Below, piece by piece: positions 1 to 64,000 of a DNA stretch of 64,000 nt. The translations under genes were made by a program, and so were the position numbers. How positions within the stretch are numbered: the first letter of the stretch is position 1; each line of letters begins with the position of its first letter. The stretch lies in contig JACPPV010000023.1 of assembly GCA_016190825.1 (NCBI GenBank), positions 139,476 through 203,475 of the forward strand. Direction: 5' to 3'. The notes under the pieces were generated by a model. The model did not search any database. It was not told the DNA's origin and was given only the letters and a program-made list of their open reading frames with translations. The stretch comes from Chloroflexota bacterium (lineage in GTDB: Bacteria > Chloroflexota > Dehalococcoidia > Dehalococcoidales > UBA2162).

Positions 1-2
1 GC

Positions 3-80
3 TTTGAGCAGGTAGAAGATGAAGAGGTATTGAGCATTTTGCGAGAGGAACAGAAAAGGGGCGGGGACGGTGGGCACTGA
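3..80 (+). CDS. 3' end of an upstream gene (partial, product unknown)
   Basis: Frame open from the window edge (..FEQVEDEEVLSILREEQKRGGDGGH) to TGA at 78-80. Overlaps the next GTG start. No family recognised. Confidence 0.25.
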   Translation, partial: FEQVEDEEVLSILREEQKRGGDGGH

Positions 81-486
81 AGCGCTGGCTGAGGCGCAGC
101 AGCTTGCTGAGAAAGTGGGACATGTCTTCATCGCCACTGCGGGCAAAGACGGCTGGCCGCACCTGGCGGCAGCAAAGGCGATGAAGCTGATGCCCGGCGG
201 GCGCGCTGAAGTGAACGAGTGGTTTTGCCCCGGCACTGTAGCGAACCTGAAAGTGAATCCCCGCGTATCTATAGTCATCTGGGACGAGTCCGGCGACCGC
301 GGTTACCAACTCCTGGGAGAGATGGAAAAGATGATGGACATCGGCCTGCTGGACGGCTATACGCCCGAAATGAAAAGTAAGTTCATTATCCCGCAGGTTG
401 AGAGCCAGCTCGTGCTACGCGTGGAGAGGGTCATTCCGTTCCGGCATGCGCCGCACAGCGATGTTGAAGAGCAGGAGGTAGATTAG
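70..486 (+). CDS. Pyridoxamine 5'-phosphate oxidase-like FMN-binding split-barrel protein
   Basis: 138 aa. Pattern HVFIATAGKDGWPHLAA...VSIVIWD..GYQLLG is typical of PNPOx-like small flavoproteins. Recognised by eye only. Confidence 0.5.
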   Translation: MGTEALAEAQQLAEKVGHVFIATAGKDGWPHLAAAKAMKLMPGGRAEVNEWFCPGTVANLKVNPRVSIVIWDESGDRGYQLLGEMEKMMDIGLLDGYTPEMKSKFIIPQVESQLVLRVERVIPFRHAPHSDVEEQEVD

Positions 487-491
487 GACAA

Positions 492-1169
492 ATGACCGGA
501 ATAATCAAAGGCAGGGACAAATCCGCCGTAGAAGTGAAGGCGGGCAAGGTGACTCTTCAGGGCAACCTGGAGATACCGGAAAAAGCCGTTGGAATAGTCG
601 CCTTCGCCCACGGCAGCGGGAGCAGCCGCCTCAGCCCGAGGAACCGTTTTGTGGCCGGGGCCCTGCAGAAGGCCGGCCTGGCCACCTTGCTCTTCGACCT
701 GCTGACCGCCGAGGAAGAAGCTGAAGACGTCTTCACCGCGCGGCTGCGTTTTGATATTGACCTGCTGACTAAGCGTCTCATCGGCGGGACGGACTGGCTA
801 CTGGAGAATCCGAAGACCCGCGACTTCAACATCGGTTACTTTGGCTCCAGCACCGGGGCGGCAGCGGCGCTGATGGCCGCGGCGGAAAAACCGGATGTCA
901 TCCGGGCAATAGTCTCTCGTGGGGGGCGGCCTGACCTCGCCATGGCGTCTCTGCCGCGTGTTAAAGCGCCTACGCTCCTCATCGTCGGCGGAAGAGATTA
1001 CCCTGTCATCGAAATGAACCAGGAAGCGCTGAACAATCTCAAGGCGGAGAAAAGGTTGGTCATTGTCCCCGGCGCCACACATTTGTTTGAAGAACCCGGG
1101 GCTCTGGAGCAGGTGGCTACTTACGCGGCCGACTGGTTTGTAAAGCATCTCGGCAAGAGCCAAGTCTAA
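492..1169 (+). CDS. Dienelactone-hydrolase-family alpha/beta hydrolase
   Basis: 225 aa. HGSGSSR oxyanion region, nucleophile elbow GYFGSSTGAAAAL, C-terminal GATHLF histidine. Confidence 0.65.
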   Translation: MTGIIKGRDKSAVEVKAGKVTLQGNLEIPEKAVGIVAFAHGSGSSRLSPRNRFVAGALQKAGLATLLFDLLTAEEEAEDVFTARLRFDIDLLTKRLIGGTDWLLENPKTRDFNIGYFGSSTGAAAALMAAAEKPDVIRAIVSRGGRPDLAMASLPRVKAPTLLIVGGRDYPVIEMNQEALNNLKAEKRLVIVPGATHLFEEPGALEQVATYAADWFVKHLGKSQV

Positions 1170-1462
1170 TCCTCAATTGGCTGCTTCCTGGAGACTCATC
1201 TGCCATTGCGGCTCCTACAGCAGACGGAGGTGGTAATCCGAAAAGATTTATTGAGATCGCCACCTCCCGGTGAATCGGGATTCGTAATGACAAAATGTGG
1301 GGGAAGATTGCCGGGGGCGGCTAGAATGCGAACGTGTGCTCTCGCAGTGACAGGTTGCAAAGTGTTCGTAAACGCTCTTGCAGCTTTTTGCGAATCTGAC
1401 CTTACCTTTACAACCCCCGCGCGGATGCTGTATTCTTGCCCTAGATAGAGGAGAAAAACGGC

Positions 1463-2722
1463 TTGTATCAGGCACCGCGGGGAACCGTCGATATTCTTCC
1501 AGAGGAACAGCCTTACTGGCGATATATTGACGAAAAGCTGGCGAGAATCTGTCAGCTTTACGGCTACGAGCGCATTGATTTTCCCGCCTTCGAAGATGCA
1601 GGGCTTTTCCGGAGGAGCGTGGGTGAGGGTACCGATGTCGTTGACAAGGAGATGTATACCTTCGCCGACCGCGGCGGTAACCTGCTCGCCTTGATACCGG
1701 AGGGCACCGCTTCCGTCTGCCGTGCCTACATCGAGCACGGGCTGCGTAATCTTCCCCAGCCAGTCAAGCTCTATTACGTTACCTCCGTCTTTCGCTATGA
1801 CCGTCCCCAGGCAGGCAGATACCGCCAGCACCACCAGTTCGGCTATGAAGCCATCGGGGATGGCGATCCTGCTCTTGACGCCGAAGTCATTGATATGGGC
1901 TGGCAGTTCTTTCAGTCGCTCGGCCTCACGCGCCTGTCCATGCAGCTCAACAGCATCGGCTGTAAAGCCTGCCGCCCGGACTACTTGGCAGCTTTGAAGG
2001 GTTACTACTCGGGCCATGTGGATGAGCTATGTCCAGACTGCAAGTCTCGCTTGGGCAGGAACCCGCTCAGGCTGCTCGATTGCAAGAAACCATCCTGCCA
2101 GGCGATCGCCGATGCCGCTCCAAAGAGCACGGACTATCTCTGCGCTGACTGCGCCAATCACTTCAGCCAGCTCCAGCGATACCTCAGCCTGCTGGGACTC
2201 CCCTTTACGCTGAACCACCGACTGGTTCGTGGCCTGGACTACTACACGCGCACCGTTTTCGAAATCCAGCCGGAGCTTGAAGGCGCCCAAAGCACCGTTG
2301 GCGGGGGAGGGAGATATGATGATCTCATTGAAGGGTTGGGGGGTAAATCTACACCTGCCATTGGGTTGGCGGCGGGTATGGAGCGGATAATCCTCAATCT
2401 GAAAAGACATGGGGTCGTCGTGCCCTCTTTGCCAAAGCCTCGCGTGTTTCTTGCCTGTCTTGGCGCACCCGCCAGGGACGAAACGATAAAGCTAGCCTCA
2501 CAGCTCAGGCGGGTGGGCATCGAGGTGATCCAATCGCCGGGTAATAAAAGCCTTAAATCGCAGCTCAGGCAGGCTGATGCCATGGGTGCCCATCAGACGG
2601 TGATTATCGGGGACCGGGAGGTCGAGACCGGTACAGCCATCCTGAGGGACATGACCTCCGCAGAGCAGCAGACGGTGCCCATTATCCGGCTGGCGGAGGT
2701 GCTCTGCCAGACTATCAAATAG
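1463..2722 (+). CDS. hisS: Histidine--tRNA ligase
   Basis: 419 aa. PRGTVDILPEE N-terminus, class II motif 2 FRYDRPQAGRYRQHHQFG, motif 3 GGGGRYD. TTG start. Confidence 0.93.
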   Translation: MYQAPRGTVDILPEEQPYWRYIDEKLARICQLYGYERIDFPAFEDAGLFRRSVGEGTDVVDKEMYTFADRGGNLLALIPEGTASVCRAYIEHGLRNLPQPVKLYYVTSVFRYDRPQAGRYRQHHQFGYEAIGDGDPALDAEVIDMGWQFFQSLGLTRLSMQLNSIGCKACRPDYLAALKGYYSGHVDELCPDCKSRLGRNPLRLLDCKKPSCQAIADAAPKSTDYLCADCANHFSQLQRYLSLLGLPFTLNHRLVRGLDYYTRTVFEIQPELEGAQSTVGGGGRYDDLIEGLGGKSTPAIGLAAGMERIILNLKRHGVVVPSLPKPRVFLACLGAPARDETIKLASQLRRVGIEVIQSPGNKSLKSQLRQADAMGAHQTVIIGDREVETGTAILRDMTSAEQQTVPIIRLAEVLCQTIK

Positions 2723-2804
2723 CGCCATGCGCAGGCATTTTCAGTCAAGCCTGACAGCAAAGAGGGATCAGATGTCTACGGTCGAGGAAAGCAGCAAGAC
2801 CAAA

Positions 2805-2966
2805 ATGTCAAAATACGCGTGCATGGACCGCGAATATATCTATGGTTCTGAACTGGGAGACCCGGAAAACGGTGTACCCCCGGGCACTCCCTTCGAAGAC
2901 CTGCCAGATACCTGGGTCTGCCCTATCTGTAAGGAAGGGAAATATGCCTTCGCCAGGATGGAGTAA
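2805..2966 (+). CDS. Rubredoxin-like protein with a degenerate first Cys knuckle
   Basis: MSKYACMDREYIYGSELGDPENGVPPGTPFEDLPDTWVCPICKEGKYAF aligns with canonical rubredoxin. The second knuckle CPIC is intact. The first is C-M-D-R instead of C-x-x-C. Confidence 0.6.
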   Translation: MSKYACMDREYIYGSELGDPENGVPPGTPFEDLPDTWVCPICKEGKYAFARME

Positions 2967-3090
2967 AGAACTTGACAAGCCAGAATGGCTTCACTATAAT
3001 CATCATGAACAAGTTATTTCAGGCAGCTTTCAGTACCCCTGCAAAAAATTGCCCTTCTCGCCATTAAGGTTTGTTTTTTGGTTTCCCTGA

Positions 3091-4725
3091 ATGTCAAAGT
3101 ATATCTTTGTGACTGGTGGCGTTGTTAGTTCCGTAGGGAAAGGCATCGCTGTCGCTTCCATTGGCACCATCCTGAAAAGCCGCCAGATTTCCGTGACAGT
3201 ACAAAAACTTGACCCCTATCTCAATGTTGACCCGGGAACCATGTCACCTTACCAGCACGGGGAGGTTTTTGTAACCCAGGATGGTGCTGAGACCGATCTG
3301 GACCTGGGCAACTACGAACGTTTCATCAATGTCTGCCTGACGGCAGACTCTAACGTCACCTCCGGGCAGATTTACAGCGCTGTGATTGCCAAGGAAAGGC
3401 GGGGCGATTTTCTGGGCGGCACAATTCAGGTAGTGCCCCACGTGACAAATGAAATCAAGAGCCGGTTCAAGAGGCTGGCGGAAAGCTCCGGGGCGGATGT
3501 GGTGCTTGTGGAAGTGGGTGGTACAGTGGGAGACATGGAAGGACAGCCCTTCCTCGAAGCCATACGGCAGATGAGGAATGACGTGGGGCGTGACAATGTG
3601 CTTTGTATCCATGTCACCCTGCTTCCTTACCTGGTTACAACACAGGAGCTTAAGACCAAGCCGACCCAGCACAGCGTTAACGAACTGCGGCGTATTGGTA
3701 TTCAGCCGGATATTATTATTTGCCGTGCCGATTATCCTATCCCGGAGGCGATACGGAGCAAGATTTCCCAGTTCTGCGATGTGAAGCGTGAGGCAGTCAT
3801 CCCCCTGGAGACGATTCCGGTGGTTTACGAGGTGCCGCTGGTGCTGGAAAAAGAAGGTTTGGGGATATTGGTCGTGGATATGCTGAACCTGAAGGGGGAA
3901 GCGCCCGATTTGAGCCACTGGGAAAAGATGGTAGCTTCCCACAAGGAACCCCACGAGCCGGTGAATATCGCTCTCGTTGGTAAGTATGTGGAACTGAAAG
4001 ATGCGTATTATTCTGTCCGCGAATCGCTCTATCACGCTGCCCTCTATCATGATCGGGAGCTTAAGGTGACCTGGGTATCATCGGAAGACCTTGAGACGGG
4101 AGACGCTGATGTTTTATTGCGTTCAGCCCAGGGGATAGTGGTCCCCGGCGGTTTCGGCATAAGGGGTATCGAAGGAATGATCAAGGCTGCCACGTATGCC
4201 CGGGAGAACAATATCCCCTACCTCGGGTTATGCCTGGGTATGCAGATAATGGTTATCGAGTTCGCCCGCCATGTCTTCAAGTCTCCCCTGCCAAACTCCA
4301 CCGAGTTTAACGAGCAGACCCCTTACCCGGTGATTGATCTGATGGAGAGCCAGCGAAATGTCAGGGAAAAAGGCAAGACAATGCGTCTCGGTAATTATCC
4401 CTGCAAACTGTGCGAGGGCAGCCGTGCGGCGGATGCTTACGGAGTGGGTTTGATTCATGAGCGCCACCGCCATCGCTACGAGTTTAATAACAGATTCCGG
4501 GAGCAGCTTGAGGGGGCGGGGTTGGTCTGCAGCGGGCTCTCGCCCGATGAGCAACTGGTCGAGGTATGTGAGATTGCCAGCCACTCATGGATGGTGGGCT
4601 GCCAGTTCCATCCGGAATTCGGTTCACGTTTGGGCCAGCCTCACCCGCTGTTCCAGGGCTTCATTGGAGCGGCCAAAGGTGTGCTGCGTGAAGGAGCGCA
4701 AACAGTGCTCCCGCTGAGCACGTAA
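3091..4725 (+). CDS. pyrG: CTP synthase
   Basis: 544 aa. N-terminal [13 protein letters not shown], glutamine amidotransferase GLCLGMQ and HRHRYE motifs. Confidence 0.95.
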
Positions 4726-4753
4726 GGGATTCTGAAAGGACAGGCAAGATTAG

Positions 4754-5404
4754 ATGCGTATTTTTCTGGATACAGCAAACGTTGAGCAAATCAAACACGG
4801 GGTGAGGATGGGTGTAGTTCACGGCGTGACCACCAACCCCACCCTCACCGCCAAAGAAGGCAACGCCGACTACGAAGCTGTGAGCAAGGATATCTGCGCC
4901 CTTGTCCCCGGCCCGGTATCAATCGAGGTACTGGTGGAGGGAGTGGAACCGATGATCAAACAGGCAAGGCTGATTGCCGGTTGGGCGTCCAACGCCGTCG
5001 TAAAGGTCCCGGCGACTGCTGAGGGGCTGGAAGCAACCTCAACCCTTGCCCGTGAGGGCATCAAAGTTAATATGACCTTGTGCTTTTCGTTGAATCAGGC
5101 TGTCCTGGCAGCCCTTGCCGGCGCTGCGTATATCAGCCCGTTCGTTGGCCGGATGGATGATAACGGCAGCGATGGTATGCGACTTGTCGAAGACATTGTG
5201 ACGGTCTATGAGAATTACGGTTTCAGTACAGAGGTCATTGCCGCCAGTATTCGCCATCCCCAGCATTGTGTCGCCGCGGCGATGGCCGGCGCCCACATTG
5301 CTACGATTCCTTATAATGTGCTGATACAGATGACCCAGCACCCGATGACGACGATCGGCATCAGCCGCTTCCTGGCTGACTGGCAGCGCCTGGCCGGAAA
5401 ATAG
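4754..5404 (+). CDS. tal: Transaldolase / fructose-6-phosphate aldolase (short TalC/Fsa type)
   Basis: 216 aa. MRIFLDTAN start, Schiff-base lysine context VVKVPAT, ISPFVGR motif. Confidence 0.9.
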   Translation: MRIFLDTANVEQIKHGVRMGVVHGVTTNPTLTAKEGNADYEAVSKDICALVPGPVSIEVLVEGVEPMIKQARLIAGWASNAVVKVPATAEGLEATSTLAREGIKVNMTLCFSLNQAVLAALAGAAYISPFVGRMDDNGSDGMRLVEDIVTVYENYGFSTEVIAASIRHPQHCVAAAMAGAHIATIPYNVLIQMTQHPMTTIGISRFLADWQRLAGK

Positions 5405-5537
5405 CATGAACGCATTGGAGCAATAGCTTCAACCAACTGTCCCGCATGTTTGCTTTTTCACGCGGCGGAACCGGAAACTAATCATTATTTTAGGAAAAGG
5501 AAAAGGCCAGTAACGAAGAACTGGAAGGTGAATTAAC

Positions 5538-6803
5538 ATGGAAATCAATCAACTTGAAAATAAGACGGTGGAGGAGCTGGCAGATCTTGCCCGTGAGATG
5601 GGCGTAGTCAACCACACCGCGCTGTCCAGGCAGGAACTGATTGCGCGCCTGGCCCAGCCACCTCCCGAGCAGGAAGGGACGACCTTCTGCAGCGGTATCC
5701 TGGAGATAATGAGTGACGGCTATGGCTTTCTCAGAAACAACACGCTGCTGCCCAGCTCCACCGATGTATATGTCTCGCAGTCCCAGATCCGGCGCTTTGG
5801 CCTGCGCAACGGGGATATGGTTGGCGGACGGGGCAGACCCGCCCGGGCAGGAGAAAAATACTTCAGCCTCCTGCGGATTGAGTCGGTAAACGAGCTGAAT
5901 CCGGAGCTTGCCAAGGGCCGTCCCCACTTCGGTCAGTTGACGCCTACCTTTCCAGATAAGCTTATCAACCTGGAGATATCCTCCAACGACCTTTCGGGGC
6001 GGTTACTCAACCTGGTGGCGCCGATCGGGCGCGGCCAGCGTGGCCTGATAGTTTCGCCCCCGAAAGCCGGCAAGACCATGCTTATGAAATCCATCGCCAA
6101 CTGCGCGGCGACGAACTATGAAGATATTCATATCATGGTATGTCTCATCGGCGAGCGGCCGGAAGAGGTCACCGACATGAGACGTTCCCTCATCAGGGGT
6201 GAGGTCATTGCCGCCACCTTCGATGAGCCGGTAGAAAACCACACCCGGGTCGCCGAGCTGGCGCTGGACAGGGCGAAACGGATAGTGGAAAGCGGCAAGG
6301 ATGTGATTATTCTTCTTGATGGCATTACGCGCCTTACCCGCTCCTACAACCTGGCGATGCCCTCCAGCGGCCGCACCCTTTCCGGCGGCATCGATCCCGC
6401 CGCCCTTTATCCGGCGAAGCACTTCTTTGGTGCCGCCCGCAACACGGCGGAAGGTGGCAGCCTCACCATAATCGCCACCTGTCTGGTTGATACCGGCAGC
6501 CGCATGGATGACCTTATTTACGAGGAGTTTAAAGGCACCGGCAACATGGAAGTCCATCTCGACCGCCGCCTGGCGGAGCGCCGCATCTTCCCGGCGATCG
6601 ATATTGAGCACAGCGGCACCCGGCGCGAGGAGCTTCTGATGGACCAGGAGATGCTCAAGCAGGTGTGGCTGCTGCGCCGCATGGTCTCGATGATTTCCTC
6701 TGACTCCCCGAACTACGCTGAGGCCACCGAGCGCGTCCTCGACCGCCTCCGCAAGACCAAGTCCAACGCCGACTTCCTGGTTACGTTGGGGCGGGAGACG
6801 TAG
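5538..6803 (+). CDS. rho: Transcription termination factor Rho
   Basis: 421 aa. N-terminal Rho_N helix, CSD-like RNA-binding region GFLR, Walker [16 protein letters not shown]. Confidence 0.95.
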
Positions 6804-6805
6804 AA

Positions 6806-6862
6806 ATGAAATTCCGCATCGTGCTGGAATACGATCCTGAAACCAGGAGCTACGCTGCCTGC
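6806..6862 (+). pseudogene. HicB-like antitoxin N-terminal fragment
   Basis: ATG at 6806 gives MKFRIVLEYDPETRSYAAC, the typical HicB N-terminus. The match then stops and the frame runs antisense into the facing fragment. Confidence 0.35.
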
Positions 6863-6863
6863 T

Positions 6864-6971
6864 GCCTTCTTCGATGTAACCGTAATCGTTTATCAACGCC
6901 TCGAAATCATGCAAAGAAACGTTTCGAACGTTCCTGCGTACCTTCTCCAATAATTTCTGCTTTCGAGGCAT
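6864..6971 (-). pseudogene. HicA/YcfA-like toxin N-terminal fragment
   Basis: MPRKQKLLEKVRRNVRNVSLHDFEALINDYGYIEEG resembles the N-terminal half of long HicA-family toxins. The catalytic GSH part is missing. It is embedded in a 360-aa shadow ORF antisense to rho. Confidence 0.4.
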
Positions 6972-7072
6972 AATAGCTTTCCAGCAATTAATGGTATCAA
7001 ATGTAACACCATCAATCAACTGGGCGATGTCCCCATTTTGAATCGCATCGCGGCTGGTCTGTATAATGAAGT

Positions 7073-8890
7073 GTGACCTCTTCACTCATCGCTGAACAAT
7101 TGAAGCAAATGCCTGCCTGCCCCGGCGTTTACCTGATGAAGGACGCGGTGGGTAGCATACTTTACGTGGGCAAGGCGGCAAGCCTGCGCAACCGGGTAAG
7201 GTCGTACTTCGCCCCTGCCGAAAAGCTGACGCCCAAGATCCAGCGCATGGTCTCCCGCGTGCACGACATCGATTTTTTCGTTACCAACACGGACCAGGAA
7301 GCGCTTATCCTTGAGCTGAACCTCATCAAGCGCCACCGTCCCCATTTCAATGTGCGCCTGAAGGATGACAAGACTTTTCCCTTTCTCAAGATTACCCTCA
7401 ATGAAGAATGGCCAAGGGTATACTTCACGCGGCGCGTGGCCGAAGATGGCGGGCGCTACTTCGGACCCTTTGCCAGTGCCAGGTCGGTCCGCGAGACCCT
7501 GAAAGTTCTCCGGAGGATTTTCCCCTTCCGCACCTGCACCCGGCCTATCGACGGCGCCGATTCCCGCGCCTGCCTGGAGTACCACATGGGCCAGTGCGTG
7601 GGTCCCTGCATTGGTGCGGTGAGCAGGGAGGAATATGCGAAGGTGATAAAGCAGGTCATTCTCTTCCTGGAGGGCAGATCGGAGGCAGTCCTCCGGCAGT
7701 TGAAAGCCAGGATGCAGGCGGCTGCCGAGTCGCTGGACTTCGAAAAGGCGGCGGTGCTAAGAGACCAGGTCCAGGCGATCGAACAGGTTATCGAGGGCCA
7801 GCGAATCGCTGCCACGGTGAGCGGCGAGCAGGATGCCATCGCCTTCACCGCCGAAAGAGACATCGCCTACGTGCAGGTTTTTTTCATCCGTTCCGCTAAG
7901 CTTATCGGGCGGGAAAGTTTTGTTCTTCAAGGCGCCAACTCAGAGGAGCCGGAGCAGATTATGTCCGGCTTCATCAAGCAGTTTTACAGCTCCGCCACCT
8001 ATATCCCGCCGCTCCTTGCATTGCAGCATCCGGTGGAAGACAGGGCGACCATTGAGGCATGGCTGCAGAGCAAGAAGGGATCAAAAGTCCGCCTGCTGGT
8101 GCCGCGGCGGGGCAGTAAGAAACAACTCGTGGATATCGTCGCCGCCAATGCGGAGCAGGGCTTGCGTTTGATGAAGCTGAAACAACAGCTAGCTCACCCG
8201 GACTCGGCGGTTACGCTGGCCGAAATCCAGCAGGAGCTTCGTCTGCCGCGTCCGCCCGAAAGGATGGAGTGCTACGATATTTCGAATATTCAGGGTAAGT
8301 TGGCCGTGGGAAGCATGGTGGTCTTTGAGAAAGGAAAACCGAAGCCCGCCCACTACCGCCGCTTTCGCATAAAGACCATAGGGGGCGCCGACGATTATGC
8401 CATGCTCCAGGAGGTGCTGCGGCGGCGTTTCAAGCGGGGCCGCGAAGGCGAGGTCTCCTGGGCGGTCGTGCCTGACCTTGTTCTTATCGACGGCGGTAAG
8501 GGACAGCTTAACATGGCTCTTGCTGCTATGAAGGAAGTTGGTGCGGGAGATGTGCCGGTTGCCAGCCTGGCGAAAGAGCGGGAGGAAATTTTCGTACCCG
8601 AACGGGCTGGCCCCATTGCCCTTCCGGCGAGTTCGCCGGCCAGGCAGATGCTCCAGCATTTGAGGGATGAAGCGCACCGCTTCGCCCTGGGCTACCACAT
8701 CAGTATTCGCCAGAAGGCGTCCCTGACTTCGGCGCTGGACTCGGTCCCCGGCATCGGTCCCAGGCGAAAGCGGGCTTTGCTGAGGAAGTTTGGCTCGGTC
8801 CGGGGCATAAGGGAAGCCACCGCTGAAGAGCTGGCTGCGGCGCCGGGGATGACTGGAACTCTGGCAAAAAAGGTGAAAGAATATTTATGA
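7073..8890 (+). CDS. uvrC: Excinuclease ABC subunit C
   Basis: 605 aa. GIY-YIG (PGVYLMKD...ILYVGKA), UVR domain, RNase H-like endonuclease domain and C-terminal HhH2. GTG start. Confidence 0.93.
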   Translation: MTSSLIAEQLKQMPACPGVYLMKDAVGSILYVGKAASLRNRVRSYFAPAEKLTPKIQRMVSRVHDIDFFVTNTDQEALILELNLIKRHRPHFNVRLKDDKTFPFLKITLNEEWPRVYFTRRVAEDGGRYFGPFASARSVRETLKVLRRIFPFRTCTRPIDGADSRACLEYHMGQCVGPCIGAVSREEYAKVIKQVILFLEGRSEAVLRQLKARMQAAAESLDFEKAAVLRDQVQAIEQVIEGQRIAATVSGEQDAIAFTAERDIAYVQVFFIRSAKLIGRESFVLQGANSEEPEQIMSGFIKQFYSSATYIPPLLALQHPVEDRATIEAWLQSKKGSKVRLLVPRRGSKKQLVDIVAANAEQGLRLMKLKQQLAHPDSAVTLAEIQQELRLPRPPERMECYDISNIQGKLAVGSMVVFEKGKPKPAHYRRFRIKTIGGADDYAMLQEVLRRRFKRGREGEVSWAVVPDLVLIDGGKGQLNMALAAMKEVGAGDVPVASLAKEREEIFVPERAGPIALPASSPARQMLQHLRDEAHRFALGYHISIRQKASLTSALDSVPGIGPRRKRALLRKFGSVRGIREATAEELAAAPGMTGTLAKKVKEYL

Positions 8891-8949
8891 GATGTTTGCT
8901 ACCCTCCCTTGTCATATATGCGAGAACATGCCGACAAAGTCAGGAGGCC

Positions 8950-9020
8950 TCAGCCCGAGTTCAGCCCGAGGGCGAAAACCCGACTTATCGGGACCACGGG
9001 CTTCGCCTTCGCAATGACAT
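8950..9020. repeat. Intergenic palindromic repeat ending ..CTTCGCAATGACA
   Basis: cagcccgag..gggcttcgccttcgcaatgaca shares the terminal motif with the copies at 17015, 19581, 32945 and 36371. Confidence 0.5.
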
Positions 9021-9075
9021 TGTTTCCATAAGCAATCTCTATCTATAATTATTCCTGGGAGGAACGTTATCAGAC

Positions 9076-10055
9076 ATGCCGGCTAATCTGCCCCCGCAGT
9101 ATTTTGAGGCGGAAAAAGCTTTCAGAGAAGCAAAGGCCGCCGAAGAAAAATAGCCGCCCTCGAAGAAATGCTGGCAATCATGCCCAAACACAAGGGCACG
9201 GACCACCTCAAGGCTGAGCTGAGAGCCAGGATCGCCCGGCTTACCCAGTCTATGGGCAAAAAAGCCGGCGGGCATCGGGCATCAACCGTTATCCCAAAAG
9301 AGGGGGCGGCACAGGTCGCGGTCATCGGTCTGCCCAACGCGGGTAAATCCCAGTTGGTAGCCAGGGTGACCAATGCCACGCCTGAAGTGGCGGACTATCC
9401 TTTTACCACGCAATCGGCCACCCCGGGGATGATGGAGTTTCAGAATATCAAGATACAGTTGATTGATACGCCGCCCCTCGTCCCCCAGGCGATCGAGTTC
9501 TGGCTGACCAACCTGCTGCGACGGGCGGACGCGCTGCTGATTGTAATCGATCTCGGTGAAGACGTGCTTACCCAACTGGGAGCTATCACCGCAGCGCTCA
9601 AAAAGATGAGGATAGAGACCGGCCCTTGCGGGCCGGTGGAAGAGGAATTGGGCATCGTTCACCATAAGAAGGCGCTCATTGCCGCTAACAAGATTGATCT
9701 GCCCGGAGTCAGAGAAAAGTTTGCCTTGCTTGAGGAGAGCCTTGGGGATAGAATACCTGTTGCAGCCATCTCTGCCAGGCACGGCGCTGGCCTTGAAGAA
9801 ATGAAAGAAGAGCTCTATCGGACTCTGGATATAATCCGCGTTTACACGAAAATCCCCGGTGAAAAGGCGGACTTTAGCGAGCCGATTGTTTTGCCGCGAG
9901 GCTCGACCCTGGAAGGCGCGGCAGACCAGGTACACAAGGATTTCCTCGCCAAGCTGAAATATGCCCGGGTGTGGGGTTCGGGGAAGCATGAAGGAGTCAT
10001 GGTAAAAAGGGACCATGTCATGCAGGATGGTGATATTATGGAACTGCACATCTAG
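9076..10055 (+). CDS. DRG/Rbg1-type Obg-like GTPase with C-terminal TGS domain; the first 25 codons are in a different frame
   Basis: The main ORF 9168-10055 has G1 GLPNAGKS, G3 DTPP, G4 NKID and a TGS domain. The conserved N-terminus MPANLPPQYFEAEKAFREAKAAEEK is encoded from 9076 in another frame and ends at TAG 9151. The junction lies at the A5 run 9146-9150. Confidence 0.85.
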
Positions 10056-10096
10056 TGAGATGTTGTCAATAATAATTTTCATGGGGAGGAGAGGCT

Positions 10097-10336
10097 GTGA
10101 GTGTTCGTCCTGGCTGGTCTGACGACTACTGGAAAAGGATTGATAAAGACACTGCCCGAAAGCTGAGGACAACATGCCCTCGCTGCGGAAGCGAGCGAAC
10201 TTACTACAACAAGAAGTTCGATACCTGGCGCTGCATCAAGTGCGAGCATTCCTTTGCCGTAAGAGGGCTGGGCGAGAAGGTGCCGTGGTGGAAACGCCTG
10301 TTTTCGTGGAGAATTGGACGGCGGCGTTCCCTTTGA
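10097..10336 (+). CDS. Small zinc-ribbon protein (hypothetical)
   Basis: 79 aa. CPRC..(17)..CIKC, basic C-terminus, GGAGGAGAGG upstream of the GTG start. Confidence 0.45.
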   Translation: MSVRPGWSDDYWKRIDKDTARKLRTTCPRCGSERTYYNKKFDTWRCIKCEHSFAVRGLGEKVPWWKRLFSWRIGRRRSL

Positions 10337-10532
10337 GCCGTGATTGAAAACGTCCGTTGCCCTCACGAAAGACCCGCCCCGATGTTTGTTCCCAAATTGC
10401 AATCAAGATGACAGGCCGGAGTGTTGCAAGTGCACAGCCAGGGACGCCTGTGCACCGTTTTGATTGTGCCATTATGATAGCTAATACGACCAAGCGCTAG
10501 TATCTAGTTGGTTAAAAGGGCGTCATAGCAAA

Positions 10533-10641
10533 ACCGTTCGCCCCCGTATCAAGTACGGGGCAGGCTCTGAGCCTGTCGAAGGGCGCGCCGATGGTTTCCT
10601 TCGGCTTCGCTCAGGACAGGCTAGCTCACCATGAACGGCGC
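10533..10641. repeat. 109-bp composite palindromic repeat (CCGTTCG...CGAACGG family), copy 1
   Basis: 106 of 109 positions identical to 29582-29690 in the same orientation. Related copies at 21692, 40637 and 43864. Confidence 0.85.
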
Positions 10642-10671
10642 ATGTGTTACGCTTAATTATGAAACTTAGTA

Positions 10672-11829
10672 CTAGACGAATGCGGCCACGCCCAGGGTCT
10701 CCCGTGCGATGATGAGCTTCTGGATTTCGGCGGTTCCCTCGTAGAGTTGCAGCCCGATGGCATCACGGAGGTAGCGCTCCGCTGGATACTCGTTGGAGTA
10801 GCCGTAGCCGCCATGAATTTTGATCCCTTTTTGCGCCGCCCGCACCGCCACCTCGGCGGCGTAGTACTTGGCGATGGAAGCCTCGCGTACAAAGTTCTGC
10901 CCTTTATCTTTCATGCTTCCGGCGCGGTAAACAAACCAGCGTGCCGTTTCGGTCTCGGCGACCGTTTCAGCTACCATCTCCTGGACAAGCTGGAATCCGG
11001 CGATGGGTCTGCCAAACTGCTTCCTCTCCCGGGCGTATTTTACCGCCGCCTCAATGCTTGCCTGCGCAACCCCCACGCAAGCGGCGGCAGTGCTTAGCCG
11101 GGCGCAGTCCAGCGCATACATCGCCACCTTAAAACCCTCGCCGACTTCGCCCAGCATATTTTCAGATGGTACCATGCAGTCTTGAAAGATGAGCTCGGCG
11201 GTATTTGAATCGCGCAGTCCGAGCTTGCCGTGAATGTTACGACTCGAAAAGCCGGGCGCACCGCGTTCTACCAGGAAGGCGGTGATCCCCCGGTGGCGCT
11301 TTGTCTTGTCTGTCTGGGCAAAGACCAGGGCAATATCGGCGATGCCGCCGTTAGAAATCCACATCTTGTTGCCCCTGAGGACCCAGTTGCTGCCATCGGG
11401 TCGCGCGCTCAGTTCAATGTCGGCGGCATCGCTCCCGATATTGGGCTCGGTCAGGGCGAAGCAGCCGAGTATCTCACCGCCAGTTGCGCGGGGGAGGAAT
11501 CTTTGTTTCAAATTCTCGCTGCCGAAGCGCAGGATTGACATCTGGAACAGCGAGGTGTGCACTGTCAGACAGGTGGTGAATACCCCGGCAGAAGCTTTGG
11601 CAATCTCCTCGCAAATCATGAGATAGGTGACGTAGTCGAGCCCGGCTCCGCCGTACTCCAGTGGCAGCGGCGCACCGAGCAGACCTAAATCCGCCATTTT
11701 CTGCGTTATTTCGGGGCGGTAATGCTCATTCAGGTCGTCTTCCCTGGCGACCGGGCTGATTTCTCTCTGGGCAAAATCCCGGGCCAGGTTGCGGACCTGC
11801 TCTTGTTCACCGCTAATATCAAAATCCAT
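10672..11829 (-). CDS. Acyl-CoA dehydrogenase
   Basis: 385 aa. GCFALTEPNIGSDA, YEGTAEIQ and a C-terminal catalytic Glu context. Confidence 0.9.
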   Translation of the reverse strand: MDFDISGEQEQVRNLARDFAQREISPVAREDDLNEHYRPEITQKMADLGLLGAPLPLEYGGAGLDYVTYLMICEEIAKASAGVFTTCLTVHTSLFQMSILRFGSENLKQRFLPRATGGEILGCFALTEPNIGSDAADIELSARPDGSNWVLRGNKMWISNGGIADIALVFAQTDKTKRHRGITAFLVERGAPGFSSRNIHGKLGLRDSNTAELIFQDCMVPSENMLGEVGEGFKVAMYALDCARLSTAAACVGVAQASIEAAVKYARERKQFGRPIAGFQLVQEMVAETVAETETARWFVYRAGSMKDKGQNFVREASIAKYYAAEVAVRAAQKGIKIHGGYGYSNEYPAERYLRDAIGLQLYEGTAEIQKLIIARETLGVAAFV

Positions 11830-11917
11830 CGCAGCGTATTCCTATTTCAGAGATTTTCGCAGCACTTCGCCCTACTGTGGACAAAGTATACACTCCGCCT
11901 TCCCATCCACCTCCTCT

Positions 11918-11967
11918 GGATTCCCGCTCCCGTATTGCTGTACGGGACAATCTTCGCGGGAATGACA
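11918..11967. repeat. Palindromic repeat (GGATTCCCGC...GCGGGAATGACA type)
   Basis: ggattcccgctcccgtattgctgtacgggacaatcttcgcgggaatgaca. Same termini as 19299-19369. Confidence 0.5.
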
Positions 11968-11980
11968 AAGCGACCAATCC

Positions 11981-12835
11981 CTATTTCCTGTAATCATAGA
12001 ATCCCCTGCCTGTTTTTCGACCCAGGTGCCCGGCCGCAACCATCTTTTTCAGCAGAATGGGGGGGTTAAGTTGAGTTTCCCTCAGTTCCTTGTACATTGA
12101 GTCGGCAATGGAAAGGATCGTATCAAGTCCGGCAAAGTCACAGAGCGCCAGAGGTCCCATGGGATGGTTCAGCCCCATTACGATCGCCTGGTCAATATCC
12201 TCCTTGCTGGCGTAGCCGGACTCGTATAACCGTATTGCTCCAAGTACAAAAGGCATGATCAGGCGAATGACGATGAAACCCGGCAAATCCCGCACCACGA
12301 TAACTGTCTTCCCCAAAGACTGGCCGAAAGTATTCCCCAAACTCACCGTCTCATCGCTTGTAGAAACCGTTTTGACCAGTTCGACTAGCTTCATCAGTGG
12401 GACCGGATTGAAGAAATGTAGTCCCAGCACCCTTTCAGGGCGCCGGGTCGCGACGGCGATATCTATGACTGAAAGACATGAGGTGTTGGTTGCCAGGATA
12501 GCATCAGGAGGGCAGACTTTATCAAGCTGAGCAAAGATCTTCTTTTTCAGCTCAAGGTCTTCCGGCACTGCCTCGATTACCAGGTCACAGCCTCTGAAGT
12601 CATCAAAGCTCATGGTGCCTTTGATTCGGGAGAGAGCATCTTCTTTTTCTTCAGCCGTGGCACGGCCTCTTTCCACCGCCCGGTAGAGTGATGCCTTAAT
12701 TGCCGCCAGCCCTTTTTCCACCGATTCGCCGCCAGATGAAGATGCGATGACATCATACCCCGCTTTGGCGCATACCTCGGCGATACCACATCCCATGAGT
12801 CCGAAACCCACCACGCCTACTTTCTTTATTTCCAT
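11981..12835 (-). CDS. hbd: 3-hydroxybutyryl-CoA dehydrogenase
   Basis: Rossmann motif VGVVGFGLMGCGIA directly after the internal Met (MEIKKVG). The ORF extension upstream of 12835 overlaps the crotonase end and is not used. Confidence 0.88.
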   Translation of the reverse strand: MEIKKVGVVGFGLMGCGIAEVCAKAGYDVIASSSGGESVEKGLAAIKASLYRAVERGRATAEEKEDALSRIKGTMSFDDFRGCDLVIEAVPEDLELKKKIFAQLDKVCPPDAILATNTSCLSVIDIAVATRRPERVLGLHFFNPVPLMKLVELVKTVSTSDETVSLGNTFGQSLGKTVIVVRDLPGFIVIRLIMPFVLGAIRLYESGYASKEDIDQAIVMGLNHPMGPLALCDFAGLDTILSIADSMYKELRETQLNPPILLKKMVAAGHLGRKTGRGFYDYRK

Positions 12836-12857
12836 AGTTGCTCTCCTTACTGAAATT

Positions 12858-13628
12858 TCATCTGGCCGTGAAATTGGCTTTCCGTTTTCCGAGAAAGGCG
12901 TCACAGCCTTCAGCAAAGTCCTCCGTCGTTGCCAGAAAGTCAATCAGTGTTTTTTCGAGTTCCAATCCGTCTCCCAAGGAACGCTCCAATCCCTGCGCCA
13001 TCGCCTGCTTTGCCGCCCTCACTGCCAGCGGGGCCTGACGGCAAACCAGTTCTGCCATCTCCCTTGCCGCGGTAAGTAGCTGCTCCGGTGGCACAAGCTT
13101 GTTAATAAGGCCGATATGGTATGCCTCCAGAGCATTGATTGATTGGCCGGTGAGGATTATCTCGGCGGCCCTGGCCCGGCCGATCAGGCGGGGTAAACGC
13201 TGGGTGCCGCCCCAGCCAGGGATAAGCCCCAGTGATACCTCGGGACAGCCAAATACGGCGTTTTCGGAGGCTATTCTTAGATCGCAGGCGAGAGCCAGCT
13301 CCAGCCCCCCGCCGAGCGCATAGCCGTTAATAGCGGCAATCATCGGCTTCCAGAGGTCAAGTCCGCGAAGAATGGTAGGCGGGTCAGCCCATGGCTGGCC
13401 ATGATTTTTCCTGATCGTCGGTAGCTTTGTCTTGATATCGGCGCCGGCACAAAAGGCTTTCCCGCCGGCTCCGGTTATTATACCCACCCACACGGTCTCA
13501 TCATCCTTGAAATCGATCAGGGCACGGCTCAGCTCTTCCAGGCTTGTCTGGTCCAGTGCGTTAAAAGCCTCCGGACGGTTCAAAGTGAAAACGGCGATTC
13601 TGCCCTCTTTTGCGTAGTTAACAGTCAT
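12858..13628 (-). CDS. Enoyl-CoA hydratase (crotonase family)
   Basis: 256 aa. GAGGKAFCAGADI and GGGLELALACD motifs. Confidence 0.88.
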   Translation of the reverse strand: MTVNYAKEGRIAVFTLNRPEAFNALDQTSLEELSRALIDFKDDETVWVGIITGAGGKAFCAGADIKTKLPTIRKNHGQPWADPPTILRGLDLWKPMIAAINGYALGGGLELALACDLRIASENAVFGCPEVSLGLIPGWGGTQRLPRLIGRARAAEIILTGQSINALEAYHIGLINKLVPPEQLLTAAREMAELVCRQAPLAVRAAKQAMAQGLERSLGDGLELEKTLIDFLATTEDFAEGCDAFLGKRKANFTAR

Positions 13629-13819
13629 CTGTACCCTTGAGTCTCATTTTTCCGGCCCACCGCTTTCCCGGCATCCAGAGAATACAGTTTCCCCTACCCT
13701 GACAATCTTTCCTGGGAACCAATACTGCTAATGTAACTCTGTTACTGGACAAGCCGCACAATAAATGAAGCCCGTCCCCTGCGCACACGGCCGGGAACCC
13801 CGCTCACGCGGGGGAAAGG

Positions 13820-14308
13820 TTATTTCTTTTCATAAATAGAGACATCGGACTTTTTGAAGCCCATGTCCGTCAGGAATTTCTGCAATCGTTGGTCCTTGTC
13901 TTTGGCAACGCCGCGCATGATGGCATTATTGCGTTTGCACTCTCCGTAGAACGCCTCGACCAGCATCCGGCCGACGCCCTTACGCTGGTACTCAGGACTG
14001 ACGCCAATCATATCAATCCAGCCTGTCTTCTTACGGCTTATCGGCATGTCTGCCGTCTGCATCAGTCGGATAATTGACTGGCTATGCTCTTCCTGGGAAA
14101 TATTTCCCACCACAAATCCAACCACCTGTCCATCTGCTTCAGCGACAAAGCTCAGCTTCGGGTTGTGGACTGCCCAGTAAACCCCGAAAGAAAAAGGCCA
14201 GGTAGTCACCCGGTTTTCACCAAAGAGCAGGCCATCAATATAATTCACCCGTGGCAAGTCAGCCTCTTCCATTTTTCGGACTTTGACCTCTCCACTTCTT
14301 CGAACCAT
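13820..14308 (-). CDS. GNAT family N-acetyltransferase
   Basis: 162 aa. Acetyl-CoA motif A QRKGVGRMLVE. Confidence 0.75.
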   Translation of the reverse strand: MVRRSGEVKVRKMEEADLPRVNYIDGLLFGENRVTTWPFSFGVYWAVHNPKLSFVAEADGQVVGFVVGNISQEEHSQSIIRLMQTADMPISRKKTGWIDMIGVSPEYQRKGVGRMLVEAFYGECKRNNAIMRGVAKDKDQRLQKFLTDMGFKKSDVSIYEKK

Positions 14309-14469
14309 GATTATCTCCTTTCCGGGGTTTCCAAGATTGCGGGTATTTTACACTATTTTTCGGGGAGGGGCAACTGGTTTCCCCGGCTTAAACTCAATCT
14401 TTTTGAGATGTGATATAATAATAAGATATTGAGTAAGGTCTGAGAAAAAAAGTATCGCTCTAGTAAGAG

Positions 14470-15453
14470 ATGCATAATCATAATCATGCCGCCGGGACCA
14501 GTCACCTGGCAGCAGCGGGCACCCGCCCGCTAAAGATGGCCCTATTTATCATCACGGGCATAATGGTCGCTGAGGTCATCGGGGGCATTGTCAGTAACAG
14601 TCTGGCGCTTCTGGGTGACGCGGGACACATGTTTGTTGATGCGCTGGCTTTAGCCCTCAGCCTCGCCGCCATGACCATGGCGCAAAAACCGGCAAGCCGC
14701 ACCCGTACTTTCGGGTACCATCGCATGGAGATCCTGGCCGCTTTAGCCAATGGCATCACCATCGCCCTGGTGTCCGTTTATATCTTTTATGAAGCCTACC
14801 ACCGGTTGCTGGAACCCCCGGAGGTGAAAGCACCGATGATGATTACGGTAGCGGTCGTGGGCCTCGTTGGCAATCTGGCGGCAGTATTCCTGCTCCAGCG
14901 GGGCAGCCTTGTCAGCCTGAACATGAGATCCGCGCTATGGCATGTTATCGGTGATACGGTATCATCGGTTGGGGTCATCGGCGCCGCTATTATCATTGCG
15001 CTGACCGGCTGGACGCTGGCTGACCCCGTAATTGCTGTCGCCATCGGCGCTATTATTCTCATCGGAGCGGTAAGGCTGATTCGGGAATCGGTCCATATTC
15101 TGGCTGAAGCGGTGCCAAAGAATGTTGACGTGGACAAGGTTGTCCAGGTAATCAAGAATACGGGCGGCGTGGATGACGTGCATGACATCCATATCTGGAC
15201 GATTACATCGGGGATACATGCAATGAGCGCCCACCTGGTAATTGCCGATCAGAGGGTCAGCCAGTGTTCTGACGTTATCGATTCCATCAACCATAACCTC
15301 TCAGAGCAGTTTCAGATCAGCCATACAGCCTTGCAACTGGAGTGTGAGACGTGTCCCTCCGGGTTTGTCTGCGAGATAGAGAAGCCAAAGAACAACCACA
15401 ATCACAATGGAGACGCGCCGTTACCTCGATCCCGGTCTATCGCTGAGCATTAA
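14470..15453 (+). CDS. Cation diffusion facilitator (Zn/Co/Cd efflux, CzcD/ZitB-like)
   Basis: 327 aa. Six TM helices, HxxxD pairs (GDAGHMFVD, HVIGD), His-rich N-terminus (HNHNH) and C-terminus (NNHNHN). Confidence 0.88.
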   Translation: MHNHNHAAGTSHLAAAGTRPLKMALFIITGIMVAEVIGGIVSNSLALLGDAGHMFVDALALALSLAAMTMAQKPASRTRTFGYHRMEILAALANGITIALVSVYIFYEAYHRLLEPPEVKAPMMITVAVVGLVGNLAAVFLLQRGSLVSLNMRSALWHVIGDTVSSVGVIGAAIIIALTGWTLADPVIAVAIGAIILIGAVRLIRESVHILAEAVPKNVDVDKVVQVIKNTGGVDDVHDIHIWTITSGIHAMSAHLVIADQRVSQCSDVIDSINHNLSEQFQISHTALQLECETCPSGFVCEIEKPKNNHNHNGDAPLPRSRSIAEH

Positions 15454-16000
15454 GATTCGCGGCTTGTTTCGCTAAAGCCTCTCTCCGGCTGTAAATGCAG
15501 CCACAGTAGTGTTGCCGGTAGAGGTTCCACTTCTTTGCCAGCTCCATTGAGCGCTTGAAGCCGTCTTTCTTCTTGAAGTCCCGCACCAGAAACCTATCCC
15601 CGCCCACCTCGTATCCCACTTCGTTAACGACCGCCGCCGATTTGGAGGGGCTAACTGTGAGGGTTGTGGTGACAGCATCCCAGCCTTTTTCCAGCAGGTA
15701 AAGGTAGGTCTTCTCCAGGCGCAGCCTGAAACAGACGGAGCACCTTTTTCCACCCTCTGGCTCGTTCTCCAGCCCTCTGGTCTCTTGAAGCCATTGCTCC
15801 GCATCATACTGACTGACTGCCATCGGGAAACCCATCTCTGCGGCTACGCGGCGCGCCACTTCCAACCGGCGCTCGTATTCGTCCGCGGGATGGATGTTGG
15901 GATTGTAGAAGAAACCGCATACCTCGTGCCCCTCGGAGACCAGCCGCTCAACCACGCCGGCAGCGCACACCCCGCAACAGATATGGAGGACCACTTTCAC
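15437..16000 (-). CDS. queH: Epoxyqueuosine reductase QueH (DUF208)
   Basis: 187 aa. HICCGVC N-terminal cluster, CSVCF, C-terminal HYCGCIYS. Confidence 0.8.
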   Translation of the reverse strand: MKVVLHICCGVCAAGVVERLVSEGHEVCGFFYNPNIHPADEYERRLEVARRVAAEMGFPMAVSQYDAEQWLQETRGLENEPEGGKRCSVCFRLRLEKTYLYLLEKGWDAVTTTLTVSPSKSAAVVNEVGYEVGGDRFLVRDFKKKDGFKRSMELAKKWNLYRQHYCGCIYSRREALAKQAANLNAQR

Positions 16001-16653
16001 GGGAGAGACTCCATGGTGCTGATAACCTCGGTGAAGTCGTTAAAAGGCGTGCAGCTCATATTACCCTGGCGGCAGCGGTACAGCAGCGTGCCGGTAGCAA
16101 ATACGTGATGGGAGCGGCTGGCCGGCGGAAAATCGGAGGTGCCGTTGCCCAGGTAGATGACGCGGTAACCTTCCTCAAGGAACGAACTGACATAGGAACC
16201 CTTGAAATTATCATCAAGGCAACGGCCATCTGGTCCGATGTAACTGACATCGAGACCCCCGGGGTGAAAAGTGGTCCGTGCGGCAAAGACCTCGATTCCA
16301 TCAGCGCCTATGTTGCGAAGTATCTCCTCGATGTAAAAATCAAGGCCATTGCTGACGATGACAAGGCGGAAGCCATTCTGCCGGCAGTAGGCAACAAACT
16401 CCTCAAATCCCGGCCTTATCCTGACGCCTTCGATCGCGGCCTTGACCAGGCTGGCGCGGTCAGCCTTGACCATCGAGAAGGCTTCGGTATTAAAGCGCCC
16501 GACGGTTATCCGTCCGGCTTCATATTCCTTGAGACGCTCACGCCAGTGGCTGCTGGCGAAGATATCCAGCAGCATGAAGCTGATGTCGTCTTCGGTAACC
16601 GTGCCATCAAAATCGCACTGGACCAGAACTTTACCATTCCCCGCAAAAACCAT
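15997..16653 (-). CDS. HAD-IB hydrolase (MtnX / phosphoserine-phosphatase-like)
   Basis: DFDGTVT motif I, VSNG motif II, GNGTSD motif IV. Start chosen at the Met preceded by GGGAG. 4-nt overlap with queH. Confidence 0.7.
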   Translation of the reverse strand: MVFAGNGKVLVQCDFDGTVTEDDISFMLLDIFASSHWRERLKEYEAGRITVGRFNTEAFSMVKADRASLVKAAIEGVRIRPGFEEFVAYCRQNGFRLVIVSNGLDFYIEEILRNIGADGIEVFAARTTFHPGGLDVSYIGPDGRCLDDNFKGSYVSSFLEEGYRVIYLGNGTSDFPPASRSHHVFATGTLLYRCRQGNMSCTPFNDFTEVISTMESLP

Positions 16654-16781
16654 TTTTTCTCCCGCTAAGTAATACATATTCATTATATGATTTGTGGTCA
16701 CAATTGGGCAATGTAAGATATGGCTCCGGAGAGGGGCACGTTGTATACTGAAAAATAGGATCTGTATGACGGAGGATGAAA

Positions 16782-16973
16782 ATGTGCTGGAACTGCGGCT
16801 GCCTGATGCCGGATGACGACATGGGCAATAAGGATAACATAACCACGGCGACTCTTCTTAAAGCGGGAAAGGCGGCGGGGAATAAGAACCTGCAGGAGCT
16901 GGTGAAAAACTTCGTGCTGACATATGAAACACGGGTAAAGGGCACACCGGAAGATACGAAGCCAATCAAGTAG
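16782..16973 (+). CDS. Small Cys-containing hypothetical protein
   Basis: MCWNCGCLMPDDD... GGAGG lies 7 nt upstream of the second ATG. No family recognised. Confidence 0.35.
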   Translation: MCWNCGCLMPDDDMGNKDNITTATLLKAGKAAGNKNLQELVKNFVLTYETRVKGTPEDTKPIK

Positions 16974-17014
16974 CGTCTTGCGCTGGCACCTCAGTTGCAA
17001 GACCGCTACATAAT

Positions 17015-17090
17015 TTGTCATTGCGAGTCCCGACAAGTCAGGACTCGCAATCCGTGCGATTGCAACCCTGAGACGGATTGCTTGCGGAGT
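17015..17090. repeat. Palindromic repeat (TGTCATTGCGAG family)
   Basis: ttgtcattgcgagtcccgacaagtcaggactcgcaatccgtgcgattgcaaccctgagacggattgcttgcgg. The inner half is nearly the same as 32980-33017. Confidence 0.6.
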
Positions 17091-17264
17091 TCATATGGAG
17101 CGCAGGGCGTGCTCCATATGACAGGATATGATATTTTGTCATTCTCTGCCTCCTATTGCGTATTCCGCCGAAATCGGCCGCCTGGCTGGAGCAAAGTAGG
17201 CTACTTGTCCGGGTAAACCAGGCCATTCAGGGAGGGGCGCCGGGATGGCCTTAATCTAACTCAA

Positions 17265-17470
17265 CTACTCGTTATTTACAATCGCCTCCTTCCGTTCAGT
17301 TTTGGTAGTTGTTTTCCGGGTGCGCATGGATTCCCCTTTCAGTTCTATTCTGTAGACGTTATAGAGCAGGCGGTCCATGATGGCATCGGCCAGGGTGGGT
17401 CGCCGATGTTGGGGTGCCAATCTCCGACAGGGCACCGGCTGGCAATGATGGCATACAGAAGACGCCAGAG
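17265..17470 (-). pseudogene. IS21-family IstB helper ATPase, C-terminal remnant with a frameshift
   Basis: LYAIIASRCPVGDWHPNIGDP, then a 1-nt shift, then TLADAIMDRLLYNVYRIELKGESMRTRK, stop at 17265-17267. This matches the conserved IstB C-terminus. No Walker motifs or istA are present. Confidence 0.55.
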
Positions 17471-17553
17471 CTAAGCACGGATATAGAATCTCGAAATCCG
17501 GAAAATTTTTTCATCTTGGAGTTTCGAATTTGTTTTGTGCTTGGATTTCGAAT

Positions 17554-17581
17554 TTCACATTTCTCTCGTTTGTTGTATACT
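17554..17581 (+). promoter_or_regulatory. Candidate sigma70-type promoter for tRNA-Sec
   Basis: TTCACA (17554-17559), 16-nt spacer, TATACT (17576-17581), about 18 nt upstream of the tRNA 5' end. Confidence 0.35.
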
Positions 17582-17598
17582 TTGCTTAGCCGGGATGC

Positions 17599-17695
17599 GG
17601 GAGCGGATAGGTCCCGGTGGGCTTCGCGGACTTCAAATCCGTCGGGGGGCGCTTATGGCGTCTTCGGTGGGTTCGACCCCCATGCGCTCCCGCCA
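17599..17695 (+). tRNA. selC: tRNA-Sec (anticodon UCA)
   Basis: 97 nt. Anticodon loop CU-UCA-AA with UCA at 17633-17635. 6-bp D-stem (aggtcc/gggctt) with a 4-nt loop. Long variable arm. T-loop GTTCGAC. 7 to 8-bp acceptor stem. Encoded G-CCA end. The overlapping ORF 17414-17731 is spurious. Confidence 0.85.
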
Positions 17696-17732
17696 AGAAA
17701 CACTTGCTCACGAGACCTGATCTCTAAATAGT

Positions 17733-18302
17733 TTGACAAGCGGCATGTCTAGACGTAGAATATCCCCAATTTCGGAGGTGCTCATGTCAAAACGGAAATC
17801 GGTGAGGGGAGAATTCTGGGCAACTGCGTTCATCGTCGCAATAGTGGGATGGGCGCTCTTGGCTGACTGGTGGAAGGATAATTCCGCACTTGGATGGAGC
17901 CTACTCGGAGTAATGGTAATCGCTCTTGGACTGGTTCTATACAGGTCACCCACAGTCAGAGGGTGGTTGGGACGCACAGCAAGGGTTGCAGCCGAGAAGG
18001 CAGTCTTTGAAGACAACATTGCATCAGATAGAGAACCGATACCCCCTGAGAAGCGGAGGCAGGTACTAGCGAGGACAGACGGCAAATGCGCGGTCGAGAA
18101 CTGCAATCAGTCCGTGCGTCCGCACATACATCATATAGACATGAATAATCGTAACAATGACTTCCGTAATCTAATCGCATTATGTCCGAATTGCCATCAG
18201 AAAGCCCATAATGGGGATTTTACTCAGAGTCAACTTTGGAACTGGGTAAACCGGGACTTCCAGCAATTCAAAAAGCGGAGAGCTTCCCTGAGGTCCCGCT
18301 GA
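17733..18302 (+). CDS. Membrane-anchored HNH endonuclease-domain protein
   Basis: Two predicted TM helices (FWATAFIVAIVGWALLA, WSLLGVMVIALGLVLY) then an HNH motif CAVENC..HIHHID..N..NLIALCPNCHQKAH. The likely start is the internal MSKRK at 17784. Confidence 0.7.
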   Translation: MTSGMSRRRISPISEVLMSKRKSVRGEFWATAFIVAIVGWALLADWWKDNSALGWSLLGVMVIALGLVLYRSPTVRGWLGRTARVAAEKAVFEDNIASDREPIPPEKRRQVLARTDGKCAVENCNQSVRPHIHHIDMNNRNNDFRNLIALCPNCHQKAHNGDFTQSQLWNWVNRDFQQFKKRRASLRSR

Positions 18303-18435
18303 GAAATCGCCCCTTTGCTCCCGCCAGAATCTCACTCCCCCTCCACCCCTCAGCCTCGCGTCGCTGATGCCGAGGTGGTGAAGTTCTGCTATAATTCTCT
18401 AAGGCTCGACTACATCTACATCTGCAGGTGGGTTA

Positions 18436-18630
18436 ATGATGGAAACGCTCAGATTTGTCTATTACCAGGAAGGTGATATGTGGGTTGGCTGGCTCGATGA
18501 GTATCCGGATTACAGGAGCCAGGGAAAAACGCTGGATGAGCAAAAAGAAAACCTCAGGGATATATACGAAGACCTCAACAGCGGAAAGGTTCCCCACGTC
18601 CGCAGATATGGGGAACTAATAGTCGGGTGA
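18436..18630 (+). CDS. hicB: HicB-like antitoxin (short form)
   Basis: 64 aa. FVYYQEGDMWVGWLDEYPDYRSQGKTLDEQKENLRDIYEDL has the HicB N-domain pattern. GTGA overlap with the next gene. Confidence 0.55.
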   Translation: MMETLRFVYYQEGDMWVGWLDEYPDYRSQGKTLDEQKENLRDIYEDLNSGKVPHVRRYGELIVG

Positions 18631-18802
18631 AGAGAACTGAGCTTATCAGGAGAATCAACAGCCTGGGATGCGTTTTTATCCGCCACGGTGGTAGCCATGA
18701 TTGGTGCCAAAATCCGGAAACTAGGTCTCTCAACCCGTTCCGAGGCATCGCGAAATTGCTGACAGCCTCGCGAAGCATGTTCTTAAGATGCTGGGTCCCT
18801 AA
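18627..18802 (+). pseudogene. hicA: HicA toxin, frameshifted
   Basis: MKRTELIRRINSLGCVFIRHGGSHDWCQNPETRSLN is in one frame. The conserved end VPRHREIADSLAKHVLKMLGP-stop (TAA 18800-18802) is in another. The shift is at the CCC run 18735-18737. The listed ORF 18627-18875 is the read-through frame. Confidence 0.6.
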
Positions 18803-18889
18803 CTGCACAATAAACAGGACCGAAACGTCTTCAGTCTATTCCAGGGAAAAAGATCGGGTAGCCAGGTTTCTTTAGTTACGGACAAGCAG

Positions 18890-19267
18890 TTACTCGTCCG
18901 CCTCCAGCTCCTTAAGCCTCGCATCGCTGATGCCAAAGTGGTGAGCGATTTCGTGGCGTAGCGTTTTTCTTACCTCGGCGTAGACTTCATCGGCATTGCG
19001 GCACCTGGCCTCGATGGGTTTCCGGAAGAGGGTAATCTTGTCTGGCAGCACCATGCCGTAATAGGTGGTACGCTCGGTCTGCGGGATACCCTCGTAAAGC
19101 CCCAGCAACTCCCCTGCGTGTTCCAGCTCCGCCTGTTCTATCTGCTCCGGCGTTGGGTAATCCTCCACCACAATGTCCACGTTATCGAGCATATCCAGGA
19201 ACTCCTGCGGCAGTTCCTCAAACGCTTTGGCGACCATCTCTTCAAACTGTTCGTGACTTAATATCAA
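18890..19267 (-). CDS. Zincin-like metallopeptidase family protein (DUF1025 type)
   Basis: 125 aa. C-terminal HEIAHHFG metal site, acidic N-terminal half. Confidence 0.7.
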   Translation of the reverse strand: MILSHEQFEEMVAKAFEELPQEFLDMLDNVDIVVEDYPTPEQIEQAELEHAGELLGLYEGIPQTERTTYYGMVLPDKITLFRKPIEARCRNADEVYAEVRKTLRHEIAHHFGISDARLKELEADE

Positions 19268-19298
19268 AGAAATCCTTCTCAGTAAGAAAGTACATAAT

Positions 19299-19369
19299 TG
19301 TCATTCCGGTCTCTGCGATGGGATCAAGGGTTGCCACCCCAGTGGATTCCCGCTTGCGCGGGAATGACA
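19299..19369. repeat. Palindromic repeat (GTCATTCC...GGGAATGAC type)
   Basis: gtcattccggtctctgcgatgggatcaagggttgccaccccagtggattcccgcttgcgcgggaatgac. Confidence 0.5.
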
Positions 19370-19403
19370 TTGTAGAAGACCTCCACGGTCGGTACGCTAT
19401 GCC

Positions 19404-19562
19404 TCACCGGCCGAATCCCACGAGCGATACCAGCACCGTGATGATGCCAATAAGGACGAGATACCCCCCGATGATATAGGCGATTATCTTCGGCCAGACG
19501 ATGATTATTATCCCGACAACTATGCTAACTATCCCGGCGAAAAGGCCGCCCGCCATCAGCAT
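19404..19562 (-). CDS. Small membrane protein (DUF3096-like)
   Basis: 52-aa ORF absent from the supplied track: MLMAGGLFAGIVSIVVGIIIIVWPKIIAYIIGGYLVLIGIITVLVSLVGFGR. Two TM helices with the VWP motif. Confidence 0.45.
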   Translation of the reverse strand: MLMAGGLFAGIVSIVVGIIIIVWPKIIAYIIGGYLVLIGIITVLVSLVGFGR

Positions 19563-19580
19563 TGGCATTGTATTACCTCC

Positions 19581-19739
19581 TTATTCCCACTTTGTCATTG
19601 CGAGCCATTCTTCTCACCTGTCATCGCGAGCGAAGCGTGGCGATCCCAAAGGATATCCAGAGATTGCCACCCTTCGACAGGCTCAGGGCAGGCTGGGCGG
19701 AGTTTACACTGAGCCTGCGAATGTGCCCTCGCAATGACA
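19581..19739. repeat. Cluster of intergenic palindromic repeats (TGTCATTGCGAG and CCCTTCGACAGGCTCAGGGC types)
   Basis: ttgtcattgcgagcc..gtcatcgcgagcgaagcg..cccttcgacaggctcagggcaggc..ccctcgcaatgaca, directly downstream of the selB stop. Confidence 0.55.
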
Positions 19740-19758
19740 ACTCTAGATTTGCTCCATG

Positions 19759-21609
19759 CTAATACAGCGCCCTCTCATCTCCAACGCGGCGGGTCAACTT
19801 CTTCTCGTCCAGATGCTCGAGAATCGCCTGGGCGTACTTGCGGCTGGTATTGAAGAGGTCGCGCACCTCCGCCAGGGTAACCTTGCCATTTTTCTTGATA
19901 TGGGCGATGATTTTGTCCACCATAATATTATAGGCGGACACGGAAAAGACCACCGAATCGCTAACCTTGACCACCTTCTGCTGTTCGGCGAGGAGATTGA
20001 GCAAATCTGGTTCGGGAATCTGGTCGCCCGGCGGGGAAAAGGGATTTTGCGCCAGGGACTTCAAAAACGCGTCAATCTTCGCCTGCTGCGCCGGGTTCAG
20101 TTTGACCTGATGAGACGGGAGGCGCACTGCCAGCCCTTCCTCGCCAAGTATACCTTCAGAAACGAGCCGGGGAAAGAGCTGGGGAGCATATTTGGTCATC
20201 CTAAGGCGGCTCGCCAGTTCAACCCGGGGCATGCCGCTCCGGACGGGATATTTGTGATGATACTCTTTCACTACAGCGGATGCTTCCGTGGTCAGTAGCG
20301 ACCACCCGGACGATGTGAAGAATGCGCGGTGCTCGCCTTCGCCCAGCGCCATAGCCCGACCTTCCTGGATAAGCGAATCCATGACCGCTTTGACCTGACC
20401 GGGGGGCAGCTGGCTCTGTGCCGCAAGTTCCCGCAGTTCAAGAGGCTGTTTCGATTGGAGCAATACCAGAAGGCTGGCCTCAGCGGCACCCCCTTCCTGT
20501 GCCTTCAGCGCCTCGATGGTTGCCGGGCGGAAGCGGTGCACCCGCTTGGCGTGCGCCTCGATGACCTTGCCCCCCCCGAGCGTCTCCATCGGCGAGCGGA
20601 TGATATAGTGGTCGCCTTTGACGAGCGCCACCGGCTCCTCCAGCACAAGCTGCGCCCAGCCGGTTTCTCCGGGCTGGAGCTTCTCCTTCTCCAGCAGGCG
20701 GACTTTCGCCATCGTCTCGGCGGCGCCGGTATGGAAGCTGACGGTCGTACTGTGTATCAGCGGGCGGCGGATGTAGTCCAGCAAGCGGAGCCGGGCGCTG
20801 AGGAGTGTTGTGGGTACAAGCCAGCCGGGCTTAGTCAAAACATTGCCGCGGACTACCTGGGTGGTGGTTATCCCGACTATATTGGCGGCGACACGGCTGC
20901 CGGGGGCAGCGGTGTTGACTCGGGCTTTGTGCGTCTGCAATCCACGCAGGCGCGATTTCAGCCCGGGCGGAACAATTTCCACTTCATCCCCCACCGAAAA
21001 GGAGCCATCGATAAGCGTGCCGGTAACGACGGTGCCCGCCCCGGCGATGGTAAAGATGCGGTCGATAGGCAGCCGCGGCCGCCCGATGTCCTTTTTCGGC
21101 TCGGTTTCAGCCAGAAGTCTGTCGATCATCGCTGCCAGTTGAGGCAGACCTTCAGAGGTGATGGCGGAGACTGGAACGATGGGAGCCCCGGAAAGGCAGG
21201 TGGGTTTGAGCAGTTCTTCGATATCACCGGCGACCAGTTCCAGCCACTCGTCATCAACCAGGTCTTTCTTGGTGAGTGCTACGATGCCGCGCTCGATGCC
21301 GAGCAAGTCGAGAATAGCGAGGTGCTCGCGGGTTTGGGGCATTATCCCCTCATTGGCAGCTATCACCAGCAGGGCGAGGTCTATCCCGCCAACTCCTGCC
21401 AGCATGTTCTTGACGAAGCGCTCGTGGCCGGGCACATCAACGATCCCGACTTCCTGCCCGCTTGGCAGCTTGAGCCAGGCGAAGCCAAGGTCGATTGTCA
21501 TCCCCCGCTCCTGCTCCTCGCGCAGGCGGTCCGGCTCAATGCCCGTCAGTGCCTTGACCAGCGCCGATTTTCCATGGTCGATATGCCCCGCCGTTCCCAG
21601 GACGTACAT
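19759..21609 (-). CDS. selB: Selenocysteine-specific translation elongation factor
   Basis: Start taken at MYVLGTAGHIDHGKS (G1). DVPGHERF (G3), TKKD (G4). Long C-terminal winged-helix extension. The upstream part of the listed ORF runs into a repeat element. Confidence 0.9.
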   Translation of the reverse strand: MYVLGTAGHIDHGKSALVKALTGIEPDRLREEQERGMTIDLGFAWLKLPSGQEVGIVDVPGHERFVKNMLAGVGGIDLALLVIAANEGIMPQTREHLAILDLLGIERGIVALTKKDLVDDEWLELVAGDIEELLKPTCLSGAPIVPVSAITSEGLPQLAAMIDRLLAETEPKKDIGRPRLPIDRIFTIAGAGTVVTGTLIDGSFSVGDEVEIVPPGLKSRLRGLQTHKARVNTAAPGSRVAANIVGITTTQVVRGNVLTKPGWLVPTTLLSARLRLLDYIRRPLIHSTTVSFHTGAAETMAKVRLLEKEKLQPGETGWAQLVLEEPVALVKGDHYIIRSPMETLGGGKVIEAHAKRVHRFRPATIEALKAQEGGAAEASLLVLLQSKQPLELRELAAQSQLPPGQVKAVMDSLIQEGRAMALGEGEHRAFFTSSGWSLLTTEASAVVKEYHHKYPVRSGMPRVELASRLRMTKYAPQLFPRLVSEGILGEEGLAVRLPSHQVKLNPAQQAKIDAFLKSLAQNPFSPPGDQIPEPDLLNLLAEQQKVVKVSDSVVFSVSAYNIMVDKIIAHIKKNGKVTLAEVRDLFNTSRKYAQAILEHLDEKKLTRRVGDERALY

Positions 21610-21691
21610 ATCTAAATTGTCACATAGAAAGGGCGGGATGTCTACCCGGAGGAAAAGACGCTTCAGCAAATAAGACAGGGGACACAAAATG

Positions 21692-21750
21692 CCGTTCGTG
21701 GTGAGCCTGTCGAACCATGAATGGCCCTTCGACAAGCTCAGGGCGAACGG
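21692..21750. repeat. 59-bp palindromic repeat (CCGTTCG...CGAACGG family)
   Basis: ccgttcgtggtgagcctgtcgaaccatgaatggcccttcgacaagctcagggcgaacgg. Close to 40637-40695. Confidence 0.8.
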
Positions 21751-21855
21751 GTTGATAAGTCATCCATGAACGATGCGGAATAACCAGATTACAAGAGACA
21801 AACAATTGACCGATATGCAGTTGGGTACGATCCGTTAACATTCATTTGCAGATGT

Positions 21856-22092
21856 CTATTGATTCATTTCAATCTTGTAAAGATAAGATAGACACAGAGC
21901 CGTGGTGATGAACCGTCGTAATCTGGCATCATTCTCATTCGAAATACCGGGATGGGAGCCGTTCGAAGAGGAAAACCCATAAAACATTTTGAGAAGCTCA
22001 AACTCATCATCCGTCAGGAAAGCTGTTGTCTTCAAATACTCTCGGTAGTCAACTGTAGCAGCATGAAAAGGTTTGGTGTACGTTATTGACAT
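21856..22092 (-). CDS. Hypothetical protein (AT-richer orphan ORF)
   Basis: 78 aa, no recognisable motif. Visibly lower GC than its neighbours. Lies between selA and selB on the same strand. Confidence 0.3.
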   Translation of the reverse strand: MSITYTKPFHAATVDYREYLKTTAFLTDDEFELLKMFYGFSSSNGSHPGISNENDARLRRFITTALCLSYLYKIEMNQ

Positions 22093-22149
22093 CCGACACC
22101 ATATATGCCATTTCCGTCTATTTCACAATTGCTTTTAGGCTGATGGGTC

Positions 22150-23544
22150 TTACTTTGAATCGGTCAGTTCAAATAATCCCCGCAATTCCAGCAGAGCCTT
22201 GATTACCAGCTCATCCTCTTCCGGCGGGACGGAGCGGGGATCGAGGAGCAATGCATCTTCGCTGACGCGCCCGATGATGGGAGGAATGTCGGCCCGCAAT
22301 CTTTGCGCCAGCGCCTGCGATGTATTCCTGCCCTGCTTTTTACCCGGGATCGCCACGAGCTTCGTCGGCAGGGCGCTGCCCGGCAGACTTCCGCCGCCGA
22401 TCATGCTCTCACCATCGACCACTCGCGCCAGATCACCGAGGGCCTCTGCCCACTTTGCCGCCCTCTTCTCAAGCTCAGCCAGCGGCGCGGAAATCATCAT
22501 CCATACGGGGATTTTCCGGGTTGCTTCGCCTTTCAGGTAGTGAATCAGCGTGGCTGCCAGTCCGGCCAGGCGGACCTTATCAATGCGCGATGCCCGGTAA
22601 AGGGGATGCTTCCTGAGCCTGTCAACGAGCTCCTTTTTCCCGACAATGATTCCAGCCTGGGGGCCGCCCATTAGCTTGTCACCGGAAAAGCAGACCAGCC
22701 CCACCCCGGCGGCTACGCTTTGCTGGACCATCGGCTCGGCGCCAAGTCCGAAGGCCGTAGAATCCAGGAAACAACCGCTACCCTGGTCATCGATCACCGG
22801 TAGGCCGGTGCGCTTGCCCAGCGCCGTCATCTCTCCGATGGTCACGGCGTGGGTGAAGCCAACAACCTGAAAGTTACTGGAGTGGACGCGGAGCATGGCC
22901 GCAGTGCGGGGGGTGATCGCCTGCTCGTAGTCAGTGATGTATGTGCAGTTGGTGGCGCCCACATCAATCAGTTTGGCGCCGCTCTGGCGCATGACATCGG
23001 GGATGCGAAAGCTTCCTCCGATCTCCACCGCCTCCCCCCGGGAAACGATGACCTCTTTCCTTCTGGCAAGGGTAGTCAAAGCCAGCAGCATCGCTGAAGC
23101 ATTACTATTAACTACGATGCCTGCCTCAGCGCCGGTCAACTGACACAGGATCGGGTCAAGGTGAACGTCCCGTGAGCCGCGGTCGCCGCGCTCCAGGTCA
23201 AACTCAAGATTGCAGTAGCCACTAGCAGCAATCTCCATAGCGGCAATGGTCTCCCGGCTCATCGGCGCGCGCCCGAGGTTGGTGTGGAGAATGACGCCAG
23301 TGGCGTTGATCACCGGGCGGAGGCTAATTTGTCCCAGATGGCTAAGCTCCGTCTGAATGTACTCCACGATTTTGTCAAGGGATGCGGCGGTCTTGCCGGA
23401 GGCGACGACTCCGCGTTCCCGTTCCAGCCGCTTCCGCGCCAGCTCCACTAATACTTCGTGTGGGTATTCCTGCGCCAGCGCCTTGAGCCGCCCATCGGCA
23501 AGGAGGCGGTCCACACTGGGCAGACGGCGAAATTCAGTGGTCAT
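22150..23544 (-). CDS. selA: L-seryl-tRNA(Sec) selenium transferase
   Basis: 464 aa. PLP-lysine context FSGDKLMGGPQAGIIVG. N-terminal tRNA-binding region with the RLPSVD motif. Confidence 0.92.
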   Translation of the reverse strand: MTTEFRRLPSVDRLLADGRLKALAQEYPHEVLVELARKRLERERGVVASGKTAASLDKIVEYIQTELSHLGQISLRPVINATGVILHTNLGRAPMSRETIAAMEIAASGYCNLEFDLERGDRGSRDVHLDPILCQLTGAEAGIVVNSNASAMLLALTTLARRKEVIVSRGEAVEIGGSFRIPDVMRQSGAKLIDVGATNCTYITDYEQAITPRTAAMLRVHSSNFQVVGFTHAVTIGEMTALGKRTGLPVIDDQGSGCFLDSTAFGLGAEPMVQQSVAAGVGLVCFSGDKLMGGPQAGIIVGKKELVDRLRKHPLYRASRIDKVRLAGLAATLIHYLKGEATRKIPVWMMISAPLAELEKRAAKWAEALGDLARVVDGESMIGGGSLPGSALPTKLVAIPGKKQGRNTSQALAQRLRADIPPIIGRVSEDALLLDPRSVPPEEDELVIKALLELRGLFELTDSK

Positions 23545-23768
23545 AAGTTGGGTTTATTTTAGCATAAAATTGGGCGGTGTTGTTTGATGCTTGAGGCCTT
23601 GTAAACTCTGTGAAGAATTCGCCCGTCATCGGCTCTTTTCTAGCTTCTCCCGAGCTGTCGGGATGCTGGAACGACAAGAGGAGACGCGTTCAGCCCCACC
23701 TTTGCTTTCTCCATGCCGCAGTGCTAAAATGCTCAGGAAACCACTCTCTCAATAAACGGAGGAGTTAA

Positions 23769-24818
23769 ATGACGAAGGAAAAGGGTCAGCGCCTGACCGA
23801 AACCGTCCGCTGCGCCGGTTGAGCTTCAAAATTGGGTCCGGCGGACCTTAAGATAGCCCTGGCTAATTTGCCGATAGTGTCTGACCCGAAGGTAATCCGT
23901 GGCATGGAGGCGATGGACAACGCCGGCGTCTACAGGCTGACTGATGACCTGGCTCTCATCCAGAGCGTTGACTTTTTTACACCCGTTGTCGATGATCCTT
24001 ACGCCTTCGGCCAGATTGCCGTGGTCAATGCCCTGAGCGATGTTTATGCCATGGGAGGTACTCCGGTGACTGCCATGAACCTGGTCTGTTTCCCGACTGA
24101 GTCCATGGAAATCACTATCTTGAAAGATATTCTCCGCGGTGGCGCGGACAAAATGCTGGAGGCGAAGGTCGTGCTGCTGGGCGGGCATAGCATTGATGAC
24201 GTCGAGTTAAAATACGGACTTTCGGTCACCGCCACCGTCCATCCGGAAAAGCTGTTGACCAACTCCGGTGCCAGGCCCGGGGATAAGGTTATCCTGACGA
24301 AACCCCTCGGTGCGGGAATTATTAGCACTGCTCTGAAGGCCGGGCAGGCCAGCCAGTCGCAGATTGCCACTATTACCCGTTCCATGCTGACGCTCAATGA
24401 CAAAGCCTCAGCGCTGATGGTAGAGGCTGGCGCCCACGCCTGCACCGATATCACCGGCTTCGGGTTCATCGGGCATGTCTCACATCTCGCGCAGAACAGC
24501 GGCGTAGGCATGAACATCAACCTCGCCGCCCTTCCGGCTTTCCCTGGCGCGCTGGAACTTGTCCGGCGAGGGTTCTGCCCGGGCGGCCTGCAGCGGAACC
24601 GGGAGTTCTATTCGGGAAGCGCACAATTCGCTCCTGAGGTCCCGTCTGAAGCGCAAGATGTGCTTTACGATCCGCAGACATCGGGAGGGCTGTTCATCTG
24701 CGTCTCCCCTGATAAAGCCGAGGGGTTGCTGGGGCGGCTGAAAGCGGCCGGAGTGAGCGATGCGGCGATAATCGGCGAGGTGGTCAGCGAGCCGAAGGGA
24801 ATAATAACGGTCAGGTAG
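23769..24818 (+). CDS. selD: Selenide, water dikinase (selenophosphate synthetase), Sec-containing form
   Basis: ATG 23769 gives MTKEKGQRLTETVRCAG-[TGA 23820-23822]-ASKLGPADLK, in frame with the listed ORF 23832-24818. The UGA sits at the catalytic Cys/Sec position of the glycine-rich N-terminal loop. DDPYAFGQIAVVNALSDVYAMGG follows. Confidence 0.9.
23834..23848 (+). promoter_or_regulatory. Candidate SECIS hairpin core
   Basis: GGTCC-ggc-GGACC stem-loop starting 12 nt after the UGA. Only the short core was folded by eye. Confidence 0.35.
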
Positions 24819-24884
24819 GGTGGATTGGGAAGATTTGAGCGATTGGCAATGAAACCAGCTATAACGCAGTGGAGGTAGCTTATC

Positions 24885-25568
24885 GTGTCCAGCAACGGGA
24901 ACGGCCACAATGGCTGGCGAACACAGCCCATGCACAGCTTCGGGGAAGTCGCTCACTTGGCGCATGTCTCTGTTAGCACTGTTAGGAATTGGCTGCAAGG
25001 TTATGTTACTCCACAAGGGAACGTTGAACCTTTATTCAAGGGACATCCAGACGAAGAAAAAGCCTGTTCCTTCTTGGAACTGATAGAAATCATCGTAGCT
25101 GCCACCTTCAGAAAAGCGGAGCGTAAATCATTCCAGACGGTACGCCGTGCCTACGACAACGCTCGAACAATCTACGAACTTGAGTATCCCTTTGCCCGTC
25201 TCGAATTGAAAGCTATCGGTGGGCACATTGTACACATAATGCGGGTTCCCGGAGCTGCCTTACGGGCTATAGACTCGCCAGAACAATATACGCTGCCTGA
25301 CCTGGTGCAACAGATAATAAATGAGCAACTGGATTTCGAACGCGAATTGGCTAGTAGGTGGTATCCACTAGGGAAGGGCATTCCAATCGTAGTAGACCCC
25401 CGAATCAGTGCTGGATTGCCTACCATTAAGGGACGCGGTGTTACTGTCGATGCAATCTATAAACGTTTCAAAGCAGACGAGGCGATAAGATTCATCGCCA
25501 AAGATTTTGACCTTAAGTCTGAGATAGTTGAGCAAGTAATTCGTTTTAGGGAGAAGGTGGCTGCTTGA
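24885..25568 (+). CDS. DUF433-type antitoxin-like protein with N-terminal HTH
   Basis: 227 aa. HTH FGEVAHLAHVSVSTVRNWL. C-terminal IVVDPRISAGLPTIKGRGVTVDAIYKRF is the DUF433 signature. Confidence 0.6.
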   Translation: MSSNGNGHNGWRTQPMHSFGEVAHLAHVSVSTVRNWLQGYVTPQGNVEPLFKGHPDEEKACSFLELIEIIVAATFRKAERKSFQTVRRAYDNARTIYELEYPFARLELKAIGGHIVHIMRVPGAALRAIDSPEQYTLPDLVQQIINEQLDFERELASRWYPLGKGIPIVVDPRISAGLPTIKGRGVTVDAIYKRFKADEAIRFIAKDFDLKSEIVEQVIRFREKVAA

Positions 25569-25969
25569 TTCTCCTGTGCGTTGAGGATGTCGGTACTGGC
25601 ATCCCCAAAGCTCTTACACTCGTTGGTTGTGAGGCTCACTCTTTGAGGGGGTTGCACATGGGTGGTTGGGATGACACAAGATGGCTGCCCGTAGCCGGTA
25701 AGAACAAATGGTTAGTGTTTAGCTTCAATAAGAAGATATTGAAAGTTCCTAGCGAACGCGAAACCATTATCCTTGAAAAGATGGGCATAGTTTTTCTCAC
25801 GGATGGACAACAGCGTGCTCGTGCAACCTTGAAGCTCTTGCTTACTAAATGGGATACGCTTGAGCTATTGTGGAGCACTAATGAACGGCCCTTCGCTCGT
25901 TTCTTATCTCCTAACGGGCGACTTACCGACAAGTACAAGGATTATCAATTACTTGACTCTAAGGGCTAA
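25565..25969 (+). CDS. DUF5615 / Mut7-C PIN-like putative toxin
   Basis: 134 aa. 4-nt overlap with the DUF433 gene. The N-terminal acidic LCVEDVG..(D) pattern is weak. The call rests mainly on the conserved DUF433-DUF5615 pairing. Confidence 0.45.
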
Positions 25970-26007
25970 TTGCCCAAAATCTCCCCAATCTTTCACGGAG
26001 AAACCTG

Positions 26008-26991
26008 ATGGCTGAAACTAACCAGAAAATCGAAAAGCTGTGCTTCAAGACGATTGAGATTCCGAAGCTCACGCGCGGGATTGCCCGGGATGCCACCGAG
26101 CTTATCGGGAATACTCCGCTGGTCCGGTTGAACCGGGTGACGCGGGGCGTTAAAGCCGAGGTGCTGGGCAAGCTGGAGTCGTTCAATCCTGTAAGCAGCG
26201 TCAAGGATCGCATCGGCGTCTCGATGATCGTTGATGCCGAAGCTAGAGGTCTTATAAATAAAGATACGGTAATCGTTGAGGCGACGAGTGGCAATACTGG
26301 CATTGCGCTGGCTTTTGTTTGCGCTGCACGGGGATACCGGCTTATTCTGACCATGCCGGAAGACATGTCCCTGGAACGGCGAAAGCTACTCGCCTTTTTC
26401 GGTGCCGAACTGGTGCTCACTCCTGAAGCCGGAGGAATGGAGGCTGCAGTAAAGAAAGCGGAGGAACTGGTGGCAAATAACCGCAACTACTTCATGCCGC
26501 AGCAGTTCAACAATCCGGCCAACCCGGAGATTCACCGACTGACCACCGCCGAGGAAATCTGGCGGGATACGGCAGGCAGAGTGGATATCCTGGTGGCGGG
26601 AGTCGGCACCGGCGGCACGATTACCGGCGTTACAGACGTGATCAAGAAAAGAAAGCCCGGATTCCGGGCAATCGCCGTTGAACCGGCGGCATCGCCGGTG
26701 CTCTCTGGTGGAAAACCAGGTTTGCACAAAATCCAGGGACTTGGTGCTGGCTTTGTTCCTGATGTTGCCCGAATGGACCTAGTGGATGAGATTATCAGGG
26801 TAAACGATGAAAACGCAAGCATGATGGCGCGGCGGCTGGCACGGGAAGAGGGCCTGCTGGTAGGCATTTCTTCAGGGGCGGCTGTCTGGGCGGCGCTAGA
26901 GGTTGCCAAACGCCCGGAGAACGAGGGCAAGCTGATAGTCGTCGTCTTCCCGGATTCCGGCGAGCGCTATCTATCCACGTGGCTTTTTTAG
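26008..26991 (+). CDS. cysK: Cysteine synthase A (O-acetylserine sulfhydrylase)
   Basis: 327 aa. [12 protein letters not shown] lysine [24 protein letters not shown]. About 20 aa of N-terminal extension relative to typical CysK. Confidence 0.92.
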
Positions 26992-27181
26992 CGGTTGATT
27001 AAGCAAGTGTTCCGATCTTCCCTTCGCCCCTTCTTTGTCAATTTTACGTTAAAGAGGGGATAGCCTGCGGGAGAGTGACAGCATCAGACGGACCACCGCA
27101 TTCCGATAAACGCGGTTCGCAATGACGGAATGGTGGTAATCATCCCCATTCCCTTGATTTTATCGGGGAATGTAGTTAAAC

Positions 27182-28780
27182 TTGTGGACGAACAACATGA
27201 ACGGCGTTTGGCACCCCCGGCCGGGTGACCGCTTCTATCATCCGCGGCGCATTTCCCGCTACCGCCTGAGACGGGTGCTGGGAATCCCGGCCCTTTTCAG
27301 CGCCGGCTACGGAGATGTTGGTTCCTCAATTTACTATGCTTTGGGGGTTGTTGCCCTCGTCGCTCTCGGCGCAACTCCTATTGTCCTCGGTATCGCTGGA
27401 ATTCTTTACATCTTTAACGCCTTAACTTATGCTGAAGGCTCGGCCACCTTGCCTGAAGCCGGCGGCTCTGCCAGTTTCGCCCAGCAAGGTATAAATGATG
27501 TTGTTGGATTCATCGCCGGCTGGGCGCTTATGTTGAGCTACGTTGTCACCATGGCCATCTCGGCGTATACCATTCCACCCTACCTGGCTTATTTCTGGCC
27601 AGCGCTCAAAGAGCCGGTTGCCGGGACCGCGATATCAATTGGATTCATTGCCTTTTTGATGTTAATCAATGTGTTTGGTGTAAAAGAATCGGCAAGGCTC
27701 AACATATTCTTTATCGTCATTGATATTTCAACCCAGATAACGCTGGTAGTCCTGGGCATAATACTGATACTGTTACCCAATCCAGGGAACCTGTTCCAGA
27801 ATATGTTCGGCGAGGGGAACTGGCCGTCCACACAGAATCTGGTCTTTGGCATAGCCATTGCAGCCCTGTGCTTCACCGGTGTTGAGACGGTATCACAGCT
27901 GGCAGCGGAGACACGCCAGCCAACGAAACGGGTACCCCAGGCTTATGTTCTCATGATCTTCGTCGTTCTAGTTCTTTTTGCCGGCATTTCCATAGTTGCC
28001 CTTTCCGCGATGACGCCACAGCTTCTTGGTGATCCCGTAAATGGCTGGGCAAGAGACCCCGTGGCCGGCATCGCCCAGGGGGTTTCTGACATCATACAGC
28101 CGCGGGAACTGGCCGCTTCAATCACTTCAGAGACGGAACTGGCTATTGTCCTTGCCTGGGTGTTCAACGGGATCCGCAATATATTACCTGTGCTGGTGGC
28201 GCTTTTGGCGTCTTCAATTCTGCTGACAGCAACCAACGCCGGGCTGATGGGCATTTCTCGCCTGGCATTTAATATGTCCTTCCATCGCCAGCTGCCCGCC
28301 GTTATGGGACGAATCCATCACCGTTTCCGAACGCCGTATGTGGGAATTGTTCTTTTTTGTTTCGTGGCTGTTGCTTTGCTTGTGCCGGGTTTTTTCAGTC
28401 CCGCTTTCTTTGAGGACCTGGGGGCATTATATGTTTTTGGCTCTCTCCTTGCCTTTGCCCTCGCCCATGCCGGGGTGCTTGCCCTGCGCTTGCGCCGGCC
28501 CGAGTTGCCGCGCCCGTTCAAGCTTGGCGGAAATATCAAAATCAGAAACCGTGAGTTGCCCATCACGGCGGTCCTCGGTTTAATCTCCACCCTGACAATA
28601 TGGTTCGTGATAATTGTTATCCAGCCGTACAGCCGGTGGGCAGGCATTGCCTGGATGGCCGGAGGACTGATTGTCTATTTCTTCTACCGTCGCTCGCAGC
28701 ACCTGCCGTTGACCCATATTCACCCGAAGAGTGCCCCCCCTCCGGAACCCGGTAAGAAAGAGACCCGCTCCGGACAGTAA
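27182..28780 (+). CDS. APC-superfamily amino acid permease
   Basis: 532 aa, about 12 TM helices, GSSIYYALG motif near TM1. TTG start (an alternative ATG lies at 27197). Confidence 0.85.
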   Translation: MWTNNMNGVWHPRPGDRFYHPRRISRYRLRRVLGIPALFSAGYGDVGSSIYYALGVVALVALGATPIVLGIAGILYIFNALTYAEGSATLPEAGGSASFAQQGINDVVGFIAGWALMLSYVVTMAISAYTIPPYLAYFWPALKEPVAGTAISIGFIAFLMLINVFGVKESARLNIFFIVIDISTQITLVVLGIILILLPNPGNLFQNMFGEGNWPSTQNLVFGIAIAALCFTGVETVSQLAAETRQPTKRVPQAYVLMIFVVLVLFAGISIVALSAMTPQLLGDPVNGWARDPVAGIAQGVSDIIQPRELAASITSETELAIVLAWVFNGIRNILPVLVALLASSILLTATNAGLMGISRLAFNMSFHRQLPAVMGRIHHRFRTPYVGIVLFCFVAVALLVPGFFSPAFFEDLGALYVFGSLLAFALAHAGVLALRLRRPELPRPFKLGGNIKIRNRELPITAVLGLISTLTIWFVIIVIQPYSRWAGIAWMAGGLIVYFFYRRSQHLPLTHIHPKSAPPPEPGKKETRSGQ

Positions 28781-28825
28781 GACATGTTTGCCGACGGTAT
28801 CCAGGGTGTGACCGGGACAAACTGC

Positions 28826-29386
28826 CTAAAAAAGGTGGGTAAAGAGTATCCTCAGGCCGATGCCGATCAAAATGGTTCCGCCGACCAATTTTGCCCTCTT
28901 CCCCAGCAGTCCGGTGGCCTTCCGCCCGACCCATAAACCACCCGCGGTAATCAGGAAGGCTACCAACCCGATGGTAAGGCTGGCTCTAATTATCCCGTTT
29001 TCCAGGAAAGCAAAGCTCAAGCCGACGGCGAAGGCATCGATGCTGGTTGCAATCGCCAGGGTCAGCAAAAGGATGCCCCGCGAAATGTCAGTTCGCTCGC
29101 TCTTCACCCCGCCTTTTCGGGCAGATTCCCAGACCATATGACCGCCCACCACCGCCAGCAGTGCGAAAGCTACCCAATGGTCGTAAGTGGAGATTGCCTG
29201 GACAATGGAACGTCCGGCGAGCCAGCCGAGGAGAGGCATCACGGCCTGGAAAAAACCGAAGGTGAATGAAGTGCGGAGTACCTGGAGAGGAGAAAGCCTT
29301 CGCATCGAAACGCTGCCGCTAACGGCTACGGCAAAGCAGTCGGCTGATACCCCGATGGCGACCAACAGGACAGAAATGAAATCCAT
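28826..29386 (-). CDS. mntP: Manganese efflux pump MntP
   Basis: 186 aa. Duplicated DxFAV motifs (SADCFAVAVS, SIDAFAVGLS). Six TM helices. Confidence 0.88.
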   Translation of the reverse strand: MDFISVLLVAIGVSADCFAVAVSGSVSMRRLSPLQVLRTSFTFGFFQAVMPLLGWLAGRSIVQAISTYDHWVAFALLAVVGGHMVWESARKGGVKSERTDISRGILLLTLAIATSIDAFAVGLSFAFLENGIIRASLTIGLVAFLITAGGLWVGRKATGLLGKRAKLVGGTILIGIGLRILFTHLF

Positions 29387-29581
29387 GACAAACGCGTTGC
29401 ATTATAGCACGTTCAGGCACGCGGAGGCTATCGCCGTGACCGCGATGCGCCAGTATCTTGACAGCAGATTAACTCGCAGTATTTTGTCCAATTGAAACCC
29501 CGTTTTCAACATGAAATTAATGTCACTTGAACGCCTGACAGGACACTATTGCTTAGTTGCATAAATAAGCGTACCAACGAC

Positions 29582-29690
29582 ACCGTTCGCCCCCGTATCA
29601 CGTACGGGGCAAGCTCTGAGCCTGTCGAAGGGCACGCCGATGGTTTCCTTCGGCTTCGCTCAGGACAGGCTAGCTCACCATGAACGGCGC
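29582..29690. repeat. 109-bp composite palindromic repeat, copy 2
   Basis: Differs from 10533-10641 at 3 positions only. Confidence 0.85.
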
Positions 29691-29721
29691 GTGCTGTTGC
29701 GCGGAATTCTGCAACTTAGTG

Positions 29722-30036
29722 CTAGACCACCCGCCACCACTCGGCTTCAGAATAATCGGTAAGCTTGAATCCCCTTTCTTCCAGTGCCTTGTATTCCGCG
29801 GCGGCTTCAGGCTTGGACATAAGCTGTCCCATGAAGGCATAGAACTCGGCAATGTCGTTCATTTCCACCTCGCCGACTACCCTGTCCGAGCGCCCGCTCA
29901 TATGGTCCACCAGGATGCGCATTTTAACACCGGGAGCATCACGCCGCATAAGTTGCTCACTGTCCTTCATGACCTGGGCGATCTGGTCAGCAGTACCCGG
30001 TTTACCGTATATGATTCTCCGCATAATGAATGACAT
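29722..30036 (-). CDS. Hypothetical small cytoplasmic protein
   Basis: Start MSFIMRRIIYGKPG is preceded by AGGAGG (5-nt spacer). No family recognised. Confidence 0.4.
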   Translation of the reverse strand: MSFIMRRIIYGKPGTADQIAQVMKDSEQLMRRDAPGVKMRILVDHMSGRSDRVVGEVEMNDIAEFYAFMGQLMSKPEAAAEYKALEERGFKLTDYSEAEWWRVV

Positions 30037-30345
30037 AATGCCTCCTTCCAGCGGTCCGTTTTCGTTCCTCCACAGCAATGAGCCTGGACTTATTCACACC
30101 GATTATGAACTTCAGCCAATCCAGTTGTCAAAGCTGCCTGGAGCCGCAGGGTTAGCCGGGAAATCACCCCTGAGTCATACTTTTAGGTGATTGATTGCCC
30201 ATGGAGGCGAACTTATGATAAAGACAGTTAATCGGCAACAACAAAATTTGAGTGGAGGTAGGGCCATAAGACAAGAGAATATGCACAGCAAAACGTCAAG
30301 GCAAAACAGTAGTAAACAAATATAATGCCGAAGGAGGCAAATAGA

Positions 30346-31035
30346 GTGAAAATAGGTTTCAAAAGAGGACAAAAAGGCTTTACCCTGGTGGAGTTGATGG
30401 TGGTCATGGCCATCATCGCGGTCCTGGCGGCGATAGTAGTCCCCCCCGTCACCGGCACCAAGCAGACCAGTTCTGAAAGCCAGGTCAAGCAGGATGCCAG
30501 CAATGTGCAGACGGCAGTCGGCAAATACAACGCTGATTCCAACCTGGCGGAGGAAATAACCGACAGTAACGACGAGACTTTCAGCACCCTGAACCAAATA
30601 CTTGGCGCCGCTATTCCTGATGATACCGTAACTACAAGCAACAGGTGGCCGGAGAAGTTCGTACAGGCGGCTTACGCTACTGAGTTCCCTGAGACGGCAG
30701 GCACTGAGGACACCACAACCGCCAGTGTCACTATCCTGGACAAAGCGGGCATACAAATCGCTACCAGCATCGGCAGCAGCAACCTTACCGGTTTTCTCGC
30801 CACCTATAACGCGGTTGACTTTGATACCCTCATAGATGGGGGCTACCTCCAGCAGAAACCGGATGGCGTCGAAGCCATGTTCACCAACCAGAGGCCATTC
30901 CACAACTACCTGTGGCTGGTCAAGAGAGTTTCGGTTGATGGCGTAGACAATGCCGGCCGCGTCGTCGAGGTATACAGCCTGAAGAAGGTACAGAAGGGTT
31001 CCGGCAGCGCCCTGACCTACCAGAGAATCTACTAA
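30346..31035 (+). CDS. Type IV pilin (prepilin N-terminal cleavage/methylation domain)
   Basis: GTG start 8 nt after AAGGAGG. VKIGFKRGQKG/FTLVELMVVMAIIAVLAAI is a class III signal with Glu+5. Confidence 0.8.
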   Translation: MKIGFKRGQKGFTLVELMVVMAIIAVLAAIVVPPVTGTKQTSSESQVKQDASNVQTAVGKYNADSNLAEEITDSNDETFSTLNQILGAAIPDDTVTTSNRWPEKFVQAAYATEFPETAGTEDTTTASVTILDKAGIQIATSIGSSNLTGFLATYNAVDFDTLIDGGYLQQKPDGVEAMFTNQRPFHNYLWLVKRVSVDGVDNAGRVVEVYSLKKVQKGSGSALTYQRIY

Positions 31036-31067
31036 GCATAAATTAGCAGGAGAGGAGAGAAGGAATA

Positions 31068-31562
31068 ATGAAGCTGAGTTTTAGGAAGGGCGAGAGGGGG
31101 TTTACCCTGATCGAGATCATGATAGTGCTAGCGGTGCTGGCCATCCTGGCGGCGGTAGTCGTCCCGAATGTGGCCGGCTTCGTCTCCCGGGGCAAGCAGA
31201 GGGCATGGGCGGCGGACCGGGACATACTCCAGGCGGCAGTTGATAGCTGGCGCACCGATATCAGTAAGCGGTCGGGCAACAAATGGCCGGTGACGGACAA
31301 CGTCACCGTCGGCGAGCCGACCACGAGCGGCGCTGACATCACTGACGACGAGGGCATGATTGACATCGCCAAGCTTTCAAGTGAGGGCTACATCAAGGGA
31401 GCTGATTCGGTGAAGTCAGCCAATACAACTCACCACACAACTGCCACCAACAGCGTGAGTGGCAGCTACGTCTGGTACATTGACTCAAACGGCGAAGTGC
31501 ACTCGATATACTATGACGGCTCCGCCTGGCAGGATGACTTCCAGACCGATATCTATCCATAA
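31068..31562 (+). CDS. Type IV pilin
   Basis: MKLSFRKGERG/FTLIEIMIVLAVLAILAAVV. Confidence 0.8.
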   Translation: MKLSFRKGERGFTLIEIMIVLAVLAILAAVVVPNVAGFVSRGKQRAWAADRDILQAAVDSWRTDISKRSGNKWPVTDNVTVGEPTTSGADITDDEGMIDIAKLSSEGYIKGADSVKSANTTHHTTATNSVSGSYVWYIDSNGEVHSIYYDGSAWQDDFQTDIYP

Positions 31563-31586
31563 TCCAGATCGGGGTTAGAACCAGGA

Positions 31587-31618
31587 AAGGGACTCGCACA
31601 CAGCGGGTCCCTTTTTTT
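31587..31618. terminator. Intrinsic terminator between convergent genes
   Basis: aaGGGAC-tcgcacacagcgg-GTCCCttttttt, with an A-run on the other side. Usable in both directions. Confidence 0.6.
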
Positions 31619-31650
31619 GATGGCTAAACTCTGTTTTTTGCTGAACCTTC

Positions 31651-32829
31651 TTACAACCTTACCTTCGCCATCGGCAGTATGATCTTCACCTCAGTCCCCC
31701 GCCCTGGCGTTGACGATATGTTCACGTTTCCACCCAGGCTTCCGGCTCTTTCCCGAATGATATTCAGGCCGTGATAGCCAGGCACGGTCGCGGCTGATAA
31801 GGTATCGGGGATAAAGCCATTGCCATTATCGCTGACCGTCATCTCTACGTTTCGGGGGTTGCCTCCGAGGGTTATGGACACCTCGGTTGCCTGAGCATGT
31901 CTTCTGACGTTGGAGAGCAGTTCCTGGGCAATTCGAAATAACTGCAGCTCAGCCGTCGGAGATAACCGGAAAAAATCCTTGGAGACATCCAGGTGGGATA
32001 TTATTCCGGTGGCGGTACTGAACTCTTTGGTGTACTTTGCCAGGGCAGGTATCAGGGGAACGTTTCTTACCTCGCCTCCCAGCTGGTCAATCGATTCCCG
32101 GATATCATCGTACGAATTCTCTACTACTTTTCGGATTACGGCTAACTCGTTCAGCGCCTGTTCGGAACTCTTTGCAGAGATTGCTTTACCGAGCAGTTTC
32201 GTCTGCATGTCAAGGTAACTCAGTGATTGGGCGATGCCATCATGTATTTCTCCGGCCATGCGGCGGCGCTCATCGAGCATAGCCTCGCTCTCAATACGAC
32301 GGTGGATATTCAGGTTGATACGGAAAGGGACCAGCGCAGAGACAATGGCGAAAAGTGCATAAAAGATAAGCAGTTCAAGATTGTAATTTTTCATTATCCA
32401 GGAAAACCTCTCCATGAACTGCGCCAAAATAGTGTGGGACACAGAAAGAATGACTGAAGCGGTCAGCGCCATAGAGATGGCTATCCTCTCTTCAAAAAGA
32501 AGTGACGCTGCCATAATTGGGGTCAGCGAATATAGCAAAAAGATGCTGGTCACACCGCCGGAGTAAGTCACCAGCGCGATACAGACCAGGAAATCACCGG
32601 CCAGGATAATGTAGCTTGCCGGGCCTTTCTCGCGCCAGCGCAGGGGAGAGAACACTTTGAGGACGGTATATATGCCAAGCAAGCCCAGGATGATGTATAG
32701 CTGCAAATCCGGGAGCTCCGCAGCGCCAGATGGCGGGCCGACCCGAAAAAACAGCACAGCCAGCCCATACGAGAGGAAACGATAAATTGAAAGAAACTGG
32801 TAAATGTCTTTTTCGTGGCGGCCTGGCAT
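31651..32829 (-). CDS. Membrane sensor histidine kinase (HisKA_3 / NarL-partner type)
   Basis: 392 aa. Multi-TM N-terminus, H-box AGEIHDGIAQSL, HATPase DNGNGF..GLNIIRERA. No adjacent response regulator. Confidence 0.8.
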   Translation of the reverse strand: MPGRHEKDIYQFLSIYRFLSYGLAVLFFRVGPPSGAAELPDLQLYIILGLLGIYTVLKVFSPLRWREKGPASYIILAGDFLVCIALVTYSGGVTSIFLLYSLTPIMAASLLFEERIAISMALTASVILSVSHTILAQFMERFSWIMKNYNLELLIFYALFAIVSALVPFRINLNIHRRIESEAMLDERRRMAGEIHDGIAQSLSYLDMQTKLLGKAISAKSSEQALNELAVIRKVVENSYDDIRESIDQLGGEVRNVPLIPALAKYTKEFSTATGIISHLDVSKDFFRLSPTAELQLFRIAQELLSNVRRHAQATEVSITLGGNPRNVEMTVSDNGNGFIPDTLSAATVPGYHGLNIIRERAGSLGGNVNISSTPGRGTEVKIILPMAKVRL

Positions 32830-32944
32830 GTGTTACCTCGCCACCTAGATTAGTATATTCCTCGTTATTGTGTCAAACTGGCATCAAATCTGAAGTTCTT
32901 TACAAAAATTGTACGACATGTTGTTTCGACAAAGGGCGTACGCC

Positions 32945-33017
32945 TGTCATTGCGGGTTCCGAAGGTAGTGGGGACGAAGCAATCCGTACGATTGCAGCCT
33001 GAGACGGCTTGCTTCAG
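32945..33017. repeat. Palindromic repeat (TGTCATTGCG family)
   Basis: tgtcattgcgggttccgaaggtagtggggacgaagcaatccgtacgattgcagcctgagacggcttgcttcag. Confidence 0.6.
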
Positions 33018-33119
33018 GGAGTTTGCACTGACCCGGAACGTGGTGAAGGGGAACGTCCTCCAATGACGAATTACGCAACTGTCTGTAAAACTAAACACCA
33101 GTCCAAATCCGGACAGGGA

Positions 33120-34562
33120 CTACCGGCTCACGGTTATGCTGAAGGCTGTTTCACTGACCATGGTAATGCTGACCCTGGGGAAACTCCCCTCCTTTTCAAA
33201 GGCTTTGGCGTAGCTGACAGCATCGGCGGGACTGTTCATTTCCCCCTCAAGTGTTATCTGGCCAGAACTCAGGACGATCGATCTGAGGCGGACGCCGGCG
33301 GGCAAAAGACCGGTAACAACTCCCAACGCATTTGTGAATTCGCCGCGCCGGGCAAGGATGGCCTGATGCTCCGCCTCAAGGGTTTTCACTGCTGCTTCGG
33401 CTTTGGCGACGTCATCCTTGAGCGCGCTTTCTTTGTTCATAGCCAAGCGGACCTGCCGGAGTTCCTGAGTGACCGCAGCCAGTTCGCCGGTCAGGCGCGT
33501 TGTCTCTGCATCGTTCCTGATTTTCAACTGGTAGGTTGGCAGGAGGCCGATCATAGCCACCGTCGCCGCCAGTGAGAAAAAAATGAGCTTTAACGACCAG
33601 CCGCGCCCACGGTACCTATCAGGAAGTATATTGAGACTCACGTCCCGGGGTCTCTCCCCGTGCAAAACTATCGGCACCTTTGCCAGCGCCAGCCCGATGT
33701 TCACCGCGTAGGAAGCGACTGGCATATCAGGCGGGCATTTCACTGGTGGCTCGAGCGGTAAAACGGGATGGTCTATTCCATCTTTTACAAGCTCCGTTAC
33801 AGTAGCATCGCCTGACAGTTCTCCCGTCAGAAAAGCCGGAGCAGCGGTATTGAAAGGACTCTCCGGATGTCCCTGATTGTAAAACTCGATGGTCCTCAAT
33901 ATCTCTTCTGTAAGACGGCGGATATTGTCCTCAAGAGTCGCCCCATCCCCACGGGGTATGGTAGTCCGCATGATAGCAGGGACGCCATTTGCCAGCAGGA
34001 TAATATTGTAACTACCTGGTTCCAGGTCTACGATCAGCGCATCCTGGAGACTAACCAGCCTGGTCAGCGCCAGCGGTTTGAGCCACATAATGTCAGGCCT
34101 GACTCCGCCCTTCGTCAGGGCTTGAACCTCGGCGTCCACAAGGTCGCGGGGCACACCCATAAGGAAAAACTCCTGCTCCCCGTTTTTGCTCCCAAGGGGT
34201 CGCCAGCTAAGGTAGAGCTGCTCCAGGGGCACCGGAATTTCACCCTTCATTGCCCGCTGGACGGCTTCTTCGACGAGGTCTGGTTCCATCAGGGGCAGGG
34301 TAAAGAAACGGTGAACAGAGCGAAGCCCACTAAGACTGACGATAACCTTTCCCTTCGGCGCTTCTAGCTGTTTGAGAAGGCGCTGGACAGCCTCTCCCAC
34401 AGCTTCAGACTGCAAAATGACATCATTCTTGACCAGGTCCGGCGTCAATGTCACCCTGCCCCACTTCTCCACCCTGTCCCCTCTCAGCACAAGTCCTCTT
34501 ATGCTGTTGGACTCGATGTTTATCGTGATAAGTCTTCTTCGAAAAAAGCGAAACAAGTCCAA
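33120..34562 (-). CDS. pilM: Type IV pilus assembly PilM-PilN fusion protein
   Basis: 480 aa. N-terminal actin-like PilM region, then a TM helix (LIFFSLAATVAMIGLLP) and a coiled-coil/PilN-like periplasmic part. TTG start. Confidence 0.75.
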   Translation of the reverse strand: MDLFRFFRRRLITINIESNSIRGLVLRGDRVEKWGRVTLTPDLVKNDVILQSEAVGEAVQRLLKQLEAPKGKVIVSLSGLRSVHRFFTLPLMEPDLVEEAVQRAMKGEIPVPLEQLYLSWRPLGSKNGEQEFFLMGVPRDLVDAEVQALTKGGVRPDIMWLKPLALTRLVSLQDALIVDLEPGSYNIILLANGVPAIMRTTIPRGDGATLEDNIRRLTEEILRTIEFYNQGHPESPFNTAAPAFLTGELSGDATVTELVKDGIDHPVLPLEPPVKCPPDMPVASYAVNIGLALAKVPIVLHGERPRDVSLNILPDRYRGRGWSLKLIFFSLAATVAMIGLLPTYQLKIRNDAETTRLTGELAAVTQELRQVRLAMNKESALKDDVAKAEAAVKTLEAEHQAILARRGEFTNALGVVTGLLPAGVRLRSIVLSSGQITLEGEMNSPADAVSYAKAFEKEGSFPRVSITMVSETAFSITVSR

Positions 34563-34570
34563 TTCCCTTT

Positions 34571-35134
34571 CTACTTGGAGTCAGAGGTAACGGCCTCCGG
34601 GGGCAGGGGATGGGCATAAACAGACAGGCTCAGACTGACTGAGCTTTGCGCCTGGTCAAGGGCTATATTAACCCTGTCTATGACAAGGGTTTTGAGTATA
34701 CCCTCTTCTAGCCGCTGGATGAACACCCTGAGCTGCGAGAAGCTTCCCTCAGCCGCTACTTCGAGCCGCAAAACATTGTAAGTATTCGTACCAATTTTTT
34801 CGGATGAGATGGCCTTTGCCTGGAGAACAAAAGCCTTGACCTGGCTTTGCTGAGCCACCTGCTGGACCCAGTCCACTATTTCTGTATTGCTTAACACGGA
34901 GGGAAAAGAGGAATGTTCCGCAGCTACCTCTGAACGGGCAGCCGCCAGGCGCCGCTCCAGGTCATCCAGATTGTCCCCGGCACCCGACATGGCGGGACGC
35001 AACTGGTCAATCTGAAACGTCAATTCCCTTTGCTCCCGTTGCTGCCTGACATAGGTCGTCAGCAGAAAAACATAGCCTGCGGCAGCGATGATGATTACGA
35101 GGATGAACCAGGTGAGCAGTCTAATTCTCTTCAC
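34571..35134 (-). CDS. PilO-like pilus assembly protein
   Basis: 187 aa. N-terminal TM helix, coiled coil, ferredoxin-like C-terminal part. Called by position in the operon, with weak sequence evidence. Confidence 0.5.
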   Translation of the reverse strand: MKRIRLLTWFILVIIIAAAGYVFLLTTYVRQQREQRELTFQIDQLRPAMSGAGDNLDDLERRLAAARSEVAAEHSSFPSVLSNTEIVDWVQQVAQQSQVKAFVLQAKAISSEKIGTNTYNVLRLEVAAEGSFSQLRVFIQRLEEGILKTLVIDRVNIALDQAQSSVSLSLSVYAHPLPPEAVTSDSK

Positions 35135-35216
35135 TGCGTTTCCTCTTTTCCCTTCGCGAGCGTTGCCCCAAGAATTTCTGTATCCGCTGTCCGAGCCTGT
35201 CCGAAAATACCATATT

Positions 35217-35361
35217 TGTCACCCTGAATCCCGATCAGTCGGGACGAAGGGTCTGGGAGTGGTGGGGTCCATGCGTCCAGTGCCCCGTCCGCCCCCAGAT
35301 TCTTCGTCGTCCCGCTCCGTCCCGACCTAGTCGGGGTAAATCGGGACTCCTCAGAATGACA
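35217..35361. repeat. 145-bp palindromic repeat element inside the pilus operon
   Basis: tgtcaccctgaatcccgatcagtcgggacgaag ... gtcccgacctagtcggggtaaatcgggactcctcagaatgaca. The listed ORF 35131-35436 is its translation. Confidence 0.6.
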
Positions 35362-35432
35362 ATTTTCGAACAGTTTCATGATAGTTGAGGCAAAATCCCC
35401 TCGCCATTTGAAAGTTTCCGCCGTAGAACCAC

Positions 35433-36368
35433 TCACTCTACCTGCCAGGAAAGGATGGATAAGCCGGTGGCGCCGAAGACGGCGCGACTCAGAATAGTTG
35501 TTCCATCAGCTTGCGCAAGTATATCATAGGCGTACGGGCAATACCCCCCTCCTACAGGGGCAGTCGAGCCTGTAGCCACGGTGCTGACGCTATCCGGGAC
35601 CCATGTCGCCCAGGCTTCATTCCAGTAGACGTCCGCACCCAGGATCACCCATGCACCAAAGCCCATTGTGCCTGTTTGGCCGCGGTCGACACTAGGCTTG
35701 GGCGATTGCGGTTGCGTTCCCCACACCAGTTTTTTCCGCGCCCCTTCGTTTGTTATCACCGGCTCCGGATCCGCATTGCCCAGGTTGGTAAGATTACTTG
35801 AGCCGTCCACATAAGAAAAGCCGGGCGGAAGCAAATCCCCAATTTCGTCAAAGTGTATTCTCGATGTGTCATTGTTGGTCACGGCGATGGTATAGGTAAA
35901 GGTTACGTTCTCGCTCACCGCCGCCGAACAGGACGATACAGTTTTAGAAATGATGACGCGGTTGGATTGTGTTCCCTCGGGAGGCGGCTGCGGCACAGGC
36001 GGAGACTCGATATAGGTGTAGGTCATGGTGACGTTGACACTCATGCCGTTAATGTTGTTTAGCGTGTAATTCGTCGTGGGATTCGCCAGGGTCAGGCTGT
36101 TGGCAAAATCAGGTTCATATTTCAGCCGCCAGAGGGCGTGTTCGATTCCTGAATCGGCTGAGTACTGCTCGATTATCGCCTGCCGGTAGGAACGGGATGT
36201 GAGCAGGGCAGTGCTGGAATGTCCCAGGAAAGGGACAACAACCAGTGTGCCCACGGCCAGTGCCACCAGCACCAAGGGCAAAGCCTGCCCTGAGCCTGCC
36301 GAAGGGGCCTGCCCTTCCTCGCCCTTACTGAAGAGGGCGTTTAACAACTGCCAAAACAACCCAGGCAT
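35433..36368 (-). CDS. PilX-like pilus-associated protein with a beta-sandwich (DUF11-like) domain
   Basis: Start at MPGLFWQLL. TM helix LPLVLVALAVGTLVVVPF, then AIIEQYSADSGIEHALWRL (PilX_N-like), then VTFTYTIAVTNND. The listed 5' extension only translates a repeat element. Confidence 0.5.
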   Translation of the reverse strand: MPGLFWQLLNALFSKGEEGQAPSAGSGQALPLVLVALAVGTLVVVPFLGHSSTALLTSRSYRQAIIEQYSADSGIEHALWRLKYEPDFANSLTLANPTTNYTLNNINGMSVNVTMTYTYIESPPVPQPPPEGTQSNRVIISKTVSSCSAAVSENVTFTYTIAVTNNDTSRIHFDEIGDLLPPGFSYVDGSSNLTNLGNADPEPVITNEGARKKLVWGTQPQSPKPSVDRGQTGTMGFGAWVILGADVYWNEAWATWVPDSVSTVATGSTAPVGGGYCPYAYDILAQADGTTILSRAVFGATGLSILSWQVE

Positions 36369-36370
36369 TA

Positions 36371-36444
36371 TGTCATTGCGAGCGTAGCGAAGCAATCCGT
36401 GAATCGGGTGACGGATTGCTTTGGGCTTCGCCCTCGCAATGACA
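36371..36444. repeat. Palindromic repeat (TGTCATTGCGAG...CTCGCAATGACA)
   Basis: tgtcattgcgagcgtagcgaagcaatccgtgaatcgggtgacggattgctttgggcttcgccctcgcaatgaca. Near-perfect hairpin. Confidence 0.8.
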
Positions 36445-36665
36445 AGGTCGTTATTAAACACTCTGCTGAAACGTTTTGACATCAGTTTCCTCATGATCAC
36501 TAAGTGTCTCAAAATAGTATAGATTGCATATTAACCATACCGACGAAAGTCGGTATCCAGAAAATAGACGTCCTGCCTAGATTCCGGCTTTCGCCGGAAT
36601 GGATGTGTTGTTGGTTGCTTGACAGCCTTCATTGCAATTGAGAAGTCCATTTTATTATGAGACTA

Positions 36666-37127
36666 TTAGTAACTCGTTGGCCTCAGGTAGACCTTGTACG
36701 TCCTCGTCTCAGTTACTCCCCACCGGTTCACGGGCGAAGAGGTAATGGTCATGGTGATCACGCGGCCATCCAGAGTAAAGACGGCATCGGCAACATTCCG
36801 CGCCAGTACTATCTCAGAACCCCCGGCAGACCGGCGAAGCTCATAGAGAGGCCCGGAGCCTTCCAGTTCGTACTCGATCGTGGAGTTGTCCGATAAAGTA
36901 AGCTCCAAGCCGCTGCTCACATTGGCTGAAGTGGCCATCTGCCCGTCAAGGGCGAACCAGGAAGCGGCGTTCTGGACGTCATGCAGCGCGGTCAGCGTGC
37001 GGCTGCCGCTCTCAGTAACGGCGAAGAACTGGTATATGGCTGTGCCCGGCAGCCCGATAATCAGTCCGGTGATGGCGATAGCCACAAGAAGCTCAACCAG
37101 CGCCATTCCCCGCTGACTTTTCATCAC
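36666..37127 (-). CDS. Minor pilin / pseudopilin
   Basis: MMKSQRG/MALVELLVAIAITGLI prepilin signal with Glu+5. Confidence 0.7.
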   Translation of the reverse strand: MMKSQRGMALVELLVAIAITGLIIGLPGTAIYQFFAVTESGSRTLTALHDVQNAASWFALDGQMATSANVSSGLELTLSDNSTIEYELEGSGPLYELRRSAGGSEIVLARNVADAVFTLDGRVITMTITSSPVNRWGVTETRTYKVYLRPTSY

Positions 37128-37474
37128 CGGTTTACCTTGTAGTCCTCTACCGCGAGCAGGGTTGCCCCGTCCCGCGATACGGTGACCGTGACTTTCGTAA
37201 TATTGTCGGCGATAGGACTGAAATCGATAAAAACATCGTAGCCTGGCTCACTGACGGCGGAATATGTTCCTGTTTCGTTATAAGAAACGGCCTTAATCGC
37301 CTCCAGGTTTGTGCGCGCCAGGCTCTGTGCTGTGGCATCCTGACCGGCGACGCGGACCGCCAGTGAGCCGGTTGAAAGGGCTGAAATTGCGGCAACTACG
37401 GCGGTCCCCAGTATGGCGACCGCAATCAAAGCCTCAACCAGGCCGGCCCCCCTTTCCTGCCAGACCAGGTTCAT
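37124..37474 (-). CDS. Minor pilin (PilV-like)
   Basis: MNLVWQERG/AGLVEALIAVAILGTAVV. 4-nt overlaps on both sides. Confidence 0.7.
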   Translation of the reverse strand: MNLVWQERGAGLVEALIAVAILGTAVVAAISALSTGSLAVRVAGQDATAQSLARTNLEAIKAVSYNETGTYSAVSEPGYDVFIDFSPIADNITKVTVTVSRDGATLLAVEDYKVNR

Positions 37475-38679
37475 TTTATTGACCCCATAATGGAATATAT
37501 CGGCATGATAAGAGAAAGGGCTATGAAACCCACCACCACCCCAATGAATACCGTCAGGGCAGGCTCAAGGAGCGAGATAAGGACGTTAATCTTCGTACTC
37601 ACCTCCTGGTCATAAAAGTCGGCGATGGAGCCGAAGATTGAGTCGAGGGTGCCCGTTTGCTCTCCCACAGCCGTCATTTCTACCAGCAGGCTTGGGAACA
37701 GTTTGTTTGCCCCCATCAGTTGAGATAAGCTGTGTCCCTGAACAATGCCTGCCTGGACATCTTTTAACGCCTGACCGATGACCATGTTGCCTGTGGTCTG
37801 ACAGGCGATCTCCATTGTCTGGTGGAGCGGCACGCCTGATTTCAGCAGGGCGGACATAGTCCGGCTGAAAAGCGCGATATTGCTCTGGCTCGTGATTGCG
37901 CCGATGGCTGGAATCCTCAGGATGAACCTGTCAAACACCATGCGACCGGATTGCGTTCTGATATACCAAATAGCCAGTATCCCCAGAGCAAGAAGCGTTC
38001 CCAGAAGATGAAATTTGTAACTCGTAAAGAAGTTTGTAATCGCGATAAGAAGCTTCGTTGCCAGGGGCAGCTCAGCACCAAGCCCCTGAAATAGCCCGAG
38101 TAACGGGGGTAAGGCCACAGTGAGCAGCAGAGCGACCACGCCCACAGCCATAGTCAGGACAAGGGCCGGGTATACCATAGCGCGCTTTATCTTTTGCTTT
38201 GCGGCCAGTCCTCTCTCCAGGTAATCAACCGCCTGCCTCAGAGCTGACTCCAGGTTTCCTCCTCGCTCACCGGCGCTCGCTATCTGGAGATATATGTTGG
38301 GGAACACGTGAGGATATTTGTAAAGCGCCTGAGAGAAGGAACTGCCCCCTTCTAGCTCCGCAGCCAGTCCGGCAACAAGCCTCCTGACGGCGCTGCCGGC
38401 AACCTGTTTCTCAAGGAGATGCAGTGCCTGAGTGAGAGAGATTCCGAACTCAATCAGGGTAGCCAGTTGCCGGGAAAAGGCAATAACCTCAGCCAGTTTG
38501 ACCCCAAAAAATGTGGGAAAGAGCTCTTCAGCATTCCGCTTTGGCTTAGCTTCTTTGAGGCTAAGGATGCGATACCCGGCCCGCTGCAAAGCCTCCTCGG
38601 CCAACCCCTCAGCGACGACATCAATTGTGCCTCTCACGAACCTCTTATCGGCGGTGTAAGCTACATAATCATAAGGCAT
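37471..38679 (-). CDS. pilC: Type IV pilus platform protein PilC (T2SS F family)
   Basis: 402 aa. Duplicated T2SSF domains, three TM segments. Confidence 0.9.
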   Translation of the reverse strand: MPYDYVAYTADKRFVRGTIDVVAEGLAEEALQRAGYRILSLKEAKPKRNAEELFPTFFGVKLAEVIAFSRQLATLIEFGISLTQALHLLEKQVAGSAVRRLVAGLAAELEGGSSFSQALYKYPHVFPNIYLQIASAGERGGNLESALRQAVDYLERGLAAKQKIKRAMVYPALVLTMAVGVVALLLTVALPPLLGLFQGLGAELPLATKLLIAITNFFTSYKFHLLGTLLALGILAIWYIRTQSGRMVFDRFILRIPAIGAITSQSNIALFSRTMSALLKSGVPLHQTMEIACQTTGNMVIGQALKDVQAGIVQGHSLSQLMGANKLFPSLLVEMTAVGEQTGTLDSIFGSIADFYDQEVSTKINVLISLLEPALTVFIGVVVGFIALSLIMPIYSIMGSIK

Positions 38680-38774
38680 AGTTTTTCCCCAATCTGATCG
38701 AAGCAGGGGTTTGCCGCAGGCTTATTTCCAGGGAGAACAAAGACGCCTTTAATCGCGGTCAAGCAAATCAAAAA

Positions 38775-40532
38775 TCAGTTAACTGAAACCACGTTGCGGA
38801 GCACCTCATACAGGGTAGTTGTACCGGCTTTTGCCTTGAGCATCCCGTCATGCCTCATGGTAATCATTCCTTCCCGCAGCGCCTGATTCCTGATTTCGCT
38901 GGGGCTTGGCTGAACCGACAACATTCGCCTGACCTCTTCGCTGACCTCCAGGCACTCAAAAATCCCGATTCTTCCCAGGTAACCGGTGCTGGCGCAATTA
39001 TTGCAACCCGGCCCGGTATGAAAGACTGTGCGCTCTTCCCCCGTTTCTTCCCGGTAGGCGATGCATTCTTCTATGGGTGGCTGGAAGAGGGTCTGGCAAT
39101 GGGGGCAAATACGGCGGATAATTCGCTGGGAGACAACGCCCAGCAAAGTCGCCGCGATGAGATATGGCTCGATACCCAGGTCCATCAGCCTGAAAAATAC
39201 CCCGATGGCATCATTGGCGTGGATAGAGGAAAGCACAAGATGCCCCGTGAGGGCGGCCTGAATCGCCACCCTGGCCGTCTCGCTATCACGGATCTCGCCT
39301 ACCAGGATCACATCTGGATCATGGCGCATGATTGTGCGCAGTCCTGAAGCAAAGGTAAGACCCGCTTTGGGATTGACCTGCACTTGATTGATATCCAGGA
39401 ACCGGTATTCTACCGGGTCCTCAATGGTCATAATGTTAAGGCCGCTCCGGTCAAGCTGGCTGATCGAGGCGTAAAGGGTGGTGGTCTTACCTGAGCCGGT
39501 AGGACCCGAAATAAGTATCATGCCAAAGGGGTTCTTCAACATTTGGCGATATTTCTTGAGGGCTTCGCTCTGCAAACCCAGCTCAGCTAGAGAGATAAGG
39601 GCCAGGGATTTGTCCAGGATGCGCAGCGTCATTCTTTCGCCGTAGAGCGTCTCTGTGGTAGCCACACGGATATCTATGCTCTTGTCCGCCACCTTGATCG
39701 AGAGTTGTCCATCCTGCGGGCGCCGTTGCTCAGCAATATTCATTCCGGCCATAATTTTTATCCTGGATAGGAGCCGGGCATGGACATTTAACGGTAAGGA
39801 GAACGCTTCGCTGAGGACGCCGTCTATGCGAAAGCGGATGCGCAGTCTATCTTCCTGGGGCTCAATGTGGACGTCCGAGGCGCGGTCGCGGACTGCCTGC
39901 GTCACGAGCAGGTCAAGGATTTCGACGATCGGGGTCCGGGCAAGGATTTCCGGAGTGACCGGCGCATCCAGTTTCGCCGGAAAAGGAGTCTCAAAGTAGC
40001 TGACCTGTTTCTGGATCTCCCCGCCGGCACGGTAGCTACGGTCGATGGCGGCGCGAATATCGGTCGGAATACCCAGCGCCGGTTCCACCCTCATTTTACA
40101 GAGTACCTGAAGATCATCTATGGTCCGAACGTCATCAGGATCAGCCATCACCACGACCAGGGCATCACCAACGATATCCATCGGGATGAGGGTCTGCTTT
40201 CTGGCGATGTCTTCAGGAACCAACTGCAGGGCGCGGAGCTGGACGACGTGTCTGCCGAGGTCTATGAACGGCACATTTAGCTGAATGCTTTGCACCATTC
40301 CCAGGTCCTCGGGGGTAATCAGCTTCTGCTCTACCAGCACCTCACCGAGTCTTTTCTTTTGCTTCTGCTGTAGCTTGCTCGCATAATCGAGCTGCTCGGG
40401 TGTGATGAACTCCGCCTCGATTAGCGCCTGGCCCAGGTTCTTTCTCTGGGTCCCGTTACCGCTACCATTCCTGGGTTTTTCCTCTTCCATATTTGCTTCT
40501 CCCCACTGGATCCGGGCATTGCCTTTTGACAT
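38775..40532 (-). CDS. pilB: Type IV pilus assembly ATPase PilB (GspE family)
   Basis: 585 aa. Walker A GPTGSGKTT, Asp box, Walker B ILVGEIRD, His box, tetracysteine CPHC..CNNC. N-terminal T2SSE_N region. GGGGAGG RBS. Confidence 0.92.
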   Translation of the reverse strand: MSKGNARIQWGEANMEEEKPRNGSGNGTQRKNLGQALIEAEFITPEQLDYASKLQQKQKKRLGEVLVEQKLITPEDLGMVQSIQLNVPFIDLGRHVVQLRALQLVPEDIARKQTLIPMDIVGDALVVVMADPDDVRTIDDLQVLCKMRVEPALGIPTDIRAAIDRSYRAGGEIQKQVSYFETPFPAKLDAPVTPEILARTPIVEILDLLVTQAVRDRASDVHIEPQEDRLRIRFRIDGVLSEAFSLPLNVHARLLSRIKIMAGMNIAEQRRPQDGQLSIKVADKSIDIRVATTETLYGERMTLRILDKSLALISLAELGLQSEALKKYRQMLKNPFGMILISGPTGSGKTTTLYASISQLDRSGLNIMTIEDPVEYRFLDINQVQVNPKAGLTFASGLRTIMRHDPDVILVGEIRDSETARVAIQAALTGHLVLSSIHANDAIGVFFRLMDLGIEPYLIAATLLGVVSQRIIRRICPHCQTLFQPPIEECIAYREETGEERTVFHTGPGCNNCASTGYLGRIGIFECLEVSEEVRRMLSVQPSPSEIRNQALREGMITMRHDGMLKAKAGTTTLYEVLRNVVSVN

Positions 40533-40636
40533 AATCTATACCTCCCCAGGGTCAGGAGCAATCACCCAAAAGAATGATTCTAGGATGAAAAAAGCTGGCG
40601 AGTACCGAATTGCATAACTAAGCTCTCTCATGCGCG

Positions 40637-40695
40637 CCGTTCATGGTGAGCTTGTCAAACCATGGGCATGCCCTTCGACAGGCTCAGGGCGAACG
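40637..40695. repeat. 59-bp palindromic repeat (CCGTTC...GAACGG family)
   Basis: ccgttcatggtgagcttgtcaaaccatgggcatgcccttcgacaggctcagggcgaacgg. Confidence 0.8.
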
Positions 40696-40815
40696 GTTTT
40701 ATTGTGATGCCTCTTTTGTATAACTAGGTACCCGGTACTAATCCGCTGTCAAACTTTCAAAAGAAAGGTACAATCCCCATTGGGACGGACTTTCAAATCA
40801 ACCATCCCCGCATCG

Positions 40816-41193
40816 TCATCCCCCCTTCTTGGCCAGCAAGTTTCCCACCCTTCTCACAATTTCCGAGGGGTCTGCCGGCTTGGGCAGGTAATCATCGGCC
40901 CCCACTTTGCGGCCAGTGGATATATCCGTCTCTTGAGCCTTGGCTGAGAGCATCAGGACGGGAATAATGGCAGTCTGAGGGTCAGCCCGCAAGCGGTGAC
41001 AGACCTCAAAACCGTCCAACCCGGGCAGCATGACATCAAGAACGATGAGGTCAGGCTTTTCGTCCCGGGCCTTTTTCAATCCCTCCATCCCGTTTGAGGC
41101 GGTTATCACCTGGTAACCTTCGTGTTCCAGCGTGTAACCCACAAGCCTCCGGGCGCCGGGGTCGTCTTCGACTATCAAAATCTTGCTAGCCAA
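40816..41193 (-). CDS. Single-domain response regulator (CheY-like receiver)
   Basis: TTG start overlaps the kinase stop (aTTGgcTAG). KILIVEDD, phospho-acceptor [13 protein letters not shown], conserved Lys PKP. No output domain. Confidence 0.8.
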
Positions 41194-42763
41194 TGGAGCT
41201 TCCTTCAGGCCGATCTTTCTGGTCGAGGCCTTCCGGGGGAACATATGGAGGGAGGGTGAAGCTGAAGATGCTGCCCTTGCCCAGCTCACTTTCCACCCAG
41301 ATACGACCGCCGTGTCTTTCGACAATCTGTCTTGTGATGTACAACCCCAGCCCCGCCCCACCGCGGGCCATGGGGTCGCTTGCTCGATAGAACCTTTCAA
41401 AAAGATGCGGCATCGCCTCCGGAGGAATGCCGATGCCGTGGTCAATAACCTGTGCTTTCAGCATACCATCGCTGACCGCCGCCCTTACGACGACGTCACT
41501 GCTGTTATCACTGAATTTGATGGCATTCCCGAGCAGATTCGTCAGCACCTGCCTTATCCGGTCCTCGTCTCCGTAAACGTCTGGCAGCGGCGCTTTAATA
41601 TCCAGTTTGATAACAATACCTTTTTCGTGGGCTAAGCTGAAAAATCCCGCCGTTACCACGCGGATTAGCCCTTCCATCATCAGCGGTCCCTTTCGTATCT
41701 TGAACTGCCCCGCTTCAATAGACGAAACATCAATCAGGTTATTGACCAGTTTGCTGAGATGCTCGGCCTGCTGGTCTATAATGGAGAGGAACTCTTTCTG
41801 GGTCTCAAGGTCGGGGACTTTGCCCTCCAGCATAAGTTTGTTGAAGCCAGCTATGGAGTGAAGCGGGGTGCGCAGTTCATGGGAAATGTTAGCCACGAAC
41901 TCGGACCTCATGCGGGCCAGTTCTCTCTCCTGGGTAATATCATGGATTACCTGTATTTCTCCCAAATGCTGGCCAGCGTCCTCGATGACTTCCGACGGCG
42001 AAAGCGTCAGAACCCTGGTTTTCGGTCTTTCCAGGGACAGCATTTCCACCGGCCGCTCTACCGTGTTCAGAAAGGCGAGCAATGGCTGTAGCTCTTCCGG
42101 GGACTTGCCAATCACCTCCGATGCCTGCAAGCCGGTCATACTCTCCAACGCCGCGTTAAAAATGGTAACCCGGCGGTTCTGGTCGACCGCTATCAAACCA
42201 TCGGACATGTGACTGATGACCCTCTCCAAGTTTTGCTTCTCCATCTTCATCTGCTCAAAAAGCTGCCCATTCCTGATGGCCGCGGCCACCTGCTCGGCCA
42301 TCATAGCCATAATTTGCCTCCGGCTGTCGTCAAAAGCGTTTTCCGAAACAGACCCTACGACAAGCGCCCCTATTGTTTCCTTTCCAACATCCAGGGGCAG
42401 ACAAAGAAAGGACTTCATATCTGTATTGTCCCCGATGGTATTCCCAACATCCCAAAAGCTGCTTTCCACTGTGATAGCCGTCTTGTCCAAGCGGGCGAAA
42501 TCTCCCGGAAGGGCATTCATCGCATCAAGGATTTTCTCAGTGAATCTGCTGGCGATGGCTTCCCCGCCGGGACGAGGTACTTTTACGGACAGTTTCCAGG
42601 GCTGATGATGGTCAGCGATATCCCTCACCAAAATGCCGGCAACATGGGAGGGAGCAACCTTCAGAAGGTAATCGAGAGCAAGATTAACCGCCCGGCGGCT
42701 GTCTATATTGGCACCCAGATCCTTTGAAAATTGGTAAAGCAGGTTGGCTTCCCCTTCCAGCAT
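41186..42763 (-). CDS. Cytoplasmic GAF-PAS sensor histidine kinase
   Basis: 525 aa. H-box SHELRTPL, N box LLGNAIKF, G1 DHGIGI, G2 GGAGLGL. Confidence 0.85.
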
Positions 42764-42884
42764 CGCTTTTTATCTCCGCGAATCCAATTTGAAAGATGCA
42801 GACCCATTGAAGCGCTTATAGCCCCCAACTAAAAGGGGGCTATGCCTCCAGCTCCTGCGGTCAGGCACGATTTGATGATTACTA

Positions 42885-43229
42885 CTATTGCTGGGCTGTT
42901 ATTGTCCCGTTTTGAGACCAGGTGTACTCATATTTGCTGTAATCGGTACCAACCGGGCGTAAATAGATACTGAAAGGGTCAGTTCCTGCAATAGCTCTTG
43001 GCGTGCCAGAATACTCAGTAATAGTGGTAAGGTTGTTTTTCGCCATGTAGGCATCTATCGCCGTCTGCACAGCATTTTTCTCAGCTAACATCGCTTCGGT
43101 TTTCCCGGTACCAATGAAACCGGTCAATGCCGCCACAGCGACTGCGAGCAGCACGCCTATAATCCCCACCACTATCAGCAGCTCTATCAGTGTGAACCCC
43201 TTTTCTTCCCGGCGAACCATTTTCAGCAT
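42885..43229 (-). CDS. Type IV pilin (short, probable major subunit)
   Basis: 114 aa. MLKMVRREEKG/FTLIELLIVVGIIGVLLAVAV. Confidence 0.85.
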   Translation of the reverse strand: MLKMVRREEKGFTLIELLIVVGIIGVLLAVAVAALTGFIGTGKTEAMLAEKNAVQTAIDAYMAKNNLTTITEYSGTPRAIAGTDPFSIYLRPVGTDYSKYEYTWSQNGTITAQQ

Positions 43230-43863
43230 ATGACTCTCCTTCCCTACTCCTTTTTGTTGGTCTTTGTTTTAATCCGCTGGCATCAAAATAACATAATACT
43301 AATGAGCCAACGGCAGAATTTATATCACACTGCAAATATCAGTGCAAGTCCTCAAAACTTATTAAAAACATGCAAAATTGGTCTACTCATGCTTTGCATC
43401 TGCGCACAATGTTACTCCGCAACAGTTCAGAATACCGGATCCGATTATTTGCCTAAAATCATTCGACCAAAGGCTTCAGCTGACTGATACCTTTGCTACG
43501 TTTGTCTGAGCCAGCACTTTTTGACTTTAGCCCAATTGATTTGTCCACGTTTCACCGCAATCGTAGTCTTCTTTCCGGGGTCAATCAATCACCCGAAAGT
43601 ATGACTTTGGAATGAAAATTGCTTGAGTCTGCCTCAACTCGTGCCTCTGCCCCGCAACGGTAAATCTATGATCCCCGGCTGGATACTGCCGAGTCATCAA
43701 CGTTCAGCAGATAAGGCTGATCGCAGCGAAGACCGGCGGTTCAAATTCTCTCGGAGTCGCCAACTTCCTGACTCCGGTCCCCGGCTTACCGAAACGCTTC
43801 TGCCGAGGTTGTTTAGCAACTCACCCAAGCCGTTCGTGGCTCGCCACCGACCCTCGCCACAGG

Positions 43864-43985
43864 TGGTGAGCCGTTAGCCTGCCCTGAGAGCAGACGAAGG
43901 GAACCACAACTGCCCTTCGACAAGCTCAGAGCCTGCCCCCGTTCCCGTGTCACGCACGGGACAAGACTTGATACGGGGGCGAACG
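43864..43985. repeat. Diverged reverse-orientation copy of the 109-bp composite repeat
   Basis: ..cccttcgacaagctcagagcctgccccc..cttgatacgggggcgaacgg aligns with the reverse complement of 10533-10641, with an internal insertion. Confidence 0.6.
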
Positions 43986-44075
43986 GAGTTATTAAACGCT
44001 CTCTCTGCCCTGTTTTGCAAAAATGCCCTTTTTGAGTTATGATTACACATATTCTCATTCTGGGAAGATAGCGGC

Positions 44076-44654
44076 ATGAAGAAACAAATGGCTACCCTTA
44101 TCTCCAATGTTCTGAATCCCTTTCTTGTCGGCCTGGCCATCATCCTGTTGCTGTCTTTCGCCTCAGCCGCAAATCCCGCCGACGCTCTCAAATGGGCGCT
44201 GGTTGCCGTAGGCCTGAGCGTGTTCCCGGTTTTCGTCATCGTCGTGTACTTGCTCAGGACAGGGCGTCTCGATAACCTCTTCGCTAACGTCCGCGAGCAG
44301 AGAACAAAAATTTACGTGGTGAACAGCCTCTGTGCGGTTGCCGGCGTCATCATCTTGGCTTATCTTGGCGCCCCGGCAACACTCGTAGCTGTATTTGCTA
44401 CCGGTTTAGCGGCAACCATAATCTTTATGTGCATCAATTTCTGGTGGAAAATAAGCCTGCACACAGCCTTTATTGCCGCTTCCGCGATGGTGCTTGTCAT
44501 CCTGTATGGCTGGGTGGGTGTGCCAACGATAACGCTGATCCCCCTGACTGCATGGGCAAGGATTGAATTGAAATCCCACTCCTTCGCCCAGGCGGTTGCC
44601 GGAGCGCTCCTCGCTGCGGTAATCGTCGTTGCCGTATTCTATCCGCTGGTCTAG
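44076..44654 (+). CDS. Integral membrane protein, PAP2-phosphatase-like
   Basis: 192 aa, about 6 TM helices. KISLHTA and RIELKSHSFAQAVAG resemble PAP2 motifs C2/C3. Moderate match only. Confidence 0.45.
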   Translation: MKKQMATLISNVLNPFLVGLAIILLLSFASAANPADALKWALVAVGLSVFPVFVIVVYLLRTGRLDNLFANVREQRTKIYVVNSLCAVAGVIILAYLGAPATLVAVFATGLAATIIFMCINFWWKISLHTAFIAASAMVLVILYGWVGVPTITLIPLTAWARIELKSHSFAQAVAGALLAAVIVVAVFYPLV

Positions 44655-44742
44655 TGTCCTGAGCCGCTGAAACAAAAAGACTCCAACCATGCGTTGGAGT
44701 CTTTGACTTGTCTGCGCGTTTCTTGACGCGCGTATAAAGGCT

Positions 44743-44925
44743 TCACTCGGACGAACTTTTCCCGCCGGTACCGACTGGCACCGGACTTTCAGTAGACTTA
44801 GCAAGTCTCTTCAGCTCAATCCGGTAGGCGCATTGCAGACATTGCTGATGCCAGGTAGACATGTCCTGCTGTATGAACATGTCCCCTCCGCATCGAGGGC
44901 AACTCTTCAATTTCCACATCACCAT
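44743..44925 (-). CDS. Small zinc-ribbon protein (hypothetical)
   Basis: MVMWKLKSCPRCGG..(16)..CLQC. GAGGGGGTGAGG RBS upstream of the internal Met. The 5' part of the listed ORF is not used. Confidence 0.45.
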   Translation of the reverse strand: MVMWKLKSCPRCGGDMFIQQDMSTWHQQCLQCAYRIELKRLAKSTESPVPVGTGGKSSSE

Positions 44926-45280
44926 TTGCCTCACCCCCTCATCATTGGCAAGATGTAATTCATTTACAAAGTATTTTAGCCAGATGTGGCAGACAAATCT
45001 GTGACTTTTGTCCCAATAGGAAAAGCAAGCCAGATGCGATACCACGATATTTAGTATGACTTTGATCCTGAAATCAATGCCTGGATAAACTGACAAACAT
45101 CTAAAATGTTACGCCGTTAAGGCGTGGCAACCCAGTGCCGGTGGAACCTCCGCCGAGAGTGTGTCTGAGTAATGCTTGATATTGTAATAATCTGCCTATT
45201 TGTCTGAGCAATAATACACATACGCTTGCTGCCATGATTTGTGCTTTATAAATTATGGTGAGTGTCGGTCATTCCAAATA

Positions 45281-46384
45281 TTACTTGGGCACACTCTCAG
45301 ACACATTGAAAGGGGCGCTGATGGTGGGGGCCAATCCGAGGCTGGTGGCGGTCAATGCGTAACGAAAACCAGCGAGATCGATGGACAAATGTGCCCACGT
45401 GGCCACGCCATTCACGGCATTGACCGTCTTTGTGCCGGACAGTATAGCCCCGCCTGTGCCGGTGCCGGGAGTGATAGCCAGCGTCACGGGTGCCGTGGAA
45501 GTGGTCACTGTATTCCCGTAGGAGTCCAGTACGTTCACTTTGATCTCCTTGGTGAGGGTTGATCCAGCCTCAAATCCAGCAGGGACTTTGGTGAAGGCAA
45601 GCTTCGTTGCCGCGCCGGGCGTCACATTGAAGGAATTGCTAATGGCTGAAGTCAACCCACGACCGATGGCTGCCAGGCTGTAGTGAGACCCAGCCAAACG
45701 GATCGAGAGGTCAGTGAACGTGGCTACCCCGTTTACCGCGTTAACCGTCGTTGTTCCGTATAGCGTTGCCCTGTCACCGCTGACAATTAGCGTCACCGGT
45801 GCCGTAGAAGTGGTCACAGTGTTGCCATTAGCATCTTCTATTCTCACTACCGGTTGGACGGGCAGGACTGACTCAGCCGTAGCCTCAACAAGCTCCGTCA
45901 CAAAAACGAGTTTCATTGTCTCGTTAGATGACCCTTGGGCCAGTAAGGAAGTTCCTGTTGGTACGGGTGAAAATCCGAACGGCGTGGGAGAATCAGTCTT
46001 TGTTCTTCTATTACCGGAAGCGACCAGAATGGCCGCTAGTGTTAGTACCACTGTGAGAGCGATTAATAAATATTTCTTCCTCGTTGATACCTGAAAAAAC
46101 TGATTTCCAGCAGTCTGCTGAGACCGCCCGGCGGGTCTTACCGTGGAAGGGGTTTCTGCCGGACGGTTCTCGTCAGAAACGGCCTCAAGGTCTTCTTCCA
46201 CGAAGCGGGCAGCCGGACGTAAGCCTCTCCACTCAAATCTCACCATGTACCAGAAGCCACTTGAGCGCTTCGAAGGAGGTGAATAACTCGAAGGGCTATC
46301 ATCCACCATCCCAATTTGACCTCTATACGGTGAATGGGAAACCAAACGGACTTTTACTCTATCGCCTTTATTGAACTTTGGCAT
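45281..46384 (-). CDS. Single-pass membrane protein: N-terminal KOW/SH3-like domain, TM helix, two Ig-like repeats
   Basis: MPKFNKGDRVKVRL..GQIGMV, TM helix YLLIALTVVLTLAAILV, then two ~90-aa repeats (..NGNTVTTSTAPVTL..GT.TVNAVNGVAT...LSI..AG.Y.L.A). The start overlaps the upstream stop by 17 nt. Confidence 0.6.
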   Translation of the reverse strand: MPKFNKGDRVKVRLVSHSPYRGQIGMVDDSPSSYSPPSKRSSGFWYMVRFEWRGLRPAARFVEEDLEAVSDENRPAETPSTVRPAGRSQQTAGNQFFQVSTRKKYLLIALTVVLTLAAILVASGNRRTKTDSPTPFGFSPVPTGTSLLAQGSSNETMKLVFVTELVEATAESVLPVQPVVRIEDANGNTVTTSTAPVTLIVSGDRATLYGTTTVNAVNGVATFTDLSIRLAGSHYSLAAIGRGLTSAISNSFNVTPGAATKLAFTKVPAGFEAGSTLTKEIKVNVLDSYGNTVTTSTAPVTLAITPGTGTGGAILSGTKTVNAVNGVATWAHLSIDLAGFRYALTATSLGLAPTISAPFNVSESVPK

Positions 46385-47894
46385 ATATTTCCGGCCCCCC
46401 GCCAACAAAAATCCTGTTATATAGGTCTACCCCGTAGCTGGTGTCCAGTGGCTCACCATTAGTCAGCCTGTAAGTTCGGGTTCCGTCCGTCTTTCTTTCA
46501 GCACGCAAGAAAAGAGCCTCATTCGTCCTTGCTTCGTAGAGCTCGTGCGCAAACTGATACAGATGAGATACGAAGATTACCTTGACCTGCCTCTCTATCA
46601 TAGCAGCTACTATCTGTCTCGCAATCTCTGATCCTTCTATCTCGTTCGTGGCGGCAAACGTTTCGTTAAGCAGAACCAGAGAATGGGCGGACAAATGGTC
46701 TGCAATTTGACTCATGCGGCTAAGTTCATCATCCAATTTGCCGCTTTCCATAGAGACGTCTTCCTTGCGCTTAAAGTGTGTGAAAAGCCCTGTGCACAAA
46801 TTGGCACAAAAAGAACGGGCTGGAACAAACATCCCGCAATGCATCATCATTTGTGATAGGCCTACGCTCCGCAAAAAGGTCGTCTTTCCACCCTTGTTAG
46901 CTCCGGTCACTATGATGAGACTCTTGCTATCGGCATTGATGTCGTTCGCTACCACCTGTTGTCCCATGCTCAGTGCCAGGGAAATGTCATAAAGCCCCTC
47001 GGATGAGAATATGCGCTCGCCCACCGCGGCAACCACAGGAAAGCACGTTGGCTCACCCAATTCGGCAAGGCGCTCATGCAGATTGACACAGCCCAGGTAG
47101 AATGCGAGTTCGGTCTGCAATGTAACAAGGAAGTTGAGAACGTGGTCTACCGATTGGGCAGTGGCATTGGCCACTGAGTTGATCCCCCTGTTCCTAAGCT
47201 CGCCCAGTTTCCTGATCGCAGTCTCATCTTGGTCATTGATACGGAAGGTGTATGCTCTTGGCCCCCTGCTGAATACCCGTTGGATCCATTTCTTCTGGTT
47301 GTTTGATTTGAGCAATACGTAGTTGCTGCCCCGGTTGCCTTTCCCTAACTGTGCGCCGATCAGAACTTCATCTCGCAAACTCAACTCCCAAAGATGCCCC
47401 TCAATTTCTTCCAGGTATTCGCTGCTAATCTCTCCCTTGATTCTTGCGAAGAACTCTTTAAAACCCTCCGATTCAAATTTACCGGCATCTTGATCAGCAA
47501 CGCTCTTCAGTGTTTTCAGCGTACCCAGGAATACTTGTAAACTTTCGACGGCACGGAAGAGAATCGACCATGGGGAGTTGGCAAGGCCTGCGGCCCAGTG
47601 GGACACTTTTCTGTCTCCAATAACGCTAACCGCGAGCTCGTACAGTCTCTTTACCACAAAGGGATTCTTCAGACAATCCCTGAGGACTGCCTGTCGGTAA
47701 AATATGACGTCGGGTCCGTTACCGAAGCCTGACAGTAGCGCGCTCTGTGCCACTCGGTGTAGGAACTCGTCGTCATTGGCCATGGCGCTGGAAATGGGAG
47801 CAAGTTGGAGGTCCTGGATCAACTCCGGGCCGTTCCAAGGCGCATTTTGCTCCAGATCGAAGTCTCGATCCTTGTACATCAGGTAGACTTTCAC
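46368..47894 (-). CDS. MutS-domain-V-only ATPase, paralog B
   Basis: 508 aa. Walker A GANKGGKTT, Walker B LVLLNETFAATN (Asn in place of Asp), FVSHLYQF. No MutS domain I or Smr recognisable. GTG start shares 1 nt with the upstream stop (taGTG). Confidence 0.8.
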   Translation of the reverse strand: MKVYLMYKDRDFDLEQNAPWNGPELIQDLQLAPISSAMANDDEFLHRVAQSALLSGFGNGPDVIFYRQAVLRDCLKNPFVVKRLYELAVSVIGDRKVSHWAAGLANSPWSILFRAVESLQVFLGTLKTLKSVADQDAGKFESEGFKEFFARIKGEISSEYLEEIEGHLWELSLRDEVLIGAQLGKGNRGSNYVLLKSNNQKKWIQRVFSRGPRAYTFRINDQDETAIRKLGELRNRGINSVANATAQSVDHVLNFLVTLQTELAFYLGCVNLHERLAELGEPTCFPVVAAVGERIFSSEGLYDISLALSMGQQVVANDINADSKSLIIVTGANKGGKTTFLRSVGLSQMMMHCGMFVPARSFCANLCTGLFTHFKRKEDVSMESGKLDDELSRMSQIADHLSAHSLVLLNETFAATNEIEGSEIARQIVAAMIERQVKVIFVSHLYQFAHELYEARTNEALFLRAERKTDGTRTYRLTNGEPLDTSYGVDLYNRIFVGGGPEIYAKVQ

Positions 47895-49423
47895 TATTTT
47901 ATTCGCTCCTTCAGAGACTTATACGTCAGGCCATACTTTTCGGCTATTGCCGCCGCATAGGAGAGCCCGTATGGGGGCCTCCTTACGATCTTGTACGTAC
48001 GCAGTGACGGATTTTGGGGGGCCACCATGCTAACCATGCTCACCGCCTTGTCGCTGTATGATGCTAGCTCCTCGACAAACGTTACCCACACACAAAGCAA
48101 GTCTAACTGGCTTAGACTTTCCATCACCTTTTTACTTAGGAAGACAGCATCTTTTAGCGTCGTGGAAGTCAAAATCTCGTTAGCGATGACGATGCTGCGC
48201 GACGTAGCCTCGTCGAGAATGCCATGGATCCTCGTGAGATCATCTTCCAGTTTACTTCTCAGGTCCTCAACGGTTTCTTCTTTTTCGAAATGGGTAAATA
48301 GCCTGTCGAACAAGAAGAGTTTTGCTTCCTTTCCCGGCACAGGGCAGCCTAGGTTGGCAAGATAGTGCGACTGTCCAAAGATGCGCGCAAAAGTCGTCTT
48401 TCCTCCCTGGTTCGGCCCAGAGACCACGAATATGCGCTCCTTGCCCTTCATGAAAAAGTCATTGCATACAGTAGGCCTGCCTTCGGGAATAAGCTTGTTG
48501 GCCAAAGCTAGATCAAACCCTTCCAGCTGGGAGATTTCTTTGTTTGTCTCTGAGACTTCAGGATAGCAGAGTTTGAGCCCTGCCGCCTTGATGGAATTAA
48601 TAAATTCCAGATAGGCGACATAAAACTGTATTTCGCGGTCAAAATCAGCGATTTTCTTATCAAGAAAGTCTACGTTCTTTTCACAAAAATCATACAGCTC
48701 TTCAAATACTTCAGGATATAATTGAGCCACCGCCTCAAGAATCACTGCCTCCATGTCGTTCATGTCTGCCGGCTCAGAAAACGTGATCCGGTAATCCCTA
48801 GCTCCTCCCTGTTTGAACCTCTCGAATGTCTTCTCCACTTCTGCGCTGTAGTCCCCCTTAGACTCGCGCTTTCGGACGGTGAAGTTCTTTCCTTTGATAT
48901 GTACGCAGTAGTCCACTCCAGCTAGATTGGCCCCCACTCGCTGTGTTTCTGCTGCAAAAGACGTGAAAGGCTCTGATTTTACGTAGTCTCGTAAGTATTC
49001 GCGGAACGCCAGGAACCCCCGCGATTTCAGATCTGCTGCCGAAAGGTCACGATAGAGAGAGCTGACTGCGTGGCAGTAGGCATCCACTGCGTCCAGGAAC
49101 CACCTTTGCTTCTGGAGCTGGTAGGAAAGCCTTTCACTCCGCGCGAGGCAATCACGCATAGTGTGCATCCGTTGCGCAAAGGCCGCTATGATCCTGGCAG
49201 GCTCTTGTCTTTCAAGTTCCTGCATTACTTCGTGACGGTATTCGATGGCGCCGATACGTTTCAGAGCAGACCAGAAGAAGGGCCTCAGATTGTATTCTTC
49301 CTTGCCCAAGGTAACCGCTTCCGCAATCTGGTCAAGATTCAGATCAGCAAAAAAGCCCGGCAGCTCCGGTTTTTTCATTGGCCTGTCTTCAGGCCTCTCG
49401 AACAAAATGCTTTCAAAGCTCAT
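47894..49423 (-). CDS. MutS-domain-V-only ATPase, paralog A
   Basis: 509 aa. Walker A GPNQGGKTT, Walker B IVIANEILTSTT, WVTFVEEL (no His). The ~330-aa N-terminal helical region has no mismatch-binding motif. Confidence 0.8.
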   Translation of the reverse strand: MSFESILFERPEDRPMKKPELPGFFADLNLDQIAEAVTLGKEEYNLRPFFWSALKRIGAIEYRHEVMQELERQEPARIIAAFAQRMHTMRDCLARSERLSYQLQKQRWFLDAVDAYCHAVSSLYRDLSAADLKSRGFLAFREYLRDYVKSEPFTSFAAETQRVGANLAGVDYCVHIKGKNFTVRKRESKGDYSAEVEKTFERFKQGGARDYRITFSEPADMNDMEAVILEAVAQLYPEVFEELYDFCEKNVDFLDKKIADFDREIQFYVAYLEFINSIKAAGLKLCYPEVSETNKEISQLEGFDLALANKLIPEGRPTVCNDFFMKGKERIFVVSGPNQGGKTTFARIFGQSHYLANLGCPVPGKEAKLFLFDRLFTHFEKEETVEDLRSKLEDDLTRIHGILDEATSRSIVIANEILTSTTLKDAVFLSKKVMESLSQLDLLCVWVTFVEELASYSDKAVSMVSMVAPQNPSLRTYKIVRRPPYGLSYAAAIAEKYGLTYKSLKERIK

Positions 49424-49809
49424 GGAGTGATCCTTATATGCAAGTTACCGTGAAGCAGATGGCCATTGATTCCGTTCGTGCCTTTGGAGAACAGAAAGGC
49501 CTTGTCGGCCTGTGAAAGTTTCAGTCTCTCCATTTGGTATTGCCGGCCATGCTATTGAGCGTCAGCGCCCGACTGAATTATACCAAGAACTTTTTATGCA
49601 GACAAATTTCAGGTTACTGGACAAACCCTATAATCGGCGAATTGCTAGCAGCTTCTCCGAGCAATGGATGGATTACTGGAAATTAGGACTTTCAAGAGTC
49701 GCTCTCTTTTTGCCCCTTTCCGGCTCCTACATAGTAGAGGGGTATAAAGATGGCAGGGGCGAGCTTGGTTCTGCAATATCCGGACTGGCAGGCGGGGAGG
49801 ATACGGCTG

Positions 49810-49997
49810 CTAGCCACTACGAAAAGCCCAAAGGCACTTCGAGCCTTCCGCGATGCTGTAACCATGGTCGATAACCAGCCCTACCGCCTCACCCTTGAAT
49901 TCTGCAGTGTATGTTTTCTTCTCCTGCTCGGTCAACTGCACACCTCCTGGCGCTCATTTTACTCGACTCTTCTTGAGGTGTCCGTTCTATTAGACCA
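49810..49997 (-). mobile_element. IS3-family remnant: left end plus truncated orfA (HTH)
   Basis: (V)QLTEQEKKTYTAEFKGEAVGLVIDHGYSIAE matches the IS3 OrfA HTH, then degenerates to a stop at 49810-49812. Candidate terminal repeat TGGTCTAATAGAACGGACACCTC ends at 49997. No DDE orfB is present. Confidence 0.45.
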
Positions 49998-50385
49998 CAT
50001 CAGGAGGACACCCGGCTGGAGAACAGTCGCTGCTTGTTCTTACCCTTGCGTAAACCGCGTTTACCCATCCCCCAGTATGGTTTGCCAGCTTTGATAGCCG
50101 TTTTTCCCCTTTGTAGCAGTTGTTGGAGAGGACAGGCAGATGGCTGGTGGCCGGCCGCCGACCTGGTTAATTAGCCAGCTTGTGCGGGTTGAGTTTGACA
50201 AACCTAACCAGAAAAATGTAGCTTTATATAAAGCATGTCTTTCTCAAATTAAGCAGCGGTGGACAGGGCAAGGGATGTGGGAAAAATGCATCAGAATCGC
50301 CGGAGTCCGGGTCTTTAAACGGTGATGGCTGGCGCCTTCTGTTTAGGCAGACTTAACCGGACAGGTTAGTGAAGATGGGGATGCG

Positions 50386-50871
50386 ATGATGCAGCTACGA
50401 AGGATGTCACCCATTATGGGAATGGTAACATTGTTCTTTGTCACTGGTCTGGTGGTTCCTGTCTTTATGGCCTGCGCTTCTCCGCAGGAGCCGGCATCCC
50501 CTCCGCCGCTCCCTCCTTTAGGTGGAGACAAGGGAAATCCGAAGCTGAGCTCTCAGCTTAACCAGCTTGTCCAGGCAGAGAGCCGAGGAGAGGCTGTGTC
50601 GTTTGCGCAGCAGCAGAACATCGTGCTTGTTGACAGGAAAGTAAGGGTAGTTATAGAAACCCTACCTGGTCAGCTCGAGATGGCAAGGCAAGCTGTTGCC
50701 AGTGTTGGGACAGTGGAGGCAAGCGATGAAGGTCTGCTTCAGGCGATTGTGCCGGTTAGCAGCCTCAATTCCCTGGCTGAAGAGCCCGGCATCAAGTTTA
50801 TCCGGCTTCCCATGCTGCCGGTGCCCGGTGCCAAGGATGATAATGCTCAGCAGTTGAAGACGGGGGAGTGA
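50386..50871 (+). CDS. Lipoprotein paralogous to the subtilase N-terminal propeptide (I9-like)
   Basis: 161 aa. Signal peptide with lipobox VFMAC. Residues ~50-145 align with the N-terminal region of the next protein (NPKL.S.LN...VRV.IET......RQA....GTVEASD..LLQ......L..LA..PG..F.R.P). ATGA overlap with it. Confidence 0.65.
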   Translation: MMQLRRMSPIMGMVTLFFVTGLVVPVFMACASPQEPASPPPLPPLGGDKGNPKLSSQLNQLVQAESRGEAVSFAQQQNIVLVDRKVRVVIETLPGQLEMARQAVASVGTVEASDEGLLQAIVPVSSLNSLAEEPGIKFIRLPMLPVPGAKDDNAQQLKTGE

Positions 50872-53800
50872 TGAAACTACTCAAATTAGTCCAGCTATTG
50901 GTCGTCGCTGCCCTGTTATTGAGCGCATCCCTTTCTTACTCGGAGCCATTACCTGTTTCCGCCGCCGATCCTGAACCGCAGCCAGTACAACTTCCAAAGA
51001 ACGCCAACCCGAAACTTGATTCGCGGCTGAATCGTGTGCTCAAGGAGCAAAACGACAAAACGACGTCCCGTCCAGCCCAGCAGAATCCCGATGAAGTTGG
51101 GACTGAAACTGTGCGCGTGATCATCGAGACCTCAGCCAACCAGATGGGGCAGGTCCGGCAGGCGGCATCAGGACTCGGCACTGTTGAAGCCAGCGACGGC
51201 AACCTGCTACAGGTGAACGTGTTGGCGGGACAACTGGCGGCGCTGGCAGACCTGCCGGGCGTGCGCTTTGTCAGGACGCCTTATAGTTTTGTGGAGGATG
51301 TGGTCAGCGAGGGCGTGGCCGTCATTGGCGCTGATGTATGGCAGAACGCCAGCTACAATGGCAGCGGTGTCAAGGTAGGCATTGTTGACGGCGGATTTGC
51401 CGGTTACACGACGCGGCAGGCTGAGGGCGAGCTGCCGGCCAGCATCACTACCTGGTGGGCACCAAGCATCGGGAATGAGGGAACAGAAAAGCACGGCACG
51501 GGAGTAGCTGAGATTGTTTATGATGTTGCTCCCGGCGCCCAGTTCTACCTGGCGAACGTGGATACAGAAGTCGACCTTGGCAATGCGGTCGACTGGATGA
51601 TTGCCCAGGGCGTCAATGTCATTTCGATGTCCCTGGGCTGGTATCCCGGGGGTCCGGGCGACGGCACAGGTCCGATAGCTGTGATAGTAAACAGGGCACG
51701 CGCCGCTGGCATCCTCTGGGTGAACAGCGCCGGAAACTCGGCACGAGAACATTGGCAGGGGAATTTTGTTGACACCGACGGCGACACGTGGCATGAATTC
51801 AGCCAGCCCTCCCCATTTGATGAAAACCAGTCCATCTTTGTTCAGACTGGAGCCTCCATAATCGTTTTCTTGAAATGGGACGACCCCTGGGGAAGCTCGT
51901 CCAATAACTACGACCTCTATTTGACTGATAATCAGAGTATCATCCGCGCTGCCTCTGAAGATGTTCAGAATGGTAACGATGACCCCGTGGAAGCTCTCCA
52001 GTTTACCGGTGCGTATACCGGCTTCTACAGAATATGGATCAAGAAGGTCGGCAGCCCGGCAGTAAGAAACTTCCACCTGTACAGCCTTGTCCAAACCCTG
52101 GAATACCAGGTGGCATCAGGCAGTCTGACTGTGCCCGCCGATTCGCCAAATGTGATGACGGCTGGTGCGGTTTACTGGAACAACGCGGGAACGATCGAAT
52201 CTTTCAGCTCGCAGGGACCCACCACTGATGGCAGGACCAAACCCGATATTGTCGCGCCGGATGGCGTCAGTACGCGCGCTTACAGCCCTGGAACGTTCTC
52301 CGGCACTTCCGCTTCTGCACCTCACGTGGCCGGCGCGGCGGCGCTGGTGAAGCAAGCGTATCCATCATATGACGTCGTCCAGATACAGGCCTTCCTCGAA
52401 GGCAGGGCAGTCGACCTCGGTGATGCCGGGAAGGATAATGTATTCGGCAGCGGCAGGCTGAGCCTCGGCTATATGACTCCGCTAGTGACCACCGATGACG
52501 CCACCACTGTCAGTCATAACTCAGCCAGCCTCAGCGGAAACCTGACTTCTCTGGGCACGGCAAGCTCAGCCAACGTCACTTTTCAGTGGGGGGGAGAGTC
52601 AGAAAACTATACTGCCAGCACTATCATTCAGACAATGAATACCACCGGCAGCTTTAGCTCCGATTTAACCAGCCTGTCGGCGAATACCACCTACTATTTC
52701 CGGGCGAAGGCGAGCGGGCAGGGCGATGCGTATGGAGTCGAGAAGAGCTTCACTACGTTAGCGATACCCGTTCCCACCGGGCTGGTCAAAATCTCCCTAG
52801 ACAATAACCCTTTTACCGCCTTCAAATGGAACGCGGTTGATAACGCTACTGCTTATCAAGTCATGGTGGACTCCGGCAACTGGACGGATATCGGCAACCG
52901 GCTGACCTACGTCCAGCCCACCATCTTGGGCAAAGGCAGCCACACCTTCCAGGTGCGGACGAAAGACCTGTGGGGCAGTGCCAGTTCGGCAGCCAGCTTG
53001 AGCTTCAATGTGACCGTGACGGCGGACCTGGCGAATACAAAGATCGCTTTCGTTTCAAACCGTGATGGGAACATGGAAATATACGTGATGAACACCAATG
53101 TGACTGGAGTGAACCGGCTCACGACGGACACCTCGCACGATTCTTATCCATCATGGTCGCCTGACGTGAGCAAGATTCTTTTTACACCCAGTCGTGACGG
53201 ACAACAAGAGATTTACATGATGAACAAAGATGGATCCAACCAGGTACGCCTGACCAATTCTCTTGGCTCTGACTTCGAATCGCGATGGTTTCCAGACGGC
53301 CAGAAGATTGTCTTTACATCTAGCCGAGATAACAGTTACGAGATTTATGTGATGAATGCTGATGGAAGCGGTCAAACGAATCTGACAAACTACCCAAATC
53401 CGAATCTCGCTTATAATCAGGGAATAGACTGGCAACCAGCGGTATCCCCGGATGGCACCAGAATTGCTTTTGTTTCAACCAGGGGAAGCGTCCCTGGAAC
53501 ATCCCAAAATCTAGATATTTACCTCATGAACGCAGACGGGTCTGATGTTGAAAGGTTAACTAGCCATGAGAGCAGTGACGAGAACCCATCATTTTCGCCC
53601 GACGGCAAGACGGTCGCCTTTAACTCGCATCGGAACACGTATTCAGAGATTTACCTGATGGATGTAGATGGCACTAATCAGCGAAGGCTAACCTACAGTG
53701 CGAGCAGCCAGACCGGCCACAATTTGAGACCGATCTGGTCTCCTGATGGCTCCAAAATACTGTTCGAAAGAGCAACTAATGGCGTCCCGCGAATCTATTC

Positions 53801-56798
53801 CATAAATCTGGATGGCACCGGTGAAACAAATCTTACCGACTCCATGCCCGGGGACAACTTCTTTCCGTCATGGTCCCCCTTCCTAACTCCACCAACCGTA
53901 ACTACCAATAATGCCGCGAATATCACCTACAGCTCGGCAGTCCTGAGCGGCAACCTGACATCGCTCGGCACGGCAAGCTCAGCCAACGTCACTTTTCAGT
54001 GGGGGGGAGAGTCAGAAAACTATACTGCCAGCACTATCATTCAGACAATGAATACCGCCGGCAGCTTTAGCTCCGATTTAACCAGCCTTTCGGCGAACAC
54101 CACGTATTTTTTCAGGGCGAAGGCTGCCGGTGACGGAGCAGCGTATGGAATCGAGAAGAGCTTCACCACTTTGCCCACTACCCCGGTGGTGAGCACGGAT
54201 AATGCCACGGAGGTTACTTTTAGTTTCGCAATATTGAACGGCACCTTGACCTCATTCGGTACGGCAAGCTCAGCCAATGTTTCCTTCCAGTGGGGGTTGA
54301 ATTCGGAAAACTATACCGGTGAGATTTCTTCGAACTACACATCGATGAACTCTACCGGCGTTTTCAGCGGTAATCTGACCGGTCTCAGTCCGGCCACTAC
54401 CTATTATTTCAGAGCCAGAGCGGTCGGTGATGGCGCCGGCTACGGCGAAGAAAGAAGCTTCACGACCGCGGTTATTCCCTCCCCATCGGTTATCACCGAT
54501 GAGGCCACCAACATTACCTTTACCTCTGCGCAACTTAATGGAAACCTGACCTCTCTGGGCACGGCATCTTCAGTTAATGTATCTTTCGAGTTAGGCGTCA
54601 CTTCTGGTAACTTCACCGGCTATACCGTTCCTCAGACAGTGAATGCCACTGGCAGTTACTCGTTTGCCCTGGGGAGCCTGTCTCCCAACCAGACTGTTTA
54701 TTTCCGGGCGAAGGCGGTCGGCAATGGCACCAGCTACGGTGAGGAAAAGAGCTTCACCACACCAGCGGGGACAGCGCCATCAGTGACAACTGATAATGCC
54801 ACCAATATTACCCATGATTCGGCTTGGCTAAATGGTAGCCTGGCATCATTGGGCACGGCTGACTCCGTCAATGTCTCTTTCCAGTGGGGAACAAGCCCAT
54901 TAACCTATACTGCCGAGACTACTGCCGAATCAATGAATGTAACTGGTGATTTCTATTTCATCCTAGACAGTCTATCCGCTAACACAACCTATTATTTTCG
55001 GGCGAGAGCCCTTGGACATGGCACATTTTCTGGAAGTGAGAAGAGCTTCACAACGCTGCCCACAACCCCGCCATCCGTTACTACTGAGAATGCCAGCGAT
55101 ATCAGGTTTTATGATGCTCGCTTAAACGGTAATCTATCTTCCCTGGGTACAGATGCCTCAGCCAATGTCTCCTTCCAATGGGGAATTAGCTCTGACAACT
55201 ACACGGTTGAGACTCCTGTACAGACAACAAACATTACCGGCCCCTTCAGTGCCAACCTTACCGGATCCCTCTCTGCTAACACCACCTACTATTTCCGTGC
55301 AAAAGCAGCCGGGCAGGGCACTGGCTATGGCGAAGAATTGAGTTTCACTACTTTGCCCACCACTCCGCCCGATGTCATTACGGGAAACGCCACCAATGTG
55401 AGCTACTTCTCAGCGACTCTGAGTGGCACTCTGACGGAACTCGGCACGGCGGCCTCAGTCAATGTCACCTTCCGGTGGGGGACGAGTTCAGGAAATCTAA
55501 CCTCCAACACTTCTGTCCAGACAATGAATGCTACCGGTCTGTTCTCCCTTGACCTGGGCGGCCTGTCAGCCAACACAACCTACTACTATCGCGCCCGGGC
55601 GGAGGGCCACGATTCTGACTCCGGCAGCGAAAGGAGCTTCACCACCCTGGCTACAACTTTACCAACCGTGACTACTCTAGGCGTTGCCAGTGTTACATCG
55701 AGCGGCGCCAGACTGAGCGGGAATCTCACTTCTCTGGGTACGGCTGACTCGGTCAATGTCTCTTTCCAGTGGGGAACAAGCCCGGAGAGCTATACTGCCG
55801 AGACGGCTATACAACCAATAAATGCAATCGGGACTTTCCAGGCTGACGTGGCGCTTTTGGCGAGTACTACCTACTATTTCCGCGCTAAAGTCGCCGGGCA
55901 TGGCGTCGCGTTTGGCGATGAGATGACCTTCACAACATCGGAACCACCGCCCCCATCCAGCGGCGGTGGAGGTGGCGGTGGGGGTGGGGCGCCATCTGGC
56001 ATCATAGCGCTTGGTGTAAACGGCTTCCTGGGAGTAGGTCCACTCATCAACGCTATCACTGGCGTTACTCTGAATGCTGTGAACCTCATCTCTACGGATG
56101 GCAAGGCTTCGGTTGCCATCATAGCCAATACCACCATGCTCATGCCGACCGGACTGGCGGTCACCGGCCTTTCTGCGATTGTGGCTGAGCCTCCGGCTGA
56201 GCCGTCGCCCGGGGGCGCCATCATTCTCAACTATGAGTTCGGGCCCGATGGGGCTAGGTTTGACCCGGCGCTTACGATTGTGATGAGCTATGCCGACGAC
56301 CAGCTACCATCTGGGTTTTCAGAAGCGAACCTGTACCTGGCTTTCTGGGATGGCTCGGAGTGGGTACAACTGGCAAGCATTGTCAATCCAGAGGACAATA
56401 CGGTCACCGGGAAAGTGGAGCATTTCACCAGTATTGCCTTGATTGCGGGAAAACCGGCTCAACCTGTTTCGGTAGTGCAACCACCACCTTTTACTCCAGA
56501 TCCGACGCCTGATCCGGCTCCGGCGTTTTTATCACCTCAACCGTTGACTCCGGAACCTCAGCAGCCGTCGGCTGTTGAGCCCGCTCCTGCCCCGGCGCCC
56601 GAAGTACCACCGGTGCCGGATAGGGAAGCGACTTCGGAACCGATTGTGGGTGAGCCATCGCCTTCCGAGGCGGCGCCCATTCCTACCGGCGTCTTCTCTT
56701 GGTGGTGGATTATCGGTGCGGTCATTGGCGTGGCGATAATCGGCGGCGTAGTATACAGAGTACTGCGGTCAAAGGTGAGGCTGACACCCGAAAAATAA
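50868..56798 (+). CDS. Giant membrane-anchored S8 subtilisin-like protease with FN3-like repeats and a TolB-like beta-propeller
   Basis: 1976 aa. Signal peptide, propeptide, catalytic triad D (VGIVDGG), H (HGTGVAE), S (GTSASAPHVAG). One ~97-aa repeat, one FN3 domain, six PD40 blades (..EIYVMN..). Seven more ~97-aa repeats, a Gly run, a C-terminal globular domain, a Pro-rich stalk and a TM anchor WWWIIGAVIGVAIIGGVVY. Confidence 0.9.
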   Translation: MMKLLKLVQLLVVAALLLSASLSYSEPLPVSAADPEPQPVQLPKNANPKLDSRLNRVLKEQNDKTTSRPAQQNPDEVGTETVRVIIETSANQMGQVRQAASGLGTVEASDGNLLQVNVLAGQLAALADLPGVRFVRTPYSFVEDVVSEGVAVIGADVWQNASYNGSGVKVGIVDGGFAGYTTRQAEGELPASITTWWAPSIGNEGTEKHGTGVAEIVYDVAPGAQFYLANVDTEVDLGNAVDWMIAQGVNVISMSLGWYPGGPGDGTGPIAVIVNRARAAGILWVNSAGNSAREHWQGNFVDTDGDTWHEFSQPSPFDENQSIFVQTGASIIVFLKWDDPWGSSSNNYDLYLTDNQSIIRAASEDVQNGNDDPVEALQFTGAYTGFYRIWIKKVGSPAVRNFHLYSLVQTLEYQVASGSLTVPADSPNVMTAGAVYWNNAGTIESFSSQGPTTDGRTKPDIVAPDGVSTRAYSPGTFSGTSASAPHVAGAAALVKQAYPSYDVVQIQAFLEGRAVDLGDAGKDNVFGSGRLSLGYMTPLVTTDDATTVSHNSASLSGNLTSLGTASSANVTFQWGGESENYTASTIIQTMNTTGSFSSDLTSLSANTTYYFRAKASGQGDAYGVEKSFTTLAIPVPTGLVKISLDNNPFTAFKWNAVDNATAYQVMVDSGNWTDIGNRLTYVQPTILGKGSHTFQVRTKDLWGSASSAASLSFNVTVTADLANTKIAFVSNRDGNMEIYVMNTNVTGVNRLTTDTSHDSYPSWSPDVSKILFTPSRDGQQEIYMMNKDGSNQVRLTNSLGSDFESRWFPDGQKIVFTSSRDNSYEIYVMNADGSGQTNLTNYPNPNLAYNQGIDWQPAVSPDGTRIAFVSTRGSVPGTSQNLDIYLMNADGSDVERLTSHESSDENPSFSPDGKTVAFNSHRNTYSEIYLMDVDGTNQRRLTYSASSQTGHNLRPIWSPDGSKILFERATNGVPRIYSINLDGTGETNLTDSMPGDNFFPSWSPFLTPPTVTTNNAANITYSSAVLSGNLTSLGTASSANVTFQWGGESENYTASTIIQTMNTAGSFSSDLTSLSANTTYFFRAKAAGDGAAYGIEKSFTTLPTTPVVSTDNATEVTFSFAILNGTLTSFGTASSANVSFQWGLNSENYTGEISSNYTSMNSTGVFSGNLTGLSPATTYYFRARAVGDGAGYGEERSFTTAVIPSPSVITDEATNITFTSAQLNGNLTSLGTASSVNVSFELGVTSGNFTGYTVPQTVNATGSYSFALGSLSPNQTVYFRAKAVGNGTSYGEEKSFTTPAGTAPSVTTDNATNITHDSAWLNGSLASLGTADSVNVSFQWGTSPLTYTAETTAESMNVTGDFYFILDSLSANTTYYFRARALGHGTFSGSEKSFTTLPTTPPSVTTENASDIRFYDARLNGNLSSLGTDASANVSFQWGISSDNYTVETPVQTTNITGPFSANLTGSLSANTTYYFRAKAAGQGTGYGEELSFTTLPTTPPDVITGNATNVSYFSATLSGTLTELGTAASVNVTFRWGTSSGNLTSNTSVQTMNATGLFSLDLGGLSANTTYYYRARAEGHDSDSGSERSFTTLATTLPTVTTLGVASVTSSGARLSGNLTSLGTADSVNVSFQWGTSPESYTAETAIQPINAIGTFQADVALLASTTYYFRAKVAGHGVAFGDEMTFTTSEPPPPSSGGGGGGGGGAPSGIIALGVNGFLGVGPLINAITGVTLNAVNLISTDGKASVAIIANTTMLMPTGLAVTGLSAIVAEPPAEPSPGGAIILNYEFGPDGARFDPALTIVMSYADDQLPSGFSEANLYLAFWDGSEWVQLASIVNPEDNTVTGKVEHFTSIALIAGKPAQPVSVVQPPPFTPDPTPDPAPAFLSPQPLTPEPQQPSAVEPAPAPAPEVPPVPDREATSEPIVGEPSPSEAAPIPTGVFSWWWIIGAVIGVAIIGGVVYRVLRSKVRLTPEK

Positions 56799-56959
56799 AA
56801 GCGGCGGAAATACAGGACCCGGGAAAGGTTTACCCTTTTTCTGAACTCCACGATGTTCGGTCAACTTGAAAAAAACACCTTGTCCATTCCGGGTGAGTTG
56901 CCGGTGAGATATCGTCAAAAGCAACGGAGCGGGGCGTTTATGCCGTCACCGACGTGCTA

Positions 56960-56988
56960 TTGACAAGGGTCGGGATGTCTTCTATACT
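56960..56988 (+). promoter_or_regulatory. Sigma70-type promoter of the corrinoid operon
   Basis: TTGACA (56960-56965), 17-nt spacer, TATACT (56983-56988). Confidence 0.55.
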
Positions 56989-57002
56989 ATCACCAACAAT
57001 TG

Positions 57003-57205
57003 AATAGCGTAGGTGTCGGTGTCCCGGCGCTTCCAGTTTGACTGGGAAGATCCGGGGCTGAAAAGGGAAGCCTGTCAAAGTCAGGCGCGGTCCCGCCGCT
57101 GTAGCAGGGACGAAACCCGGGATAATGCCACTTTTCCGATGAATCGGGAGGGGAAGGCGCCGGGAAGTAGGTTGAACTGAAAGCCAGAAGACCTGCCGAC
57201 AAGTT
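57003..57205 (+). promoter_or_regulatory. Cobalamin (AdoCbl) riboswitch aptamer
   Basis: Conserved core ..gctgaAAAGGGAAgcctgtcaaagtcaggcGCGGTCCCGCCGCTGTagc.., B12 box aatGCCACTtttcc, and ..GGGAAGGCgccgg. Confidence 0.85.
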
Positions 57206-57241
57206 ACCTCGTGGAAAGGGCCTTATCGGGAAATGGTAAAT

Positions 57242-57280
57242 CCCCCGGCCGAAAGCTTAAAGGCTGGGGGATTCGTTTTT
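57242..57280 (+). terminator. Riboswitch expression-platform terminator (first)
   Basis: CCCCCGGCC-gaaagcttaaa-GGCTGGGGG (9 bp including one G-U pair), then attcgttttt. Confidence 0.6.
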
Positions 57281-57292
57281 AGCACCACATAG

Positions 57293-57331
57293 ATCCCTAG
57301 ACTTAATAAGCTTAAGTTTAGGGATTTTTTT
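57293..57331 (+). terminator. Second intrinsic terminator in the same leader
   Basis: ATCCCTAGA-cttaataagcttaag-TTTAGGGAT, then a T8 run, 33 nt before the cobS ATG. Confidence 0.55.
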
Positions 57332-57363
57332 ATTGGCCTCGAAAGTGTGGAAGGGTGATGTAA

Positions 57364-58107
57364 ATGGGATTTCTATTGGCTTTACAGTTTTTGACCAGGG
57401 TCCCCATCACAATCCCCCGTATTGTGGATGACAGGGTGATGGCGCGGTCCCTGTCCTATTTCTCCCTCGTTGGCTTACTGATTGGCGCAAGCGCTGCCGG
57501 ACTGCACTACCTGCTTAGTCTGGGCTTCTCACCGACGGTAGCCAATCTGGGCGCAATCATTTTTATGATCTTCGTGACAGGCAATCTTCACGGCGATGGC
57601 CTGATGGATACGGCTGACGGCATTTTCAGCGGGCGTCCGCGGGCCCAGATGCTGGAAATTATGAAGGATAGCCGGGTCGGTGCTAATGGGGTGACGGCTG
57701 GCGTCCTGGCCGTGTTGCTGAAAGTTGTCCTATTGGGCGAGATGGATAGGTCATCGCAGATGATGGCGCTGGCAGTGGCGCCGGCACTGGGCCGCTGGGC
57801 GCAGGTATATGGGGCTGCCCGCTACACCTATGCCAGAAGCAATGGTGGAACGGGCGCCTTTACAGCTCATGTGGGCTGGCGGGAGCTGATTATCAATTCA
57901 ATAGTGGCTGCCGTGTTGGGTCTGGCGCTTTTGAGGATGCATGGATTTATTCTCCTGGGGATTATCCTGGCCGGCACTGTCCTGTTTCACGAGTTCATCA
58001 AGAGTAAACTGGGCGGTATTACCGGTGACACACTCGGCGCTGCCAATGAATGGATAGAAATATTGGCTCTCTTAGGGATGGTTCTCTTGCTATCACCCAG
58101 GTTTTAG
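57364..58107 (+). CDS. cobS: Adenosylcobinamide-GDP ribazoletransferase (cobalamin synthase)
   Basis: 247 aa. MGFLLALQFLTRVPI N-terminus, HGDGLMDTADG motif, multi-TM. Confidence 0.9.
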   Translation: MGFLLALQFLTRVPITIPRIVDDRVMARSLSYFSLVGLLIGASAAGLHYLLSLGFSPTVANLGAIIFMIFVTGNLHGDGLMDTADGIFSGRPRAQMLEIMKDSRVGANGVTAGVLAVLLKVVLLGEMDRSSQMMALAVAPALGRWAQVYGAARYTYARSNGGTGAFTAHVGWRELIINSIVAAVLGLALLRMHGFILLGIILAGTVLFHEFIKSKLGGITGDTLGAANEWIEILALLGMVLLLSPRF

Positions 58108-58111
58108 AAAG

Positions 58112-59212
58112 GTGCGAAAGATGCGCTTATCTATGGAAAAGGTACTAGCCGGCATTCGACCAGTGGACCGTGCCTGGCGGCTAAAAGCCAGAGAACGGCT
58201 GAATGACCTGGCCATTCCGCGCAACAGTCTGGGGTATTTGCTGGACCTGGCGGAACAGTTGGCCGCTATTAAAGAAAGCTTGAACCCTTCAGTAGCCAGG
58301 AAAATGGTGGTGACCATGGCTGGAGATCACGGTGTTGTAGCTGAGGGGGTGAGTGCATTCCCCCAGGAAGTGACCCGACAGATGGTAAGTAACTTCGTTG
58401 CCGGGGGCGCCGCCATCAATGTTTTGGCAGAAATGGCCGGCGCTGGTGTTACCGTGGTGGATATGGGAGTTGCAGCCGACCTGAGCGCTCTGGCAGAAAA
58501 ACAAAAGATACTTTCTTATAAAATCGCCTATGGTACACAAAATATAGTCAAGGGTCCGGCAATGACCCGAAAGCAGGCGGTCCAGGCGTTGGAAGCCGGC
58601 ATAGAGATTGCCGATCTCTTTGTAACAAACGGCATCGAGATGCTGGGCACGGGAGATATGGGTATCGGCAATACGACGCCCAGCAGCGCGATTCTGGCAG
58701 TGTTTTCCGGCCGACCTCCCCGACAGGTTACTGGACGGGGAACAGGGATCAGTGATAGCGCTTTTGATAACAAGGTCACGGTCATTGAAAAGGCTATCGC
58801 TCTAAACAAACCGGACCCAAGAGACGCTTTGGACGTCCTGTCCAAAGTGGGCGGCTTCGAGATTTCCGGGATTGCCGGGTTGATTTTAGGCGCAGCTTAC
58901 CATCGCATTCCGGTGGTGATAGACGGGTTGATTTCGTCCGCAGGGGCTTTGGCAGCAAAAAACCTGGCGCCCAGTGCCGTCGATTACATGATTGCAGCTC
59001 ACCAGTCCGTAGAACCGGGACACCAGTACATGCTGGAAGCCCTGGGGCTTAAGCCGATACTGAATCTAGACCTGCGTTTAGGAGAAGGCACCGGCGCGGC
59101 TCTGGCCATGCACATAGTTGAAACGTCTTCCCGGGTTATCAGCAAAATGCTGACTTTTGCTGATGCCGGTGTCACCGGACCACAGAATCAGGAGCGTATG
59201 GCACATGCATGA
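58112..59212 (+). CDS. cobT: Nicotinate-nucleotide--dimethylbenzimidazole phosphoribosyltransferase
   Basis: GDMGIGNTT, catalytic LGEGTGAA. The true start may be ATG 58133 (MEKVLAGIRPVD). Confidence 0.9.
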   Translation: MRKMRLSMEKVLAGIRPVDRAWRLKARERLNDLAIPRNSLGYLLDLAEQLAAIKESLNPSVARKMVVTMAGDHGVVAEGVSAFPQEVTRQMVSNFVAGGAAINVLAEMAGAGVTVVDMGVAADLSALAEKQKILSYKIAYGTQNIVKGPAMTRKQAVQALEAGIEIADLFVTNGIEMLGTGDMGIGNTTPSSAILAVFSGRPPRQVTGRGTGISDSAFDNKVTVIEKAIALNKPDPRDALDVLSKVGGFEISGIAGLILGAAYHRIPVVIDGLISSAGALAAKNLAPSAVDYMIAAHQSVEPGHQYMLEALGLKPILNLDLRLGEGTGAALAMHIVETSSRVISKMLTFADAGVTGPQNQERMAHA

Positions 59213-60737
59213 TCCGCAGGATATGAATCCCCAATACCTGGAAGACCTGGCTACAGGCTATTGGTACTCCGAGGTGCTTTTTACCGCCGTGGAACAGGGA
59301 CTTTTTACACGGTTGGAGCCTGACGGATTGTCCGTAGTGGAACTCGCCAGGCAACTAAACTATGATTTGGAAGCTTTGGAACGGTATATCCGTGCTCTGT
59401 CTGCTTTAGGACTCGTCTTTGAGGCCGATGGGTATTGCGCCAATACGAAGCTCTCCCGAAAATACCTGGTCCAGGGTGGCGAGGCTTATCAGGGCGACTC
59501 CATCCTCTGGCGCAAATATCTGGCTGAGAATTGGAAAAGCCTGAACCGGTGCCTGGAAAAAGGCACGCGGGTGCTTCTTCCTCCCCAAAATGAGCCTGAA
59601 GAAGCCGTCGAACAACGCCTTCGTCGTTATTGCTGGGCGATGGACTGCATTGCCAGGAACAAGATCGAACAAATCCTGCCATTTTTTTCGAGGCTACAGC
59701 TACGGGGAGAGATTCTGGATGTGGGTTCGGGCCTGGGTGCCTTTTCCGTTGGGTTCTTAAGGCAGTTTCCGGATACAAAAGCAGTCCTCCTGGATATGCC
59801 TCAGGTTCTAAAGTACGCAGAAGAAACCCTCTCCGGCCAGGGTTATCAGGACCGCATTCGTTATCAATCCACCAACGTACTGGAGCCGTGGGGTCTGCGA
59901 GAAACAGGATACAGCGTGGCCATTCTCTCTAACATAGTGCATGCCTTCGGCGAAGCAGAGGTTAGGCACGTGCTTTCTGAAGCGGCGGCCTATCTCGCAG
60001 ATGATGGCTTTTTGATCATCCATGATTTTTTCATGGAGCATTACCCGGAAAAGGCGAGCTTATCGGATCTGAATATGCTGGTGAATACCTATAACGGCAA
60101 AGTTTACACATCCGCCCGGATACGGCAGCAGCTAGGAAGCGCCGGCTTCATGGTGACGGAGCTAATTGCTCTGGGGTCAGACACAGCCGTTCTGGTGGCA
60201 GCCAGACAGCCGCAAAGGCTGGCTGATTTGTGCCTTGATCCTTTGCAGCAGATGTCGGCGCAGATACAGACTCTGGGTTTTCAAGTGGTCAAGCCAATTG
60301 ACGTAAGTGCCATAGCCGTATCTGAGTGGGTTGGGCTCAAGTGTGAATTTGGCTGTGACTTTTTCAACGCTTCGCAATGTCCCCCCAACAGTATCGAACC
60401 GGAGAAAACACGGGCAATGCTGAAGGATTTTTCAAAATGCCTGCTGTTGCAAGGCCCCCCACCAACCCCGGATTTTCAGAGACTGGTGCTGCAAGCGGAG
60501 CATACAGCTTTCAAAAAAGGATATTATAAGGCCTTTTCACTCTGGGCCGGTCCCTGCAGCATTTGCCCGGAGTGCGGCGGCAAAGAGAATTGCCATAATC
60601 GGAGCAACGCACGGCCTTCTATGGAAGCCGCCGGCATCGATGTTTTTGAAACTGTTCGTAAAGCCGGGCTTCCTTTGCAGACATTACCAGGTAAGGATGA
60701 TTACGTGAAATATTTTGCCATACTGTTATTGGAGTAA
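59205..60737 (+). CDS. bzaC: SAM-dependent O-methyltransferase fused to a Cys-rich DUF2284-like domain (BzaC-like)
   Basis: Start MHDPQD overlaps the cobT stop by 8 nt. Winged-helix dimerisation domain, SAM motif ILDVGSGLGAF. The C-terminal ~170 aa carry CEFGC..CPP and CSICPECGGKENC. Confidence 0.65.
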   Translation: MHDPQDMNPQYLEDLATGYWYSEVLFTAVEQGLFTRLEPDGLSVVELARQLNYDLEALERYIRALSALGLVFEADGYCANTKLSRKYLVQGGEAYQGDSILWRKYLAENWKSLNRCLEKGTRVLLPPQNEPEEAVEQRLRRYCWAMDCIARNKIEQILPFFSRLQLRGEILDVGSGLGAFSVGFLRQFPDTKAVLLDMPQVLKYAEETLSGQGYQDRIRYQSTNVLEPWGLRETGYSVAILSNIVHAFGEAEVRHVLSEAAAYLADDGFLIIHDFFMEHYPEKASLSDLNMLVNTYNGKVYTSARIRQQLGSAGFMVTELIALGSDTAVLVAARQPQRLADLCLDPLQQMSAQIQTLGFQVVKPIDVSAIAVSEWVGLKCEFGCDFFNASQCPPNSIEPEKTRAMLKDFSKCLLLQGPPPTPDFQRLVLQAEHTAFKKGYYKAFSLWAGPCSICPECGGKENCHNRSNARPSMEAAGIDVFETVRKAGLPLQTLPGKDDYVKYFAILLLE

Positions 60738-60742
60738 CGCTG

Positions 60743-62068
60743 GTGAAAGTATTGCTGGTCCAGGCGCCATCCGTTGAAAGCGCCAGTTCTGAGCGTGTAT
60801 ATCCCATAGGCATTGTGCTCCTGGGGACCCATCTCAGTAGGGCAGGGTACCAGGTGGCACTGTTTGATATGAACATCGAAGCCGATGCCTATGGTGCTTT
60901 GAAGGCTAAGCTGCTGGCCGAGCAACCGGACGTCGTGGGACTATCCCTGAGAAACATCGACCCACTGGCTAACAAAACAGCCTCTCTGATACCGCCCTTT
61001 GTCGTCACCGTGCGCATGGTGCGCGCGGTCTTGCCCGGCACGCCAATCATCGCCGGCGGGGCCGGTTTTTCGCTGTTTCCCGAGCGCATTATGCGGGAAC
61101 TGCCGGAAATCCGCTATGGTCTGAAGGGGGAAGCGGAGGGCAGTTTCCCGAGGCTATTGGAGGATTTAGAGCGGCCCGGGAAAATTCCAGGCTTGTGTTA
61201 CCGGGAACATGATCGGATGGTAATCAATCCGGTAGTTCCAGACTCTAGCTTTGAAGATTATCTTGTGCCCGACAGAGACTTGCTGCCCCCGGTCCTGTAC
61301 CGGGGCATCAACAAGTATGCTCCGGCCTTTGGCGTAGAAACCAAGAGGGGCTGCCCCTTGCGCTGCGCTTACTGCGTTTATCCCCAGCTTCAGGGCAAAA
61401 TATCACGCTGCCGCAAGCCTGCTGAAGTGGTTGACGAGATGGAAATGCTCCAAGCCAGGTACGGCCTTCGGGATTTTCATTTCAATGATCCCGTGGTCAA
61501 TCTGCCTGGCGGTCATCTGGAAGAAATCTGCGAGGAAATCCTGAAGAGAGGATTACATCTCACCTGGACTGGTTTCTTCCGTGAGGATGTAATGGATCCG
61601 GAAAAAGTGAGGCTCTATGAGAAATCCGGGTGCAGTTGTTTTTCCTTTTCGCCCGACGGTCTTTGTCAGAGCTCCCTGGAGGTGCTTCAGAAGAACCTGA
61701 AAGTCTCCGATATTCTCAGAGTCGCTGAACTGACGGCGCAAACCGATGCGGTAGTCGTGTACCATTTCCTGACCAATGTGCCCGGAGAAAATGCTGAAAC
61801 AATTCGACAGGGTAAAGCTTTGATTGACCAACTGTACGATATTCACGCGCTAAAGAAGAACCTCGGCGCTATGGTATTGAATAACATCCGGATTATGCCG
61901 GGGACACCCATCGAAGCCATCGCCAGAATGCAGGGAGAGATTGACACGGATACCGACCTGCTGTACCCCGTTTACTATAATCCCCAAAAGCACAGGACTT
62001 TAAGGTACGAGTTGGACACCTATCAGATGACAAAGAACGTTTTTATGTGGCAAGGAGTGGAGGCTTGA
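60743..62068 (+). CDS. B12-binding radical SAM enzyme (BzaD/BzaE-like methyltransferase)
   Basis: 441 aa. N-terminal Rossmann-like B12-binding domain (MKVLLVQAPS..). Radical SAM motif CPLRCAYCVYP. Confidence 0.65.
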   Translation: MKVLLVQAPSVESASSERVYPIGIVLLGTHLSRAGYQVALFDMNIEADAYGALKAKLLAEQPDVVGLSLRNIDPLANKTASLIPPFVVTVRMVRAVLPGTPIIAGGAGFSLFPERIMRELPEIRYGLKGEAEGSFPRLLEDLERPGKIPGLCYREHDRMVINPVVPDSSFEDYLVPDRDLLPPVLYRGINKYAPAFGVETKRGCPLRCAYCVYPQLQGKISRCRKPAEVVDEMEMLQARYGLRDFHFNDPVVNLPGGHLEEICEEILKRGLHLTWTGFFREDVMDPEKVRLYEKSGCSCFSFSPDGLCQSSLEVLQKNLKVSDILRVAELTAQTDAVVVYHFLTNVPGENAETIRQGKALIDQLYDIHALKKNLGAMVLNNIRIMPGTPIEAIARMQGEIDTDTDLLYPVYYNPQKHRTLRYELDTYQMTKNVFMWQGVEA

Positions 62069-62069
62069 T

Positions 62070-63587
62070 ATGAAGGTTTTACTCCTGGAGCACCCCCGGC
62101 AGATCGCTCAAAATAGATGCAACGACATCGCCAATGCCCCTCTTGCCTCCAGTTTGATTACCGGCTGTATCGCCGGTCTGCTGGACAGCCTGGGACATAA
62201 TGTCAGGATTGCAGAAGGGTTTTTGGATGAGATGACCTACGAGGAAATATACCAACAGGTCATCGCTTTTGCCCCGCCGGTGCTGGGTGTCCATATAGTC
62301 TATAACTGGGAAGACAACCGGCAATTGTTTGCCTTTCTGAAACGGCTGAATGCCGAAGGCCTGGTCGAGAAAATTGCAGGCTACGGGTACTATCCCACCT
62401 TTGCTTATCAGGAGATTCTTAAGTCCTGTCCCGAATTTGACGGGCTTATTATTGGCGAGCCAGAGCAAACCTTTGCCGAGTGGCTGGAAACCGGCGCACC
62501 TGTGCCAGGCATGGTCTGGGTGGATGCCGTCGGACAGACACAGATGCAGCACCGCGAGGTGAATCGTGACCTTGATGCGCTGCCAGACCCCATTCGCTCT
62601 GAAGCCATGCTGCGTATGGGGGAGGTCAATATTGAAAGCAGCCGGGGCTGCTACGGCAGATGCACCTTTTGCTATATCAACCCCTATTACGGGGCCGGTC
62701 CCTGTTGGCGGCCTAAAAGCCCGGAGCGTGTGATGCAGGAGATAGACCGCATCATCGCTCGGCATGGAGCGGTGAAGTTCTACTTTACCGACCCTAATTT
62801 TTTTGGCCCGGGGAAGCAGGGGCAGGCGCGCGTGACGAAGCTGGCGACCATGCTCAAGGAGAGGAAAATCCGCTTCGGTATCGAAGCCCGGGTTAATGAT
62901 ATCCACCAGGATACTATTGCTGCCCTGGTGGATGCAGGCCTGGAGGAATTGCTGATCGGTCTCGAGAGCGGCCGCAATGATTCACTTAAGCGGCTGAAAA
63001 AGATGACCACGGTGGAGCAGAACGAGAGAGCCTTGCGTATTCTGCGTGCCAACGGCATCGAACCCAGCGTGGGCTTCATCATGTTTGAGCCGGATTCTTC
63101 CCTGGCAGATATTCGCACCAATTTCGAATTCCTCAAACGCAATCGCCTGCTGGACAGAGTAATTACTACAGCCAACGTACTGTATCACCCGCAGATTATC
63201 CTTCAAGGAACCGAGGCGTACCGAGACCTAGAGCAGGAGGAACGGCTCATCCTTAAAGACACGACCTATGAAGGTGAGACGTCTTATTTGATTCCCGAGG
63301 TGGCCCATCTGGCGCAAATTATCGGACAGGTTACCAATTACTTCTTTGTCATGATGGATGAGGTCTGGAAGGGAAAGCTCCAGGAGCCATCGAAAGCTGC
63401 AAGCCTTTATCAGGATATCAATCATCTGCTGGTCAATTGTTTCGAGGAAAATCTAGGCCGATTGGAAGCAGGTGAATCCATCAATGAAGCGGCAGCGGAG
63501 AAGCTTGTTAGCGAAGTCAAGGTGAAAATTAAGTCTGTTTTCGAGCGGTTCTCCAGAATGCCGGCCGCAAACAAACGAAACGGTTAA
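62070..63587 (+). CDS. B12-binding radical SAM enzyme (BzaD/BzaE-like methyltransferase)
   Basis: 505 aa. MKVLLLEHPR.., radical SAM motif CYGRCTFCYI. Paralog of the preceding gene. Confidence 0.65.
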   Translation: MKVLLLEHPRQIAQNRCNDIANAPLASSLITGCIAGLLDSLGHNVRIAEGFLDEMTYEEIYQQVIAFAPPVLGVHIVYNWEDNRQLFAFLKRLNAEGLVEKIAGYGYYPTFAYQEILKSCPEFDGLIIGEPEQTFAEWLETGAPVPGMVWVDAVGQTQMQHREVNRDLDALPDPIRSEAMLRMGEVNIESSRGCYGRCTFCYINPYYGAGPCWRPKSPERVMQEIDRIIARHGAVKFYFTDPNFFGPGKQGQARVTKLATMLKERKIRFGIEARVNDIHQDTIAALVDAGLEELLIGLESGRNDSLKRLKKMTTVEQNERALRILRANGIEPSVGFIMFEPDSSLADIRTNFEFLKRNRLLDRVITTANVLYHPQIILQGTEAYRDLEQEERLILKDTTYEGETSYLIPEVAHLAQIIGQVTNYFFVMMDEVWKGKLQEPSKAASLYQDINHLLVNCFEENLGRLEAGESINEAAAEKLVSEVKVKIKSVFERFSRMPAANKRNG

Positions 63588-63607
63588 TGAAACGCAGGAG
63601 GGGAGAC

Positions 63608-64000
63608 ATGTCATTGTTAGAAGAGGCCACAAAAGGAGTCACCATAGAGCAACTACAAGCCGCTGCCGTCGCTGAAGGTGTATCGGTAGCAGTAATCAGG
63701 GAGGGAGTGGCCGATGGTACCATCGTAGTGCCTTGCAATCCCGCTCACAAAGGGCTGAGGCCAATGGCGATTGGCAAGGGGCTACGAACCAAAGTGAGCG
63801 CCAGCATCGGCCTGGACAGCAAGGACGGCACTGTAGCCTGTGAACTGGAGAAGCTGGGGGCAGCCCTGTCAGCCGGAACCGATGCAGTGATGGACCTCAG
63901 CGCCACCGGAGATATGGACTTCGCTCGCCGGGCCATTCTGTCGGCATCGCCGGTGCCTGTAGGCACCCTGCCTTTATATCAGACAATTGCTGAAGCCAGC
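63608..64000 (+). CDS. ThiC-family radical SAM enzyme, partial (5-hydroxybenzimidazole synthase BzaF/BzaA-like)
   Basis: AGGAGG RBS. MSLLEEATKGV..GKGLRTKVSASIG..GTDAVMDLSATGD..SPVPVGTLPLYQ aligns with the ThiC core. Runs off the window edge. Absent from the ORF track because there is no stop codon. Confidence 0.75.
   Translation, partial: MSLLEEATKGVTIEQLQAAAVAEGVSVAVIREGVADGTIVVPCNPAHKGLRPMAIGKGLRTKVSASIGLDSKDGTVACELEKLGAALSAGTDAVMDLSATGDMDFARRAILSASPVPVGTLPLYQTIAEAS

Follow-up and report, generated by a model that had tools for sequence, protein, structure and literature searches.

Dehalococcoidia are usually described as scavengers that obtain B12 and its lower ligand from their neighbours, and the locus at the end of the DNA analysed here (the window, a stretch of 64,000 nucleotides) raises the question of whether a member of this class can make its own lower ligand anaerobically. 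A sequence-only reading had proposed an apparently complete pathway to 5,6-dimethylbenzimidazole (DMB), which was considered notable if the host came from a scavenging lineage. All features named in that reading that could be checked were confirmed. Because the contig belongs to the Dehalococcoidia, as shown by two of its other genes with best hits in Chloroflexota/Dehalococcoidia, pyrG (~3 kb into the window, 53 kb upstream of the operon) and a MutS-related gene (8 kb upstream of the operon), the locus is notable in exactly that sense. The host is the sole unusual feature; the riboswitch and the anaerobic lower-ligand gene set are already known, and the locus is a new member of a known pathway in an unexpected host lineage. 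We consider it quite likely that the block is transcribed as one unit whose products make the benzimidazole lower ligand of cobalamin anaerobically and attach it, and that corrinoid represses this unit via a transcription-terminating cobalamin riboswitch.

Leader and gene layout

The leader and all genes lie on the forward strand. The promoter noted in the sequence-only reading is of the sigma-70 type (56960..56988), with TTGACA at 56960-56965 and TATACT at 56983-56988 separated by a 17-nt spacer, an 11/12 match. Promoter-like sites are not in excess in the region (5 found versus 5.1 expected from shuffles), and neither hexamer varies among the six orthologous leaders that were aligned. The cobalamin riboswitch recognised behind it was recovered in an Rfam search as a full-length RF00174 aptamer (57000..57214; model positions 1-189; 105.8 bits, E = 1.8e-25), well above the gathering score of 31.5, and the same element precedes 6/6 related operons tested. 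A predicted intrinsic terminator, T1, which would serve as the expression platform, starts 25 nt after the aptamer (57239..57280; 12-bp stem and U-tract, -23.7 kcal/mol, z = -3.96); a hairpin with a U-tract stands at the equivalent place in 6/6 leaders, with differing stem sequences. It is followed by a terminator-like hairpin, T2 (57291..57334; 16-bp stem and T-run, -19.3 kcal/mol, z = -5.89), which among the six aligned leaders is common only to the window and Dehalogenimonas formicexedens NSZ-14, and with its tandem hairpins the window leader most resembles that of NSZ-14.

At low levels of adenosyl-corrinoid, RNA polymerase that has initiated at the promoter at 56960-56988 would pass the terminator at 57239-57280 and transcribe the operon. 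Possibly the riboswitch can tell complete base-on cobalamin from cobinamide or other cobamides, in which case the operon would remain expressed at just those times when DMB is required for remodelling; a reporter assay for ligand-dependent repression and corrinoid selectivity of riboswitches has been used in PMC9600662.

Six intact reading frames follow, as tightly packed as had been described: the coordinates give a 4-nt gap between cobS and cobT, an 8-nt overlap of cobT and bzaC (if bzaC begins at ATG 59205), gaps of 5 nt (bzaC-bzaD) and 1 nt (bzaD-bzaE), and 20 nt between bzaE and the ThiC-like gene. The first gene, cobS (57364..58107; PF02654, 175.6 bits; TIGR00317, 135 bits, cutoff 110), has the Shine-Dalgarno sequence GGAAGGGTGA 6-7 nt upstream and encodes adenosylcobinamide-GDP ribazoletransferase, the enzyme that joins alpha-ribazole(-P) to the corrinoid. 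The second, cobT (58112..59212; PF02277), encodes NaMN:benzimidazole phosphoribosyltransferase and passes TIGR03160 with 444.9 bits (cutoff 319). Curated HMMs, synteny and phylogeny together uphold the proposal of a riboswitch-controlled bza operon that includes both genes.

Benzimidazole genes and predicted product

The product of 59205..60737 is probably a BzaC-type SAM O-methyltransferase, as judged from architecture and synteny: dimerisation, Methyltransf_2 and C-terminal, metal-binding DUF2284 domains (PF08100, PF00891, PF10050) are combined in one protein whose position and architecture are constant in all related operons, the position being conserved in ~100 loci. The next two genes had been called paralogous B12-binding radical SAM enzymes, and their domains agree, although the paralogy is distant (27% identity over 157 aa). 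The first, bzaD (60743..62068), encodes a B12-binding radical SAM C-methyltransferase that matches the TIGR04385 equivalog over its full length (655.1 bits; cutoff 450) and carries the CX3CX2C motif CPLRCAYC. The second (62070..63587) is predicted to encode a BzaE-type enzyme on the basis of its B12-binding and Radical_SAM domains, 52-55% identity to proteins annotated in their sources as 5-methoxy-6-methylbenzimidazole methyltransferase, a motif (CYGRCTFC) invariant across 20 homologs, and synteny, bzaE lying directly 3' of bzaD in ~95 of the ~105 loci with upstream DNA. Both BzaD and BzaE themselves require a cobamide, and the pathway therefore cannot start without imported or self-made corrinoid.

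The last gene (63608..64000; PF01964), a ThiC paralog, runs off the window after 131 codons, so that the C-terminal two-thirds, including the Fe-S cysteines, fall outside it. ThiC_Rad_SAM aligns from model position 3, in line with the earlier remark that the long ThiC N-terminus is missing; what is absent is the N-terminal extension seen in ThiC of the E. coli type. Each of the 31 ThiC-like proteins closest to it is encoded by the first gene of a bzaA-bzaB pair, and in a phylogeny with E. coli ThiC as outgroup the 131-aa fragment falls within a monophyletic BzaA clade (43/50 bootstrap). The fragment thus appears to be BzaA, neither thiamin ThiC nor BzaF; clustering with thiamine ThiC, which together with a separate bza locus elsewhere had been named beforehand as contrary to the proposal, did not occur, and BzaF, also considered for this gene, was rejected, as it forms a separate clade (50/50 bootstrap). 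In 11/11 related operons read that far, bzaB follows bzaA, and the BzaB copies of Dehalogenimonas pass TIGR04386 (753 and 745 bits; cutoff 700), from which we infer that bzaB lies just past the window end. Shelton et al. scored both bzaA and bzaB of the closest cultured relative with dedicated HMMs. Of the complete pathway first proposed, cobS, cobT, bzaC, bzaD, bzaE and part of bzaA are present in the window, while completeness would depend on a bzaB beyond it, which BzaA needs.

With the order of chemical steps taken from the literature (PMC12931638, PMC6461909), BzaA and BzaB would convert aminoimidazole ribotide to 5-hydroxybenzimidazole, CobT would form its alpha-ribotide, BzaC would O-methylate the ribotide, BzaD would add the C6 methyl group and BzaE would turn 5-methoxy-6-methylbenzimidazole into the 5,6-dimethyl form, after which CobS would join the resulting alpha-ribazole phosphate to adenosylcobinamide-GDP, yielding cobalamin. 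It had been assumed that BzaC methylates free 5-hydroxybenzimidazole; the literature instead gives the CobT-made ribotide as its substrate (PMC12931638). It is therefore probable that DMB is assembled at the ribotide level, and this accounts for the presence of cobT inside the operon.

The precedent is the bzaA-bzaB-cobT-bzaC-bzaD-bzaE operon of Eubacterium limosum and Acetobacterium woodii (Hazra et al., 2015, in the summaries of PMC12931638, PMC6461909 and bioRxiv 10.1101/612242), which shares with the window the gene families, cobalamin riboswitch control, linkage to cobT and predicted product (DMB, leading to cobalamin). It differs in that bzaA-bzaB lie at the 5' rather than the 3' end, the window's operon also includes cobS, as its first gene, proteins are ~45-57% identical between the window and canonical-order operons, and the hosts are acetogenic Firmicutes rather than Dehalococcoidia. 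The bzaF-type loci (Geobacter-type; observed in Nitrospirota and Desulfobacterota) have the bzaC-bzaD-bzaE core in common with the window and likewise encode a 5-hydroxybenzimidazole synthase of the ThiC family, but a single bzaF replaces bzaA and bzaB, and cobT and cobS lie further downstream. BluB, the aerobic DMB synthase, has the same end product but is an unrelated, O2-dependent, flavin-destroying enzyme, and no bluB-like gene was found in the operon locus.

Different bza gene subsets lead to different benzimidazoles (PMC6461909), and the alternative that survives best, although we find it improbable, is that BzaD or BzaE of this clade is inactive or differently specific and that the product is 5-hydroxy-, 5-methoxy- or 5-methoxy-6-methylbenzimidazole. 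The sequence distance to the canonical operons (proteins only ~50-57% identical) leaves some room for this, and so does the BzaE reaction, which is termed enigmatic and uncharacterised (PMC12931638). Against it, bzaC, bzaD and bzaE are all intact, with conserved radical SAM cysteines and B12-binding domains, BzaD exceeds its equivalog cutoff, and the published full-gene-set rule predicts DMB, which we retain as the probable product. More generally, BzaD and BzaE activities are not yet reconstituted in vitro (PMC12931638), and cobamide or DMB production is not known from any clade member or any Dehalogenimonas (PMC13390414).

Related operons and the host

A seven-gene operon of the same order is found in D. 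formicexedens NSZ-14, an isolate with a closed genome (CP018258; operon at ~405-414 kb), and in Dehalogenimonas sp. THU2. Both resemble the window in gene order behind RF00174 and in bacterial class; protein identity is 63-80%, each genome has flanking genes of its own, and neither is the nearest relative of the operon in the window. Each of the three Dehalococcoidia carries the operon at a different place in its chromosome. In NSZ-14, an IS transposase adjoins it. Together with a few Desulfotomaculia-type Firmicutes, these operons form a clade with 100% bootstrap, defined by the move of bzaA-bzaB to the 3' end; the unusual order compared with Eubacterium and Moorella, pointed out in the sequence-only reading, is therefore real, but it is the signature of one clade and not unique to this locus. 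The order (cobS)-cobT-bzaC-bzaD-bzaE-bzaA-bzaB is shared by Desulfotruncus arcticus, Desulfoscipio gibsoniae, Ca. Dichloromethanomonas elyunquensis and Phosphitispora sp., with proteins 72-82% identical to those of the window; of the Firmicute-type operons, L001 (from D. arcticus) and L002 are without cobS, and L004 is without cobS and cobT.

The composition of the window's operon is fully ameliorated to the host: GC is 0.534 versus 0.540 for the remaining window, and the tetranucleotide correlation of operon and window, 0.87, falls within the span of 0.72-0.93 found along the window itself. In some Firmicutes of the clade, the operon looks compositionally foreign. The operon-versus-flank correlation is 0.48 in D. 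arcticus and 0.49 and 0.57 in the Logan contigs L085 and L087, compared with 0.87 in the window, and these three operons are ~10 points higher in GC than their flanks; L002-L004 are intermediate (0.72-0.78).

One could argue that the operon is recently acquired cargo, silent or decaying, in an organism that is still a scavenger, as the three chromosomal sites, the transposase in NSZ-14 and the general auxotrophy of the class (PMC7506110, PMC13390414) might suggest. We regard this as very unlikely: no break interrupts any of the six tightly coupled frames, the leader has kept its promoter, riboswitch and terminator, composition has been ameliorated, and the Dehalococcoidia copies have retained the gene order while diverging to 66-80% protein identity with the window's copy, the last of which argues for long-term purifying selection.

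Still less credible is a thiamin HMP-P synthase beside bza genes, with the benzimidazole-forming step elsewhere or absent: the best NCBIfam hits of the fragment are ThiC models (126.5 bits) and the full-length Dehalogenimonas orthologs pass the short-ThiC model NF009895 (575 bits; cutoff 410), but this model is non-discriminating because bona fide BzaB also passes it, at 555, and the pairing and clade placement described above, the D. gibsoniae ortholog called bzaA by dedicated HMMs, and a leader with a cobalamin instead of a TPP riboswitch all point to BzaA; no TPP riboswitch was found in the 64-kb window, and no thi genes are neighbours. An equally slim chance attaches to a chimeric assembly of Firmicute and Chloroflexota DNA, which could account for an identity to Desulfotomaculia-type proteins far closer than expected across phyla, but which is opposed by uniform composition across the junction, the Dehalococcoidia best hits of genes 8 kb and 53 kb upstream, the same operon in NSZ-14 and THU2, and the NSZ-14-like tandem hairpins.

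Possible direction of transfer and ecology

We tentatively propose, as a possibility clearly short of even, that some Dehalococcoidia, including D. formicexedens NSZ-14, are anaerobic DMB producers, not scavengers of the lower ligand, and that the rearranged cobS-cobT-bzaCDE-bzaAB operon is native to the class and reached Desulfotomaculia-type Firmicutes from it at a later time. Within the clade, the copies in Dehalococcoidia are basal and fit their host composition (r = 0.84-0.91), whereas the three Firmicute-type copies L001, L085 and L087 do not (r = 0.48-0.57), which together lend support to this direction. If true, the transfer would have run opposite to the way that is expected. Such Dehalococcoidia, among them the cultured organohalide respirer NSZ-14, might then act as DMB suppliers in dechlorinating communities. 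The locus itself is of moderate relevance to cobamide ecology and organohalide respiration.

Genes of the operon and the identity of the last one

The six same-strand genes that follow the leader are separated by junctions of +4, −8, +5, +1 and +20 nt, exactly the tight packing described in the sequence-only reading. CobS and CobT score above the cutoffs of their models (TIGR00317, 135 bits vs 110; TIGR03160, 445 bits vs 319), and the methyltransferase encoded next combines O-methyltransferase dimerisation and Methyltransf_2 domains with a C-terminal DUF2284 metal-binding domain. Two B12-binding radical SAM enzymes had been taken for BzaD and BzaE. The first is a BzaD equivalog (TIGR04385, 655 bits vs a cutoff of 450); the second carries B12-binding and Radical_SAM domains and matches no curated equivalog, and its assignment as BzaE comes from two homologs named at source as 5-methoxy-6-methylbenzimidazole methyltransferase, from CX3CX2C cysteines that are unchanged in 20 homologs, and from synteny, bzaE lying immediately 3′ of bzaD in almost all loci examined. 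The two proteins of the window share just 27% identity over 157 residues and are therefore old paralogs. The Neomoorella stamsii locus (L034, 5832-11494) has an unusual subset of bza genes: bzaA-bzaB-bzaC and, immediately after them, a BzaE-like gene, while neither BzaD nor cobT gave a match.

Only 131 codons of the ThiC-like gene lie inside the window, and this fragment scores slightly higher with the NCBIfam model for ThiC than with that for BzaB. Full-length Dehalogenimonas orthologs even exceed the cutoff of a short-ThiC model (575 bits vs 410). We rejected this score as a sign of thiamin ThiC, because the proteins adjoining these orthologs lie above the cutoff of the BzaB exception model (753 and 745 bits vs 700) and nonetheless score 555 on the short-ThiC model, which is thus non-discriminating. 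A PDB search returned ThiC structures only and did not separate BzaA, ThiC and BzaF, the single-gene counterpart of the BzaA-BzaB pair. In a set of 92 ThiC-like reading frames from 57 of the loci, to which E. coli ThiC was added, each of the 31 proteins most similar to the window fragment comes first in a tandem pair. Neighbour joining of 88 full-length proteins places the first members of tandem pairs in one clade (43/50 bootstraps), groups the six first members located 3′ as a clade (50/50) and puts the single-copy BzaF-type proteins in another (50/50). The dedicated HMMs of Shelton et al. call the adjacent AGL00619 and AGL00620 of Desulfotomaculum (now Desulfoscipio) gibsoniae, whose BzaE is 81% identical to that of the window, bzaA and bzaB, respectively. 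On the tandem-pair relatives, the clade placement and these calls, we assign the ThiC-like gene as bzaA; bzaB, needed together with it, should start just past the window end. The proposal of a ThiC-family enzyme in an operon for 5,6-dimethylbenzimidazole (DMB) thus stands after phylogeny, whereas we infer the presence of bzaB outside the window, and with it the completeness of the pathway and the production of DMB.

According to two reports (PMC12931638; PMC6461909), the route from AIR to DMB takes five Bza proteins: BzaC prefers 5-hydroxybenzimidazole ribotide, BzaD is the predicted C6 methyltransferase, and the BzaE step is still unsettled. Given this preference of BzaC, CobT would act before it and DMB would probably be built as the ribotide, with CobS coming last and completing the nucleotide loop.

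Promoter, riboswitch and hairpins of the leader

The promoter and cobalamin riboswitch recognized by eye were both confirmed. The near-consensus promoter, TTGACA-17 nt-TATACT, occupies 56960-56988 (+), and a full-length aptamer begins 11 nt after it at 57000-57214 (+; RF00174, 105.8 bits vs a gathering score of 31.5). Promoter-like sites show no overall enrichment in the region (5 observed vs 5.1 expected), and the real evidence for the promoter is therefore not site counts but an alignment of six orthologous leaders, across which both hexamers are unchanged. Two hairpins follow on the same strand: T1 (57239-57280; 12 bp and a U-tract, −23.7 kcal/mol) and, between it and cobS, the strong terminator-like T2 (57291-57334; 16 bp and a T-run (T7), −19.3 kcal/mol). 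A Shine-Dalgarno sequence lies after both, ahead of the cobS start at 57364. Since the stem is offset by one base in the six-leader alignment, each leader was folded separately in place of a count of compensatory pairs. RF00174 upstream and a terminator hairpin are found in 6/6 close relatives tested. A counterpart of T2 occurs among the six leaders in D. formicexedens NSZ-14 only, and this hairpin is common to the two although the coding regions of the window are nearer to the Firmicute copies. A Trp-style attenuator formed from T1 and T2 was rejected, as the alternative pairing of the T1 3′ arm with the T2 5′ arm amounts to only about 5-6 bp.

The riboswitch-terminator arrangement implies that plentiful corrinoid would repress the operon. 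In a study of 38 cobalamin riboswitches, some were found to tell base-on cobamides from cobinamide, a discrimination that its authors argue suits a cobT leader (PMC9600662) and that, by analogy, would likewise suit the operon described here.

The gene upstream (50868-56798, +), which ends 160 nt before the promoter, encodes a predicted surface protein of 1976 aa. Its signal peptide and subtilase S8 domain are accompanied by PD40/TolB beta-propeller repeats and by some ten tandem repeats of ~95 aa, similar to fn3 or to the N-terminal domain of PhoD; next come a Gly/Pro-rich linker and, at the C-terminus, a membrane anchor.

Host, gene order and probable movement between phyla

The operon was considered notable on the proviso that its host belongs to a lineage of lower-ligand scavengers, and this was borne out by Dehalococcoidia best matches. 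The BzaE, PyrG and MutS-related proteins are all recorded from the same contig of a MAG labelled Chloroflexi. The best matches of PyrG (3091-4725) are 77-90% identical, the named ones all being Chloroflexota, Dehalococcoidia or Dehalococcoidales. The MutS-related gene, which precedes the operon by 8 kb, has named best matches with these three labels down to about 66% identity; the sole earlier exception is one Ca. Poribacteria entry (63%), and no Firmicute exceeds 64%. The GC content of the operon (0.534) matches that of the rest of the window (0.540), and its tetranucleotide correlation (0.87) falls within the internal range of the window (0.72-0.93). With such host-gene matches and uniform composition, chimerism or misbinning is unlikely.

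Other genes in the window include hisS, rho, uvrC and a selenocysteine cluster of tRNA-Sec (17599-17691; RF01852, 67.8 bits), selB (19759-21735, −) and selA (22150-23544, −), from which it follows that the organism decodes UGA as selenocysteine. Two adjacent genes for MutS-related ATPases of about 508 aa each (46368-47894 and 47894-49423, −) have a common start/stop junction, and related genes occur widely in Dehalococcoidia and thermophilic Firmicutes. A type IV pilus set (33120-40532, −) comprises pilB (38775-40532), pilC (37471-38679) and a pilM-like gene (33120-34562).

Searching the GTDB representative genomes with a BzaE alignment gave 80 loci, and further loci came from exact-protein look-ups and a metagenome scan; the GTDB set does not cover Dehalococcoidia exhaustively, as NSZ-14 and Dehalogenimonas sp. 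THU2 carry the search patterns yet were not returned. Exact-protein look-ups with the BzaD and BzaE of the window had no entry, metagenome contigs searched for an exact 42-nt match gave none, and no relative in metagenomes was closer than 81%. All loci with at least about 68% protein identity to the window are ordered (cobS)-cobT-bzaC-bzaD-bzaE-bzaA-bzaB, whereas those at or below about 66% have either the canonical bzaA-bzaB-(cobS)-cobT-bzaC-bzaD-bzaE order or the BzaF layout of Nitrospirota and Desulfobacterota (bzaC-bzaD-bzaE-bzaF, with cobT-cobS later). The unusual order reported earlier is consequently real, but it marks one clade as a whole and not this genome alone. Firmicute operons within this rearranged clade show gene loss from their 5′ side: Desulfotruncus arcticus (L001) and L002 are without cobS, and L004 is without cobS and cobT, its riboswitch lying directly 5′ of bzaC.

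In a tree of concatenated BzaC-BzaD-BzaE, a 100/100 clade unites the window, THU2 and NSZ-14 with four Bacillota (Desulfotruncus arcticus, Ca. Dichloromethanomonas elyunquensis, Phosphitispora sp. and one MAG); within it NSZ-14 branches first and THU2 next, leaving the window with the Bacillota (92/100). The chromosomal neighbourhoods of the operon differ among the three Dehalococcoidia copies, and in NSZ-14 an rve-family IS transposase lies immediately upstream of the riboswitch-bza operon (L083 3252-4292, CP018258). Operon and flanks match in composition in Dehalococcoidia (r = 0.84-0.91). In D. arcticus and two Logan contigs (L085, L087), by comparison, the operon has a GC content of 51-52% vs 41-42% in the flanks, about 10 points more, and a tetranucleotide correlation with them of just 0.48-0.57, which suggests recent acquisition from a higher-GC donor. 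GC excess by itself was set aside as weak evidence of transfer, since bza operons in most genomes are 2-10 points above their flanks, and we therefore relied on tetranucleotide correlation and the tree. Compared in this way, the sequences point to movement of the operon across phyla; they are suggestive of a recent direction out of Dehalococcoidia, which, because bza operons are generally somewhat GC-richer than their surroundings, is possible rather than shown.

Possible lower-ligand synthesis in Dehalococcoidia

Reductive dehalogenases of Dehalococcoides and Dehalogenimonas require cobalamin-type cobamides, and these genera are regarded as corrinoid auxotrophs whose remodelling of other cobamides relies on DMB from outside (PMC11321594, PMC7506110, PMC13390414). 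A complete corrinoid pathway is absent from the genomes examined (PMC7506110); precorrin genes are reported for NSZ-14 and strain W only, cobamide synthesis has been shown in no strain, and benzimidazole genes go unmentioned (PMC13390414). According to a 2024 review, the suppliers of DMB in anaerobic dechlorinating communities are still unclear (PMC11321594). Within the papers searched, an incomplete set whose silence does not prove novelty, bza genes are not mentioned for Chloroflexota or Dehalococcoidia.

The operon is a real finding and its original interpretation is essentially right. The pathway and its regulation are already known; this operon has a clade-specific gene order and lies in a host class where it was unexpected. 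The claim is directly testable in NSZ-14, a cultured strain for which precorrin biosynthesis genes are also reported. Should the riboswitch-controlled bza operon be complete in uncultured Dehalococcoidales and in the two Dehalogenimonas genomes, part of the class would be able to produce the lower ligand itself, starting from AIR. Its only remaining need would be a corrin precursor, for example cobinamide, and expectations about cross-feeding and about adding vitamins in bioremediation would change.
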